The position numbers and the translations under genes are program-made. The notes beneath the pieces are model-generated. The model did not search any database and was not told the origin of the DNA. It saw only the letters and a program-made list of their open reading frames with translations. A stretch of DNA of 64,000 bases from Elsinoe ampelina (taxonomy: Eukaryota). Of the stretch, positions 1 to 64,000 are shown piece by piece. Where the stretch lies: positions 62,001 to 126,000 of the forward strand of contig ML992505.1 of the NCBI GenBank assembly GCA_010093995.1, in the 5' to 3' direction. Each line of letters begins with the position of its first letter. Within the stretch, counting starts at the first letter, position 1.

Positions 1-1123
1 TTGCAAAGCATGTCCTGGTCACGTCGCAAGAATTTCTGACAGCTTGCGACATACAGCGACAGGCACAAAAAGTCAATGACACGTTCGGAAAAGCGCATTG
101 GAATTCGATGAACGTCCCAAGCAAGACGATTCTGCTCGTTGACATCGTCACACAGGGCAGGCAGAGGCAAAGGCCTCGGAACTGTTCACGTTCAAGGCGT
201 TGCTGATGGCGCGACGTTGAGAATTGAAAGGCACAGACCGTTGCAGAGCATTGTTACTAGTGTATTGAGCGTGCGTGAATTTTGTGAGATGAGTTTACTG
301 ATTTCCTGGCCCTATGGTTGGACGGCCAGTGTACTGTAGAGTGCGCCATTATCGTGTATCAGCCTTTTCTGCGATTCGGGCCAGATTGATTTTTGTGAAA
401 GCAACAACTGACACAAATCGGTCGTGCCGACACCCTTCTTATCTTGACGGTTCACACGTTACGAGGACTTTTCTTTCGTACGAACGACCCTTGGACGGCG
501 ATTGTCGATTGTCGCAGGTCCCTTGCAGATTTGCAGCTTTCCCGTCAGGCCCTTGAGCATCATCCAAGCATAACAAAAGGGTGCACCAAGCGCGCGCAAG
601 ACAGACGACCATCTTGGCCTACGCTCGTCAGGCTTCAGGAGAGAGCGTCTCAGCAGTCGCCGATACTTGGGACCGCACTTGGGAAACCCCCCCACGGCTG
701 GCTAGGGCTCCACCTGGCCCTTCTGTGGTGACTTGCGCAACTTGGCCTTGCGAGGCAATCCTGGATCCGATTAGCCGTGCTTCTGGCTTTTTTTCTCGCC
801 CAAGCGCCGCCGTCATTTCGCCCGTCGGCGCTGCACTGCACTACTGTTGCGACCCCGGTTTCTGCTCTCAACCTGAATGTTTTAATAACCCGCGCTTCAA
901 GGTTCTTTTTGGTGGGGGTCACTTATTTCCAATCCACGCCGCCCTCGCTCCTCGTCTCAAACTCACCTGACCATTTCTTCGATACTCTACGCATAACATG
1001 TGCTCGCAGTCTTCGATACACACGACGTTCGACCACGCGCAATCGTAGCGCATAATACCCCTCCAGCCCTACAGCCAGTTTGTTGTTCCTGGGCTGTCGA
1101 AACCGCCTTCCTTCGCCGACAAC

Positions 1124-2113
1124 ATGGCCGCCGTCTCAGCTCGTCGTAATGCTTCCACAGACTCTACCATGTATGGTGTGGGAGGTCGTCGACAACCTTT
1201 CTTTGTCCTCGACGATCAAGCGGTAGAAGATCAGTACCTATTCACCTCGTTCCGTTTCGACAAGAAGGAAAAGTGCAGCAAACTCAACCCCGTTTGCTGC
1301 AAAGAAGCGAAGCACGTGTACCTCTTCAAATATCACTTCGACCGACTGAAGGACTCGGCAAAGTGCAGAGGGTGGTACGATGCGGAGAAGTGCCTCAAAC
1401 GACCAATCGACCTCTTCAACAGGGTAGAATACGCCGTTACTCAGTACGAGCAGAAGAATGGAAAGGGAGGACCATACAAGATCAGGATCAAGCTGAAGTA
1501 CCATGGCAACCTGGTTATTGATGTTATGCCCGAGGTCTCGCTGTACAAGAAGCCACTGCTCTATCCCACTACGCTCGAGCTCTTCAAACATCCTCACGAA
1601 GCTGCTTCCCGCTGCAACAACTTCAAGGTCGTTCTAGACACTCTTCCCACCAACAAATCACTTCACACCAAATCCAAGACCGAATGGCGGCCAATGTACG
1701 ATTACGCGAGGTTCAGTGCTGGCATTGAATCATATCAGGACGCAAAAGAGGTGCTCCTTTATAATGCTGATGGCGAGATCATGGACGGGACCATCACCAC
1801 CCCGTACTTTTACAGGAACGGCGGATGGGTGACCCCTCACACGACATGTGGTGGTCAGACTGGCACCACGCGCAGATGGGCAGTCGACCAAAATCTTTGC
1901 ACTCTCGGCACGATCAAGGTCGAGACGCTACGCCACGACGAGATCATCTGGTTCAGCAACTCCGTCAAGGGTTTCTTCACTGGACGGTTTGTGGCCACCC
2001 CGAACAGATGTCAAGCTCCGAACTACCGCTCGAACTCGACTTCAACTTCCTCCTCTCTGACCGCTTGTGACACCCCAACTTCAGAAAGGAGCGAACTCAA
2101 ATCTATGTTATGA
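1124..2113 (+). CDS. PLP-dependent aminotransferase class IV family protein, fungal 4-amino-4-deoxychorismate lyase (Abz2)-like
   Basis: Motifs LFTSFRFD, YHFDRL, KTEWRPMYDYAR (putative PLP lysine), EVLLYNADGEIMDG, WVTP..GGQTGTTRRWA and SNSVKGF. The stop is TGA followed by CTA (see findings). Confidence 0.75.
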   Translation: MAAVSARRNASTDSTMYGVGGRRQPFFVLDDQAVEDQYLFTSFRFDKKEKCSKLNPVCCKEAKHVYLFKYHFDRLKDSAKCRGWYDAEKCLKRPIDLFNRVEYAVTQYEQKNGKGGPYKIRIKLKYHGNLVIDVMPEVSLYKKPLLYPTTLELFKHPHEAASRCNNFKVVLDTLPTNKSLHTKSKTEWRPMYDYARFSAGIESYQDAKEVLLYNADGEIMDGTITTPYFYRNGGWVTPHTTCGGQTGTTRRWAVDQNLCTLGTIKVETLRHDEIIWFSNSVKGFFTGRFVATPNRCQAPNYRSNSTSTSSSLTACDTPTSERSELKSML

Positions 2114-3074
2114 CTATCGCCGATGACCGTCCCTGGCGACATGGAGGAAATCTCACCGCACTGTTCCCGCTCACAGTCGCCTCCTCCACCTGACGCCAGC
2201 TCACTCGGTCATCGGCTTACCGAATCTTCAAATGGTCTACGACCGAACAAGGCGAGCGGGAAGCCTCTCTTCAAAATCCCCTTTTTTGGAGGGTCATCGT
2301 ACTCTTCGGATACGGAGAATGATCTACCTCCTACTTCTGATGAGCCTCTCACCCCTAGAGCACCTTTGCCCAAAGCCGCACCTCCACCTCCTCGATCAGC
2401 GCCGACCTTTACGCTGCAGCCCAAGGCTCAGGCAGTCTGACTAGCCGGCCTACGAATCACGACAACAATACGAAGTCAATAGACGCATCGCATATTTCAC
2501 ATATACGCATGCCATGCACGTCAAGCATGTGCCAGCCCTCCAGTACCGATACCGACCAGTGGAAGACAAGACCAGTCTCTTTCCAGCTCCAGACCCATTC
2601 GTCATCTTCTGCTTCTGTAATTTACTACTCTTCATTCTCTTTGGATGCAGGTTCAAGAGCTGAACGCATTCACTTTCACCGGAAGCCAATTGCTTCTCCC
2701 AGCACATTGTACCTCGTCTTCACAGTACATAGCACGTACAGCAATGGAGATACGTTCAATTCACTCTTGCCTCACTGACTTGTGATCGTCATGCCCATCT
2801 CTTGAATCATGCCTCACCGCACGCTCCAGCCAACGCAAACAGCCCTCTTCTCTCGCACGTCACCGCCCAGAAATCGAAGCTCGCAACTTGCAGATCCGCC
2901 CACAAAACTGAACCACAGCTGAAAGCGACACCGGAAGAAAGCCAATTCCTTTCCTTGTAGTGCTTTGGCATTATTAGGCATCAATGAAATTCTGCTAAGA
3001 ACACCGATGGAAGTTTGGCCAAGGTACGATAGACGGCGGGACTGCGACACTTGCTCCCGGCGAGGTGTTATAAC

Positions 3075-3270
3075 AATCGGGGGTGAGTTTCGTAGAAATC
3101 GGGGATGTAGGAGAGCAACCGGGGATGTCGCGGGGGAAAATTTCTTATTAATCGGGAGTGGTGAGTAAAAATCGAGGATGTCGCAGGAAAAAAATTTTTG
3201 GCCTGTATATATTAATCGGGGGTGGATGTTGGTGTAACCGGGGATGGATGTTGTAAAAATCGGGGGTGGA
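3075..3270. repeat. Array of 8 degenerate AAYCGRGR motifs (consensus AAYCGGGGRTG)
   Basis: Copies start at 3075, 3097, 3117, 3150, 3170, 3214, 3236 and 3258. Confidence 0.8.
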
Positions 3271-3677
3271 AAGTCGCATCCCGTGTTGTAGTTTGCTGTG
3301 TGTAAGTACCAGAGATGTACTCTACAAACGGGGTATTTGTACTGTTTGTTTCGTGGGCGATCTATTTTGACCAGTGTGTGCGGTGGACAGCGCATCCTCC
3401 CGCTCCACAGGTCGTACAAACCAGGCCACAGGCTCGATTGGGCCACAATTGAATCTCCTTTGCAAGATCAAGGATGGGAAGTGGTGAATCAGACGTGTAC
3501 ATGGAAGCTCTGAAGGAAGTCCAGGGGAACAATGCTCTCTCTGCAGAACAAGACCGGGACAAACATGAGAAATAGTCATCTTGTTTTCTCAGGTATATAG
3601 AATTGCATTACGAGCAAGCTCTTGTTGTAGCCCAAGAGTCCAGCTTTCTGGTGATATCCAAAACAAAGTAATGTTGT

Positions 3678-4789
3678 TCACATCTTTGACTTGATGCCGT
3701 CATCCTCCGCCAGAGCCCTACAGATGTATGCAACAGCACGCTTCCGCATCTCTGCCGAATATTCATGACCGGCACCCGGGTCGACATAATCTTCCAGCTG
3801 GAACCCACCATCACTCCACCAGCCTCCTTGCTTGGTCGCGTTCTCGAGCCATCGCAGGAATGGTTCTCCACATGCATATGGTACAAGCTTGTCTGCGCCG
3901 CCGGAAAGACACAAGATCTTCTTACCGCCCAGCTTATCCCTCAGTATTGGTTGCAATCTTACCTTCTCTGTATGACTCGGCTCATACTTCCAGTCGTCTC
4001 CGGTAACCATATCTAGCTCGCCTAGCAGCAGTCCTGCAGGATCGTACTTCTCGACCTGCTCCATCAGACTGTTGGGAAAGTCCTCGGATCCGATAAAGCC
4101 TCGGCCGGGCGGCGAAGATGTCACGTATGCTGGTAGTTTGGACTTTGCAGCCCGGTCTGTCATGAGACGAGTATAGTCTGGGCAGCCAATGACCGCAATG
4201 GCGGTGGTGATCCGTGGCTCTTGAAGAAGGCAGTGCCATGCTGCGTGCCCACCAAGCGAGATACCAAGTACCAGATTCTGGGTGATTGTCCGCTCAACAT
4301 GGGGGAAGATGTACGCCGGTATGTAATCCAGCAATATAGAAACATCGCGAGCAGTGCCATCTATTCGAAGTCAGAATCTCTGGACGAAGACGATGAAGTA
4401 GACCCACGATAGATGCTGAACATGTCGAGAGCATGTCTCTTGTTGCCCTGACGCCAGGCCTCATTCGCCAGCTTGTCTGCTGATCTCGTGCCGTGGTTGC
4501 GCTGGTCGAATGCCACTGCAATGAGGCCCGTTTTTCTGTCTCCCCCTTTGGAGTACCATTCCCGAATAGCGGCTGCAGCTACGGGAGCCATGCATTCTTG
4601 CGCCTGGAGTCGAGGGTGTAGGAGCCATAGAATAGCGACTGAAGAGACTTGAGAAGGTGGCGGTAGGAGGTCCAAGCCGTAGACTGTAGTCAGAATTCCG
4701 GCCACATGGAAAGTGGTTGATGGTACTGGGTTTGGATTTGGCACAGAAGCCATGGATCCCGAGATCATGGGGTTGTTGGTGGCAGCCAT
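3678..4789 (-). CDS. Alpha/beta-hydrolase fold protein; 2 exons (4789-4408, 4360-3678)
   Basis: FDQRNHG, GISLGG nucleophile elbow, GGADKLVP and GAGHE. Intron 4361-4407 (GTGGGT..CTGAC..TAG) restores SIYHGTARDVS. C-terminus is SKM. Confidence 0.85.
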
Positions 4790-5678
4790 AGCGACAGAGA
4801 GAAGTGTCTATGAATTTCAGGATGGAGGCTTTGCGTTCAAGGAGACATTTGGGCGCGCTCACGCATGTCTAGGCCAACATGGTGTGGAAGACGGGATGAC
4901 CTTCTGTTCATGAGGTCAGAAAAAGTGCAAGCCGAGGATGTGAGCAGGCCTGTGGAGGTTGCCCCGCCCCCACTCTGTTTCTTTGAAGTGTGAAACACAG
5001 CTCCAAGCCATTGTTCTTAACCTTCCATTTCCCTGGGTACCTGTGAGATAGACTTTCAGATCCTGAAGCTTCGAAGGATGGTATTTATGGTTGATTTTAT
5101 CATGCATCCGGGAAGTTGTTTGGATGACTGATCACGACTTGGAAGACGATACCCTTGAACTGTGTGTGACATGGACATAGCTTCTCGAATCGATGAAGCT
5201 GTTTGATGATCGAGCAAACTGCTACTTGTGTCTCCTTCCCACGCCAACAACTTGCGTATGTTTCTTCGCTGGAGATTTGATTAATCTTGTGAATCTACAT
5301 ATCTCACTCACAAGTATCTAGGTAGGTAGGTACTTTTAGCCGCATTGGAACTTGTCGAATTGGCTTCCGGCAAATGGATCCTGATCTTTCGGAGCTGTTT
5401 CGGGCCGCAGCTTGCCCCACAAGTTCATTGGAGCAGGGCATCTCTCACAGATCTGCAGCTATGAGGAGAGTGGCCACCTGAAATCTCTACATCAACTCGC
5501 GTGAAACAAGAAACATCACAAAAATTGATTCATCGAAACCAAACACGCCGCTTTATCTGAAGGACTGCTACCACAGTCTGCTCTGCCACCCAAAAGTCTA
5601 CAACTCTGCCCGCTTATCATAATGTCTGAAAAGTAGACACAACACACAGCTATCAACCAAGCGGTGAACGCAACCGCC

Positions 5679-8600
5679 ATGAGTGTCATCAACATGGAAG
5701 GCACATCAGACCTGCTCTCTTGGTATGTATTATCCACTCAAAACCGTCTCGAGTGCGACTGACCTCCGTCCAGGTACCAGCGTCTGTCAAGCCGGACTGT
5801 CGACCTCATTGGCGATTATGCTGGGAGCGAGTTGTTCCTCGTCGAAGGAGACTCACTCATACTGCACTGCCTTGATACCAAGGATATTGACTTGCAGAAT
5901 GGGTTTCAATTGCTTCATGCTGTCTACGCCGTGGAGTCCTTCCTAGCTGCGTTGTTGCAAAGAAAGGCACATTTCCACATCGCCTTTTTCGACAACCATG
6001 CATCCTTCTGTGCTCCTGCTTGGGCAAACGAAAAGAATCACCACAAGTACCAGCTCCTTCGTGCGGTCCTCATCCGCCACCTTTCCGTCAACCTTCCCAA
6101 GGCACACCCCTCTGTACTCCTCCATCACTACAAAGACTACAACGATCAGAACTTTGTCGATTATGTAAGAAGATCAGGCCTCTACTTCATCATGTGCCAT
6201 GATGGCGCATCATCGGAACTGGTCATGCCAGTTCTTCCTGAGGATGTAGAAGGTCCAGAGGACTCTGAATCCGACAGTGACAGCTTCATGGCTACCATGT
6301 CCGAGCAGGAGAAGGCAAGAAAGGTGGCTTTCAGAGCCATGGTCTTGTGGTTCGTTCAGCATGGTATGAATATCGCACTCACAAACAGTGTCGAATGGCA
6401 AGACACTAAAGTCATGTCAATCGTGCTGGAGGGATCAAGGAGGACCAATCCACCCCTGCTCGAACAAGTCGACCACAACGCAGCTGGAGACACGACAGCT
6501 TCAGCCATCAACATTAGCAAAGAAGATCTCGTCCGCGATCTACAGAGCTTCGGCAAATCCGAGACCACGGCTCTACTATACCAGGCGTCGAAATTGCTTC
6601 TCGAATCACATCCATCCTACAATGGCCACGTCCGCGCCTTATTGATGTCGTCGGCAATTGCCAGTCAGCTTCCGCTGTCGAAGCGTAGGCTAGCAGCGAC
6701 TACAAAGGTGTCGAGTGAGGACTCTGTGTTCTTGGCTGCATTCGCCACAAAGGCCTGCGAAGTCTTGACTGCAGGCTCGTGGAAGGAGGCCATGGCTGAA
6801 CAAGACATGCTGTGCGACGTAGCAGACTTGATTGACGGACGACTTTTCTACCATGTCAGACAAAACATCAATCAGATAGACGGGTCCAGTCTGGATGACA
6901 TCGCCATCACGAAGACCATGGCCGCTCTCCACCTCGATTCCGTGAATGGCGCCGCCGTAAGTAGCGGTGATGAAGATGACCTTGATGGCTTCTCTGTGAA
7001 GTCCGAGGGCATCTCACCAGCAAGTTCGCTTCTCCCATTCCAGAACTCGGTACTGGACGAACATCTGGCATCTATCCACATTCGTACATCCAAAAATGAG
7101 CCTGCTCTTCCGCCAAGCACGTCACGCACCTTCAGAGAACTGACACATTGGCATAATACACGACCTGTCACCGTCCAAGGCAAGGTCACTCTGACCGACT
7201 GGCAAAAAGCGCGTGCTCTGAGGTCACATCAGATGTTCCTCCGGGAGCTGCAACAATATGCTGCAAGCTTGACAAGCTCAGCTGGCAAGTCCCTGGATCC
7301 TGAAGTCATCTTTACAGGTCAACAGTCGACCGAAGCCGTTGCTCCATCCAGTGCTTCTGCTGGCGCTGCCAAAGCCGCCAATGCTGCCCGTATTGCAGGC
7401 AAGAATGAGCAACGCTTCGTTTCAGCTTGGCAAAGCCAACTCAAAGATCTGGACAAGGCAAAGGATCCCAAGGAGCGTTACGTGAAGGCACAAACCTATC
7501 TGAAGTCTCTGCCCAAAGATCGTCTGGACTTTCTCGGCCCCGAAGTTGAGCTCTACATGCTAGACTGTCTCGTCCAAATGTGGGCTATCGTGTGCAAGGA
7601 AGGGAAGCAAGACGACACGAGATCGGCACGATTTGCGGCTCTGATCTTCAACACTCTCAACCAGCAAAAGTCCAAGGCAGATCAGGCCACCAAGACTATT
7701 CAGTCATCTGTCCAGCTCGTGGCCGACAGCCTTGGTCTCCCGTTCGATATCTCAGGACGACCAGCAAAGACCGATCGCCCGCTCAGTTTCTCCTTCAGTC
7801 TGTCCGCTGTAGACAAGTCGCTTGCAGTACCTATTTCTCCACTCTTCTTTCAGTTGCAGCATTGTGGACCGTACTTCGATCGTAGCTTTGACTCTGCACC
7901 AGACAATCGAGTCCGATTCGAGCCCGATTCCTGGCAACGACATGTACTGGATCTCATTGACCAGAAAAAGAGCGCATTTGTTGTGGCTCCGACGAGTGCC
8001 GGCAAGACATTTATCAGTTTCTACGCAATGAAGCAAGTCCTGCGAGAGTCCGACGACGGTATCCTTGTCTATGTCGCACCAACAAAGGCACTGGTCAATC
8101 AGATTGCCGCGGAGCTCCAAGCACAGTACACCAAGAAATTCAAGTATGCTGGCAAGAGCGTGTGGGCCATTCACACCCGAGACTACAGGATCAACGACCC
8201 TCAAGGATGTCAGATTTTGGTCACTGTGCCACATGTCCTCCAGATCATGCTCTTAGCTCCAAGCCATGCGAAAACATCCGGCTGGTCAACAAGAGTCAAG
8301 AGGATCATCTTTGACGAAATCCACTCGATCGGTCAGGCCGAGGATGGTGTCGTGTGGGAACAACTCTTACTACTGGCACCTTGCCCCATCATTGCTCTCT
8401 CTGCGACTGTTGGCAATCCTGGTCAGTTTTACGATTGGATGCGATCAACACAAGAAGCCATGGGTTACTCAATGGAGATGGTTCAGCATCCATACCGTTA
8501 CTCTGACCTCAGAAAGTTCGTCTATCAACCACCCAATACCTTTGAATTCCAGCAGCTCTCATCGGACGACACTGTTGGTCTACCATCGCTGGACGACGCA

Positions 8601-11177
8601 CCTGGTCTGCTCTACATGCATCCGGTCACTAGCCTGATCAATGAGGGACGTGGACTGCCGGATGATCTGCACTTGGAGCCGCGGGATTGCTTGAGCCTCT
8701 GGAAGTCTATGCAGAAGCACTCTAGCGACAAGTTTCCTCTGGACAAGTCTCTTGACCCCGCAAAGACCTTACCAGCTATCGTACGCAAGGTCGACATCCT
8801 CAAATGGGAAGCAGACCTCAAAGCTGTGCTCAAAAGTTGGATGTCAGAGCCCGGCTCGCCATTTCATGCCGTCATCGATGAACTTGCAAGGCCGTTACAT
8901 GCCAGCAAGAATGAAGTGTCCTCTATCGACAAGGTCAAGGCTGAAGGAGCATCAAAGGTGGACCCGAATGACCTCCTCAGCACGACACTGCCTCTGCTCT
9001 CCGCATTGAATGCACGTAATGCACTACCTGCCATTCTCTTCAACTACGATCGCACTTTGTGTGAAAAGATCTGCCAGGCCTTGATGGCTCAACTCGGTGA
9101 AGCTCAAGCTGCATGGAAGGCCTCCAGTCCCAAGTGGAAAGCTCAGCTTGACAAGTATGCTAAGTGGAAGAAAGAACAAGAAAAGGTCAAGTTTAAGCGC
9201 CCAACCACAAAGAAGAGTAAAGGACAAGGTGACGAAGACATGTCAAAGGGCGAGCGTGAGAGGGAGGCAGCTGAGATGGAGCAAAATCCTTTTGCTTCCT
9301 TTGATCCAGAAGGTATCGTGGAGGGGTTCTCCTTCGCAAACAACAAAGCTCTGCTCCCATCTGAGTTTGCAGATCTCAAGAGGAAGCTTGAATGGCGCCA
9401 CGTTGCGCCTTGGCTAATCGATGGTCTCAAGCTCGGTATTGGTGTCCATCATGCTGGTATGAATCGCAGCTACCGTCAGGCGGTTGAGACACTTTTCCGC
9501 CGCGGCTTTCTGCGAGTCGTCATTGCTACCGGAACACTTGCCCTCGGTATCAACATGCCTTGCAAGACTGTTGTATTCAGTGGCGACAGTATCTTCTTGA
9601 CCGCTCTCAACTACCGTCAAGCTGCAGGTCGTGCTGGTCGTCGTGGTTTCGACCTGCTCGGGAATGTTGTGTTTCAGAATATCTCCCTGGACAAGGTCTT
9701 TCGACTTGTATCATCACGGCTCCCAGATCTCAACGGACACTTTCCCATCACCACCTCGCTGGTACTTCGTCTTTTTACCCTGCTTCACGATTCTAACGAG
9801 TCGCCATACGCCAAACGAGCCATCACCTCCCTTCTCTCGCAGCCACGTCTCTTCCTTGGTGGAGAGAACTTCAGAGATCAGGTCCTGCATCATTTGCGGT
9901 ACAGCATTGAATACCTGCGCCGTCAGCATCTCATCGCAGCTGATGGTAAACCTATCAACTTCGCCGGCACAGTCTCTCATCTGTACTACACCGAGAACTC
10001 CTCTTTTGCATTCCACTGCTTACTGAAGGATGGTTTCTTCAACAAGCTCTGCGCCAACTACGTACCCAAGGGTAAGAGTGAGGAGCGTATCTTGGAGACA
10101 CTCATGCTTGTCATGGCACATCTATTCGGCCGCCGCTTTTGCCGCCGTGCTGACCAGGAGTTCGTCAATGAGGTGGTCAAGAAACACAGCTCGCACGTCT
10201 TCCTGCCGAAAATGCCCGCAGAGGCGGAGGATAGTCTGCGCAACCACAACGCGGAGACACTTTCAGTCTTCTCTACCTATGTCAAGAGCTTTGCCGAACA
10301 GCATGCCGACAAGCTGGGAGCTGATCATATCCTGCCACTCACTCAGGTCGAAGTCGGAGGGAAGGATACTGGTGCCAAGGTCCCTGAAGGAGTCAAGACC
10401 TTACCTCCGACTACTGTCCGGTCAGCCTTTGTTGCTCTGTCTGGCCACGGCGACAAGTTTGAGACCATCTCTGAGCTTTGCCGCACCGCTCGCTCCGGTG
10501 TATGGCTGGAAGAGGCCGCTATCCCACACGTGGCCCTCTACCCGGATGAAGCTCAGATGCCATTGAACGCCTACCTGTACGACTTCTACAAGCATGGCGA
10601 CGTGGTGACTCTTGAGAAAGCCAATGGTGTTCGTCGAGGAGATGTGTGGTTCCTGCTCAACGACTTTTCCCTCGTCCTTGCCACGATCGTTACGAGCTTC
10701 AAGAACTACATGAACGTTTCTGCCGACGCGGATCTAGAGATGGTCGAAGTCGGCGGTAGCGGTGACATGCATGAACTTGATGAGGATGAGCGTATCGCCA
10801 CGTTCGAGAGCGCGGGTAGCAAGGAAGCTGCCACAAATAAAGGTCTTCCATCTGGTCAAACCAAGGTTGAGCAGACTACCAAGACCTCTGCACCAAGCAG
10901 TGCAGTGCAGAAGAAGAAGACTAAGAAGGTCGTGGCGGATAGCTGGGAAGAGGACGAAGCTGCGCAGTCTGACAGCTCGGTGGCGTCTGACTGGGGTGGA
11001 GACAGTGAGGAAGAAGCGGTGCCGACGAAGGCGAGCACAAGAGCCACATCACCCACTACCACTACAGGAGCGCCGGCCTGGGATGAGGACTCGGGTGAAG
11101 GGTTGAGGAAGGTGGCGCTGGCGTTTGAGGGGTTGAAGAGGAGCTTTGATGAGAAATTCAAGAAGATGTGGGCTTAA
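5679..11177 (+). CDS. Ski2-like DExH RNA helicase, DDX60-like; exons 5679-5722 and 5774-11177
   Basis: APTSAGKT (motif I), PTKALVNQ, DEIH, LSAT, HHAGM, ATGTLALGINMP and QAAGRAGRRG. Intron 5723-5773 (GTATGT..CAG) adds the N-terminal DLIGDYAGSELFLVEGDSL. Confidence 0.9.
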
Positions 11178-11647
11178 AGGTGGCTACCCGATGGCAACTC
11201 GACGGAAGGGAGAGGGAGAGCCTGGAGTGAGAAAGCTGCATCGATTGGTGGTACGGTAGAATGTGGGTGCATGGATTGTGGCTATAGAAAATTGCATGGG
11301 CATGACAAAGCATTGTGGACTGACGATATGGGATCAAGAATGCATGAGACAGAGGATGACACGGAATATGAATGCATAGGTGATTCGATGCGAGTATCCA
11401 GCCGCAACAAAAACGGACCTGTATGTAGATCGATCTCCTCGTCAGCAAATCATTGATCAATGTCTTGTTTCACTTGTGAACTTCTTGACATATCCTGACC
11501 AAAAAGTAAGTTTCGAGGTGTACCATGAGTCACTCGGTCTATCCTATATAACATCATTCATTCCCGGAGTAAACAAAACTTTTCAGACTCTCTCTCATCT
11601 TTAATCCAACCGTATTCCCGATACCTTCCCTACCTGTTCCAAGCATC

Positions 11648-12187
11648 ATGCCCCCATCCAGCCCGAGGGAATGGCACAAAGACTCCTACACCCTCACCAC
11701 TTGCCCCTCCGCCATAACTCCTGAAGTCCTCAACTCCTTCTTCGCCACTCCAGAGATATACTGGGCGCAACCCCTGCCTGTCTCCGCCACTCAATCCCTC
11801 ATCAACAACTCGATCAACTTCACCCTGCTGCTCCCACCTACCACTCCGTCTTCGTCGTCTCCCGCCCCACGAGAAGCAGTAGGTTACGCCCGGCTGATCA
11901 CCGATTACACTACCTTCGCCTACCTCACGGACGTCTACATCTCCCCTGTCCATCAAGGTAGAGGGCTAGGCAAGTGGATGATCCGCTGCGTCTCCGGGGT
12001 GTTGGACGAGATGCCGCATCTGAGACGCAGCATGTTGGTGACGGGGGACTGGGAGGTGAGCGTGCCGTTTTATGAAAAGGCGATGGGGATGCGTTGTATC
12101 GGGGAGAAGCTAGAGGGGGAGGGCAGGTTGGATAGGGGGCTGGCGGTGATGGTGAGGGTGGGGAGAGGGAGTGGTTCGTGGGTGTGA
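11648..12187 (+). CDS. GNAT family N-acetyltransferase
   Basis: GYARLITDYTTFAYLTDVYI, HQGRGLG acetyl-CoA motif and FYEK. Confidence 0.88.
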   Translation: MPPSSPREWHKDSYTLTTCPSAITPEVLNSFFATPEIYWAQPLPVSATQSLINNSINFTLLLPPTTPSSSSPAPREAVGYARLITDYTTFAYLTDVYISPVHQGRGLGKWMIRCVSGVLDEMPHLRRSMLVTGDWEVSVPFYEKAMGMRCIGEKLEGEGRLDRGLAVMVRVGRGSGSWV

Positions 12188-12379
12188 CAGGACGAGAATC
12201 TATGAGGAAGGGACAATGGAGGGCATGAGGGTAATTCGAGATGAAGGGAATTGGGGATCAGGTCGGAGGAAGATCAGACATGGATGATAGAGCTCTAGAC
12301 TGTCATACAGTGACGGATACAGTTACTTAGTCGGTCTTCGACACCCTCCAGCCACGCCCCCCTTGCCCCTCGCCACCTC

Positions 12380-12784
12380 TCACGACCCCCGGTAAGTCGT
12401 AAACCCCCACGGCCCCAACAACAACGGCACGTGAAAATGCGTCTGCGCCAGATCCGTATAGAATTTAATCTCCACCTCCGGGTAAAAACTCTCCGTCTGC
12501 GTCCCCTTCCAGTACTTTTCCGTCTCGAACACGATCCGCCACTTCAACTTTTCAGTTCCCGGGACAGCACCATCTTTTTGGATGCGGTAGACCACGTCTT
12601 GTGGCGTGATGGATTGTGTCCACGCGCTTACCCGTCCGTTGTCGTCTGTTTGTGCGGTGAAGGTGGCGTCGAATGTGTTGGCCGGTTCGACGAGTTGGAG
12701 GGTGACGGGGACAGAGGAGGCGGGTTTGCCGCGGGTTTGGTCGAGGACGTGGCAGGTGATGAAGGGGCGGTTTTCGGATGTCAT
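12380..12784 (-). CDS. 5-hydroxyisourate hydrolase (transthyretin-like protein)
   Basis: ITCHVLD..GKPA, TDDNGR, FYPEVE, HFHVPLLLGPWGFTT and the diagnostic C-terminal YRGS. Confidence 0.93.
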   Translation of the reverse strand: MTSENRPFITCHVLDQTRGKPASSVPVTLQLVEPANTFDATFTAQTDDNGRVSAWTQSITPQDVVYRIQKDGAVPGTEKLKWRIVFETEKYWKGTQTESFYPEVEIKFYTDLAQTHFHVPLLLGPWGFTTYRGS

Positions 12785-13081
12785 CTTGAGAATATAGGAG
12801 AGGCTGTTGGGGTGTACGATCTGCCTTGAGGATGATGATTACTTTTTGTCTTGTTGCGAATGGACTATGGGAGGGGAGAAGCGATGGGTGCTGACGGAGC
12901 TGGCCGATGAAGCTTCGGTGATGTCCTATATCAGAATATCTGACTTGGACGAGAGGAGTACACATTTGGCCAGTTTTGACTATGGTTCATGTAATATTAT
13001 CTACATTCTGAGGAATCTATCATAAGTCATGATTCGTCACGCTAAACACAAGTCTGGTGTTCTATTTACAAGGAGCAATGG

Positions 13082-14836
13082 TCACGTGCTCTCCTGCTTC
13101 TGCCGTTCAGCGGCTTCTCTCCATCGCTCTGCATAATGCTTCATCGCCCAAAGTGTCACAATTCCACTCAACAACGTCCAGACACCCAGAATGGTGAACA
13201 GCCATCCGTCGCCAATGCCAGTGATGGCTGGCTCGCCCACGATACCTGCTATACAAGAGAAGATGTTCCTGACAAAGTTATTGACAGCGATACCGTGACT
13301 GCTCGTGCTGGGCATGAATTCCGTCAACATGGTCGTGCAACATCCAAAGACAAGCATGGATCCCACGCCAAAGAAGAAATTGGCGATCATGGGCGCTGCG
13401 ATGTGTACACCTTTGCCGGCTGTCCAACCATACCAGACAAGAGCAATGGGGTACATGATAGCAGCAATCCAGACATTCTCTCGCATGCGATCTTCGGGCC
13501 TGAAAATCAGGCGACCGCGCTCATCGACTCGTCCTGCTTTCCGTGCTTCTCGCTTCATGATCCGGTCGACCCAGGATCCACCGAGTATGGAAGCGAGGAA
13601 GTAGCCAACGGAATTGGGAATGTACAATAGACCAACAACGAGGACACTGTAGTTGTATGGAGGCTTGTTGAATGTCTGCTGTAGACTGACGTTCAAGAAG
13701 TAGAGGGAGGCGAAAGTCATGGAAGCGTAGAAGACGGTCAGCGCCACCGGGGGACTGCGGAGATGCAGAATGATCTTCAGCGGGTCGACAAAACAACGCT
13801 GGAACATCTTTGTGTACTTCTTGGCCTTGATAGCAGCACTCTGTCGGGTCGAGCTTCGAGTCAATGTAGGCCGCATAGGTGTACCCTTCTCAGGATCGTT
13901 TGAGGAGGACAACGCAGCGAGAGCATCAGCCTCAGCCGCCGCTTTTATCGACTTTCGATTTCGCAATGTCTCTGGTAGACAGAGCAAGATCAATATCCAA
14001 AGGATGACGCCAAGTACTGCTTGCGACCACAGTGCCGATCTCCAACCAAGAGTTTGGGTCAAGATACCTCCCAAGATAGGAGCCAAGAGTGGTCCGCATA
14101 GAGGGCCAAGATAGAAGTATCCCATGGCTCGTCCTCTCTCCTTGACTTCCCAAACATCAGCCACCGTGCCGGCTCCGACAGCTTGGACAGATGCCGAGGC
14201 ACCGCCAGATAACAGCCGCATGACGATGAACATAGCCATGTTCACTGAGAGGGCGGATAGGATGTTGAAGATCAAGAAGAGAAAGAAGGACGTAATGTAA
14301 ATGGTCCTGCGACCGAGAGTCTCGGAGAAAGAGGACCACCAGAGCGGGAATATTGACATGGCAAGCATGTAGAATGCTACCGACATGTTTCCAATGAAGG
14401 GCGTACTACCGAAATCGTTTACTATTTCGATGAGTCCAGGAAAGACCAGTGTGCTTCCCATGGGCGCTGCCACAGCTGAGAGGGAGACGACGGCGGTAAT
14501 GACCCATTTGTCTCTGTTTGGAAGATCATACGGGTTCTCGACCTCTGGTATGACTGCAAACCTTGCCAATAGCCCTCGTCTTTGGCTTCGTGGTATCTTG
14601 ATGACATCCCTTTTCACACTGCTTGACTTTGATGGTGTCCGCGACAGTGGGGCTGGCTCCTCAAGAGACTCCACAGAGGTCGAGTCGGCCCCCGCTTCGA
14701 CATCTTCGAAAGGTTCCCCATCGTGGCTTGAAAATGTGGTTGTATGGGTGAGGGCCGGCGATGGAGCCGTCACTGACCCGTCTTCGTTTTGCGAATCAAT
14801 CTTGACATCGGACTTGTCTTTGTGTCCTTGGTGCAT
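13082..14836 (-). CDS. MFS drug:H+ antiporter, DHA1 family (Dtr1/Qdr-like)
   Basis: About 12 hydrophobic segments; SETLGRR (motif A), MRLLSG, ADVWEVKERGRAMG, GPLLAPILGG, GWR and PETL. Confidence 0.9.
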   Translation of the reverse strand: MHQGHKDKSDVKIDSQNEDGSVTAPSPALTHTTTFSSHDGEPFEDVEAGADSTSVESLEEPAPLSRTPSKSSSVKRDVIKIPRSQRRGLLARFAVIPEVENPYDLPNRDKWVITAVVSLSAVAAPMGSTLVFPGLIEIVNDFGSTPFIGNMSVAFYMLAMSIFPLWWSSFSETLGRRTIYITSFFLFLIFNILSALSVNMAMFIVMRLLSGGASASVQAVGAGTVADVWEVKERGRAMGYFYLGPLCGPLLAPILGGILTQTLGWRSALWSQAVLGVILWILILLCLPETLRNRKSIKAAAEADALAALSSSNDPEKGTPMRPTLTRSSTRQSAAIKAKKYTKMFQRCFVDPLKIILHLRSPPVALTVFYASMTFASLYFLNVSLQQTFNKPPYNYSVLVVGLLYIPNSVGYFLASILGGSWVDRIMKREARKAGRVDERGRLIFRPEDRMRENVWIAAIMYPIALVWYGWTAGKGVHIAAPMIANFFFGVGSMLVFGCCTTMLTEFMPSTSSHGIAVNNFVRNIFSCIAGIVGEPAITGIGDGWLFTILGVWTLLSGIVTLWAMKHYAERWREAAERQKQEST

Positions 14837-15762
14837 GTTTCGAGCTCCTTCTGGATAGCTATAGCTTCAGCGTAATCGGCAGGACGCTGTATTACTATCT
14901 AGCCGCGGTAGTTTCGATAGGTGTACCTCGCTCTAAGCACTATGTCGTACAATTGCTATGCCCGCGAGTCCAGGGATGAAGGTATACTAGAGTGTCATCT
15001 ATGCGAAGAGATTGAAAGACGAGCAGAGAAAAGGAAATGGTAAACCTAGCGTTCTGTGGTGCCGCATTTTCCGCGTTCACGACTGCAGTTGGAGCACGAG
15101 AATGAGGGGATGATACCGAGCAATTCGCTGCCGACGATCCGGAAATGGGAGCGAGTGAGAGAGTGGGATGAGTGAGCACTCGCCAACGACAAGAAGTCGC
15201 TGCCGTCAGTGCCGGAAAAGAGTTTGGCGTCGGGAGTTTCCCGCCGATCATGCACCTGCATTAACATTTTCAACTTGTCGTAGCCCGAACGAGATCTTGC
15301 CCTCCCTGAACCTCAACTTCATCCAACCTCTTTCCTGCATCTTCCAAATCGCCGTGCTACCACGTGCTGGCAACACGTACGTGGCGGCTCCATGTGCCTT
15401 TTCGGTCATCCTCTTCCGCACGGGTGCATCGTGGTGGAACAAGTATAACGAGATGCCAACGGTGACCCTTCTACGGCCTATCGCAGGGCTGGAACGTCTG
15501 GAATGTCTAGTCTCTTCATCATCGTCAAGTCCTCTTCACGCACTCTGTCTCATTTTGATTCACCGAGGACTGACAGAATAGTCATTGTGGGTCGCATAAC
15601 GGCTCTGGGCACTCGGCTCGCACTGTCATTGTGAGACTGTTCTTGACAAGGTTGGTATATGAAGGCCTGCTCTTCCTCTTTCCTTTCCTATAGTCATTCA
15701 TTCACTAATCGGTTTCGTTTTTCCCTTTCCTTCTTTTCATTCTTTCTTCAGGTCCATCCGGC

Positions 15763-16425
15763 ATGGCACCCCTCTCTTTCCTCGTTCCCCTTTTCCTCTC
15801 AGCGCAGGCGCTTTCCCTCACCATCTCCACCCCTACAACCACCCCGGCGGCGGTACTCACGAGTGCCATTCCGTCCGCCATGACCCCGGCCCCAGCCTTC
15901 ACTCAGACCATTTGCGCCGACAACCTGCACAACTTCGTCGCCCGTCCTCAAGGCACGGAAAAGCGCCGCTTCTTCTGTCCCGGAGTGGTGTCAGGACTTC
16001 ATGGTAACGACATCTCGACCGCCTACTGCTGCATCAACGCCATCTTTCTTCCCGAAGTTCCCATGACCAAGTGGGACTACGCGCACGTCGGCATCGCCAT
16101 CCCCAGCTCCGTCATCCAGCCTTCCTGCGTGCAGCCAATTCCTCTCACGGCTTCCAACTACGATGCTCTTGTCAGCGCCGCCGCACCAGCCATGACAGGT
16201 CCTCAGATTCCAATGGGTACTCCAGGCAGCGAGGTCGAGATCGATGTTGATGTTGGTGCCGTGGCATTTGTCACCAGTGCTTCTGCTCCTGCTGCAGCGA
16301 CCAAGACCCCCTCTTATACCTACACCGGACCATCATACCAGGGCGCCGCAGGAAAGGAGAACAGCAAGCCTATTGTGGCATTAGTGGTAGCAGTCGCCGG
16401 TGCCATGCTAGGTGCAGCCATATAA
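15763..16425 (+). CDS. Secreted, probably GPI-anchored Ser/Thr/Ala-rich protein with a small Cys-containing domain
   Basis: N-terminal signal peptide, Cys pattern C..CPG..YCC..C, S/T/A-rich linker and a hydrophobic C-terminal tail. Confidence 0.7.
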   Translation: MAPLSFLVPLFLSAQALSLTISTPTTTPAAVLTSAIPSAMTPAPAFTQTICADNLHNFVARPQGTEKRRFFCPGVVSGLHGNDISTAYCCINAIFLPEVPMTKWDYAHVGIAIPSSVIQPSCVQPIPLTASNYDALVSAAAPAMTGPQIPMGTPGSEVEIDVDVGAVAFVTSASAPAAATKTPSYTYTGPSYQGAAGKENSKPIVALVVAVAGAMLGAAI

Positions 16426-18130
16426 GAGACTAATGAAGTGGTAATGACCCGCCTCGAGCGGGAAAGTCCTGAGAGGGCACGACACTCCTTTGAATCATGT
16501 ACATATATAAAAACACATTCACTCGTCCAGCTAGACTGCGAGGAAGTGGTAATGAGGGGAGAGAAAGACACTCTTTAGATTGATCAGTTGGGAAGGGAAT
16601 ACGAAACCGATTCATGCCACCTCTTCATTTCACCTTGTCCATTATGATGTGCTCGCTATACTTGCCATTGATTTTTTAGGCTGTGACATTAGCATCATGC
16701 TGGAGTGAGCTTGCGAGAAGTGACGTTCCCCTCGGGAATGATGAGTTGCCGACCCCAACATTCGGCAGCTGCGGCTCCAATTTCTGGTCTGGTTCTCCGC
16801 GCTAAAAATACGAAGCTGAACATCGCACGACGGTGTGGTATGATGATGGGTAGTCGAATCCCGCTCCGTGCCCCGAGGGGGACACTTCCATCCCTTATCA
16901 TCACATGACATGTCCCGGCCAGCCTACCATTAAGCGGTCAATCTCTTCGGAACCAATGAAATCGTTCTTGCGCATCTCGGGGAGGATATCGAATGCTGAA
17001 CAGCAGGGTACGGTCGTACAAGCGAACAAGGTAGAGCTTCCTTTCGAGGCGTCGGAGACCACAAAATACCTTTTCTTGGCTTCCGCTATCGTTCTAGAAA
17101 ACATGGACACGAGTCGGGCACGATGCAGGAAGCGACGGAAATGACGAGCTCGAGATGGTGGCATTTTCAAGACGTAGTACTCATGCAGAAGAGGAGCTAC
17201 CATGATGGACTGAGATGGACTGGCGTGCAACGATAAAGTCCTGCTGTCAGCGCCTTCATCACTATCTTCTGGCCACCCTTTTTGCAACTCTCGTCAGCCG
17301 CCCTCTCTCTCTGTGTTTCACAACGCTTTGCCGATCAGTCACTACCTAGGTAATCAGTGGCTCCCGGGGTCGGTCCTTATCGCATCTCTGCCCGCTCATC
17401 TACCCCAGAGTGGCGAATGCCAAGGGGCGCCAGCGGACACCCTTGGTCAGGTACGGAAGGCAACTTGGCCACCGGGGGGTTGCATGAACGTCTTTACATG
17501 ATCCTTCACGATCAAAACGGAAATTGTTGCTATCTCTCGTCCAAGCACTTGACGCTCCGCCCCGCGGCGGTGGCCTATCGGAGGAGAGGACCATGATCTT
17601 CGTCTTGATCGTCGACGCGACCGCACGTCGCGCCTTCTTATCCCATCAATCTTTGAGCTTGTCTGGAAATTACGCCCTCTGCCAAGAATGTCCGCTCTCC
17701 TTGTCCCTGTCTTCGCACGGAGGTCTAGCACGGAAACAGGCAGGTAACATGGTCACCACCTGATATGCCGCGCTCTCAGCTTCGAGAAAACCCACCGACG
17801 TACCGGAGACCTCGCTCATCCCCGCCAATCCGCGGCCAAAGGTCGACTCGCTGTCACCCTGGAGTCCTCACTTGACCTGTGGGTGTTTGTCGATCAACGA
17901 TATACTCGCGAACATGCTTAGAATTATGCATCCCAAGCTCGCCTCCGTATCATTGCGTTCAGCTAATCAACGGCATGTGCATGCTTGGATGGCGTCCTCG
18001 AGGTGGAAGCGTCGGATACTCGTGTGACTGATGTTTGTATAAAGTCAAGTCACTTCTGCTCATTCATATCAACATCATCCAGCGTTCCACCTCTCTCATA
18101 CCATCTACTTCACCTCACACTTCGATCATC

Positions 18131-18990
18131 ATGAAGTCCGTCGTTGCCATCTTGGCTCTGGCCGCCACCGCCACCGCACAGTATGTTCGCTGCGCGGCTG
18201 AGCAACCTCCTGCCGAAATCACTCGACCAGTCGGGATCGACCAACGTCTGCTCGCCGACATTGCGGACCCAGAGATCGCCGCCTTGTCTGTCCAGACCTA
18301 CGTTCACGTCGTCACCACCTCTGCCGCTGCCGCCACCTACAACCAGGCCATTGTCAACCGCCAGATGGACGTTCTCAATGACGCCTACGCCCCGGCCGGT
18401 ATCTCCTTCACCCTTGCTGGGACCGACTTCACCGTCAACAGCCAGTGGGCTGCCGCCACCCAGGGCTCTACTGCCGAGCGTCAGATGAAGACTGCCCTCC
18501 GCAAGGGTGACTATGGCACCCTGAACCTCTACTTCTTGTCCAACCTTGGCGGGGGCCTCCTGGGATGGTGCACCTTCCCCTCCTCCTCCGCCACCCTCGT
18601 CAACGACGGCTGCATTAATCTTGCATCCTCAATGCCGGGTGGCGCTGCCACCAACTACAATCAAATAGGTCTCACTTACCGTCGTCGATGACCCTATGCA
18701 CTAACATATCGTAAGGTTTGACCGCCGTCCACGAAGTCGGCCATTGGTTCGGCGCCTACCACGTCTTCCAAGGCCAGTCCTGCTCCGGCAGCGGCGACCA
18801 GGTCTCCGACACGCCCATCCAGTCCACCGCCACCAACGGATGCCCCGTCGGCAAGGACTCGTGCCCGAACTCTGCCGGCGTCGACAGCATCCGCAACTAC
18901 ATGGATTACTCATACGACAGCTGCATGAACACTTTCTCCGCTGGCCAGATCACTCGCATGAACACTTTCTACAACCAGTACCGTGCATAG
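18131..18990 (+). CDS. Secreted metalloprotease, peptidase family M43 (MEP1/pappalysin-like); 2 exons
   Basis: Signal peptide [27 protein letters not shown] zinc motif; NYMDYS Met-turn. One ~50-nt intron at about 18665-18714 has atypical ends. Confidence 0.92.
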
Positions 18991-19278
18991 AGGGTTGCAT
19001 CAGCAGGAGTGGAGTGAGGGATGGAGTTGGCCGGGAGTCGAGGGTAAGGGGATCTCATTCGGTGTACATATTCTACTGGAACACAGTGAGGATAGCAAGG
19101 ATGATGAGACGAGGTGAGTGACGGCAGCACTTGATGTATATAGCACAGCCGTCAATAAAAGTATATTTAAGAATGTTGCTGATCATCTTCCCTAGCTAGG
19201 TTCTAATGTGTAGCTGCCAAGGCTCATGCATCACGCTGGTGACAAACTGCCATCCCTAACTAGGGCATGACTTACCTC

Positions 19279-19546
19279 GTAGTACCTACTACTATTCTAC
19301 TAGGTTGGAAAGCATTGAGGCACTAGCTATATAGAAAGGCCCACTATCAGCTTCTGGTAGCACCTCCTACTATGCTGCCAGGCTTCAAAGTACTACTAGC
19401 CACATAGAGAAGGATGTGCCACTACCATATGGTTGTAGTACCTCTCACTGTACCACCAGGTTTGAAAGCATTACTAGCTACATAGAAGCAGATATGCCAT
19501 CATCAGATTCTAGTAGTACCTCCTACTACACCATCAGATTTAGAGA
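19279..19546. repeat. 78-bp tandem minisatellite, about 3.4 copies
   Basis: Units beginning GTAGYACC start at 19279, 19357, 19435 and 19513, exactly 78 bp apart. Confidence 0.85.
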
Positions 19547-19756
19547 CAAGTTTCAAAGAAGGAGTTACATATGCCAGTTTTCAGGTTCTAGTAGATCTGA
19601 GGATGCGTACTGTGGCCCAGGCGAGCGGGTACGGATGCACCCCAGCCTCCGAGCTTTTGCCGCAAACTGCCTCATCTGGAGCTCTCCATCTCTTCCCACA
19701 ACGTTACCATCCTCGAACATCAATTGGTCTCGACATACTCTTCCAATTGGGTCAAG

Positions 19757-21237
19757 ATGGCGGACATAATTAAAGGTCTCTTCGGAGGCTCCAAGCCATC
19801 TGCTCAAGCTCCACTCGCCGCTGATTCGGGTACGTCTCCCCATGCGCAAAGGAAGCGCAAATGATCTCGCCCACCCTGCATTCGAATACCTCGATCAGTG
19901 TCGCGTATCATTCCATGGTGCTCTTTTAAACCTGGCAGATAGACTGATTTGTTGTCACAGACTTTGCCGACTTCGCTGGAGCTCCACCACCTCAAGCAGC
20001 CTCGTCCCCTTCTCTGTCCTCCGTCCCCGCTGCTCAGACCTTTGGCCCGAATGTCCCGTTCGCCCAGCGACCGTACACGAAATGGTACCGAGTCAACGAG
20101 CGCGTGTCAGCCGCCGACTTTATGGCCGAGGCTTTCATCCTGCCCATGCTTTTCATCCTCGTCTTCTTTCACATCTGGGGCACTCGCAAGAATCGGTCTT
20201 TGGCAAAGAATTGGATCTCAGCACACGCGACCACTTTGCGGAACGAGTTTGCGGTAGTCGGGTTCGGGCGACGCGCGCAAGAGAGTGATGCAGTATTAGA
20301 CCCGGACACTTTGGTCAAGGAGAAGTCAAAGGACTTGTACCTGTCTTACGCGACAGGACGACAGAACATCGCTTTTGCAGATATCAAGTTCACCCTCGCT
20401 AAGCGCTACAATCCCCTGAGCCGATATGCAGAGTCTGCAATCGCATTCTTCTTTGAGAGTTTCCCAGCGACCACCGAAAAGGTCGAGGTGATTGCTTACT
20501 CTTTCGATGGTCGGGAAGCTGATGTCGTACCGCGTGTACCGGGTCAACAAGCGCCAGAAGTCAAGGGAAAGAGCACATTTGAAGGCTTCATCTGGGCTGT
20601 GACGCACAAAGATGCCATGAAGCGTCTACGGGACGAGAGATACGACCTGAGCTTGACCATCACCAAGGAGAACGCCAAGCTGCCCAACTGGGCCACCGTC
20701 ATGAGTGAATCGGCCGAGATCACCGACCTGCTGCTTACCAAGGATCTGGTCAAGGCAATTGACGATTTCGGCGAAGGTTTCGAGAGCATCATCATTACTG
20801 ACCTGCCGGATGAGGCACCCAAGTCGTAAGTCTCTAATGATCGACTTATGTCTTGCATACTGACAATCCCCAGCCTCGATGCTCTTCAGCCAAAGAAGCG
20901 TCTTATCCTCACAACATCCCTCGACGCCGACCCTGCAGCCTCCAACGCTCTCCTGAACGCCTTCCTTCGCCTGCCAGATTATCTCGTGGCGCAAAAGTTC
21001 CGACCAGAGGTCATGCGCCGCGTCAAGGCCACCCGCGATGAAGAGGCCAAGAAGATCAAGAAGATCGAAGACCTAGAGAAGGCAGAAGGTCGCAAAGAGA
21101 AGCAGGACAAGGCCAAGAAGGAGGAGCGGGAGAAGAAGCTCAAGGCTATGTCTGCCGAGGAGCAGAGGAAGTTTTTGGAAAAGGAAAAGGAAAGAGATCA
21201 AAGGAAGAGAATGGGAAGGCAGACCATGAAGGCGTGA
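19757..21237 (+). CDS. CCDC47/DUF1682 family ER membrane protein; exons 19757-19829, 19961-20825 and 20874-21237
   Basis: Single TM followed by GTRKNR, SYATGRQN, KRYNP, MSESAEI and a C-terminal K/E coiled coil; canonical introns with GTACGT and GTAAGT donors. Confidence 0.85.
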
Positions 21238-24200
21238 ACTCAAAGGCGAAGCGTAGATGGCTGCCGTATTGCGAGCTGGTGTGGATATGTGGTGTGCATA
21301 GCGCCGTTTGGAGATATTGTAAGATCACTCGAAAAGAAAAGTACAGCGGACAATACAGCGAACATTTCAAATGTGAGCACTCGCTCTCAGTGTGTCACAC
21401 GACCCCTGCTGATCTCGAACTTGGTGAATGCTGAACGCTCTCCTCGTCGACACGAGTGTCATCCCTGTGCCGTTAATCCTCGAAAGCAACCAAGTACCCA
21501 CTACCAATAACATGTCATGCACCAAAAACGCAATGGAAGGGCCTCCTTTGCTGGTAGTCCTTGACAGTCGCTTCCAACCAGGTGCTGCTTTGAAGATGTA
21601 GTGGTGGCGCTTGCTCTTACGATCATTGCCCACTAGAACGGGTCAAATACTACCAATAGCATAGTCATCCGCCAGAATCTCAGATCAATGGCTTTCTTCC
21701 TGGTAGTTCCCAACGAATCATCCTACCAGATGCTGCGTCAGAGGCGTAGAAGTGCTGCACACTGTTGCATTTGTTGGATACTAGAATAGATCAAAGACTA
21801 GCAGCATGGTCCAAGGCACCAGAAGGTAGTACTCCACGGTAACGACTCTGTGCACGAGTGTGACTGTCAAAACATCAATAACGCTCCTACGCCGAGCCGC
21901 AGCCAAGCAGACAAGCGAGTGAGGATTCGCGTGTGGTGACCAGATAGGAGTCTGGTTGCTCTTGCGGCTGCTAAACTGGCCAAAGGGCATGCACAGATGC
22001 ACCGGTGCGGTGGCAATTTCTGAGTCATCGAGCGTAGAGTAAGGGGGCGCTTTTACACATGAGTCCGGCGGATGGTAGCTCTTCCGCTCATCCGGTCGGT
22101 ATGATATGGCCTGGTGATCGTGTATGTATTGCCTGACGCCCGGCATACCAAGGATGACAGGAGCACTCATCAGCACAACCAGCAGCCCTCCCACACGGAG
22201 TAGTCAGGGAGTTGGGACAATCGCGCCGCATGCAGGGCCTCAACTCCTTCGCGCCGCTCGTCGGGTGATGTGGCTGAGCCGCGACACCATGGCGTTTGGT
22301 GAATGACGGCTCGGATCATGCCTCGTATTCCGGGGGACGGGAGACCGGGAGTGAGGGATGATCCTGGTATCTGTAGATTTGGTCGCTTCGGTACACAGCA
22401 CTCTGCAGGCAAGCTGATTCTAGAGTTCCAGCAGTCGAACTTGGCGACTGCCATATTGCTTTACAGGCCCTCTCCAGAAGGTGTCAAGAGCGATAGACCA
22501 ATGCTCGATCTCTTGACGCGCCGAGTTTAGAGTCATTCAATGTCTCATTCGCAGGGTCGCAGCTCAAAAGCTCCAGAAGGAGCAAGGGAATGCGTGTTTT
22601 TGGCTTGAATGACCACTGAGCCACCGGTCTATGCCCAGCCTGCACAGCTGGCTCGGAATTGCGGGTTTGACCAACCCGGTCACCATTCTACCATGCGTCG
22701 TCGAGTCTGCATTGGCGTGGCTCGTGTCACGAGCGGCATCACTATGCTTAGACTGAATAGTGCATCGAGAGCCAAGTCGGATAGTCGCGGTTTGGTCTGT
22801 TCAGTGCGTACAGGACACTTGGCGTTATAGCAAGCAGCGGTGCGTCTGTGCTATTGATAGTTCGCGAGTCGAGACATACCACCGAGACCGAGGCCGTGGT
22901 CCGCTCTCCGTCGTCGAGCCGGCCGAATTGTCGCACGGTAAGGTAAGGGAAGCGAGAGATCTGCACGACAAATGTGCGGTATGGAAGGCGACATCCCACG
23001 CACCAGGCAACCAGCAAGATCTAGGGCAGCCTACAGAGGAAATTATGACGCCTGAGCGTGAAGGGCCGATTCAAGAGGGGCCCAGCAAGGCCGGTACTTG
23101 ACCCGAACGGTCGGTTTTCGCGACAGTGAGGACGGTAAGAATCCTTCAACAGGATAGCGATTCTCACTAAGCAAGCGTAGACTAATGCAAGGCGAAGGGT
23201 GAGAGCCAGCTGACACGACTCGGGTTGCTTGAAGCAGGCACTGCTGACCGAGGAACGAAGGTCATCCATCATCTCGTCTTTTGTTTTCTATACCCACTAC
23301 AGTCGAGACTCGTCCGAGAAGTCACCGCTGTGCCGGCCAGAGATGGTAACTTAGTTGACGTCTTCGCACGGGTGGGATGTCTTGACGAGGCTTCATCCCA
23401 GTTCGCTTCGCAGCCAAGTTGAATGAAGACACACGGCCGAGACAAGCCGAGGCTGCATGAGAGTGAATACCAAGATCTGGCTTGATCCTTCGCAGTGAGA
23501 TCATGCAAGAATATGCGAACGGGAGCCACAACACGTTGCCGCCAGTCAGTCGGGTCAGGCGGTGACCGATCATGTAAGAAGACCGGCGAACGTGGCCGGA
23601 GTGAGGGTGATTACGATCGTTTTTGGGAGGGAACTAGTGGGAAGGGAAGCGAGAGGCCAGCCATGCCAGTGTGGTGTTTTCGCCAAGGGTGGAAATTGGT
23701 AAGGCGTACGGGACTTTTCCATAGAACTATCCAAAGACCATTGATAGGCAAAAACTGTATAACTTGGTGGAAATCTCGGGGCCGGACCTCCCGTACTGGG
23801 GAGAGACTCTATGAGGCCATGGTGGAATGGTCCAAGGCTTGAAACCAGTACGCGTCGCGTGTTTGGTCACAACTACCAGCACTGCGGCTCTATGTAGATG
23901 ACACACGAAGAGGCAGAGCTGACTGCATGGAGTCGTGTTCCTTCGAGTGTTGGTGGTGAAGCCGTGAAAAACCACTCAAGCAGAGAACAAGGAGATCAGC
24001 GGAAATCGCTGCAGGTCATGCTGATCTTTCTCTGGGGAGGGAGGGCTTTCTTCTCGCCAGAAAGTCAGCCCGACCAAGGTCCAAGATATGCCCTGTGCTT
24101 CTTCGTGTGGGACAGTGGGGTCTTCCTTTGGTCCAAGGGGTCTTCCTTCTTCTGCATGAGCATCCATGCACACACAGTCACACACACGTGCTGGTAGGAC

Positions 24201-25915
24201 TTTCCTCTTGCATCGCAACCACATTCGACATGTTCCAGAGGGACTCGGCTGCCACTCCGTCCACCAATAGCGGCATTTGGCATTTTCTACTGGACTCTTT
24301 GGGCGCATTTGCCAAGTCTTCTAATGAAGAGACCCACGGCGGAGAGGGCCAGCGCCCGCCTGGGCGACGATGAGCAATTTGTGACGCCCTGCTCTCTCTT
24401 CACAAATGTCAAACGACGGGACTTGGCAGGAACCGCTTCGGTAGTGTCCAGTTCGTGTCGACTTCGTGTCGCAGGACTTTGCCGCTGTACCGTACCGTCG
24501 ATGACACTCGTCGCCTCTCAGCCCTAATACCAAGCGCAGCCCTCAGAAAAGCCCAAAAACTTGTGGTATCACCACGTGTCGGTCCGAACGGTATGGGGAT
24601 GTTAGGGTAGGTGATTGAGTGGCTTCAAATCGGCAACATCATGTCAGAGTGTCATCGAAACGATTGTGGTGCATACCGGGGTGTGATTGCTGCAGACACT
24701 CGACGGCCTTTACGCCAAGCCATCTCATCTTCCTCTCTTCCCACTGGTCCTCCACCTGGTCCTCATTTGTCTCCAGCTCGTACGGCGCCGCCGCCTTGGC
24801 CGCCGCAGGTCCAGACCACCGCCCGTCGCGCTCGTCTAAGGTGATGTTTCACTTCCAAGGACGACAGAGAGAACCCTGCCCTCGTTGTGTGGAGCTTCTA
24901 CTGCACTTCACATCTCCTTTTATTACTCACCAAGCAACTTGGCGATCCCCGGCAGTCTTGCACTCTCAAGTTGCACCACCTGATCACGTTGGAGACAACT
25001 GTAGCCTTGGTCAAGCTACATCGCTTCTATGGGTCTGGTTCTGCGATTTCTCGATGTAATCTCGGAGACGTGCGTCCTCTGGTGCTTGTTTCTGATCTCC
25101 CATCAGTCAGCCGTGGCTTCCATACACGGACGAGACACACGAGTCTCATAACACGGTAGTGTCATGTTTTCAGATGATAGCGATGAGTACAATGGTTGCA
25201 TACCACACAGACTACTCCGTCCCCGCACACGGGGTCGGGGTCACTACACCATGTTGTGTGTTTATATGCAGGCGATGACTAGTGTCAAGCAGGTCCGCTG
25301 CGGGTCGTACAGTAAGTCTTCCACACTGACTGAAGCTGAACTATCATGCACGACGTTCTATTCGTAAACATGACGCTAACGTTTACCCTGCAGTCCGTGT
25401 GGGTGCTGTCCATGTGGGTGGATGCCATACATCCTTCTATTCTTCTTGGCATCATCTACCACGACTCGAGACGTTTCCGACTGGCTCTACCACAGGACCG
25501 CGCTAGTCAGGCATCCAACACGAAAGGCGTCAGCATACAAATAACGCACCGGCTTGCCAAGACCATCGGCTCCCGAGCTATCTCCCACATGCATATGCAA
25601 TCTACCTCAGCTGGAACGTCGTGACTACCCAACTGTCGCGCTACCGCCCATATCGAGCCCGCCACCACCTTGGGACCTTCCCGTAAATTGGAGGGATTCG
25701 AGGATGGGACTATCCCCTGAGTTGGTCCGCACAGGCGACCCTTCTGCAACCGGTCTGGAGAGAGACGAGTCCAGTACCGACAGAATCACTATATAAGTTC
25801 CCATCTTCCCGGAAGGTCATGCAGAGAATCAGCCAGTCTCCATTCATTCAGGCCCTCTCCCACATCCACTCATCCACGACTCGTTAGCCGAATCCTCTCG
25901 TACCTCTACTTCACG

Positions 25916-26755
25916 ATGCTCTTCAAGCTCTCCACCCTCGTGGCACTTCTGCCCGCCGCCCTCGCCTGTTTCGAGGGCCACAACCTCGAGACTCGCCGCC
26001 TACATGCCCGCCAGGTCGGAGGACCAGTCACCCCTCGCACCCCCACCGTCTACGACTGGACCTACGAAGACCAGAACTGGGCCGCCCTCAAGTCCACCTA
26101 TGGCGTCTGTTCTACCGGCACTCACCAATCCCCAATCGCCTTGAGAAGCAGCACCGGCTACGCCACCACACACAAGCCCAACTTCTCCGCAAACATGTAC
26201 AGCAAAGTCACTGGCCAATTCTACAACTCCGGCCACGGAGTCTACTTCACCCTCAACCACCCCAGCGGCGTCTACACCGGCCTCCCCTCCATGCAGTTCG
26301 ACACTGAAACCGTCTACCTCGGCGGCTGGCACACGCACACCCCGGCCGAACACACGGTCAACGGCAACAAGCCCCGCGCCGAGATCCACTTTGTCTTCTA
26401 CAACGCGGCCGGTTCGCCTCGCTCCGTGGTGGGCTTCCACATCGCCGCCGGCACGACCACCCCCAGCCCGTTCTTCAACCAGTACCCGACCCCCTGGCCC
26501 GCCCACGATAGCCAGGACAAGCAGGTCCAGCTGACCGTCGACCTGGCGCCTCTCCGGGCCGTGGTCGACGGTTTCAGGAGGTACTGGACCTACGACGGCT
26601 CGCTCACTACCCCTGGCTGCGCAGAGGGTTTGAGGTGGTTCTTCAATGGGAATACTTTCCGTGTCAGCAATGCTCAGTTGGCGGAGATTGAGCGTGTGGG
26701 CGAGTATAGCTCGCGGAACGTGAATGCTATCAAGCAGCACGCTGTGAATGTTTAG
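25916..26755 (+). CDS. Secreted alpha-class carbonic anhydrase
   Basis: Signal peptide, QSPI, zinc-ligand motifs WHTHTPAEH and EIHFV, and YDGSLTTPGCAE. Confidence 0.92.
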   Translation: MLFKLSTLVALLPAALACFEGHNLETRRLHARQVGGPVTPRTPTVYDWTYEDQNWAALKSTYGVCSTGTHQSPIALRSSTGYATTHKPNFSANMYSKVTGQFYNSGHGVYFTLNHPSGVYTGLPSMQFDTETVYLGGWHTHTPAEHTVNGNKPRAEIHFVFYNAAGSPRSVVGFHIAAGTTTPSPFFNQYPTPWPAHDSQDKQVQLTVDLAPLRAVVDGFRRYWTYDGSLTTPGCAEGLRWFFNGNTFRVSNAQLAEIERVGEYSSRNVNAIKQHAVNV

Positions 26756-27006
26756 AGGACCTGGAACTGGGGGTTTTTTTTTCTTGTGGCTTTTCGATTC
26801 TCGAGGGTTCTGATTTGGTTTGATTTTGGTTTGATCTGGTTTTCACGATGCATGACGAGCGAGAGGCGTGGAGTGGTGGTGATCAAAAGGATGAGCATCT
26901 GGCGCAATGCGGGTGAGAGAGGGGCGCTGGGAGCGCGTGCGATGTACCTGTGGATGTAACACCTGTTGACATATAGAACATGGTCGATCGCAATACATGT
27001 CGTTAC

Positions 27007-28242
27007 CTATGATTTTGTGTTCCTCGTAACATTGAGCAGAACCGGGATTACCGCGCCAGTCTGTACTGCGAACTCTCTGTGTCCAACCACACGCAAAAAT
27101 GAAGCTATCACGCCCGAATGTACCGTGAAACTCCACACCCTCGCGTTTGGTGCAGATGCGAAAAGATCGTCCAGGAACCTGCATATCCGCGTATCGACTT
27201 CGGCATCAGTCTCCCGCACGTCGGCTTTCCAGTACGGATCGTCGACGGCGAAACCTTGTTCAAACTCAAACAGATCCGGATGGCGAGCTTGAATGGCCGT
27301 CTTGGTACTACGCTTGTCGCATGTGTGCTCGCCAAAGACTTCGCGGATGTTCTGCGGGAGAAGGACAATCAACATGTGGGCAGGGATTGTGGAAGGGGTT
27401 GGCGGGCAGGGATGTCGGCGCGAGGACAAGGAAGTAGGATCATCAGAGGTTGGAAGATGGGCTTGGGGGGAGTGCTTATATGCTGTTTCGGCCATTTCTG
27501 GCGGCAGGAATCGTGCTGATACAATAGTCATGAAAGGGGGCATACTGTACCTCGTGGATGACTGGCCTGAATGGTCGATTGGGAGGGAGTGCTAATCCGC
27601 CAAACGTGATTCGACAGGTCTCGAGACAACGATCGAGAGGACTGACCAGATACCGCTCGGGTGGTGGTAGCCCTGCGTCGAGAGCGTGGGCGAAGGTTTC
27701 ATGCGCGAGTCGTGCTTGTTGCCTTCCCGTTTCTGTTAGTCTGGCGTCGACAAAGTCCATGCCATCGGAAGAGTCGAGTTTGGAGAAATGATCCTGTCAG
27801 ATGCGTTCAGCGGGACGACCGGGACGGACAGGGACGGGGGTTGCAAGCACTGACATCCCAAGCTTTGGTGCCGTATTTTGACTCTGCCACGTTATGCCAT
27901 CCTTGTCCATGCCGACCGAGGAAGAACAGGTGGAATTGTGCATCATCCAGGGCAGACGCGTTCATCTGAGATAGAGTTTCTGAGAACCGAGACCATGGTG
28001 TCGAGTGGGTGGTCTGCTGACTGGGGTCTGGCCGGGCGATCAAGCCAAAATCGCGTGTCTAAGATCCTGTCAGCCATTAGGATCCCGAGGCTGCTTACCT
28101 CGCATGGCGAGGCTTCAAACGAGCCCTGGCGCACGCTATTTTGCTTACTCACGTATTCACAAGTGCTTGGGTCAACGGTCGGGTCATCTTGCTGGAAAAA
28201 GCCGGGTGCGACCTCGTACTCAAACTTGTTGAACACAGACAT
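27007..28242 (-). CDS. Histidine phosphatase / phosphoglycerate mutase-like protein (Pmu1-like); exons 28242-28153, 28058-27855, 27793-27551 and 27351-27007
   Basis: LGRHGQGWHN, DARLTETG, VSPLDRCLET, HTCDKRS and HSGVI; three GT-AG introns restore the frame. Confidence 0.85.
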
Positions 28243-29364
28243 TGTAAACAAGACGGAGATAAAGACGGCAGAGAAGCTCGATCGAGTTTGAAGAGAATTG
28301 ACCGGCCGGAGCACGAAACGGTGGCATGGAGTGAAGTCGCGTCCGGCTCCTGCGTGACGTCGGACACTCCCGCTCCAAACTTGTCGATCTCGCCCGACTA
28401 AAGTCATTAAACTCACGAAACGAGTCGGATTTATCCTGTAAGATTATCTTCACTTCTGCCATGGTAGCTCGAGAAGGCAGGTCTCTAAGCAATTGGTAGC
28501 TCCAAATCATCGCGTATCGGTAATTACGACTGATAACGGCACAGCAGACTCTTCCCATCAACAGGCAAAAGCTGCTTTAGGCGTTATTTCCTCATGTTGA
28601 TTGGATCGACGACGGACTCACCAATCTGGTGTTTCGACTGCTCTTTCGGCACTCTGCCGTGCAAACTCCACATGGTCTACATGGAGCTCCAGTTCGCATC
28701 GAGCTTCCAACCAGACCGACACGGCGCCAAGTAGGCCGTCAATAGCTTGTCACGCTTGTCTTTTCTTGGGTTTTTAGGGCACAGTCCTGAGGCGAGTTCG
28801 AGAGCGGGTGGGACTGCCTGAAGCATTTCATTTCCAGACGAGCCTCGGCACGTCTTGTCGTCTTGTCTCTTCTCCACTTCTCCTTGTTCCGACCCTGGTG
28901 CGTTTCTCCTTGACTGTACTCAGACTGGCTTGGAACTACCTTCAAATACCTCATCCAAGTCACGACAAGGACTCCAAGATTCTTGTTGCGAAGTTTTCCT
29001 GTCCTACTTTACTCAAGTCTCCGGCCCGGCACTTGGATGTGAGCCCGGTGACCCCCAAGTCAAACCTCCAAGAATCGGCCAGACAGGATGCCAGAATGCC
29101 AAATCTCCCAAGACTCTGAGCCTTGACGAGCCAATAAAAGGGGCAAGGACTTTCTTGCGATGCTTCGAGAGAGGGCAAGAACCGTTCTTTGCATCGTGCA
29201 ATTCACCGTCGTGCCCGCTCCTTGCGCTCCCTCTCCGTGATTCAATAGGCAATTGCGACGAAGTGCGCGACTCGCAAGGACCTCAAGTCGCATCTCTTCT
29301 AGCAGTCACATTACTGCCTCCAAGGTAGTAGTACATCATCGGCAGTTGAGCATCCTCTCTCCCT

Positions 29365-32300
29365 TCACCGTTCAAACACGGTACTCTTCTCCATATCCCC
29401 ATCATTGTCATCCAACAAGCTCGTCTCACCCTTGCCCTTCCCCTTGTCACCCGCGACTTCTTCACCCTCGACAAGCACTGCCACCTTACCGCCCAGCTTC
29501 CCAGGACTCTTCCCCTCCCCGGCCAGCCCAGCCTCAGCATCCGCCCCCTCAAGCAACTCCCTCCCTCCCTCGTCCTCCTCATCATCCTCGTCCTCATCCC
29601 TCGTGACGACCGATCCCTGCCGCCCAGCCTCCTCAAGCTCACGTTGCGCCTCCTCCATCCGTCTCCGAACCTCGGCCGCGACTCGCATCCCATCCGTGAC
29701 GATATTATCCAGCATCCCACGCAGGCCCTTCCCAGGCGCCACGACCCCAGCCGCCGGTCCCGCAGGCGACAGCACCGCAGGCAGATTACTCTTCTCCGGC
29801 ACACCGGCCGAGGCAAACGTAGTCAGACTCTGCCCGGAGACCATACTAGACGGCAACGGTGCGTCGGCGAGATGGAAAGAGTTGGGGAACCCCGAATCGA
29901 AAAAGGCCTCCAGACTCTCGTCCGCCAGCACCAGCATCCTGAACGTCGGCAACGTGAGGTGCAAAGGGTGTTCCGGGTCCAAAGCGGCGTTGGCGCGCAG
30001 CTTGGACGGGTTGCTTGTCTGCCCGAACCCCAGGGTCTGAGACGCCGAGGACTTTCTCGAAGCTCCTGCCCCTCGAGGGGGAGTGTCGCTTGTGTTGAGC
30101 GAAGCTACGCCGTCGACCAGGTCCGTCGCGGGCGTCGTGGGCTCGCTTTCTGCCTCGCCCGGATCGGCGTACTCGAAGCATCGTCGCGTAAAAGCCGAGA
30201 TGGCGCCGAGGAATTGCTCGTCTTTGCTTTCGCGGCGCAGGGGGGTGCCGTCTGGGCCGATGATGGTTTCGGATAGAGCGTCGTTGGAGGTGCTGTTGTC
30301 GGTTCCGAAGTTGATCCCGCGGCGGGAGAGGAACAGGAGGGCTTCGGAGATGCTGAGGATGGCTTCGCGGTCGATCTTGCCGTCGTTGTCCGAGTCGTAC
30401 AGCTCGAAGAAGTAGGAGATGTTGGACATGATGTCGCGTGAACCTTTGACCCGTGCTAAGCCGGCCACGACGTCTTGCAAGCTCAATTCTTCCGTCTCGT
30501 CGTCTTCGCGCGACCAGGATCTGAATAGCCGTTGCATAAAGTCGTGGTCGGCTGGTTCGGGTCCGCTGCCCCAAGGTGACAGGCTGATGCTCTTGGCTCG
30601 AAGCGTGTTTCCAAAGTATCCGTTGGTCTGCTTGTCAGGGATGTGGTCCTTGGCTGGTGAGCTTGGTGAGTCTGTGATTGCCCACCTGCTGATCCCGGCT
30701 AGGAACTCTCGAAACGCAGGGTAATCCATCTGTGTCGGGCTGGGTCCCAGTCCCACGCGACCCATCTCAGGGGTGTTACCTGCTATTCCTGTCACCACCT
30801 CGGCTGCTTTGGCTTTTGATGATTTCGCGGCTTTGTTTCGGCGTTCGCTCTCGTCTTGGATCATCTGTAACCGCTGTTGGCGCTCGTACAACACTCCATA
30901 AAAGCGGTCGTAGAGGAAGCCAAGGTCATTTGTGCTCAATTTCTTGCTTTCCGGTCCGAGATTGCGTATCGAAGTTCGCTTCGCAAATGACTCGATGTTG
31001 TCTAGAACCGCATCCTTGTGTCTCGCACGTAGCTCGGATATCGTGTTTTGCGTGATCCCTGCAAATTCTTTGAACGCTACCACCATGAGTGCTTGGAAGT
31101 TTGTGACTGCGCGTAGCTTCGGGTTCTCCGACTTGGGGTGAGCAGATTCTTCCAAGCGAGCAAAGTACGATTTGAGGACGGAGATGAAGGTGCCATCGTC
31201 TGTGGCATCCAAGAGTTCTTCGCCATTGATCCGTAATATTGCTAGTCCCACTTGGAAAAGCACCTTGGGTCCTTCCAGGAAGAAGACATCCAGGACTCTG
31301 AAAGCAAATACCAGAGGCATCGAGTTAATGTATAATGACAGGAACCAAGGTAATGAAACAACCGACAATTGGACATCAGACTTGGTGAGGTGTTCAGAGA
31401 GAATTGGTAAGGTGCGTTCGACAAGCGATTCGAAGACTCGTTGATCGAGCAAGGTGCCATACATGGTCGTCGAGTAGTATCCAGGTAGAAGCCTATCACA
31501 CAGGATCGATAATAGGTAGAATGCCTGCGTCTCGGAGAGGTATCTGGCAAATGGTTAGTTGCTTCACCAGACATGTGTATAGGAGGGCTAACATTAGTAA
31601 AGCAGCGACGACAATATTCATCGCTTGACAATATCCAACATCCGGGTTGATCCAACTGTACGCCGTCAAGACCCTCCGTAATCGTCCAATGCCGTCCTCG
31701 CTCTGGAATCCAGGGTACTCGGGTAGACTTCGATTGAGATCCTTCTCAATCTCATCGATAGCAAGAGATGGTTGTCCATGATACTTGTCCAACGTCTCTT
31801 GATATTGCTTCGGCTTCTGTAATCGAAGGTAGAATGCTCCGGACATTAGTTCCCATACCTCTCCCCGTAACCGATTCGGTAGTCCGATCCGTGTCAGTCT
31901 TGGTAGATCCGGTTGTCTGACCAGTGTGACGTTCCTCCCGTTCTCCTTCAAATATTCATACCATAGTCGCATCTTTCCCTTGTCCCTTAGCTTCCTCGGA
32001 TCACCAGGATACTTGAACGTCATCCCCAACCCAGCATCCGGCGGCCGCAGCTCCTCCTCCTCTTTCGTGTCCACCAGCTCCCCGTCACCCTGCCTCTCCC
32101 TGAGCGCCCTTTCTCTCCTCCTCGCCTCCGCGGCCAGCATGTACTCGGAGTAGCACTCCCCTACTGCCCTCCTCATGCCCTCGACCTCCCTCATGCCCTC
32201 CCTCAATCCCTTCTTCAACCCATCGCAGAACCTCTCACACTGCTGCCGACTCCCAGCCAATTGTACGACCAGCTTCGGCGCCGCGGGGGCCGTCTTCCCA

Positions 32301-32824
32301 GTTCCCTTTCCACCTTCCGTCGGCGCAGGGTACCCATTCCAAGTGCTTATGCTCAGGGCAAAGAGGTAGCTCTGACTGTGTAGCCTCTCCACTCTTCGTA
32401 CCGCACATAGTGGCAGCGTGAATCCATTGCCAGCTGGTCCTGCGCCATGTGTGGAGCCTGTGAACGTCGAGGACGCGGACGTGCTTGCGGTGGAGAGGAA
32501 TGAGGTGTTCTGCGTCGAGAAGCAGAGGTACTGCTCGCTCAGGTGGAGTCGGCCAACATAGTGTGCTCCTTGTGAAGGGTCGCGGCGGTTGTCCCAGGTG
32601 TCTTTGTCCCAGCTCTTTCTCGGAGAGGGCCCGGAGGTGGAGCTCGGGGTGAGGGATGATTTGGCGGGGAGGGTAAGCTCCGCGGTGATCTCATGAAGAG
32701 GGTTCTGGGAGTCAGGCAGGCGAAATTGGTGGCGGAAGAGGGCGGATTTGGATGGTTTGTCTGGGTTGAGGGTAGGTTCGATAAAGGACTGGGCTTTTTG
32801 AACGAGGTTGGAGAGGGCGAACAT
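29365..32824 (-). CDS. TBC-domain Rab GTPase-activating protein with GRAM-like and EF-hand regions (Gyp2/Mdr1, TBC1D8/9-like); exons 32824-31593 and 31543-29365
   Basis: LRGEVW, IEKDLNRS (Arg finger), GYCQAMN (Gln finger) and EF-hand-like DSDNDGKID; intron 31544-31592. Confidence 0.92.
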
Positions 32825-33439
32825 GGTGGTTTATGTCGAGGAGGTCAGGTCAGGTAGTCATGTTCCGAGGCCAAGGGGTCGCGGGACTGCGATTGAACGG
32901 ATACGAGTATTTTTGTCGGGTCCCGCGTATCTGGAATGCGAATAGAGGAGTGAGGTTCTTCACATGCGGAGAGGGCTGAGGCGGGAGTGGTGGAGATACC
33001 CCTTGGACGTCAGAGGAGGTGAGATGAGCTCCGGGGAACACGCCAAGGCTACATGTGGTATGCCGTACTTTTCCTCCTCTTTCACATTCTAGTCCTCATG
33101 CCGCATATTGAGCACGTTATCATGGCATCTTGATCACCATCATCTTCACGTCGAGAATTATCGAGTCTGAGGTCCACGGATCAGGCGATCGGTGTAATCA
33201 TCAACAACCCTTCACTCGCGGGTGTGATACGAGCACAATGACCAATGCTAGAGATACTGATTCCATCATTCATTCTGAATATTAATGATATCTGCAAGTG
33301 TCATATCTGCGAAGGGTATCTTAAAGACATTGCTGTATTACCGCCCCAAGACTCGCTCAACCAGATCCGCGCAATGCAAAGCAGTCTTGCCTCGCAAGTG
33401 GTATACTCCTCTTTGTGTTTCGATCATGCACCCCGGCGC

Positions 33440-33987
33440 CTAGACAATGGCGCGACCGGTGTGTGTTGTCCTGCCCTTCCTGTGGCGGAACCAAATCAGG
33501 AGTCCGTAGCAGGCTGTGACGAACCACAGTAGCATGTTTATGAGATCGATCCATACGGCATTCTTCATGCGCTTCTGACCGCCTTGCTCGGGGGATGGAT
33601 TTGCCGGGATGTAAATGCGGCCGAAGGTACCGAAGAGGGCTGTCCAAAGGATGCTACAAAAATAGTCAGCACAGGATGTTCAACAGTCTCTGATAATAGG
33701 TTTACTTACAAAAGGGCAAAGTCCCACCCAAAGAACCAGAAGCTCTTGACGAAGGGAATCGCGTAGATGATGCAGGTGACCGCAGCGAGACCCGCTACAA
33801 CCTCTGCGAAGACCCACTTGCCATCGGCGCCAACTCCGGCCTTGCGCGCCGCGTCAAGATCGACACCGTAGAGGCCAGCGACGGTAATGGCGAAGATGAA
33901 CTGAAGGGAGCGGAGGACGAAGCGGATCAGTCCACCGAGGACGCCGCCTGAGGAGGAGTGATCTCCGAATCGGTCGAGGATAGTCAT
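33440..33987 (-). CDS. Four-TM MARVEL-like membrane protein; exons 33987-33710 and 33653-33440
   Basis: LRSLQF, four hydrophobic helices and RMKNAVWIDLINMLLW; intron GTAAGT..TAG. Confidence 0.8.
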
Positions 33988-34643
33988 GGTGGTAGAGGGT
34001 AGGAGTTTTTTGGAGGCTTGTATCGATTCTAATGTGGGATACGTGTCAGTCTGCTTGGAGTAGATCGTGTATTGTAACGCGATGGAAATTATGGAGTGCG
34101 TGAAGAAAAGATGAAAAGCAAGGGACCAGCCCGGGAGACAAAAGCAAGTCGCTCGAAAAATGCAATTGTTGTTTTGGCAATGCAGGACAATGGAATGAAG
34201 GGATAACGGCTTGCTTGAGCTTTATATGGGCGCCAACAAGCAAAGCAGACAATGAGCAGTGAGGCTGTACACACCTTTGTTGTCGCGTGGACTGTCGCAA
34301 GAGACGCGCGCGTGCGAGTAGAGCTGAATTGAAGAGGTCGATTTGAAACCGAGACGAGGGAGGAATGTGTTACAGATGTATGGCAGCGCGTAGAGATTTG
34401 AATTCCTGAATGGTCAGTGACTGATTTCACGCCTTGCGTCAGTGGCTTGAGCTTTGATGCGGCAGGGTCACAAGCCGAGACAACCAGAGAACAATCAAGG
34501 GTCTCGTGATTTGCACTTTGTGGCTTTTGCATGGTCTGATATTTTTGACATCATGCGCTAAACGCTATGCTACTGAAAGACCGAAATAGAGCAACAACGT
34601 GCTCGGCGCATCCCAACGTCCTTGTTCATCATGGCTTCGACTA

Positions 34644-36013
34644 CTATCTCTGTCGTGTTGACCTCGTCGGACGTTTCTCCGTCTGCTCAGACCTGGTCTT
34701 GCAGCTCTTCGTCGCCGCTGCGTAGCCTCCACGAGCCTGCTTCTTGGGTTCTTGCTCTACAGCATCGCCTCCAGCTTTCCTCTTTGTGCCTCTAGCAGTG
34801 TTCGGGGCCTCTGCTGTCGACTTGACATCAGCGGCCTCCACCTCCTCGTCTTGTATGACTGTTTGCGCTGTTGGCTTCTGTTTGCGCTGACGCTTGCTTG
34901 TCGCTCCTGCAGGCTCAACATGGCCTGGCAGCTTGCCGTTAGTGACTGCTGATGGATCTGGAAGTTTTGAGACGCTGCGACTGTCCGAAGCTTTGCTGGC
35001 TACCCCATTGGTCTTTGGTGACTTCAGCTTCGCGGGATTGGGTGCCGGCTCTTCTGTACTGCCATCGTCCCTGTTGTCATCCTCCGCTTCTTCCTCGGCT
35101 TCTTCATCTTCCTGAATTCTGACGCCCTGCTGTGAGAGCCACTTGCCCATCCCAGAATCTGCGCCACCCTTGTCCACCTGCTCCAGAACCGAATTTGTAA
35201 GACCTTCTAACAGCTCTTCCATGTTGCCTCTCCCGGACGAGAGCATTTGAGCGATCATTTCCTGTAGCTGGCCTCCATCACCTCCCATGCCAGACTCGGA
35301 AAGCTTGTTCTGCAATATCGACATGAGCACTTCAGGGTCTAGGCCTGTTGCGTCTTCAGGCCCATCATCCTCTTCCTCTTCATCTTCCCAGTCCCCCTCG
35401 GCGCCATCAACGTCCATTTTCGAAGAATCTTGGACATGCTCCAATTCTCCTTTGTCGCGACTGCCCTTGTTCCTCGCTTGGGGAAACTTGTCCCTCCAGT
35501 CTGGTAGCAGCGCATAGTTCTCACTCTTGCCCTCGTCAGCGACGACTGATCTGAGCGTATGCGTCTCCTGAAACGGTCTGTACAGGACATTTGGCCCAAG
35601 CCACATCCTGTCTGACTTGGATGAAGCTGCACTGCCCTTGCTCTTTGGGTCCTTCTTTGACTGTTTATGTGGTCGAGGACTATTTGTCGCGTGCTGCAGC
35701 TTCCTCTTTTGGCCAGACCTCTCCTGCTTACCAGCCGACGTGGGCAGTCTGACATCGTAGTATTCGTCCGTACCGAATTCTGTGTCTAGGTAGTAGTCAT
35801 AGTAGTCATAACCCTCGTAATCGTCGTCAATCCGATCATATGCAGGTGGAGATGGTACAGAGGTCTCAGCGAGCTCGTCCTGGGTGATGTGAGTTTTCTG
35901 GCATGCAGCGTAAAACAACAAGATGGGAAACGCACTGCAGCGGCAAAGCTATCCTCGACATATAGGTACTCGTCGTCGAAGTAGTAGTCGTCATCTTCGT
36001 AGTCCATCTCCAT
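34644..36013 (-). CDS. Acidic low-complexity protein of unknown function, possibly nuclear; exons 36013-35936 and 35879-34644
   Basis: Long ORF with a D/Y-rich N-terminus, ALLPDWR and KRK clusters; intron 35880-35935 (GTGCGT..CAG). Confidence 0.7.
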
Positions 36014-36716
36014 GGCTGCACCCTGCTAGCAGACGAGTGCGCCGAAGCGCGTGTCGTGAGGCGTCTTACGCACTTGAATGCTCAGCTTGCATGGCAGAGA
36101 CGTGCCTGCAATATCGTGGGACGAAAGTTTCTGCGAGCGAACAGATGTAGGTCCTTGAAGACGTGAACGCTTTTCAATTCAGCAATGATCAGCGCGTAGC
36201 AGCAACGGAGTGAGGTAGCGATATGTGAGTGCAATATTGCTTGTGAGAGGTCGGATTTCATGCGGTACTCAGATACAAGATGGACAAGCTGAAGGTGCGG
36301 GCTGCTGTCTACTCCATCTCCGCGCCTGCCGCCTCCGATTGGCCAGTCTGGTAGTTTGTGATGAACGAGCACACGATGCCGCTGCACGTGATTTCGAGAA
36401 CTTATGCGTGGACGTGATAGATCGCAGTGACCAAATAGCAGTCAGCGGCTCATACATATCAGCTTAAACTACCAGCATTGACGAACAGCCAGAGACGGTC
36501 CCTGTCATGGTTGACCGAAAATGAAGGCTCGGCTTTCCCCGCATCGCGATGGGAGCGAGGGAGACCTTGAGCGTGACTTCGGCTACCGACGGCATCACCT
36601 ACTCGGCTCAAGCCATCTCGTTCCTGGTAGGTCTTGGTTGCTATTGTTTAGATATTTCGTAGCCATCCCACAAAAATTCTTCTTTTACCCGATGTGACTA
36701 CAAAGGTCGTGCAGCC

Positions 36717-38852
36717 ATGTTGACCAGAAGTTCACGACTGGTGGCGATTCCCTGTGTGCGAGTGGCAGGCCGAAGATGGAAGTCGACTACCCCTTCGTCC
36801 GTACCGATCACTCCACTGCAGTCTATATTGATCGCCAACCGTGGTGAGATTGCTTTGAGGGTCGGGCGAACAGCAGCAGCATCCGGTATCAAGACCACCG
36901 TGCTGTACACGGATCCTGATGCTCAAGCACAGCATGCATTAAGCTCCCCCTATGCGATCAACCTGGGAGACGCGAGCAGGTACTTGGATGGCGACTATAT
37001 CATCGAAGTTGCAAAGAAGCACGGTTGTCAAGGTATTCATCCTGGTTATGGATTCCTTAGCGAGAATGCTGGATTCGCAAAAAAATGCACTGAGGCCGGA
37101 CTGAACTTCATCGGCCCTCCGTGGCAAGCTGTGGATGCTATGGGCGACAAGAGCAGATCAAAGGAGATTATGACTGCTGCCGGAGTACCTTGTATCCCTG
37201 GTTACCATGGATCAAATCAGGATCCGGCATTCCTGGCTGAAGAAGCAGAGAAGATTGGCTATCCGGTCCTCCTCAAAGCTGTCAAAGGTGGCGGCGGCAA
37301 GGGTATGAGAATAGCCTTGACACCCGATGAATTTTCCGGACAGCTCGAATCCGCCAAATCGGAAGCAAGATCATCTTTTGGTGATGATATTATGCTTGTA
37401 GAAAAGTACATTACAACTCCTCGCCACATTGAAGTACAAGTATTCGCGGACAAGCACGGGAACGCAGTAGCTCTTGGTGAGCGAGACTGCAGTATCCAAC
37501 GACGCCATCAAAAGATTCTGGAAGAATCGCCGGCACCAAATTTGCCCGAAGAGATCCGACAAGATCTGTGGGCCAAAGCACGAGACGCTGCATTGGCAGT
37601 CAACTATGAGGGTGCGGGTACTGTAGAATTCATTTTCGACAACGATTCTGGTCAGTTCTTCTTCATGGAGATGAACACACGATTACAGGTCGAGCATCCC
37701 GTCACCGAAATGGTGACTGGACAAGATCTCGTCAGCTGGCAAATACGAATAGCCGAGGGAGCTAAGATATCAATGACACAGGAGGAGATCCACGAGGAGA
37801 TCAAGAAGCGAGGTCACGCCATAGAAGCTCGCATCTACGCCGAAAACCCCGATATGAACTTTGTGCCCGACTCTGGTACACTACTTCACCTGCAGACGCC
37901 CACTCCAACAGAGACTGTCAGAATCGACGCTGGTTTCGCCGCTGGAGACCAGGTGTCTTCCTACTACGATCCCATGATCGCGAAGCTCATCGTACAAGGC
38001 CCCGATAGAGAGACGGCACTTCAGAAGATGACTGCTGCTCTCGAGCAATACCAGATTGCCGGACCTCAGTCGAACATTGAGTTCCTCAAGCGGATGTGCG
38101 TTAGTCCCGGATTCGTTGCAGGAGAAGTCGAGACAGGTTACATTGGCAAGAACAGCGAAGAGCTCTTCAGAAGGGTACCGATTGAATCAGAGCTTTGGGC
38201 ACAAGCAGCCATCGGACTATTCCTGGCCGAACAACCTGGCCAGAACCTTGATTCGCACACCACTGCCACCGTAAGTCCGTCTATTGGCTTTGGCGCTGGT
38301 CTACCCTACCGGAAGTTCAATCTCGTGGAACTACCGGCAGACGGTAAGAGCAACGCTGCCAAGGTTTCTGTCAAGGTCCAGCAGATCGCGCCTGGGGTCC
38401 TGTCCGTAACTACCGACGGCAAGGATCCAATCACCATCACGAGCAAGTACGATACCAAGGAAAGGATTGTGCAATCCTTCTTCCCGCACACGAGATTAGA
38501 GACACGTTTCATCAGAGACCCTGAGACCAACAGTCTGATTCTATTCCAACAGGGCAGGCAGTACAGAGTCCAGCTTGAGGTGCCAAAGTGGGCCGAGAAG
38601 GTATTAGGCATGAAGGACGTGAAGAACAGCGTATTGGCGCCAATGCCTTGCAAAGTTCTACGAGTGGAGGTCTCGGAAGGAGCCGAGGTGAAGAAGAATC
38701 AGCCATTGGTAGTGATTGAGAGTATGAAGATGGAGACGGTTATACGAGCACCACAGGATGGCAAGATCGCAAAGGTGGTGCACAAGGCGGGCGACCTCTG
38801 TAAGGCAGGGACTGCTCTGGTCGAATTTGAAGAAGTGGAAGAATCGTCGTGA
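36717..38852 (+). CDS. mccA: 3-methylcrotonyl-CoA carboxylase alpha (biotin-containing) subunit, mitochondrial
   Basis: Presequence, ILIANRGEIA, HPGYGFLSEN, GGGGKGMR, ERDCSIQRRHQK, EMNTRLQVEH and the ESMKM biotinylation site. The paralogue assignment among biotin carboxylases is by overall architecture. Confidence 0.85.
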   Translation: MLTRSSRLVAIPCVRVAGRRWKSTTPSSVPITPLQSILIANRGEIALRVGRTAAASGIKTTVLYTDPDAQAQHALSSPYAINLGDASRYLDGDYIIEVAKKHGCQGIHPGYGFLSENAGFAKKCTEAGLNFIGPPWQAVDAMGDKSRSKEIMTAAGVPCIPGYHGSNQDPAFLAEEAEKIGYPVLLKAVKGGGGKGMRIALTPDEFSGQLESAKSEARSSFGDDIMLVEKYITTPRHIEVQVFADKHGNAVALGERDCSIQRRHQKILEESPAPNLPEEIRQDLWAKARDAALAVNYEGAGTVEFIFDNDSGQFFFMEMNTRLQVEHPVTEMVTGQDLVSWQIRIAEGAKISMTQEEIHEEIKKRGHAIEARIYAENPDMNFVPDSGTLLHLQTPTPTETVRIDAGFAAGDQVSSYYDPMIAKLIVQGPDRETALQKMTAALEQYQIAGPQSNIEFLKRMCVSPGFVAGEVETGYIGKNSEELFRRVPIESELWAQAAIGLFLAEQPGQNLDSHTTATVSPSIGFGAGLPYRKFNLVELPADGKSNAAKVSVKVQQIAPGVLSVTTDGKDPITITSKYDTKERIVQSFFPHTRLETRFIRDPETNSLILFQQGRQYRVQLEVPKWAEKVLGMKDVKNSVLAPMPCKVLRVEVSEGAEVKKNQPLVVIESMKMETVIRAPQDGKIAKVVHKAGDLCKAGTALVEFEEVEESS

Positions 38853-39136
38853 GGTTACTTGCAAATACCAAATATGAATGTGTCAAATTACCACCCAGAG
38901 TGAATGACAGGGGAAGTGCTTCTAATGGCCAAATCAGATCATCAATAGATTACTAGTGAAGGAAAAGAACTGAACACCCGTCTCCTGTGTCAGACTCGCA
39001 TGATCGTTAGAGATTGGGAGGTACTACCAGGCCTGCTGACTTAATCACGTCCGAAGTTATGAACTACCAGAAAAACTTGCACCATCGTGCTAGGATATTA
39101 ATCCGTGTTTGTAAGCATCTCATGCAGTTCGCAATG

Positions 39137-42100
39137 GACGGTGGGATATTGTGACACTTGTCGCAAAACCTTTGGCCGCCTAACCCCTTTTTGGCGTTAC
39201 AACACCGCATTAGGATAACTTCATGAACAATCATTATATAGTATTAAAAATAATATCAATTGTCTTCTCTCCTTACGCTGATTATAATGATATTAATTTT
39301 GGATCAATTGTATAAGGTAGTAGTTATAATGTTATTATTATACTAACTACTCTAGAGAGGTAACTAGGTAGATATAAGAGCTATACTAAACTATCGAGTC
39401 TAAGCTCTAACACTAGTAGTAGCCTTAGATACTACTAACTAGCGTTAAATTACGACGATAAGCTTACTCCTAGCTTACTAATTAATTATATAATTAATAT
39501 TAAGATATTAGGGAAAGGTCTCTATACTACCTCTATAAGGTAGACTTATTAAACCGCTAAGTAGTAGTAAGCTACTAATGCTATAGTAAGGACTACCGCT
39601 TTAGCTAGAGAAGAGCTCTAAAAATAACTCGTATAAGTAGTATCTAACTATCCCTAGAGTTATAATTTAGTTATAATTCTACTACGATTTAGAGGCTTAC
39701 TATTTTTGTAGCTTCGATAACTAATAGCGCTACCCTAAGACTAGTAACGAGTAAGACTTCTAGTACGTCTTAGATAATAAGTAGCGTACTCTTCGCCTTA
39801 TACTAGAGGCTACTAGAAGTAATAGTAAGGTAAAGAAGATAGCCTTAACTAGTATCTACTACATAGTATACGCTAGTAAGATTATAGAGATAGAGAAGAG
39901 AGAGCTAGCTCTAAATCCGTACCGATAGTATAGTTATAAGGCTAAGAATAATTAAGATATAGCGGCGTATTAAGTCTAGAAGGAGAAGAGTAAGAGTAAG
40001 TTATATAGGTACTACGTAAGGGAGAGTAAGGATTATTATATAGCGCTAGCTAGCGAATCGTCTAGAGAATTATAGAGCAAATCGTAAGAAACTATAGGTC
40101 TAAAGAAACGTATTATAGACTTAGAGCTAGCGTTAGTAAAGGCTCTAAGTAAGCTAGAGGACTAGAGGGCTAGAATTACGAGGCTTAAAGCCCTTATAGA
40201 GCTAGAGAAGAAGGAGGGGGAGAGGGGGGAGAGAATAGAGAGAGTTAAGAAGATAGAGAGGTTACTAGTACTACTAGAGAATAAAGCTAAGGAATTATAA
40301 TTATAAACTAGAATAATTAGCGTAGCGTTCGGTTATATTATAATACCTAAGGAGTAAATTAAGGCCTTTCTTACTATCTATCTACCTTTTATTATATCTT
40401 CTCTATTAGCTTAGTCCTCTACCTACTTCTCCTAATACTTACTACTTATAGATTATTTAGTATACTACCCTAGAAGTCTCCTAGCTATATAATATTTATA
40501 TCTAGTAATTGTTCTTAATAAGAGTAATCGATCTAGCTATAATATACCTACTTTCGTTACGTAGTAGTAGTAGTAGTAGTAGATATAGCTCTTAGAGGCT
40601 TCTCTAAGAGTAGGTTAGTCTCTATAGAGTTAAAGACGTAGAAGTAGTTAGATAGTATTAGAGTTAGAAGAGTACTCTAACTCCTAGATTTAGTTACTAT
40701 AGTTAGTTCTATCTATTAAAAGTCGCTAGTACTTAAATCTATAATAGTAAAAGAGGTCGGCGGTTAGTTTAAATTAACTATCTATAATAGCTAACTCTAC
40801 TCGTCCTTAATATTAACTTCTTAACTTAGCTTAGTTATCTTAGCTAGTAGTGCTAGCGTAAAGGCTAGAGAAGCGTTAGCGTTATAGTTAATAAACTTCG
40901 TCTCGAACTAAGTAAGTCTACTAAACGATAGTTTATATTACAATTTATACTACGATTTAAGCTATAATTCTTAGAGTAATTCTCGCTTTACGATTTTCTA
41001 AAGCCTTACTTTAATTATAGAGCGTAAGTAAGCGTAGATTAACGTAGTAATCTCTACTAAAGAGTAACTAGTAGGTCGCTTAAACGCGTAGCGAGATAGC
41101 TCGCTAGATAGATATTAAGCTAAGGTAGGGGTATAGTCGAGAGCTAGGCTAAGATCTAGGTTAGAATCTAGGTCGGAATCTAGTTTATTATCTAGTTTAC
41201 GATCTAGATCGCGAGCTAGATACCTTAAAGAACCTCTAGATAGATAAGAAGCTATCTAGTTCGCGTGCCGAGATAGAGTATAAGATAATACGCAAGATAA
41301 TACGTAAGATAGGGCATAAGATAGAGTATAAGTTAGTATATAAGATAAACCCCTAGATTACGATTTAGAGGCGATTAAGCTACGATTCGTAGATAGCGCC
41401 CTTATACGCCTTTAGAAGATAGGTACCTCCTCTACTAGCTACTCTATAACCTTACTACTCCGATACTTATATATAAGCTTAATATTACGCTTCCTACTAC
41501 TACTACTACTAGTAGTTCTAAAGGCCTCTAGGAGATCCTCGAGGTACTCCCTCTCTAAGGTATTTCGTACTAGCTAGATAGGCTTATTAAAATAGTTAAA
41601 CTTATTAACGAGGTAGTAGTCTACGTAGCTCTCGAATATACTTTAGCTATACTACTAAGGATTAAAATAGACTTCCTTCTCGGAGTAATAGGCTAATAAG
41701 TCTCGTAACTAGTAGCGATAGTTTAAATTACCAACTAGAATCGTAGGGAGTATAGTATCTAACTATAGCGTATTATTATAAGTATCGAGAAGAGCCTTCT
41801 TATAGACTAATTTACCGTCTAAGGTCTTTCTATGTATTACCTTCTATATCTTAATAGCTATACGCGTTAACTACTTTACCTTCTTTACTAGTTAAGCTAT
41901 AGGCCTCGTAGCCTTCGATTTTAAGGCTACTATATAGGTAGTAGGTAGTAGCTTTATTACTCTATTACAATAAAGGTTAGTAGTAGTAATAATATAGCTA
42001 ATAGACTAATTCGAGCCCTAAGATAACGAGGCTTATAAGGCTAACGATAAGAGAACTGTAGGTAGAGGTATAACTAGAGAAGAGCAAGTAGAATTACTAC

Positions 42101-44328
42101 GACTTATAGTACTAACTCGCTAATAGACAACCGATATCTAACGCGTCGACGAGGTTAGCGCGGCTATTAATTCTCGCTAGAAAGGCTGTTTACTACTACG
42201 ATAGAAAGGATTAATTACGTCGTAGAACCTATACTTTATATAATTCTTAATTATATTATTATAGGAGAAGGCTATTAGCGTAACTAGGTAAGGAGCTACC
42301 TAAAGGTTAGTAATTAAAGCTATAATAAATAGAAAGGCAAAAGAGGTAGAATAGAAACATAAAACAAATAAGGGGACGCCTTTTTATATTAGTAATTACT
42401 AGTATAGGTACGCCGAGTCGTTAGTACGATTTACTTAGCGATTCTAGTAGCCTTCTCCTCCTAAACCTTTAAAAATTACTCTAATAGCGTAAACGAGCCT
42501 TATTAACTACGATCGAGTATATATAGATAGTCTAATTTATATAGAATAGGCTTAATGCCTATTATAAAATAAAATTAAACTTCGTTATAGAGATACTAGT
42601 AAGTAGTAATATATACTTTATTACTATTATTATAAATAGTTACACTGTTAAAATTAGTAAATCTACTAGCCTTAAGTACGCTTAAACACTACTAAAGAGT
42701 AGAAGTAGGTAGGCATTTATTAATGTCTAGTAAGTAGTAAGTATATAATTTATTAGCGATTCTATATATAAGTTACTTACTAAAATTTTCTATAACTTTC
42801 TAGTGTCCTTTAATTAACTTAATCGGCACTAGAATACTACTATATATCTCTCCTTAATACTCTAGATAATCGTAATTAAGCTCTAGTATCTCTAGTATTA
42901 TCTATAGCCTTCTCCTTAACTAATTATAGATACTCTAGTAGTTATAAGTCTAAGTAAATATTACTACCTCTTACTATATAATTAGTATATATACTATAAG
43001 GAAGGTAATCTAATCTAACTTAGAGGAGGTAATAAAGCCTTAATTAGCTACTAAGTCGATAAAGTAAGCTCTCTAAGGATCTAGCTATTATACCTACTAG
43101 CTCTAGTATACCTTAATCTACTAGTTTAAGCGTAATGTTCTATACCTAAAGTAGTCTTTAAAGCTTAAGGGCCCTCTAGACTTATCTACTATAGACTTAA
43201 TCTCTTGTCGAAGGTCGTAATAGAGGTTAGTAACTTAGATAGTCTCGGCGCTATAGTCTATAACGAGCCTTATTAGTATAACGCCTCTAGTAGTAATAGT
43301 AGCGAGATACTAAGTAGCGACTAAGCGCTAAGTCTATCTAGATATACTATAATAGATCTAGATAAACTATCGTAACTAAGCGTTAATTACACTATATATC
43401 TAAATCCCCTAATACTCGAACTTATAGTAAGTATCTAGATACTATATAAAATTAAGCTCTAAAGGATACTAAATTACTTAATCGACTCGTACGTAGTAGC
43501 AATAGTACTTAAAATTCTCTAGATAGAGGAATCTAGTAATTTCTACTATACGGCAACTATATAAGGCTTTAGCGATTCCTTTAGCGATTTACCCCCTTCG
43601 AATCGTACTTATATTCTAACGATATTATACCTTACTTATATATATATATATATATTATCTCTCGACTATAAGTCTTAATACTACCTTACTCGTACTTATA
43701 CTATAGTACCTCTAGTATTGTAGCGTCCCTATGCTCTTTATCGCCGTCGCTACGGCCTATCTACTTATATAGGCCTATATCGTAGTAAATTTACTAGAGT
43801 ACTCTTAGGTTAAGTTTATAGCTATTGTCTTAAAGGTAGCTAAGTATATAAGAGTCGTCGATGTAGTAATTGTAGAAGTACCTCTATATATCGTCGCGGA
43901 GCGCTAGGGTGTCCTTAGCCTTTAGGAAGGCTAATATTCTCTAATCCTTTATCTATTGTATAAGGGTACCTCTACTAATACTAATACTATACTCTTCTTA
44001 AAGCTTCTTAACTACCTCGTCCCTAGTAAACTACTCTAAAGATATCTACTCCGTAATAGTTAGCTACTAGTTGTCGAGGTTAATTACTAGTCGAGGTATT
44101 GTTTATATAGGCTAAGAAAAGTTTTAGAGCGTAATTATATAACTAACAATGTAAAACTTATAATGAAAATTATATCAAACAATAGAGAATTCTGTTCTTA
44201 GTAACCTATAATTAATGCGATGTAATAATAATCGATATTAGTGAAGTTGTCCGTTTTAGTAATGTAATCCATCCTAATGCGGAGTGCGCCGAAGAGTTTT
44301 GCGACAAGTGTCACAATATCCACCCATA
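39137..44328. mobile_element. RIP-inactivated DNA transposon-like element (~5.2 kb) with terminal inverted repeats
   Basis: Perfect 26-bp TIR GGATATTGTGACACTTGTCGCAAAAC at 39144-39169 and 44296-44321; CAATG direct repeat at 39132-39136 and 44329-44333; AT-rich interior with a strong TpA excess and CpA/TpG depletion; no ORFs in the track. Confidence 0.88.
41141..41354. repeat. Two 12-bp-period tandem arrays inside the RIP element
   Basis: Seven units with a CTAG core at 41141-41224 and seven AGATA-type units at 41271-41354. Confidence 0.75.
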
Positions 44329-44479
44329 CAATGTGCCCCTCTTGTGGAGACCTCGATGTTGATTGACAGTGACATCACTGCAGGGCGGATTCTGTCCGCC
44401 CCTGACGTCCATTGCAGCTAAGCTCAGCTAAGTATCGGTACGCCCAAAGTGCCATTCTCTTTTGTCTTCTGTTCTGTCA

Positions 44480-45463
44480 ATGTTTCGTACTCCCATCTTA
44501 AGACTGCAACAGACAGCACGTCAATTCTCGAGAATACTACCAGATACGCTCATCAAAGACATGTCTCGCCCCACCGGATTGATCGCCAACAAGGGCCTTG
44601 AGCTCCTCACATTTGGTACTCCTAATGGTGTCAAGGCCTCGATCATGCTTGAGGAGCTCAAAGAGGCTTATGGGAAGGACTACGTGTTCCAGAGTATCAA
44701 CATTATGGAAAATATCCAGAAGGAGCCCTGGTTCACCAAGCTCGGGCCAAACGGTCGTATTCCTGTACTTGTCGACCATGACAAGGGCGGCATTGGGATC
44801 ATGGAGGGCGGAGGTATGCTTTAGGATGTGAGATACACATGCTCGTCGTCGCTGATCGCAGTTTAGCCATCCTCTCGTATCTGACCCGAAACTACGACCC
44901 TGACCACAAATTCGCCTATACCGAAGACCCACAGCTGTCCTACCAAGAGCAATGGGTGTACTGGCTCCAATCAGGATTAGCTCCGATGCAAGCTGAGTAT
45001 CATCGTCGTCGTTATTGTGTAATCTTTGCTGATAGCCGATCCAGGCCAGGCGAATCACTTCTACCGGCTCGCCAAGGAACGCATCCCATACCCCACTCAG
45101 CGATACGTGGGCGAGACTGAGCGTCTGTACGGTGTGCTGGACAAGCAGCTGGAGGGTAAGCAATATGTACTGGGCGACAAGTACACCATTGCAGACATTG
45201 CCAACTTCAGCTGGGTGAATATCTCATACTTTAGCGGGGTCGACCTTACCCAGTTCCCCAACTTGCACAAATGGTGGGAGAGGATCAATGCGAGACCAGC
45301 GGTGAAGCGCGGCGTGGCGATTCCGAGCGAGAGCAAGCTAGTCAATACTGCCTATCAAGAGAGGCTGAAGACGGAGCCAGAGTTCAAGGAGCAGGAGGAT
45401 AAGTTGAAGGACCTCGGCAACAAGGCCAAGGAACAGTACAACTACAAGTACTCAAGTCCTTAA
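44480..45463 (+). CDS. Glutathione S-transferase (Ure2/YfcG-like), with a possible mitochondrial presequence; exons 44480-44813, 44867-44992 and 45045-45463; alternative ATG at 44561
   Basis: TPNG, LEEL, PNGRIPVLVD, GLAPMQGQANHF, ETERLYGVLD, YTIADIA and RPAVKRG; intron 2 is non-canonical. Confidence 0.9.
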
Positions 45464-47116
45464 GTGGACAATGCAGAGACTGGACACCCAGGCGCTGGAG
45501 AAGGGACGAGAAGCAACCTGCATGGGTACTGTAACCTACATCGAAACAGAACAGCGCCACAAAATTGAAGCTGAAATGCAAAATGGTATAGTCGCATGAA
45601 CAAGTGTTCACCGTAAAGGTCCAGGCCTGGCTGGCGTCATGCTCAAGCAAATTACATGCCAGATCCTCTCGGGTATCTAGACTCGACTCGCTGTCATTGA
45701 CGCTCGCTTCCTCCCGACGTAACCCTGCAGGAATGGCGAGGCTTAGACTCGACCACTCACCTTTCGACTCACCATGATTAGGCCCGTTCTGGGATGCCCC
45801 AGACCTTGATAGCGTCAGTGTGATTGCCTGCTGCATGCAGCACCGGGGTGAAGCTCCGAGTGAGAGGAGGTGACACAAGAGGCATGCAGAAACGTGAAAC
45901 GAGATTGCCTCCTGACACAGCGTCAAGCTTCAACTAGCGATCCGTGCCTCAAATGGTGCCCTCAGCGCCATCAGCGGTTGGATGGTCACCGCCTTTTCGC
46001 CATGAGGCCCAACAAATTGAACGCGGATCGACTGAGATATAGATATCTGAGGACTGAAGTGAGAAGGAAAAGACAAATGCTCGTACGCAATAATCACGCT
46101 CGCCACTGTCAAGTCACAGAATACTATGTGCAGAATCGACTTTGAACGTGACACTTGCAATATTGATCACACTCGTCCCAAATTGTCCCGGGCGAGGTTT
46201 AAGCTCTGTGCGAGAGGGGCGGGCTCAGCCGCTTCCCGGAGCAGATTCGAGCTCGGGCCCTTGTCGGTTCCCAGCCCGGACCACTCTTTTCCATCACGCG
46301 GACCCTCCAACGTCCACCGCCTGACCACCACCATGCCCACCGGCCAGACGTTCAAGCCTCTTCTCTATCTCCCTCCATGCAGGCACACCCAATTCAGAGC
46401 ATGCCATTGGACCTGCCTCGACAAGGACCCGCTGCAAGATGGCTTGCTTCGGGATCCAAAGCAAGATCCTATCCGTGTCCAAACACTACCATCTCAGTCC
46501 AGTCCCCGCAATTATCGCTGGTACACCCAGAATACTTACGAATAGGTGTACGAATATGTCCCGATTTGCATCAGCCTCAGCTCGACAGATGACTGTAGAT
46601 ATCAAGGACGCGGCCGTTATGTTTCAAGTATGACTGGGATGCCAGGCAGCGTAAACCACCGTTTCTGCCTGTCACGCACAGCCATCCATCACATGCGAAT
46701 GTTGCAAGGTCTGCCTCCCGCCGGCCTTTCCAAGCCATAAAAACGGCCAAATGCTGCATGATAGTCCAAGCGGTGAGCCATCTGGATTTTTTGCTTTAAC
46801 TCTCGTTTCGTACCGCAACGCATGTCTCTTTTGATTCTTCCTTCCAATCGCTGCATCGAAGAGCCGCCTTACTCGCGGTCCCCATAAAGTCAACCTACTT
46901 GTCCGCTTTTCCACAAAGATCGACATCCGTCCGTGGATCGGCCGCGACCCGGCCATATCTTGTTCCCCAGTACCAACATCCCCTGACGCCAACCCCCACC
47001 GCTACATCCCACCCGGGCATATAGCGGCCGTCATCCCCCGACTCCATCACCTCATCAAACCTCGAGTGTATTCTCTTCTCCATCAACCTTTCTTTTTTCT
47101 TAGGGACAGTAATCAG

Positions 47117-48031
47117 ATGCTGGCCTCCAAAGCACATTCTCGTCATCCCACCTGGCCACCCACCGTTCATCTCTTGCCGGATAGCTTCTTAGCAAAGGAG
47201 TCCACGCCGCGGTCGTTCCTCACCGCCGCCAACAAGCACAGCTACACCGCCACCCTCCCCGAGATCACCGAGGACGAGGACCCATTCGCACACTTCCTGT
47301 CCCCAGTACTGGAAGACGAATCCACCCTCACGCCACTGTCCGATCTCGAGGACGAACCATCCTACACCGCCGGCATCACTCCCTACACCTCCACCTCCAA
47401 CGCCACCAAGGACGCCCTCTTCCGTGCCCGTCTTGAGGAAAAGTGGGAGACATTCGTCGCCCGTCGCCTCCTTCAACACAAGCCCTCCCCATCCTCCACC
47501 TCCTCCACCATCCCCGCCCCCGTCCCCTCTCCCTTCCCCCAACAACCCCTCCACCCCGCCACACCTCCCAACGAAGACGCTCTCCCCGACCTCATGGACG
47601 AAGCCATGGACAACGACCTCCCTTCCCCCTCCAGCATCGGCCCCTCCTCCCCAGACAGCATGAACTGGTACTTCCCCTCGACCATCGACGCCCTCTCGTC
47701 CGACGACGACATGTCCGACGCCGAGGAGATGGATGTCGACGAAGACTCAGACCTCGACGGGTGGGCCGCCGACCGTCGTCTCCTGGCCATGCAGCGCCGC
47801 GTGCACTTCTCCCCTGAAATGAAAGGGCGGCGAAAGTTCCGCACCACGGCGCGGAATGCTTCGGGGAAGAAACACGCTTGGAGGGAGCCGAGTCCGGATC
47901 TGTGGACTGTGGAGGAGGAGGACGGGGAGGAGGTGGAGGAGGGGGCGAGAGGGAGGAAGGGGAGGGGGAGGAAGAGGGTGAAGACTGTGCATTGGAATGA
48001 AGAGGTGCTTGTGCTGGAGTACGAGCGGTGA
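47117..48031 (+). CDS. Low-complexity, probably disordered hypothetical protein
   Basis: Long ORF with strong codon bias; TWPP, EDPFAHFLSP and WREPSPDLWTVEEE segments. Confidence 0.7.
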   Translation: MLASKAHSRHPTWPPTVHLLPDSFLAKESTPRSFLTAANKHSYTATLPEITEDEDPFAHFLSPVLEDESTLTPLSDLEDEPSYTAGITPYTSTSNATKDALFRARLEEKWETFVARRLLQHKPSPSSTSSTIPAPVPSPFPQQPLHPATPPNEDALPDLMDEAMDNDLPSPSSIGPSSPDSMNWYFPSTIDALSSDDDMSDAEEMDVDEDSDLDGWAADRRLLAMQRRVHFSPEMKGRRKFRTTARNASGKKHAWREPSPDLWTVEEEDGEEVEEGARGRKGRGRKRVKTVHWNEEVLVLEYER

Positions 48032-48625
48032 TGTGATGGCAAAAGGCAAGGGGGGATGGTGGTGGGATGACGATGAGAGACGGCATTTGTATTACTGACA
48101 CAGCGCGGGGCGTTGGGTATACCTGGTTTCGGGAATTTATGAGGAGCTCTTTCGGGCTGGATGATTGATGGTGTTATGGTTATGGCGTATGGGGTACGAA
48201 ATTCTGCATGGACTTAAAGGACTGAGGGAGCATGTATGTATTGACCGTTTTGGCGGAAGAGGAGGAAGGCGATAGGCAGGCGCCTGGAGTATATTGGCCG
48301 ACAGCTGCACAAAGCGTTGAAGATACCAGTTTAATGGGAATACAAAGAAAGTCTGATTCTACTCAATTGCGGTCGTTGTGATCTTGAGAGTGATTTCTAC
48401 CTGGATCAAGAACATTTACAAGAGCATTGGATCCCCCTGCTATGTGCTAGGCCCTTCCTTGGTGATCTGGAATGCCATCATGTGATACAATGCCCGTGTG
48501 AACTGGGTTATCCCGCCTCCAGATCTGAATGGTACTCTCATCATCCATAGGAAGCAATGAACGGACAATTAATATCTTTTAGTTGGTATACAATAACCCT
48601 GCCTTTCGTGGTATGGTCCATGCGG

Positions 48626-49260
48626 CTAGCTCTGATTCTGAGGTAAGAAGATGAACTGGCCGGCGACCGCGGCACAAATCACTATGAGCAATGTGGTGTA
48701 CTTGTTGGTGAACCGATAGAGGGACGCAAGCGTAAGAAGATACAGTACCGCCGCCGGACCGCTGTCGGAGACCCGATCTGCGAGAGCAGTATCTGCCGAG
48801 CCTGCGACGCTGGAATGCAGAAATTGAGCCGCTATGATGGCGATGACGCCGATGACGGCACCGCAGAGACCGTCGAAGAAGGCGGAAAGGAACTAGATAC
48901 CATCAGCTTGCGATCTGGGCCGGGGATGACAGATGGAACGCACATTATTCCTGACCAGTTTCTCCAGTAGGCTATGACCGGCGATGGTGAGGAGGAAACA
49001 AGGGAAGAACATGCCCAAGGTGATGATGACTGCGACAGCAAAAGCATGACCTAACCCGCCGTCCATTAAATCCTCCTTGGAAGCCAACGAAGGTGACGAA
49101 TATGACCAGTGGTGCCGGCAGGATGTTACCGATCGCGATAGCATCGAGGCCAACGTTTTGACTGAGCCAGCCTTCCCGCACTACGGCCTCTACCTGCACG
49201 AATGGTATAGCAGTGTAGGCGCCACTCAAATGAAGGACAAGACAGTGCAGATAGCACAGT
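48626..49260 (-). pseudogene. Truncated and frameshifted chromate ion transporter (CHR family), C-terminal half only
   Basis: GAYTAIPF, GWLS, LDAIAIGNILPAPLVIF, FFDGLCGAVIGVIA; intron 48893-48943 is intact; frameshifts near 49070 and 49230; no N-terminal half recognised; the 5' boundary is approximate. Confidence 0.75.
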
Positions 49261-49717
49261 CAACGGAGTGGAGTGCTCCAAAGCGTACCCGATGCTCATA
49301 CAGTATGCCACGACGGAAGAGAAGCTCGATGCTGCAGCCGTGGCGCTCGAACGTGGCTGCGTGAAAGTGGCTGAGTGAAAGGTCCTGGAGGTGGACGTAA
49401 AGTCCAAATCGCGATCATGTAGGATGCGCTCGATGAATTGATGGATTGATCATTGCTGGTGCAAATTGCCCAAAGTCGTGTGATTCTCGCCGAGTCCCAG
49501 CACAAATGGCTCAGCCTCGGCCAGGCCATGGCATCGCTTGCTCAGTCGTGGGCAGAGAAAGATCTGCCGTGTCGATGATGTTTTAAGGAACCGTTCCATG
49601 GGGAGATGTGGCGTGGGAAAACCATACGGTATGCCCCTTTCCGAGCCCAGCGCTTCAGCTGGCGCTTTGTTGGGCCTCACCTTGTGCGATCCCAGAGCCA
49701 ACAGCTCGACTTCTTCT

Positions 49718-50185
49718 TTAACCTGTCTCCGACCCTGCTCCCTGACCTTGTCCCTGGCCCTCGAACCGACCATCGCCTTGGCCCATGTCGGATCCATCGT
49801 CATGTCCTTCACCTTGGCATCTGCCTTGGCGTTTGTTCTTACCATTGGTTTGACCTTTGTCCTGATCTCTGTCTTGATGTCTGGCTCCAGTCTTGCATCG
49901 GGCTACGACTGAGCCTTCATCCTTACCAAAGGCTTGACTCTCATCTCCACCCTGACCTCGACCTAGCCTCTCGCCTCTTCCTTGACCTCCATATGAGCGC
50001 TATTTCCGACGCCCAGGGTTCCCTCGAGCGGCTTCGATGCCGATCGAGTCCGCATCGCCAGTCCGTTGTAATCCAAGGGTGATCGGTGCCTGACTAGGGT
50101 TCGAGGTGGATTTATAGTCTTCTCGCCGTAACAGTGAGTCTGTCCACTCTTCAGCCGTTGTACCCACGAGGTGAGAGATGGGCAT
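49718..50185 (-). pseudogene. Gly/Gln/Asp-rich reading frame interrupted by one TAG
   Basis: ORF 50185-50000 continues in frame past the TAG for 93 codons (RSYGGQGRG...GQGQGQGAGSETG). Confidence 0.35.
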
Positions 50186-50522
50186 TCATTGTAGACTTTA
50201 TCTAAAACTTCATGCTGGCCTTACCATTGTTTCAGCATAACCGACGTAGTGACCGACGTAGTGGGCGCTGTTCGTTCCTACACCCGCCATTGTACTGTCT
50301 TACTTGGTCCATGGGTCTCCAGGTATGAATCGTCATGCATACTCTCAACCCAGCCGTTGCGACGTTGAAGCATTGGCTGGCCGAGGGATTCTATGGTCAA
50401 TAGATTATGTGATATCCAGTTGAGCAGTGATGGTATCAGTACAGATGGGTTTTCATATGTACTGCATCGTTCGAGACTACCAAAATGTTCCACACAACAT
50501 CAACGCTGAGCCTGCAATCATC

Positions 50523-52009
50523 TCATGATCTCCTTGCTCCCGGCTGTGACGACGAGCTTGCTGATGCATCCCGAAGAGCCAGAACTTCTCTTCTTCTCTT
50601 CTCATAGTCCAAGGCAAGCTCATCCGTGCTGTCTGATCCGAAGGACGTATTGGTATTGGGCATGGCCATGTGATTGGCGTCCCGGATAAAACGATCCCGG
50701 TGCCTCAAGCAGAATTGTCTCGCGTTGTAGAGCGCTGCGACTCCAGCTTGGAATTGTTCCAGCTTGTTGTACATGATGAAGGCGTCCAGCTGAGTCATCT
50801 GGTAGGACATGAGGCCTCTGTGGTTGATGAAAGGATGCATGGAGAACATGGTTAGTGTGTTGGCCGCATAAGTGAACATGATGGTGTACGCATTATTGTC
50901 GCACCGTCGTTCGGCTGGGATGTTCTTGTAGTTTTGCAGCTCGAACATCGCTCTTGCACCTATAGCACCGTCATGGAGAGCCTGCAAAAGGGCGACATCT
51001 GGGCGACCGGGCCCGTATTTTCCTTCGAAGAAGAAGTTCGGCGCAGCTGGAAGACTGTCGTTCGAACAAGGAATGATGAGTTTGTTGAGGTCTTTCCGAA
51101 CACTTTCATGGATGCTTTCCGTGAATGCTCCAGCATAGAAATCTGGCTTTGGGCGGGTTACGTGATTCCGGATCGGCTTGATATTGTTAAAGAGCTTGTC
51201 AGCGCTCTGATTCTCCTGCGGATCCTGTGGTCCCATCATTTTGATGACAACGTCCGCCATGACGAGGACTTCGGCAGAGTGACCAGGCAGACCCTTAAGG
51301 TACTCTTTGAATCCCTCGACGGTAATGGTGTGCGGAGAAGAGCAAGGCAGTGGCACCGTCAAAGCATTCTGCATCTCTTCAAAATTCCCCGGAATCGGAG
51401 CCGGCCTTCCCTCCCCGTGCTGATAGTCCGCAGGATATACCCCGGCATCGATCATCATCTGCTTGAAAGCTGCATCATAAGTTGAGGTCGCTTTCGATTT
51501 GGATTCGTTGACGACATTTTCAATTGCTGGAGTCCGAGCAGCCACAGGCTGGCCTCTTCTGCGGACCCTGGAAGTCGAGTCTGTCATGTCTTGCTTCGGA
51601 CGCAAAGTCCTGGCGTACTGTGCTGATAATCAGTATCGAGACTCGAAATTCATGCAAGCGATGTGTGCGCTCGATAACTCACCCCACGAAGACTCGTCAA
51701 GCATATACCTCTTCTAACGGTGATATCGCGCAGAGCTATCGCAACAGAAAACTGTAGTGGACCTTGTACTGGCGTGCTGGGTGCATGCGCTAAGCTCTGA
51801 GGGCGTCGTCGATTGAATTCCCGCAAGGACGAGCGTGTCAAGGGTACTTGGGTCAACGAGTTCCAGAATGTTGTGTCAAGCGCGTGGCGGCAGTGCGAAC
51901 CCAGTGGTGAAGTACGCCGTTCACGCTTCCTGATGTCTGGAGTGGCAAGAAGATCGAGCGAAGAACTCCGCTGTCTTTTACGATGATGACCAGGTCGTGG
52001 TACGGCCAT
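50523..52009 (-). CDS. Fungal protein with a putative PD-(D/E)XK restriction-endonuclease-like domain; exons 52009-51683 and 51617-50523
   Basis: N-terminal FWNSLTQVPLTRSSLREFNRR; RPKPDFYAG, PNFFFEGK, LQALHDGAIGARAM, DNNAYT and YQMTQL; intron 51618-51682 (GTGAGT..CAG) is in frame. The gene call is firmer than the fold call. Confidence 0.7.
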
Positions 52010-52138
52010 GACGCGGGATTGAGATGAGGAAGAAAGGATGCTGTTGATCCCAGCGAGGACAATGCGCAGAGGGCGCTAAAGGAGCCAATCTATAGGTGCC
52101 GCGTCAGAGGCATGCTTTACCTTGTGATACGCCCCTGT

Positions 52139-52180
52139 GTTTGTGTAACAGTTGACCTCGACCCTTGGGATTACACAAAC
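52139..52180. promoter_or_regulatory. Perfect 10-bp inverted repeat in the divergent intergenic spacer
   Basis: GTTTGTGTAA (52139-52148), 22-nt spacer, TTACACAAAC (52171-52180). Confidence 0.55.
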
Positions 52181-52275
52181 CTCCACCGGTCCGCCCGGCC
52201 GATATTTCTTGAGACTTCATACCCTCGACGAATAGATGAAGTGGTCAGACAGTTCGGGCGACCTTGCTGACGATA

Positions 52276-53317
52276 ATGGATCCATTTATCCAGAAGATGT
52301 GCGAGCGTCGAGTAGGCGGAAGGTATCAATTAATCGAGCACATAGGAGAGGGAGGCTATGGTGCTGTTTACAGAGGTCAGCCCTACCGTGTGATGCCATA
52401 AATCAACCTCATCCGTTGACTCTGCAATAGCGATGGATGTTGTCGATGATCGAGAAGTTGTATTGAAGCTGGAGCATCACTCGACACCGTTCTGCTCCAT
52501 AAGCCAAGAGGTCGATGCATATAATGAAGTCGCAGGAAACACTGGATTTGCAGAGGTATACTGGCTCGGTCAGCAAGATGATTTTGACGTTCTGGCTTTC
52601 GAGCTGCTGGGACCGAGCCTCACAGACTTGTTCGTCTACTGTGGTGGGACCTTTTCTCTAAAGACGGTGCTTCTCATCATGGATCAGCTGCTCGAGAGAT
52701 TCCGCGTCATTCATGAGCATGAAATCGTCCACCGAGATGTCAAGCCATCCAATTGCTTGCTTGGCGCTGGCGAGAAAAGTAATACCTTGTTCGTCACAGA
52801 TTTTGGTCTATCTCTTCTCACTGGTCGAGGTGACGGAGATGACCCTGAAGAACAAGCCAGCAGCACGCCAAGAGCTGTAGGCACCGCCTATTTCGCAAGT
52901 ATACGTGGCCACGATGGCAGGGCCCAAATGGCAGAAGATGATCTAGAGGCTCTCGGACACATGATGATCTACTTTCTCAAGGGAAGGCTACCATGGTCGA
53001 ACGGGCCTCATCTCACCGATAGTGCTGCAGAGAATCAAGCACTATTAACAGAAAAGCTGTCGGTGAGTTCTGAAGAGCTTTGCGAAGGGTTGCCGGAGGA
53101 GATACTGGAATACATGAAGCTAGTCAGGAATATACCTAATGGTCCGAAAGCTCCTGATCACACACATCTCCGAGATGTACTGCGTCGCTTGAGTCGAAGA
53201 AAAGGTATCGAATACGACGACGTGTATGATTGGACGATCCGAAGGTTCCATGAGGTTTATGGAGTTGGAGACGAACTTGAACTCACGAAGCAAACGCAGG
53301 AGCTTGCCATCAGGTGA
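52276..53317 (+). CDS. Divergent casein kinase 1 family Ser/Thr kinase; exons ~52276-52375 and 52431-53317
   Basis: Exon 1 supplies IGEGGYGAVY; VVLK, ELLGPSL.DLF, FSLKTVLL, HRDVKPSN, DFG, GTAYFAS, DDLEALG and LPW; intron 52376-52430; start codon uncertain (52276 or 52297). Confidence 0.88.
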
Positions 53318-53662
53318 TCTCACCCTGCGCACGGATCATCAGTTCAAACCGAGTTTTTTAAAAAAAAAAAGAAGCGGTTGTCCGACCGACAGCTTGGCGT
53401 AAACAGTGACGAAGTGCGGGGATCGACATGGTACCAGCCTCCTCGCCAACCACCTATTCCAGTCAGAAAGCACCAGCCACAGCAGGATACCATCTCTCAA
53501 CTTCCTGGACGTCTACATTCTACCGTTTCACACTTTTCAACGTCCACAACACTCTGCTCATCTCATAACGATAACAACCCTCGCTCCAACGACGTCCCCT
53601 CACTTCAACGCCTGCACTGACTTTCTCACCACCAGCTACGGCTTCGGCCTAGCTTGATCGTC

Positions 53663-54835
53663 ATGGCTCCAACAGCACTCACTCCCGAGCTGGTCTCTCA
53701 CCTCACCTCTCGCCATACCCCTCTCCTCAAAAGAGCTGCCGCTCTCCTCTCCTCCACACACACCCTAGTCGAAAGGGCAAACCCAACACCCACACCGTGG
53801 CAGAAATGCAAGGGCTGCCGCTCGCCTGACAGCATCAACAACCGTTTCTACTTTGCCCTCTTCGCCATCCTCGGTATCGCCATCGTTGCCGGCTCCATTT
53901 GGTTCTTCTTCTTTGCCCGCAACGGTGGCTTCCAATACGAAGAAGGCGACTGGGAAGACTACAAGACCGCCGTCCTCCGCCGCAAAGGCCCCGATGGCAA
54001 GACCGTCGTCTCCTCCCGCTCCGCCCGCAGCGTCAAGACAGGCATGACCCGCCAAGAAGAGAAATGGGAACAAGCCCGCTGGGCCGCCATGTCCGTGGTC
54101 GCCCGGGACGAGAAAGGCCGCAAGGGCATCCTCGCCAAACGCGGCTGGGGCGGCACCCACAGCTGCACCTACCGCGACGACTTCACGCAATACGACGGCG
54201 GCGACCGCCGCTACGAGATGACCGAAGTCGGCTCCCTCCCAGACTACGACATGCCCATTCCCTCCAGCAAGAAGCCCAAAACCTCCCACAACAAAGAAAA
54301 GAAATCCTCGTCCAAGAAACACTCCGTGCCAGGCGCATGGGACATCGACTTCGAAGCCTCCCGCCCCACTCCCCCGGCCCACGGGCACCACTCCCGCCGC
54401 TACGCCGACCGCGACCAAGACGTCCGCTCCTACGCCCACGAGAAACCCGCTCGGGTGGGGGGCATGAACCGCGCCGCGGACGGGTCACACATGGACTTTT
54501 CCGGCTCGGAAGTCAGCAGTTCCGCCGGGCGATCGTCGCAGGACCCGCGCCACGCGAGGGCGGAGAAGCGCGTGCTCACCGAAGCGGAGAAGATGGAGCG
54601 GCAGTGGAGGAGGGAGGCGCGGCGGGCGGCGAGGGAGTTGGAGAAGGGCGAGGCCAGTCAGAGTCAGGGGAGTAGTAGGACGAGTAGTCCTATCAAGCGA
54701 GGGGGTGCAGGGGCGGGAGGGCAGAGGAGGACGCCGAGTCCGAAGAAGAGGGACGCGGGCAGGCAGGGGAGGGAGTATAGTTTCTCCAAGCCAGAGGGGG
54801 ATAGTTATTTGAATGCTTATAGGCCGGGGAGGTAG
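53663..54835 (+). CDS. Single-pass membrane protein with a disordered cytoplasmic tail, function unknown
   Basis: One strong TM (FALFAILGIAIVAGSIWFFFF) followed by ARNGGF..DWEDYK.AVLRRKGPDGKT; strong codon bias. Confidence 0.78.
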   Translation: MAPTALTPELVSHLTSRHTPLLKRAAALLSSTHTLVERANPTPTPWQKCKGCRSPDSINNRFYFALFAILGIAIVAGSIWFFFFARNGGFQYEEGDWEDYKTAVLRRKGPDGKTVVSSRSARSVKTGMTRQEEKWEQARWAAMSVVARDEKGRKGILAKRGWGGTHSCTYRDDFTQYDGGDRRYEMTEVGSLPDYDMPIPSSKKPKTSHNKEKKSSSKKHSVPGAWDIDFEASRPTPPAHGHHSRRYADRDQDVRSYAHEKPARVGGMNRAADGSHMDFSGSEVSSSAGRSSQDPRHARAEKRVLTEAEKMERQWRREARRAARELEKGEASQSQGSSRTSSPIKRGGAGAGGQRRTPSPKKRDAGRQGREYSFSKPEGDSYLNAYRPGR

Positions 54836-55898
54836 GGTGGAGACTTGGGGACTGTGTAGATGAAAAGGGGATGGAGGGATGGATGGGAGGGTAATGATTA
54901 TGACTCTGGCGCTGCTTGGTTGGTGGTGTAGATAGAAAGCAACAATATCCAATCGTACATGACATGAACCTCCTCCCCGTCTGCCAATCGGCATTGGCTT
55001 CACTGTCTGTCACTGGCAAAATGCTCGTCCCCCACCACAGCAAGGTCTTGAAATAAGGCACCCTACTCACACAACGATTGTGGCACGGGAAACAAAGAGG
55101 TAGAGTGAAGATCCCAACCTCCACACCATAGATTCATTCCACACCGACTATCAAGCCTAATCGAGCCCAAGTAAGCCCAACCAAGTCCAAGCAAGCATAT
55201 CTCCCAAGCCAAAAAGACAAGTGACAAGCGGGTATTAGTACTCTCATCCCTCGCAGGATGACGCAGTAGAAGACCAAGACAATCCGTCAAATAGATACAG
55301 TTGTGCCGACAGCGCCGCGCGTGTGCTTGGGAAGAAGCTTTTGCCTTTTGATCATGTCTAAAGACAAAGGAGAAGTGAAGGGGCTGTGGCCTGCACAGTG
55401 AGTTGTTGGTGGTGGTGATGTAGGAAGGGTAGGTAGGCATATGCGGGAAACCATGTCCTGGCTCCTCCTTCTCTCTCTTCTCCTGCATGGCGGTAGTCGT
55501 ATACGTCTTCCTCCTCCTGGCGTGGTACCGGTGGTCTTGCTTGCTTTCGCTCGTGTGGTGGTGTCGGTATGGGTACAAATGAGATCGTACAGTTCGTTAT
55601 GTCGTCAAACATGTCGTGAGTCGTAGTTGTAGTGGGGTATCTTGGGAGTACCATGATCGTGCTGATCGAGGTGTTGAGAAGAGAATGGTCATTAGATAAT
55701 GTTGGTAAATGTGTTGCTGGTCGCTTGCGCTGGAGAAGTAAACGCTGGATCATGAAATTCGAGATGCTGATTGTAGAAGACGTATCTTGTCAATGATGCT
55801 TGTCATAGTTTTGTGTTCGTGATGTCGTGAGAAATGTTGAGCGTGATTCAGACCATGCAGGTCGCCTTGTTGTGCTCGAGGTTGGTATTTGTTGAGGC

Positions 55899-57860
55899 CT
55901 AGTTGTACCTCCTGGATTCGCGCCTCTCACCCCTGGGATCCTCAATGATGGGGCTGGCAACGCGTGACCTTCTGCGGCTCTCCCTACCGCTCTCGTCCTT
56001 GTCTTTGCCGCTCGAACCACGGCGAGACTTGCTGAAAAAGCCGCTGAAGACCGACGCGGTGCTGCGAGCGCTAGAACCATGGTAAGACCGGTCACGTAAG
56101 GTGAGCTCGCCATCGTCGTTGATGCTCAAGTCCGCACTGCCGACGAACTTTTGCTTGTTGATGGTCTGCCCACCTTGAGTGATCTTGACCTGGACCTGGA
56201 TGTCTTCACCCCCACGACGAGAAGATCCACTACCTGCGTCAACAGATTGGCGGCCACTGCGGTGACTTCGACCGCTGTGGGCAGATCGGAGAGACGGCAC
56301 TCGTCCAGGAAAGCTAGGCTTCTTGTTGCCGGAACTGCTGTAGGATCGCTGGACGTTCTTGGCAAGCTCGTCGTCCTCCTTGCGGCCAGTGACAATTTCT
56401 TGGTACTTGCGAGCATCGGCATACTTGTCGCTGGAATCTAGGTTGACATCTCGGCTCCGTCGCTTGGATTGCTTGGCTGCCTGCTCATCGTAGCTGTAGT
56501 AGGAAATTGGTCTGGAAGTGCGGGACTCGCTTGTAGTGTAGCGATGGCCAGGACTGCGGGAGTGCTTGCTGACATCGCGAGTAGGGATGTCCATATACTG
56601 AGAATGGCGACGAGAGTGAGAGGGCGCTCGTGATGGACGTCCGCTGGATGCATCTGCCTCAGCTTGGGCATGCATGGCTCGGAAGGAGTCCAAATCAGTA
56701 TAGGACCTATCACGTCTGCTCCTAGATGGGGCACGGCCGGATTCAATCGCAGGCTCCAGAGTGGGCTGTTTGACGGAAGGACGACGGCCAATCCTCATTG
56801 ACAGAGGAGGATGTGAGAAGTCGTCCCGGGAAGACCGACGTGGGTAGGCCTCAGCCCCCGCTCGGACGGGGCTGCGGGAGGCGGAACGGAAGTACTGGTC
56901 GGGAAAGGCTGACCTGCGACCATAGCTCGAAGAGTAGTCGCCGCCAAGGAAAGTATCATCTTCGCCGAAGACAGGTGGATATTCAGCATAGGTGGAATGG
57001 CGATGAGAGACGGGATAGTCGGTGTGCGCATGAGGCATGATGGGGCGAGCCGGCTGATGAGAGACGAGCGGAGATTGCCTGATGGTCGGGAGGATGTCGA
57101 CTGCGCCTTCGACGGGTGTGAAATAGTCGCGTCTGTCAACTTGGCTGTAGGGATCGCGAGGGTCATGAATACCAGCCAAATGAGTAGGGGCCGCAAGGGC
57201 ATAGTCATACGCCGTGGGAGGAGCAGTGTGGTAGCTCAGAGGGCGGGGTCGGGAATCGCGGCGGATCCTTGGCTGAGGTTCCAACGCATAGTCGGCGCCT
57301 GGCATGACTTCGGCTGGCGGTGGGTAGTAGTGCTGGGGAGCGGCATACGCTGCATGTGGAGGCGGGTAATGCGCGGCGTAGGCGTAGGCACGGTACTGTG
57401 CATCGCAATCCGGGCAAGGACAGTGACCAGGGACGTGGTAGACAACAGGGACTGGCTCGGAAGACTTCTTGGACGACTTTGACTCTGCTCGACGATGCTT
57501 CTTGCCGGGGCTGGAGGCGCGGCTCGATTTCTTGGTGGGCGATATCTTTGGCACATCGTTGATGGTCGGCGGTGGGATGGCGGCGGTATTGGTTGGAAGA
57601 TTGGTAGCCTTGTCCTTGGGTGGTTCAGGTGCGCGAGGGAGGACTTTGGCAGAGTCAGCACTGGCAAGTGTCTCGTAAGTGTGGTTCGAGCGACCAGAGT
57701 CACTGGTTGTGTCTGCCATTGGGCGATTGTCGTTGTTTGTCTTTGGTGGGGGTGAGCGATCACTGTTTGCGGAGACCTTTGTACCGGGAATAGTCTTTCG
57801 CGTTTCTTCGTCGACGTCCTGGACGGTGGCAGGCTTGCCTTTTGAGACTCGTGAGGACAT
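55899..57860 (-). CDS. Ser/Arg/Pro-rich disordered protein with an HxPxHCxCxxC cluster
   Basis: ~650-codon ORF; HVPGHCPCPDC and RPRPLSYH; first ATG at 57860. Confidence 0.72.
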   Translation of the reverse strand: MSSRVSKGKPATVQDVDEETRKTIPGTKVSANSDRSPPPKTNNDNRPMADTTSDSGRSNHTYETLASADSAKVLPRAPEPPKDKATNLPTNTAAIPPPTINDVPKISPTKKSSRASSPGKKHRRAESKSSKKSSEPVPVVYHVPGHCPCPDCDAQYRAYAYAAHYPPPHAAYAAPQHYYPPPAEVMPGADYALEPQPRIRRDSRPRPLSYHTAPPTAYDYALAAPTHLAGIHDPRDPYSQVDRRDYFTPVEGAVDILPTIRQSPLVSHQPARPIMPHAHTDYPVSHRHSTYAEYPPVFGEDDTFLGGDYSSSYGRRSAFPDQYFRSASRSPVRAGAEAYPRRSSRDDFSHPPLSMRIGRRPSVKQPTLEPAIESGRAPSRSRRDRSYTDLDSFRAMHAQAEADASSGRPSRAPSHSRRHSQYMDIPTRDVSKHSRSPGHRYTTSESRTSRPISYYSYDEQAAKQSKRRSRDVNLDSSDKYADARKYQEIVTGRKEDDELAKNVQRSYSSSGNKKPSFPGRVPSLRSAHSGRSHRSGRQSVDAGSGSSRRGGEDIQVQVKITQGGQTINKQKFVGSADLSINDDGELTLRDRSYHGSSARSTASVFSGFFSKSRRGSSGKDKDESGRESRRRSRVASPIIEDPRGERRESRRYN

Positions 57861-60081
57861 TGTGGGTGGGAAAGACAAAGCTTTGAAGGACCAAGTCGTT
57901 TGTGTTTACGGAGCACCTGAAAATTGTCTAGCTTGACCAACGCCGGTGCGGACGTCGTTGTGGGAAGATGAAGTGTGGCGTTTCCGTCCGTTTGGTCACA
58001 TTGGGGGTGCTTGCTAGTTATCGTTGGGCAAAGAGCATGGTTTGAGTGGATGTGTCGCCGACGACGATGCGATGGGACGCAATGCGACAGGGAGTGTCCA
58101 CGATGATCAAGCAGTGAGTGACCTGGCAAGGCCGAAACAGAGAGACCAGCCTCGTGTTTCTTGTTTCTTGCGACAGATGGGACAAGCGGCGGGCCGGAGA
58201 TTTTTATTTTATTTGAACCAGAAACGCAAACACAAGGAACCTTGCCAAAAGGGTGTCGTTCGCGCTATGGCCAGAAGAGTATAGTGTGGGAGAGCAGTTG
58301 ATGCCTGACTGGCCGAACCAATCGAGGTGCGATATCGTCGCTGATCTTTGCCAGACAGTGTGGATGTAATGAGGGTTGGGTATGAAGATGGAAGAAGGCA
58401 AGAGAACAAAAAAAAAGATGACTGAAGAAGAGCAAAGACAAGTATCGACGTAGCAATTGGTGATGCGCTGTCAAGGCGACCAGAAAGTGGGAGAGTGGAA
58501 TGAGCTGCAGACGCCTTCAATTTTGGCCGGGACCGATGGAGGCAAGAGAATATCAGATTTCCAACAACGAAAAAAAATAGTCTCGCGCGTCCGAAGCGCA
58601 GACCTCTGGCACATCTATATCTGCTCCTTCTTCGTCTGTTACGAGGGCAACCACATCCTCGCCATCGACTGGCTGGCATCCTCTACACCTCTCGCGGCTG
58701 AAATCGACCTAAGACCGACGACCCTGCATGTATCCTTGTACTTCTTTTGCGTAGTCCCAATTTCACGCGTCTCGAATCACGCCTCTGCTATCATCGCCGC
58801 GTCGTTACCTGTAAGCTATTTGTCGTCTCGTCATCAATCTATCTCATCCTTCGGCCTCGCTCTCCGTCGCTGCTGCGCGAACGTCTCGAGACAAAGTCGC
58901 CGGATCCTCATGTTCGGATTGGCGGCGGCCGGAGTGAGTGGGGAAGGGGAGGAGAGGGAAGGAGAAGCAGCAGCAGGATCATGAATCTTGCGATTGATGA
59001 TAGCTCGACCGACCAGACCGGTGGCGCTTTGCAGAATAGATTGCTGGTCTGCGACTCACGAGTAGTGGTACTGCAGCAGTAGCTTGAGCATCTGCCTTGC
59101 GTGCAGAATCAGTTCTGACCTCTCGTGTCGTGCTCGCACACGCGCCTTTGCCCTCGCACCACCTGCAGTAGCTGCATATCGACACACGACAACCTGTCAT
59201 GACGGCGACATGTTTGCCCTCTGTTTCATCTGTCGACCACCACTCTTCTCACGGACAGCGAGGACTTGCTTGCTTCCACACTCAATCGATCCTGCGCTCG
59301 TCGCTCGATCATCGCTTGCTCCTGTTTCAGCGAGGAATGTGACAGGTTTCTCTAGCGCTCTGGCCTGCCGTTCAAGCCATGCTGTACCTCCGTCAGGTCG
59401 GTGATCCCTGTCCGCATCAAGCCATGATGAAATGTCAAAGGATGGTGACATGTGGAGCAGAACAGAGCCGAGGACCTGGGCGAGCTGTTCCTCTGCAAAA
59501 CTCTATGCCGGTCACCGAGACGGCTTCCTATCCCGTTGGTCTAGAAATGCTTCACCGCTTCACCGCTTCTTTTGCCCTACACCCACAATCAAAGGTACAT
59601 ACATATGTACATCAAGGTAGAGCCCAGATTTTGCTTTTTTACCTTCTGATAGCTCTGATAGCTTCGATAGCTTCAAGAGGGGTCCAACGGTCGTGCATGT
59701 CGTCGGGATGAACGGATGTTCACGGAAGAATTGATCACTAACTGCAAATGGTGGTGATATCGCTACAGAACGGGCGAGATGGGTATCTTGCGGCGATCAC
59801 GCCAATCCTAGAACCTGCTTCTACCGCCGCTTCCATGTCCTGTCCGCCATGACCACCATCTGCAAGCCCTCCCAGGTACATGGCTGAGCTTTGGCATGTA
59901 CCCTGCAGCCGCATCGATGGACGACCAGGAAGGTCTTCGTTCACTGCCAGCAAAGTGCATCCACCTGCTCAGATATCCATGGACGACATCGTCTTCTCCC
60001 GCGGACATGCATGCAGATGCAGTGCACGCACCATCGTGCCGCGGAGTCTATGCGCTGCTGCAACCAGCCGTCTCGGACAGC

Positions 60082-62316
60082 TTACATCCTGCAAATTGTC
60101 AGTCACTGCTCAGACCAAGAATCGCATCTGCCGTACCTGTCCACTGGGCTCAAACCCAACACCCTCATGCCATTGTTCAGAACCTGCCTGGCACATTCAT
60201 ACAGTGCACCTCTTGCCTTCCTCACTTCTGGCTCCGCCCTGACCACGTTTAGCACCTCATAACTACTGCTCAGCAAATGTGTCATCTTGAAGAGATACGT
60301 CAAGACTGTCACCGGTTCTTGCGTCTTGATCGTGTTGAGGAACACGTCCGGCCACTGCGCCAGACTCCTAACCACGTCTACCGCGTGCTTCTCGCTCAGC
60401 AGGGTCCAGTCCGCACTCTCCAGATCCTCACGCTTGAGCTCCGCCTTCCTGGCGATCGAGCAGAGACGGGCATGAGCATATTGCAAGTATGGCCCAGTAT
60501 CGCCCTCGAAACTCGTCATGCGGTTCAAGTCAAACTCGTAATTGTTGATACGCTTGCCAGACATGTCTTGCACCATGACGGCCGAGATACCCAGCGTGTC
60601 CGCCGTCTGGACCGGATCGTCAACCTGTTCGTACTTGCCCTCGTTGCTGCGCATCACGTCGTGCATCTTCTCTGCCACGTCGCGGAGAATGTCGTCCAAG
60701 AATTTGGCCGTGCCCTTGCGTGTTGACATGCCGAGCACCATGCCGAAGTTGATGTGTTGGCAGCGTTTAGCCACTTCGGCGTACTCATCACCCATGATTT
60801 CGAGGATCTTGAAGAGTTGTGCCAGGTGTAAGTCTTGTTGCGAAGCAACCACATAGATCATGCGGTCGAAGTTGTACTTGTCCAGCCTCTCCCTCGCAGC
60901 TCCAATATCACGAGTAAGATAGAGTGAAGTGCCGTCCTTCTTCCTGACCAGCGCCTTGCCCAGCTTCTTTGCGTACTTTGTAAGATCAACGATGATGGCT
61001 CCCTCCGAGTCGGAACTGACTCCCTTATCCGACATGGTCTTGGCCGCCGCCTCCATGCTCTCTTCTTTGACCTGCGACTCTCCGCTGTAGTCGTCGAAGC
61101 GGATGTTGAGACGAGCATACGTCTGCTTATACTTGACGATCGACAAGTCGCGGAAGCGGCGCCAAATCCCCACTGCCTGCTCATCACCGTCTACCATACG
61201 CTTGAAGTAGCGACGAGCCTGCTCGTCTATGCTTTCGGATTGGAGGCGCTCAATCTCGGCCTGCTTGGACGGGACTTCCTCTTCCTTTCCATTTGCTTGC
61301 AGAGCCTTGACCTCTTCTTGCACCGCCTTGATCTTCTCATTCTGCTCACTTCCGACAGCATTGATCTTGACGTAGACGTCGTACAGGTGTCCAATGGGGT
61401 TCTCTGCCAGCTTTTCTTCCGATCCGAACCTGTCGAAACCCACAGCCAACATGCCGTATTGCTTTCCCCAGTCACCGAGGTAGTTCATCCTGATCACGTC
61501 CCATCCTGCTCCCTCATATAGGTTAGCCAGGAACCCTCCAATGATCGTGCTTCGCAAGTGACCGGCGTGGAAAGGCTTTGCGATATTCGGCGAGGAGAAC
61601 TCCACAATCATGCGCTGCCTCCCTTTTGAGGCGTCTGAGGGATCTTTGAGGCCGAGCTTCGGATTGAACCCGTACGTGCTTTGTGTCTTGAGGATCGTGG
61701 GTAGGACTAACTTGGTGATCGCGAGGGGTTGGAAAGAGAAGGAGACAAGGGTGCCTTTGTCTACTCGGGGAGGCTGCACCAAAGGTGATTCGGGGAACTA
61801 GACAGGTCAGGAGACTGATTGATGCGATTAAGCATGCTTACCCACCTTCTCGACTATGAGCTTTGCTGTCTCATCCGGCTTCTTGCCCTTGATTCGCAAA
61901 GCCGGTACTGGGAGTAGGAGATCTCCATGATCCAATGTCTGGGGCCATTGTATCGCGTTGACAATGATTTTCGGATCTGCGCCAGTGATTGGTTGTAGGA
62001 GTTCTGCGATGTGTGCACGGAAGATGTCGATCTGGTTGTAGGTTGGGTACGACTTGCTCTCGGGTATTTGAGGCACCTTGTCCAGTCCTAGACCGGAGAG
62101 TGTGGTAGTGATCTCTTCAATGCTCTGCCCGGACGAAGATTGTACGCCGTTGAGCGCCATGCTGTGTAATCGCTGTATTTGCTGTGAGAGTGGAGTGGTT
62201 GTAGATTTTATGGACCTTGTGCCGCAGCAGTGACTCAAGCTCGAAAGACGTCGAGAACAGTCATACAGTCGTCGTATCGTTCGCTCACGGACTACTGCTC
62301 GAAATACCGACTGCAT
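60082..62316 (-). CDS. RRS1: Arginyl-tRNA synthetase; exons 62316(or 62160)-61846, 61797-60137 and 60088-60082
   Basis: VEFSSPNIAKPFHAGHLRSTIIG (HIGH-type motif), NYLGDWG, GMSTRKG and GPYLQYAHARL; splicing the last intron gives the VDRM terminus. Confidence 0.95.
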
Positions 62317-62636
62317 CCACCGGACCGTGGAATGGCTTTTTGAGCGCGTTGAATGATTTGGATGTATATTACGCTCAAAGACAACTTGAACAATCTTTGA
62401 ATGATTCACGTTCACAGAAAATATACAGGGTCTAGAGAAAAATTCTTGGCATGAGGAGGGGTCATCACTACTACTCTTGTTCACAGCAGCTATCTTCATT
62501 ACCGATCCAACGACTAGTCCAGGTCTGGTTGCCTGTGTCTCTTTCATATTGTCCCCTACCTCATCGCCAGATCAAGTCGTATACCCATCCACGCCGGCGC
62601 TATGCAACAAATGTAGCATTCATATCATGTTTCGAG

Positions 62637-64000
62637 TCATACCTTCGATGACCACCCCAGCTTCTCCCTATTATCGTCACAGAGCCGGGCATACTCCAAA
62701 AGTAGGCGGAAGACGTAGATGACCATGTCTTCCCTCCTCAGCACCTTCTCAGCCCAATTCTTGCCGTCGGTGGCGATAGCTTTGGCAGCCTCGTCTCGTC
62801 CACGGAGTTTGTCCGTCCCCATAAAGTACTCGAGGATACCGTATATGTCAATGAAGGTGTTATCCATGGGCACGAAGTGCACCCAAGGAATGATCCGTGT
62901 ATCATGCCACTCGTCGTATATAGTGGCCTTGATTGGCAGGGAAGTCGAGCCCAGGAAGCCCCTATACCGACCAGAAAAGGAGTTGCCATCGATGTCAGGT
63001 AAATATTTGTAGTCGTATTGCTCTGCCATTGGTTTGGCTGGTTCCACCTTGTACCAAGGATCGGTGTATCTGCAGAAAGGCGGCGTTGGATCTGGGAAAC
63101 AGAGCAAATGCACAAAGGCCGTGTCCGCTACGTCCTTGAGCCAAGGTCCGAGGCCCTGACTCTTTGGCGCGGACAGTTGGTAGGCATCGGCGTCAGGAAG
63201 GACAAAGTTGGGTGCGATGATGTCCTTCTTGTCCACCTTCTCGACCGTCGTGCTGTTCATCATTGCCACGAAGCGATGTCGCTGGAACCGGGTCCAATTT
63301 TCCTCCTTGTTGCGCCCACCGGACGCCGCTCCTCGCCAGATAACCTTGCTCTGCTTGTCCGACCACGAGCCACCATGACCCGCTCCGCCAGAGTAGAAGG
63401 GGTCGTCTGTCCAGTACATCGCGGCCGGAAGAAGGATCTCATTGTTCATGGGAAGCTTTGATCCACCAAACATGGGTAGAAGCTTGCTGCTTGTGGAGAT
63501 GGAAATGGGTTCCACGAATGTACCATGTAGACCTTGCAAATTAGGGTGATCACACGGCGATTTAGTGTATGTCCAGTTCTTGACATATCCCTCGTAGCTT
63601 TGCTCTGGCCTGTTCGATGACAAGGGTGGAAGAGACCGATAATCCGTGGTCGGAACGTATCCGCTTCTCGCTGCAGAGTCGGGGTGACAGCCACGGACTG
63701 CTAGATCCCAGTATGGTCCTGATCCTACAAGCGCCCAATCAATCGGCGGGACTGCTTCTCCATCTGGTATGACAGTCGTGGAATAATTCCGAATCATCTC
63801 CCCGGCAGGCTGTATGCGACGACTCTTTCCTTCGACTTCCATGTAACCTTTGATATCCTCCCAGGGTACCACTATACGAGATTCGTCCATCTCGTTTATG
63901 GCGATGTCCATATCCGGCAGATGCTCCATGACCTGACTGATCTCATGTGCCCACAGATGCATCCATGGACGGTTCTCATCATTGCGCTTGGTGACGTTGC
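62637..64000 (-). CDS. CAP10-like glycosyltransferase family 90 protein; 5' end lies outside the window
   Basis: LPDMDIAINEMDE, WRGAASGG, YKYLPDIDGNSFSGR, EWHD..PWVHFVP and LRREDM..Y.FRLLLEYAR. Confidence 0.9.
   Translation of the reverse strand, partial: NVTKRNDENRPWMHLWAHEISQVMEHLPDMDIAINEMDESRIVVPWEDIKGYMEVEGKSRRIQPAGEMIRNYSTTVIPDGEAVPPIDWALVGSGPYWDLAVRGCHPDSAARSGYVPTTDYRSLPPLSSNRPEQSYEGYVKNWTYTKSPCDHPNLQGLHGTFVEPISISTSSKLLPMFGGSKLPMNNEILLPAAMYWTDDPFYSGGAGHGGSWSDKQSKVIWRGAASGGRNKEENWTRFQRHRFVAMMNSTTVEKVDKKDIIAPNFVLPDADAYQLSAPKSQGLGPWLKDVADTAFVHLLCFPDPTPPFCRYTDPWYKVEPAKPMAEQYDYKYLPDIDGNSFSGRYRGFLGSTSLPIKATIYDEWHDTRIIPWVHFVPMDNTFIDIYGILEYFMGTDKLRGRDEAAKAIATDGKNWAEKVLRREDMVIYVFRLLLEYARLCDDNREKLGWSSKV

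What the first reader, a model, noticed from the sequence alone, without database searches (positions are those of the whole stretch)
18665..18715. Probable AT..AA intron in the M43 protease gene
Seen: an intron is required because of an in-frame TGA at 18689-18691. The sequence reads CAA|ATAGGT...CTAAC-ATATCG-TAA|GGT. This is a typical GTAGGT...CTAAC...TAG intron with both terminal G residues replaced by A (18665-18714, 50 nt). Removing it gives [14 protein letters not shown], the usual YNxGxTxxHExGH spacing. The nearest GT-AG option (18669-18715) needs a poor GTCTCA donor and an AAG acceptor, and inserts an extra Ile. Established: the terminal intron nucleotides interact and paired substitutions can be compensatory; Pezizomycotina are generally thought to lack the U12 spliceosome. 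Inference: a natural U2-type AT-AA intron.
Basis: partly seen in the sequence, partly recalled or inferred. Interest (0 to 1): 0.7.

Follow-up and report, generated by a model that had tools for sequence, protein, structure and literature searches.

The report
Real AT-AA intron in fungal protease
A secreted-protease gene of a grapevine fungus holds a 50-base intron that starts with AT and ends with AA instead of the near-universal GT...AG, and public transcript assemblies lack exactly those 50 bases, so the ordinary splicing machine appears to accept a pair of intron ends known for it mainly from laboratory mutants.

Summary
Confirmed. The gene is an M43 metalloprotease; both exons are identical to an annotated Elsinoe ampelina protein whose model uses the 47-nt GT-AG option and gains an Ile found in 1 of 118 homologs. 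Contigs of two probable-RNA runs from two studies skip exactly 50 nt, equivalent to 18665-18714 AT..AA; no 47- or 51-nt joint is listed. Two DNA runs hold all 113 sampled words, so an assembly error is unlikely. Donor (ATAGGT), branch site and spacing are U2-like, not U12-like. U11, U12 and U6atac were not found, without a positive control. Best reading: the major spliceosome splices through an A-A terminal pair and passes over an AG one base downstream. This scan noted the same thing earlier in SDH1 of this genome; I checked that intron on DNA and it has the same anatomy. Open: whether the RNA strains carry the same intron ends, splicing efficiency, origin. My literature searches found AT-AA described for U12 introns and for mutants, not as an RNA-supported natural U2 intron. 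New variant of a known kind.

The parts
18131..18664 (+). Exon 1 of the M43 metalloprotease gene (178 codons; hydrophobic signal-peptide-like start judged by eye; ends ...NYNQ)
   Evidence: Identical to the N-terminal 178 residues of annotated E. ampelina protein P0121; 2 differences from the E. batatas ortholog P0001
18665..18714 (+). 50-nt phase-0 intron with AT...AA ends
   Evidence: Exactly 50 nt skipped in contigs of X4 and X5; single copy in the genome
18665..18670 (+). 5' splice site ATAGGT: A at +1, otherwise U2-like (T+2, A+3, G+5, T+6)
   Evidence: Sequence; register against the genome's own U1 5' arm; U6 ACAGAGA box is canonical
18669..18670 (+). Decoy GT used by the public gene model (GTCTCA; no U1 pairing at +3 to +7)
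   Evidence: P0121 carries the extra Ile; no such joint; pairing
18689..18691 (+). In-frame TGA inside the intron; retention truncates the protein before the zinc motif
   Evidence: Translation
18700..18705 (+). Branch-site motif ACTAAC; predicted branch A at 18704, 10 nt from the intron end
   Evidence: Sequence; 10-14 nt in 4 canonical-looking introns of the window; lariat not shown
18712..18714 (+). 3' splice site TAA; an AG (18714-18715) overlaps it one base downstream and is not used in the contigs
   Evidence: Use of that AG with the AT donor would put translation in a frame that stops at TGA 18719-18721
18715..18990 (+). Exon 2 (91 codons plus stop) with HExxHxxGxxH at 18730-18762
   Evidence: Pfam Peptidase_M43 PF05572, 54.2 bits against cut-off 23; ortholog P0001 matches mirolysin, ulilysin and pappalysin chains

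Best explanation
This is a real, functional major-spliceosome (U2-type) intron with A at both ends. Shown: the mature transcript lacks exactly these 50 bases, which restores the conserved N-x-x-G-x-T-x-x-H-E spacing. Inferred mechanism: the site is defined by the parts of the signal that are normal (T+2, A+3, G+5, T+6 for U1 and the U6 ACAGAGA box, exon-end CAA for U5 loop 1, ACTAAC for U2). Branching joins A+1 to the branch A at 18704. At the second step A+1 cannot form the usual G-G pair with the AG one base downstream, and A18714 is docked through an A-A pair, while A18713 plays the usual A(-2) role against the branch A. Splicing is probably less efficient than for a GT-AG intron; retained and AG-spliced products carry early stops and would be lost to decay. 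A second intron of the same build in SDH1 suggests a small recurrent class in this fungus.
For: 50-nt joint in 2 of 2 same-species probable-RNA runs laid, from two studies, with no other letters in the 551 exon bases. DNA runs X1 and X2 hold 1.00 of 113 sampled words; a wrong base escapes such sampling with about 4% chance if words are sampled at random. 117 of 118 homologs have the spacing that the 50-nt cut restores. U2-like donor, branch site, length and spacing. Canonical U1 (2 genes) and U6 found; U11, U12, U6atac not found. SDH1 of the same genome has a 48-nt AT..AA intron with the same exon-end A, 10-nt branch distance and downstream G, and its removal restores a motif present in 118 of 120 homologs. 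Literature passages: A-A weakly supports mammalian splicing in mutants (PMC8283771, citing Scadden and Smith 1995); A+1 with an AG end blocks step 2 in Aspergillus telomerase RNA (PMC4299874); no convincing minor introns in Ascomycota (PMC10639083).
Against: Evidence is from assembled contigs, one per run at depth 14.3 and 5, not raw reads; the runs are RNA only by the tool's guess and rare forms are dropped. The contigs do not show intron letters, so the RNA strains could differ from the window's strain. X1 and X2 may be the source of the assembly, so they are not independent. Canonical U1 pairs no better in the AT register than in the decoy register: the best duplex (-3.5 kcal/mol) lies on AG/GT at 18667-18670. 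In S. pombe test introns G1A inhibited splicing (PMC4299874, section 7). The snRNA searches had no eukaryotic positive control. No orthologous intron was found.
Confidence: 0.82

Rival explanations
1. The RNA comes from strains that have canonical ends or have lost the intron, and the window's allele is dead or barely spliced.
For: Contigs show only the joined form, never the intron letters; RNA samples S3 and S4 differ from DNA sample S1. Annotated orthologs in four related species have the correct junction.
Against: No other letters in 551 exon bases in either run. Exons are intact and differ from the E. batatas ortholog at 3 of 269 residues. A private allele would need both ends changed. 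SDH1, a core respiratory gene, has the same kind of intron in this genome.
Confidence: 0.07
2. Same intron, but the choice of AA over AG is sloppy: the spliceosome also uses the AG one base on, or stalls after step 1, and decay hides those products. This is nested within the best explanation and concerns how well it works.
For: Both the retained and the AT-AG product carry early stops. Contigs drop rare forms. A+1 stalls step 2 in Aspergillus telomerase RNA (PMC4299874, passages). A-A is described as weak (PMC8283771, passages).
Against: The spliced path, not the retained one, is the one kept in both runs. SDH1 is presumably needed at high level and tolerates the same ends.
Confidence: 0.3
3. 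A-to-I editing turns both terminal A residues into I, so the spliceosome sees canonical ends.
For: Editing creates canonical sites from AT-AG and GT-AA in human genes (PMC4176328, passages). Some filamentous ascomycetes edit mRNA (PMC11156358, passages).
Against: Fungal editing is reported as sexual-stage specific, in Sordariomycetes and one Pezizomycete, and prefers U before the edited A (PMC11156358); both terminal A residues here follow an A. Two sites must be edited together. No A>G difference at 108 exon A positions in X4 or X5 (weak, because contigs show majority letters).
Confidence: 0.03
4. The true intron is the GT-AG 47-mer (18669-18715), as in the public gene model, and the protein has an extra Ile.
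For: Canonical dinucleotides; used by annotated protein P0121; U1 pairs with AG/GT there.
Against: Not among the joints, though this in-frame product would escape decay. Donor lacks +3 to +6 consensus. Spacing is unique among 118 homologs. It may still exist as a minor form.
Confidence: 0.02
5. Artefact: assembly error at the ends, or reverse-transcriptase template switching that deletes 50 nt.
For: Only 2 runs laid support the joint; a weak stem can enclose the intron in one predicted fold.
Against: Share 1.00 in two DNA runs. Only 2 nt of repeat at the junction; the intron folds weakly (-6.5 kcal/mol). The same joint occurs in two studies, fits donor and branch signals and restores the conserved frame.
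Confidence: 0.04
6. A minor-spliceosome (U12-type) AT-AA intron.
For: [quoted passage not shown]
Against: Donor is ATAGGT, not the ATCC-type U12 donor; branch is ACTAAC, not the TCCTTAAC type (consensus recalled). U11, U12, U6atac gave 0 matches in 3 searches. Ascomycota lack convincing minor introns (PMC10639083, PMC11347168, passages).
Confidence: 0.01

Closest known systems
U2-type ('type II') AT-AC introns, e.g. human SCN4A/SCN5A, TAF2, proposed in fungal xylanase genes (PMC1557818, section 20 read)
   Same: A at +1 in an otherwise major-type donor; explained by the pair between first and last intron base; very rare (24 of about 610,000 introns in that survey's Table 1)
   Different: Last base is A, not C; an AG lies one base downstream and is passed over
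U12-type AT-AA introns of animals and plants (PMC1557818 Table 2; PMC10639083 passage)
   Same: Same terminal dinucleotides
   Different: No U12 donor or branch consensus; host lineage is reported to lack the minor spliceosome
Laboratory A-A terminal double mutants (Scadden and Smith 1995, seen only as cited in PMC8283771) and yeast G1A suppressor studies (Parker and Siliciano 1993, as cited there and in PMC1557818)
   Same: A at both ends supports the second step
   Different: Here natural, in the only intron of a protein-coding gene, and apparently the main product
AUA(A/C)GU 5' splice site of Aspergillus telomerase RNA (PMC4299874, passages and section 7)
   Same: A natural A+1 donor used by the major spliceosome of a filamentous ascomycete
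   Different: There it blocks step 2 and releases the cleaved RNA; here both steps are completed
AT-AA intron in SDH1 of the same genome (earlier scan note e1-7558697; DNA checked)
   Same: AT..AA, phase 0, exon-end A, branch A 10 nt from the end, YAA followed by G, decoy GT at +5/+6
   Different: 48 nt, donor ATAAGT; the E. fawcettii SDH1 model is broken at this spot whereas its M43 model is not

Membership tests
U2-type (major) spliceosomal intron | Removed precisely from the transcript | tested here: met
   50-nt joint in X4 and X5 contigs; runs are RNA by the tool's guess
U2-type (major) spliceosomal intron | Donor fits U1/U6 at +2 to +6 | tested here: met
   T+2, A+3, G+4 (wobble), G+5, T+6 against the genome's U1 arm; U6 ACAGAGA intact
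U2-type (major) spliceosomal intron | CTRAC branch site at usual distance, usual intron length | tested here: met
   10 nt and 50 nt, against 10-14 nt and 48-82 nt in 4 canonical-looking introns picked by pattern in the window
U2-type (major) spliceosomal intron | GT/GC...AG ends | tested here: not met
   Ends are AT...AA
U2-type (major) spliceosomal intron | Lariat at the branch A; dependence on U1/U2/U6 snRNPs | not testable with these tools
   Needs lariat sequencing or snRNA interference
U2-type AT-AC (type II) intron | A at +1 in a major-type donor | tested here: met
   ATAGGT
U2-type AT-AC (type II) intron | C as last intron base | tested here: not met
   Last base is A18714
U12-type (minor) intron | ATCC-type donor and TCCTTAAC-type branch site (consensus recalled; ATCC also in PMC1557818 passage) | tested here: not met
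   ATAGGT and ACTAAC
U12-type (minor) intron | U11, U12, U6atac snRNAs in the genome | tested here: inconclusive
   0 matches in 3 searches, but controls were prokaryotic and also silent; the same tool did find U1 and U6; U4atac and minor proteins not searched
Editing-dependent splice site | A>G at the terminal bases in pre-mRNA | not testable with these tools
   No unspliced RNA contig was laid
Editing-dependent splice site | Fungal editing context (U before the edited A) | tested here: not met
   Both terminal A residues follow an A (preference from PMC11156358)
Ire1/HAC1-type non-spliceosomal intron | CNG/CNG loops on stems at both junctions (motif recalled) | tested here: not met
   Junction sequences and predicted folds lack them
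Introner-like (multi-copy) element | Related copies elsewhere in the genome | tested here: not met
   1 match, itself, at E up to 10 (the tool warns that no match does not prove rarity)
Peptidase M43 (pappalysin/ulilysin family) | PF05572 domain with HExxHxxGxxH | tested here: met
Peptidase M43 (pappalysin/ulilysin family) | Secretion and proteolytic activity | not tested
   Signal peptide judged by eye only

The most novel reading that the evidence does not exclude
The Elsinoe major spliceosome has relaxed or retuned checking of the terminal base pair, so A-started introns ending in AA are spliced efficiently and chosen over an adjacent AG. They form a recurrent class that annotation hides, part of a lineage-wide splicing peculiarity (AT-AC, GT-AT, mRNA-type introns in tRNA genes, a family of divergent U1-like genes). 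These natural substrates would then decide between the two proposed geometries of the +1/-1 pair, only one of which is said to allow A-A.
Probability: 0.2. Interest if true: 0.8.

Novelty: new variant of a known kind. Interest (0 to 1): 0.58.

Why it matters
The pair between the first and last intron base selects the 3' splice site. Genetics suggested a geometry that allows G-G, A-C and weakly A-A. The yeast cryo-EM structure shows another geometry (10.1101/212811, passages) that one paper argues cannot hold A-A (PMC8283771, passages). A natural major-type intron that uses A-A while a canonical AG sits one base away is a ready-made in vivo test. With SDH1 there are two in one genome. In practice such introns are mis-annotated: the public model of this protease has a spurious residue just before the catalytic helix, and a relative's SDH1 model lacks a conserved exon. 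It is a rare exception within known chemistry, not a new machine.

Tried and rejected
Orthologous intron DNA: a metagenome pattern scan for a branch site just before the M43 motif returned 78 loci, all M43-like, none with an intron at this position. Relatives in the read lay: X11 laid 0 records; X12 joins across the site with 28 exon-like letters, so it is a transcript or an intron-less gene and shows no intron ends. The run search listed no holder on record as RNA; X4 and X5 are guesses. Genome-wide count of AT..AAG candidates: 118 matches against 33 for the reversed control, but the 100 listed are, by eye, nearly all AT-rich multi-copy repeats; three look unique (this intron, SDH1, and C6:267773, which showed no gene context), so the count is uninformative. 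A specialised U1: two canonical U1 genes and four divergent U1-like genes were examined; none has a 5' arm that pairs the A+1 donors in register better than canonical U1 (two of the four are weak profile hits and their 5' ends are guessed). Finding other Elsinoe SDH1 models among members of 10 clusters (up to 15 listed each): none seen. A bacterial promoter scan was irrelevant and empty. Earlier-finding look-ups near the locus and by protein gave nothing. Two-step or nested splicing with canonical sites was rejected by inspection: after the 47-nt cut only 3 bases would remain to remove.

Full report
1. The observation. The + strand holds a two-exon gene from ATG 18131 to TAG 18990. Exon 1's frame runs to TGA 18689-18691, and the zinc motif [11 protein letters not shown] lies in another frame from 18730, so an intron is obligatory. 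Exon 2 matches Pfam Peptidase_M43 above its cut-off, and the closest ortholog matches mirolysin, ulilysin and pappalysin structures.

2. Identity and homologs. A search with exon 1 gave 176 proteins, of which 120 were listed; the best are Elsinoe and Sphaceloma proteins. A cluster member, P0121, annotated as Elsinoe ampelina, is identical to both exons with one residue between them: its model uses the 47-nt GT-AG option 18669-18715. Of 122 proteins held, 118 matched the motif pattern; 85 have N, 31 D and 1 H three places before the Gly, and only P0121 has the shifted spacing. The 4 unmatched proteins are shown. Orthologs from E. batatas (3 differences in 269 residues), E. fawcettii, E. australis and S. 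murrayae have no extra residue.

3. RNA evidence. The run search listed 24 runs; none of the holders is on record as RNA. I laid 4 of them on 18400-19000. X4 and X5 (same species label as the DNA runs, two studies, RNA by guess) each give one contig that skips 50 nt, joint 18662/18713 with 2 letters of slide. The three equivalent placements have ends AA..GT, AA..TA and AT..AA; only AT..AA has a donor consensus, and none is canonical on the minus strand. No 47-nt or 51-nt joint and no contig covering the intron was listed. The contigs show no other letters over the 551 exon bases. Limits: these are contigs at depth 14.3 and 5, they drop rare forms, and they do not show the intron letters of those strains. 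X11 laid nothing. X12, a relative, joins across the site with 28 letters that read by hand as exon sequence ending N-L-G-L, so it gives the same junction but no intron ends.

4. DNA evidence. X1 and X2 hold 1.00 of 113 sampled 31-letter words. With random sampling a wrong base would go unnoticed about 4% of the time, and two separate ones about 0.14%. These runs may be the source of the assembly, so this speaks against assembly error and not for other strains. No second near-identical gene copy exists in the assembly: the other four M43 loci are 54-67% identical in exon 2 and have no intron here. The intron is single copy.

5. Which machine. The donor fits the genome's own U1 arm at +2 to +6 (one wobble) and mismatches at +1 and -1; the decoy GT fits at -2 to +2 only. 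By free energy U1 prefers the decoy register, so the cut site is probably fixed by U6 and U5 (inference). U6 has a canonical ACAGAGA box. Length (50 nt) and branch-to-end distance (10 nt) fall within those of 4 canonical-looking introns picked by pattern in the window. The U12 donor and branch consensus (recalled) are absent. U11, U12 and U6atac gave no match, while the same tool found two U1 genes and U6; there was no eukaryotic positive control. PMC10639083 and PMC11347168 (passages) report no convincing minor introns or minor snRNAs in Ascomycota. None of four divergent U1-like genes pairs the A+1 donors in register better than canonical U1.

6. Mechanism. Shown: exact removal of the 50 bases in assembled transcripts. 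Inferred: major-spliceosome assembly on the normal parts of the signal, branching of A+1 to A18704, and selection of A18714 through an A-A terminal pair. In the yeast P complex G(-1) pairs with G(+1) and A(-2) with the branch A (10.1101/212811, passages); A18713 can fill the A(-2) role. PMC8283771 (passages) cites Scadden and Smith 1995 for A-A weakly supporting splicing and argues that the cryo-EM geometry cannot hold A-A; I did not see the original. In Aspergillus telomerase RNA a natural A+1 donor with a normal 3' end blocks step 2, and G1A inhibited splicing of S. pombe test introns (PMC4299874, passages and section 7). Here an AG lies one base downstream; its use, like retention, gives an early stop, so decay may hide such products and efficiency is unknown.

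7. Not a one-off. Earlier scan notes on this genome (AI notes, leads only) named an AT-AA intron in SDH1 and an AT-AC intron in U1-C. I checked both on DNA. SDH1 has a 48-nt AT..AA intron, phase 0, with exon-end A, branch A 10 nt from the end, YAA followed by G and a decoy GT at +5/+6; 118 of 120 homologs have the motif that its removal restores. U1-C has a 49-nt AT..AC intron. I did not test their RNA. The E. fawcettii SDH1 model drops the exon ending at this donor while its M43 model is correct. This suggests, indirectly, that the SDH1 oddity is shared and that the M43 one is younger, arising by recent gain or recent change of ends. A genome-wide pattern count was swamped by repeats. Notes on GT-AT introns and on mRNA-type introns in tRNA genes were not tested.

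8. Origin. Not resolved. No orthologous intron DNA was reached. Descent from GT-AG by two changes, from AT-AC by one, or gain in this form all remain open.

9. What is known. U2-type AT-AC introns are established and very rare; AT-AA appears in PMC1557818 only under U12 introns (passages, tables and section 20). Full-text searches for AT-AA with U2-type (8 papers), with fungal and splice (3), with major spliceosome (6) and for AU-AA (0) listed no report of an RNA-supported natural U2-type AT-AA intron; most hits were seen as listings only and concern minor introns. The library lacks most subscription papers. AT-AA did not occur in the main texts of PMC7072748, PMC11590231, PMC11347168 or PMC4176328 (term counts and passages). 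The supplement of PMC7072748 does list sporadic annotated AT...AA in fungi: by eye 1 in Agaricus bisporus and 1 in Armillaria gallica among the 13 of 130 species rows I saw (part 1 of 64), at the level of other odd pairs. The unread rows, and the Ganoderma supplement listing 94 splice types, may hold further cases. Tunicate genomes splice many non-canonical ends with a modified major spliceosome (PMC13326754, passages). Editing-created splice sites are known in human (PMC4176328) but fit poorly here (PMC11156358, passages).

10. Verdict. Observation confirmed; interpretation supported. Probability about 0.82 that this is a functional U2-type AT-AA intron in the window's strain. It is a new variant of a known kind: unusual enough to interest splicing specialists and useful as a natural test of the terminal base pair, but within known chemistry and already noted once by this scan in the same genome. 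Interest 0.58.

Noticed in passing
window about 16800-18130: If colinear, the X4 and X5 contigs start near 16809 and 16861, about 1.3 kb upstream of the ATG, across a region with no obvious coding gene. The relative's record X12 would start near 18088, just after a TATA-like TATAAAG at 18038-18044. Possibly an overlapping non-coding or antisense transcript.
   Followed up: no
G000:C2:975125-975172 (-), L086/L107: 48-nt AT..AA intron in SDH1 with the same anatomy. The E. fawcettii SDH1 model P0123 lacks the exon ending at this donor, 1 of 120 hits, hinting that the odd donor is shared, while its M43 model is correct.
   Followed up: partly
G000:C5:362603-362651 (-), L125: 49-nt AT..AC first intron in the U1-C gene, seen on DNA; RNA not checked by me.
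   Followed up: partly
L090 9300-9865 (-) and L091 621-1565 (-), G000:C5 about 1.205-1.208 Mb: Four divergent U1-like genes with altered 5' arms. The guessed arm of the fourth contains ACTTGC, complementary to a GC donor GCAAGT, and gave the strongest duplex with a canonical donor.
   Followed up: partly
L127 about 1500-1710 (G000:C12:452666 on): The U6 snRNA gene appears, by eye, to carry two mRNA-type introns.
   Followed up: no
L002-L005: Four M43 paralogs in the genome (54-67% identity to exon 2); none has an intron at this position.
   Followed up: yes
L076: A metagenome M43 gene with, by eye, a GT..AG intron a few codons upstream of this position.
   Followed up: no
window about 19190-19560: TAG/CTA-rich stretch downstream of the gene that looks like a repeat degraded by repeat-induced point mutation (by eye); similar repeats dominate.
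   Followed up: no
window 13082-14866 (-), 15709-16425 (+), 19770-21237 (+): Neighbours by eye: an MFS-transporter-like gene, a small Cys-containing secreted or GPI-anchored-like protein, and a spliced membrane-protein gene; labels are from recall, not from a search.
   Followed up: no

Follow-up and report, generated by a model that had tools for sequence, protein, structure and literature searches.

Spok meiotic drivers and many Crinkler proteins are built around a coupling between a restriction-endonuclease-type (REase) nuclease and a kinase, which in both groups is found only as fused proteins. In the published account of Spok3, the substitution K240A in the nuclease domain abolishes killing, while D667A in the kinase domain yields a protein that is toxic unless the wild type is present; the authors of the passage on the Spok kinase place it nearer to Kdo kinase and other eukaryotic-like kinases than to protein kinases. 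For Crinklers, the relevant passage gives an REase plus kinase architecture for about a sixth of their C-termini, and a review citing Zhang et al. 2016 relates the proposal that toxicity comes from the REase and that the kinase regulates it. A first-pass annotation of the DNA studied here had drawn on both groups of proteins, and what it said of them agrees with these literature passages.

The locus described below lies at 50523..53317 of the window, by which we mean the whole 64,000-nucleotide stretch of Elsinoe ampelina DNA that was analysed. Like Spok, it would couple a PD-(D/E)XK-type nuclease activity with a kinase activity in an ascomycete. In Spok, a coiled coil, cysteine cluster and kinase domain are joined in one polypeptide, whereas the present pair consists of two genes, its kinase is a genuine eukaryotic protein kinase (ePK) of CK1 descent, and no cysteine cluster is evident in the nuclease-fold partner; this distinction from Spok is drawn at the level of described architecture. 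Crinklers likewise pair an REase-superfamily domain with a protein kinase, but they are fused, secreted or translocated and carry an N-terminal header, in contrast to the two cytoplasmic- or nuclear-looking proteins of this locus; a general Pfam scan detected only DUF7924 in the nuclease-fold protein, with no fusion among the long homologues scanned.

In prokaryotic type II toxin–antitoxin and restriction-like defence systems, too, an REase-fold nuclease is in tight linkage with a partner gene, and the modelled DUF7924 domain resembles the BpuSI, DrdV, HsdR, NucC, Can2 and McrC nuclease domains in structure. The present module differs from them in being made of intron-bearing eukaryotic genes and in that its partner is a protein kinase, neither a methyltransferase nor a binding antitoxin. 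PADLOC has no family for DUF7924, and its matches to the kinase were to generic Ser/Thr-kinase models. A literature search found no published description of a DUF7924–CK1 pairing and no published function, fold or kinase partner for DUF7924, the only paper found to contain the word naming it once, as copy-variable. On balance, and with some reserve, we regard the pair as one copy of a conserved accessory module of filamentous ascomycetes, composed of a predicted REase-fold DUF7924 nuclease and a kinase partner and leaning towards a role in genetic conflict.

Gene structure of the divergent pair

The first-pass annotation had described two divergent, spliced genes separated by a 266-bp spacer, and the nuclease-fold/CK1-like pair at 50523..53317 is confirmed, with both genes intact and their open reading frames (ORFs) at the stated positions. 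Gene A (50523-52009, minus strand) encodes the DUF7924 protein of 473 aa, contains one intron and has a product identical to P0004 as annotated in Elsinoe ampelina. Its ATG start codon is at 52009-52007, and the ORF of exon 1 (51683..52009, minus strand, residues 1-109) encodes a basic N-terminus, HHRKRQR, together with the motif FWNSLTQVPLTRSSLREFNRRR. The intron (51618..51682, minus strand; 65 nt, GT..AG, phase 0) is documented by agreement with P0004 and by one contig of sequencing run X1, in which 51617 is joined to 51683 with 65 nt skipped and plus-strand ends CT..AC. Exon 2 (50523..51617, minus strand, residues 110-473 and the stop codon) is an ORF that matches P0004 and holds the entire DUF7924, or restriction-endonuclease-like, core. 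The codons of the predicted catalytic motif (51018..51143, minus strand) reach from P267-D268 (51146-51141), where D268 is encoded at 51143-51141 within PKPDFY, through E307-G-K309 at 51026-51018 within FFFEGK; these two strings and LQALHDG, all three pointed out previously, are present in the translation.

Gene B (52276-53317, plus strand; annotated protein P0113) encodes the CK1-like kinase of 328 aa and has one predicted 55-nt intron. Exon 1 (52276..52375, plus strand) begins with the ATG at 52276 and encodes MDPFIQKMCERRVGGRYQLIEHIGEGGYGAVYR as well as the first base of the following codon. The predicted intron (52376..52430, plus strand; GT..AG, phase 1) is required for GAVYR to be joined to AMDVV as in P0113 and homologues, and its position is common to homologues, as tblastn matches break at residue 33/34 in the loci L002, L041 and L051. 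Exon 2 (52431..53317, plus strand) carries the kinase core with VVLK, HRD (52730-52738), DFG (52799-52807) and ASIRGH, followed by a short tail and the stop codon at 53315-53317. The earlier reading of gene B as a compact CK1 with its catalytic motifs and a minimal tail holds well, with GEGGYG, VVLK, HRD and DFG all present and about 27 residues beyond DWTIR.

Between the two ATGs, the coordinates leave a spacer of 266 bp (52010..52275), presumably a shared promoter region. Contigs of run X1 map over 51908-52139 and 52253-52558, including parts of the spacer, and the sole contig across the gene B intron (52253-52558) retains it. Run X1 is RNA only by guess and is not on record as such; it was taken as transcript-containing because of the one spliced joint in gene A. 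Runs X3 and X4 contributed no contigs here. With these contigs presumed to be RNA, the locus is transcribed and gene A is spliced.

Fold and predicted active site of the DUF7924 protein

Gene A matches the Pfam family DUF7924 (PF25545) just below the curated cut-off of 27 bits, exon 2 scoring 25.7 bits (E=1e-5) and the full-length protein 24.8, and no other Pfam family was detected in its product at E up to 1. It has 109 homologue matches, most of which carry a precomputed PF25545 assignment; homology to many PF25545 proteins extends over ~300 residues with all conserved blocks aligned, and the 'DUF7924 domain-containing protein' P0006 of Cercospora zeae-maydis matches at E=2.7e-59. In total, 1515 representatives were found at E<=1e-3. 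Long-form homologues (e.g., P0011, P0027, P0058, P0064 and P0096) have the basic cluster of exon 1 as well as its motif FW..LS...LT..AL.E.DRR.

An AlphaFold2 model of gene A built with 45 sequences has pLDDT mostly above 90 for residues 150-430 and low confidence for the N-terminal part encoded by exon 1. The core runs from a helix (225-237) through three strands (245-247, 269-273 and 300-308) and a second helix (315-337) to a strand (354-360), which is the canonical alpha-beta-beta-beta-alpha-beta order of the PD-(D/E)XK superfamily. When the model was compared with 48,161 chains using VIA-align, REase-fold proteins made up the majority of the 50 rows, among them the nuclease domain of BpuSI (Z 9.3, rmsd 3.8 over 147 aligned residues), DrdV (Z 8.5), TT1808 (7.1), HsdR (7.0), EcoRI (5.9) and NucC (5.5). 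Foldseek with the full-length model pointed to the same REase-like fold through weak matches (best E 6.7e-4, TM about 0.3), and sequence and profile searches of solved structures returned chance-level matches only (ribosomal S12, E 0.067; an ESAT-6-like protein, E 0.26). In the ESM Atlas, the nearest named cluster was PDDEXK_12 at 0.89, as a lead only.

The predicted active site is also well conserved. Among 308 homologues, counted over the sequences with a residue at the given column, E225 is kept in 275/291, D268 in 294/304, E307 in 262/308, K309 in 294/308 and Q321 in 290/307, which puts four of these positions at 94% or more and E307 at 85%. In the AlphaFold2 model, strand 269-273 starts just after D268, and strand 300-308 closes with E307-G-K309. 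By strand order, as distinct from residue-level superposition on a solved site, E225, D268, E307-x-K309 and Q321 occupy the canonical PD-(D/E)XK positions, and apparently they form a complete predicted catalytic set. The PD-(D/E)XK fold, on which the first-pass annotation had staked its interpretation, is thus backed by the modelled core, the REase-fold matches and the conserved catalytic constellation, and on the model the DUF7924 core is a restriction-endonuclease-like domain.

The top two VIA-align rows, however, are non-catalytic mitoribosomal proteins (Z 11.4 and 10.5), and therefore the fold alone is no proof of DUF7924 activity. These matches would suit a DUF7924 protein that, like mitoribosomal mL37 and mL65, is a non-catalytic REase fold, serving as adaptor or substrate, with the kinase as the effector of the module, as would the finding that the family persists with E307 substituted in 46/308 homologues, by A in 30 of those. 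The retention of E225, D268, K309, Q321 and, to a lesser extent, E307 is hard to explain without catalysis, and the bona fide nuclease domains of BpuSI and DrdV match at better rmsd (3.1-3.8 Å) than the mitoribosomal proteins; such an inert scaffold is, in our judgement, very unlikely.

In addition, a C-terminal acidic Ser/Thr motif of the SDTSxDEL type was considered as a kinase-linked feature and rejected: among full-length proteins whose tail is 25 aa or longer, 82/203 of the E307 type and 8/12 of the A307 type carry it, and it does not track the kinase.

A fungal offshoot of the CK1 family

Gene B matches Pkinase at E=3.2e-14 with exon 2 alone and at 1.7e-20 as P0113. In an alignment of 44 sequences, E53, D129, N134, D150 and G152 are invariant and K39 is present in at least 90%, and the CK1 signatures ELLGPSLTDLF and ASIRGH are found in addition to these ePK residues. 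The N-terminus MDPF(I/V)Q is common to P0114, P0139 and P0129. Similar to canonical CK1 of the Hrr25/CK1-delta and Yck/CK1-gamma types, gene B has ELLGPSL.DLF, HRD.KP.N, DFG and ASI instead of APE; it differs from them in its length of about 330 aa, its nearly tail-less C-terminus and its placement in a fungal clade of its own, and it is 36-39% identical to CK1 of animals and plants.

In a FastTree phylogeny, the only tree method used and with named fungal Hrr25 and Yck sequences outside the set, the 18 linked kinases (that of the window and 17 others) fall into one 97-row fungal clade with support 99, separate from 21 CK1 sequences of animals, plants and oomycetes. Kinome papers on A. nidulans, N. 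crassa and Fusarium count just two CK1, and gene B lies outside this two-member core set; the linked-kinase clade is considered accessory because the kinomes of model ascomycetes count only these two. From its sequence, gene B is best described as a catalytically intact kinase from a fungus-specific CK1 offshoot. The earlier label of a 'co-opted CK1' therefore stands as regards the CK1 lineage, but the kinase is not of the canonical Hrr25 or Yck type and belongs to a separate accessory clade in the tree. This defines an accessory CK1 clade that is absent from kinome surveys of model fungi.

Recurrent linkage and co-inheritance

The DUF7924 and kinase proteins of E. ampelina, Cercospora zeae-maydis and Capronia epimyces have accession numbers that follow directly on one another. 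Among 80 metagenomic DUF7924 loci, which are without taxonomy and were retrieved by a peptide pattern in which position 307 could be E or A and nothing else, a CK1-like gene is present at 20, corresponding to 15 of 58 non-redundant clusters, and its distance to the DUF7924 match is always 556-1992 bp. The flanks within 3 kb (173,617 bp) contain 15 kinase matches, as opposed to 0 in the 195,651 bp beyond 3 kb. Recurrent CK1 linkage, which had been proposed as a test of the first-pass idea, was thus found in three named species and 15 clusters, far above chance. The top DUF7924 and kinase proteins are non-adjacent by listed tags or accessions in Cercospora zeina, Fonsecaea spp., Pyrenula, Lineolata and Friedmanniomyces, and no further accession-adjacent pairs occur among the accessions listed for Friedmanniomyces, Fonsecaea and Knufia. 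In the 12 linked loci compared, no third gene is conserved; additional 'families' turned out to be antisense ORFs over the same two genes. As weak evidence, a Pfam scan of 10 long homologues and a search for longer proteins, which gave five hits, detected no fused DUF7924-kinase protein. A complex prediction with kinase residues 1-301 and DUF7924 residues 119-473 scored 0.00, which, without controls, is evidence neither way.

The distance matrices of the DUF7924 proteins and their kinases are correlated (r=0.70), and none of 5000 permutations reached such a value. Protein divergence among linked loci amounts to 15-68%; the co-divergence of the pair spans deep phylogenetic distances, and the pair does not have the appearance of a recent transfer. 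The linked clusters comprise 11 divergent and four tandem arrangements, and orientation has switched at least three times on the tree with adjacency retained. Tight physical linkage and co-inheritance, as expected of a toxin–antidote pair, are therefore both found in the DUF7924-kinase pair.

Adjacency by chance or mere inheritance, with no functional coupling, could draw on the bidirectional gene pairs that are common in compact fungal genomes and on the clusters with 2 kb or more of flank to each side, of which 10 of 17 have no kinase and seven are linked. Recurrence in 15 independent clusters and three named species from two classes, the empty distant flank, the lack of any other shared neighbour, the survival of linkage through changes of orientation and the correlated divergence of the partners all speak against it, and the divergence among linked loci counters an origin in one recent lineage. 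We consider adjacency without coupling extremely improbable.

The loci without a kinase group in one clade that is mostly E307A, outside which the informative rows are 16 linked versus 1 unlinked. Alanine at 307 occurs in 7/9 unlinked rows versus 2/18 linked rows (Fisher p=0.0012), but phylogenetic control left 3-4 independent contrasts, none in the same direction, and the association of E307A with kinase absence is in effect roughly one clade and one evolutionary event. Exceptions exist on both sides, as the linked loci L011 and L041 carry A at 307, while the unlinked L057, with no kinase within 10 kb, and P0005 of Elsinoe batatas retain E307. P0005 is the closest DUF7924 protein (66% identity) and is intact; the nearest kinase is 86 locus tags away on the same contig, and the annotated kinase of E. 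batatas lacks about 80 C-lobe residues and is disrupted. Therefore, either an active nuclease may persist without an intact neighbouring kinase or P0005 is a paralogue.

Possible roles of the module

Gene A would encode an REase-like nuclease with a basic, probably nuclear-targeting N-terminus, and the DUF7924 protein and its linked kinase would very probably act together. Most likely, by analogy with Spok and with the fused REase-kinase proteins of Crinklers, the kinase would control the nuclease by phosphorylation, either restraining or licensing it. A two-gene version with a CK1-type kinase and more than 1,000 diverged nuclease-family members would offer a clean test of whether a kinase restrains a nuclease. 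DUF7924, an uncharacterised and copy-variable fungal family, gains a predicted fold, a probable active site and a putative functional partner.

The weakest step of the proposed mechanism is a role in genetic conflict (toxin–antidote, defence or selfish) rather than in core housekeeping, which is put forward because copy number varies, multi-copy relatives are degraded and the neighbours of the family include HET, NLR-like, transposase and DUF3435 genes. A passage on the N. crassa pangenome counts DUF7924 with the families whose copy number varies most. Three DUF7924 copies lie in repeats of at least 12 kb with ~35% GC that are 88-91% identical and contain 14-19 stop codons. Kinase-less copies adjoin DUF3435, HET-ankyrin or TPR_10 genes, or DDE_1 together with PDDEXK_12 genes, and one copy is directly downstream of a DUF3435 gene, which belongs to the family of the Starship 'captain' recombinases. 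Analogy with the fused systems makes a toxin–antidote or selfish function plausible.

In its strict form, a selfish function would imply a lethal nuclease, a kinase acting as antidote and an inheritance bias through the killing of spores or nuclei that lose the pair, i.e., a split analogue of Spok, in which, according to the passages cited above, killing depends on the nuclease domain and protection on the kinase domain. A predicted intact REase motif with a dedicated, tightly linked and co-inherited kinase, the coincidence of the kinase-less clade with the E307A clade, the variable copy number, the degraded relatives and the copy next to the DUF3435 gene are consistent with such an element. 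The co-divergence across classes, however, is that of a long-resident gene pair, the window copy has a housekeeping neighbourhood, intact E307 proteins occur without an adjacent kinase in E. batatas, where the annotated kinase is disrupted, and without any within 10 kb at L057, and the E307A association is a single event. We therefore hold a strict selfish element to be rather unlikely. Doubtful to a like degree is its extension to a large unrecognised family of split killer-nuclease/protective-kinase elements across Pezizomycotina, a two-gene counterpart of Spok in which loss of the pair would be punished and from which some lineages would have escaped by E307A and then shed the kinase.

An ordinary cellular function would instead make DUF7924 a lineage-restricted DNA-processing nuclease in repair, recombination or genome defence, timed by a CK1 paralogue and co-regulated with it from a bidirectional promoter. 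The canonical CK1 Hrr25 acts in DNA repair and meiosis, and the deep co-divergence with retained adjacency, the basic N-terminal clusters suggestive of a nuclear location, the position of the window copy among housekeeping genes and the presence of both genes in transcript-like contigs would all fit such a function. It is less easily reconciled with a kinase clade absent from the model-ascomycete kinomes, a highly variable copy number, pseudogenised and repeat-borne copies, and the many DUF7924 genes without a nearby kinase; we likewise rate it as an improbable alternative to an accessory module leaning towards conflict. If the toxin–antidote or defence role of that module were true, a widespread class of fungal conflict elements would be added, while a regulated repair or recombination nuclease would still represent a new pathway.

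Genomic surroundings of the window copy

The pair in the window is surrounded by housekeeping genes in DNA of normal GC content. A search of 47-57 kb for terminal repeats flanking the module gave none, with only low-complexity GA-rich matches. The left neighbours had been described as decayed, which is borne out in part: there is no ORF of at least 170 aa at 48.03-50.52 kb, as may reflect either decay or a multi-exon gene. Of known families, only a chromate transporter is matched in this interval, by a fragment of 56 residues on the minus strand (48972-49259). Further to the left, an AT-rich block with a GC content of 30-36% occupies 39-44.5 kb of the window.

Structure and transcription of the divergent pair

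The minus-strand gene of the pair (gene A) starts with an ATG at 52009-52007 and consists of exon 1 (52009-51683), a 65-nt GT..AG intron (51682-51618) and exon 2 including the stop (51617-50523), and its product of 473 aa is identical to the annotated Elsinoe ampelina protein P0004. The span 50398-52139 is covered by contigs of the sequencing run X1, one of which joins 51617 to 51683 exactly; the gene A intron is thereby confirmed, and X1 is taken to contain transcripts. Gene B, on the plus strand, starts at 52276, 266 bp from the gene A ATG, and its open reading frame ends at 53317, giving a product of 328 aa. A 55-nt intron is predicted at 52376-52430, across which the protein reads GAVYR-AMDVV as in homologues, and the position of this intron recurs in relatives. 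Gene B is presumed, rather than observed, to be spliced, because the sole X1 contig spanning the predicted intron (52253-52558) still contains it, which could be due to retention of the intron, carried-over DNA or an assembly artefact at low depth; if the intron stays, the protein would be truncated after 41 residues. Thus, of the two spliced, divergent genes with a 266-bp spacer described in the first-pass annotation, the coordinates and the gene A intron stood, while the gene B intron is unspliced in X1.

In the public model of the gene B kinase (P0113), the 3' end is doubtful, being spliced into another frame of the next gene's open reading frame (53621-54835), with window 53250-54221 as the affected region. 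The model of its closest Elsinoe batatas relative, P0114, has the same tail, which is probably a shared mis-annotation and shows conserved synteny between the two species for the kinase and the gene to its right.

A predicted nuclease and a kinase of CK1 descent

The homology of gene A to DUF7924 proteins is unambiguous. DUF7924 was the sole Pfam family reported (25.7 bits, just below the threshold of 27), 109 word-indexed matches were obtained with the protein, and an exhaustive search returned 1515 representatives at E ≤ 1e-3, of which 241 were at E ≤ 1e-30. The source-named matches, about a quarter of the 109, are nearly all from ascomycetes; one DUF7924 match is listed for the oak Quercus suber.

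An AlphaFold2 model of the gene A product, built from 45 sequences, has a mean pLDDT of 74.8; most of residues 150-430 exceed 90, and the N-terminal 126 residues are largely disordered. Foldseek gave weak results with this model, and in an exhaustive structural alignment, proteins of the restriction-endonuclease (REase) fold made up most of the list, including the BpuSI nuclease domain (Z 9.3), DrdV (8.5), TT1808 (7.1), HsdR (7.0), EcoRI (5.9) and NucC (5.5), as well as SgrAI, Can2 and McrC. At the top of the list are two mitoribosomal proteins (Z 11.4 and 10.5), presumably the REase-like mL37 and mL65. The modelled secondary-structure elements follow the canonical REase order: strand 2 opens at D268 and strand 3 closes with E307-x-K309, and E225 and Q321 are in the preceding and the following helix, respectively. 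These predicted catalytic positions are conserved among 308 homologues (E225 in 275/291, D268 in 294/304, E307 in 262/308, K309 in 294/308 and Q321 in 290/307). The PD-(D/E)XK fold proposed from the sequence is thus upheld, and the core of the gene A product is, as modelled, a REase-like domain and a predicted nuclease.

A basic N-terminal cluster, likely a putative nuclear signal, and the motif FW..LS...LT..AL.E.DRR are common to gene A exon 1 and long-form homologues. Near the C-terminus (window ~50590-50620), GSDSTDEL represents a conserved acidic Ser/Thr motif of the SDTSxDEL type, in which the S-x-x-S/T spacing agrees with the preference of CK1. Such a motif is present in 92 of the 228 full-length DUF7924 homologues whose tail measures 25 aa or more, and it does not track with kinase linkage.

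The catalytic residues of gene B are invariant or nearly so in a 44-sequence alignment, in agreement with the earlier reading of a CK1 with all catalytic motifs. In a 135-row FastTree, the gene B kinase and all other DUF7924-linked kinases fall into one fungus-only clade (97 rows, support 99) to the exclusion of 21 CK1 sequences from animals, plants and oomycetes, and gene B is therefore best described from its sequence as an intact kinase of CK1 descent, not a canonical CK1. Published kinome surveys list two CK1 genes for A. nidulans, N. crassa and Fusarium, so the DUF7924-paired kinase clade is accessory. In Friedmanniomyces endolithicus, many copies and fragments of this clade are found (protein clusters P0116, P0126, P0131 and P0146), with 12-17 members in each cluster, several of them partial.

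Recurrence of the pairing

The linkage of DUF7924 and a CK1-like kinase is real and strong, and the recurrence that the first-pass annotation had put up for survey was found. Both partners have consecutive accessions in E. ampelina (KAF2223964/65), Cercospora zeae-maydis (KAF2211405/06) and Capronia epimyces (XP_007735525/24), species that span two fungal classes. Scanning metagenome contigs with a DUF7924 alignment yielded 80 loci, which form 58 clusters at ≥90% nucleotide identity, and tblastn with three kinases located a CK1-like gene in 20 of the loci (15 clusters), in every case at a distance of 556-1992 bp from the DUF7924 match. Many of the loci are too short for linkage to be informative. 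Linked clusters amount to 7/17 where at least 2 kb is available on both sides and to 5/15 where at least 2.5 kb is. Within 3 kb, 15 CK1-like matches occur in 173,617 bp; the more distant flank, 195,651 bp in all, serves as an internal control and contains none.

The partners are divergent, as in the window, in 11 clusters and tandem in 4, with at least three orientation changes on the DUF7924 tree, and no further gene common to the 12 linked loci compared was found. Over 18 pairs, the pairwise distances of the two partners are correlated (r=0.70; 0/5000 permutations as high), and their nearest neighbours agree in 8 pairs. In the trees, loci L008 and L010 adjoin Knufia proteins, while L043, L049 and L052 adjoin a Madurella protein, a position which suggests that Sordariomycetes might also carry the pair. 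A search of the literature outside most subscription journals returned no description of the DUF7924–CK1 pairing.

Possible function of the pair

Because the observation was confirmed and the linkage is real and strong, a functional two-gene nuclease–kinase module is considered very likely. In the Spok meiotic drivers of Podospora, killing is lost in the nuclease-domain mutant K240A, and the kinase-domain mutant D667A is toxic except in the presence of the wild type, which agrees with the earlier statement that the nuclease domain serves killing and the kinase domain resistance; the authors of the Spok study propose that the nuclease may be inhibited by the kinase, and place the Spok kinase closer to eukaryotic-like kinases. 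According to a review, REase plus kinase accounts for about one sixth of Crinkler C-termini, where the kinase is thought to regulate the REase. By analogy, the DUF7924–kinase pair may follow the same logic of a nuclease coupled with a kinase, but it differs from both systems by its two-gene arrangement, the descent of its kinase from CK1 and its nuclease family. The most likely mechanism would be one in which the kinase controls the nuclease, a view held with middling confidence.

A strict selfish toxin–antidote role, though possible, seems rather unlikely, and several observations speak against it. The closest E. batatas DUF7924 protein, P0005 (66% identical), is intact with E307, yet lies 86 locus tags from the kinase P0114 on the same contig, and P0114, nearly identical to the window kinase over its first 187 residues, has about 80 C-lobe residues replaced or missing. 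By tags and accessions, the best-matching partners do not sit side by side in Cercospora zeina, Fonsecaea, Pyrenula, Lineolata and Friedmanniomyces either. Moreover, the window pair is situated in normal-GC DNA beside genes for a GST, a methylcrotonyl-CoA-carboxylase-like biotin carboxylase and an arginyl-tRNA synthetase, and no terminal repeats flanking it were found. For E. batatas there are two readings: the partners have become separated and the kinase is in decay, or P0005 is a paralogue. Similarly, the low identity of the DUF7924 proteins, compared with the near-identical first 187 kinase residues of the two species, would mean either that the nuclease is fast-evolving or that P0004 and P0005 are paralogues.

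Elsewhere in the window, an AT-rich block at 39000-44500, about 6 kb left of the pair (GC 30-36% versus ~52% around, with no ORF of at least 130 aa), looks like a RIP-degraded repeat. At 48626-49259 (minus), there are just a stretch of 56 residues that matches the chromate transporter family (48972-49259) and short overlapping ORFs in other frames, which may represent a decayed or a multi-exon gene. An 1804-aa ORF at 5763-11174 (plus) contains a DDX60-type PIN-like domain and DEAD/Helicase_C domains.

Kinase-less copies

In the DUF7924 tree, 8 of the 9 informative unlinked rows belong to one 27-row clade (support 95) with mostly alanine at position 307; of the informative rows elsewhere in the tree, 16 are linked and 1 is unlinked. 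A307 occurs in 7/9 unlinked versus 2/18 linked rows (Fisher p=0.0012), an association counted as about one event since just 3-4 pairs provide independent contrasts, none of them informative. Its presence in kinase-less copies fits the prediction of a model in which the kinase guards an active nuclease. Exceptions occur in both directions: A307 is found in the linked L011 and L041, and E307 in the unlinked L057 and E. batatas P0005.

The neighbours of kinase-less copies are suggestive. In L057 (7105-8954 and 10388-11632), a DUF3435 gene in three ORF pieces is located immediately upstream of the E307-type copy and on its strand; DUF3435 is the family of the Starship 'captain' tyrosine recombinases. 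L028 contains two head-to-head DUF7924 copies, a HET-ankyrin gene and another ankyrin protein (6966-7583, minus; 9866-11107, plus; 13732-16401, minus), and the neighbours are a TPR_10 protein in L022, and DDE_1 and PDDEXK_12 in L077. L069, L072 and L074 are a large degraded repeat family with an E307A-type DUF7924 copy, each copy having 14-19 stop codons; these repeats of ~35% GC have 12 kb or more in common, at 88-91% identity (~90% for L069 versus L074). A pangenome paper names DUF7924 as one of the families that vary most in copy number in N. crassa.
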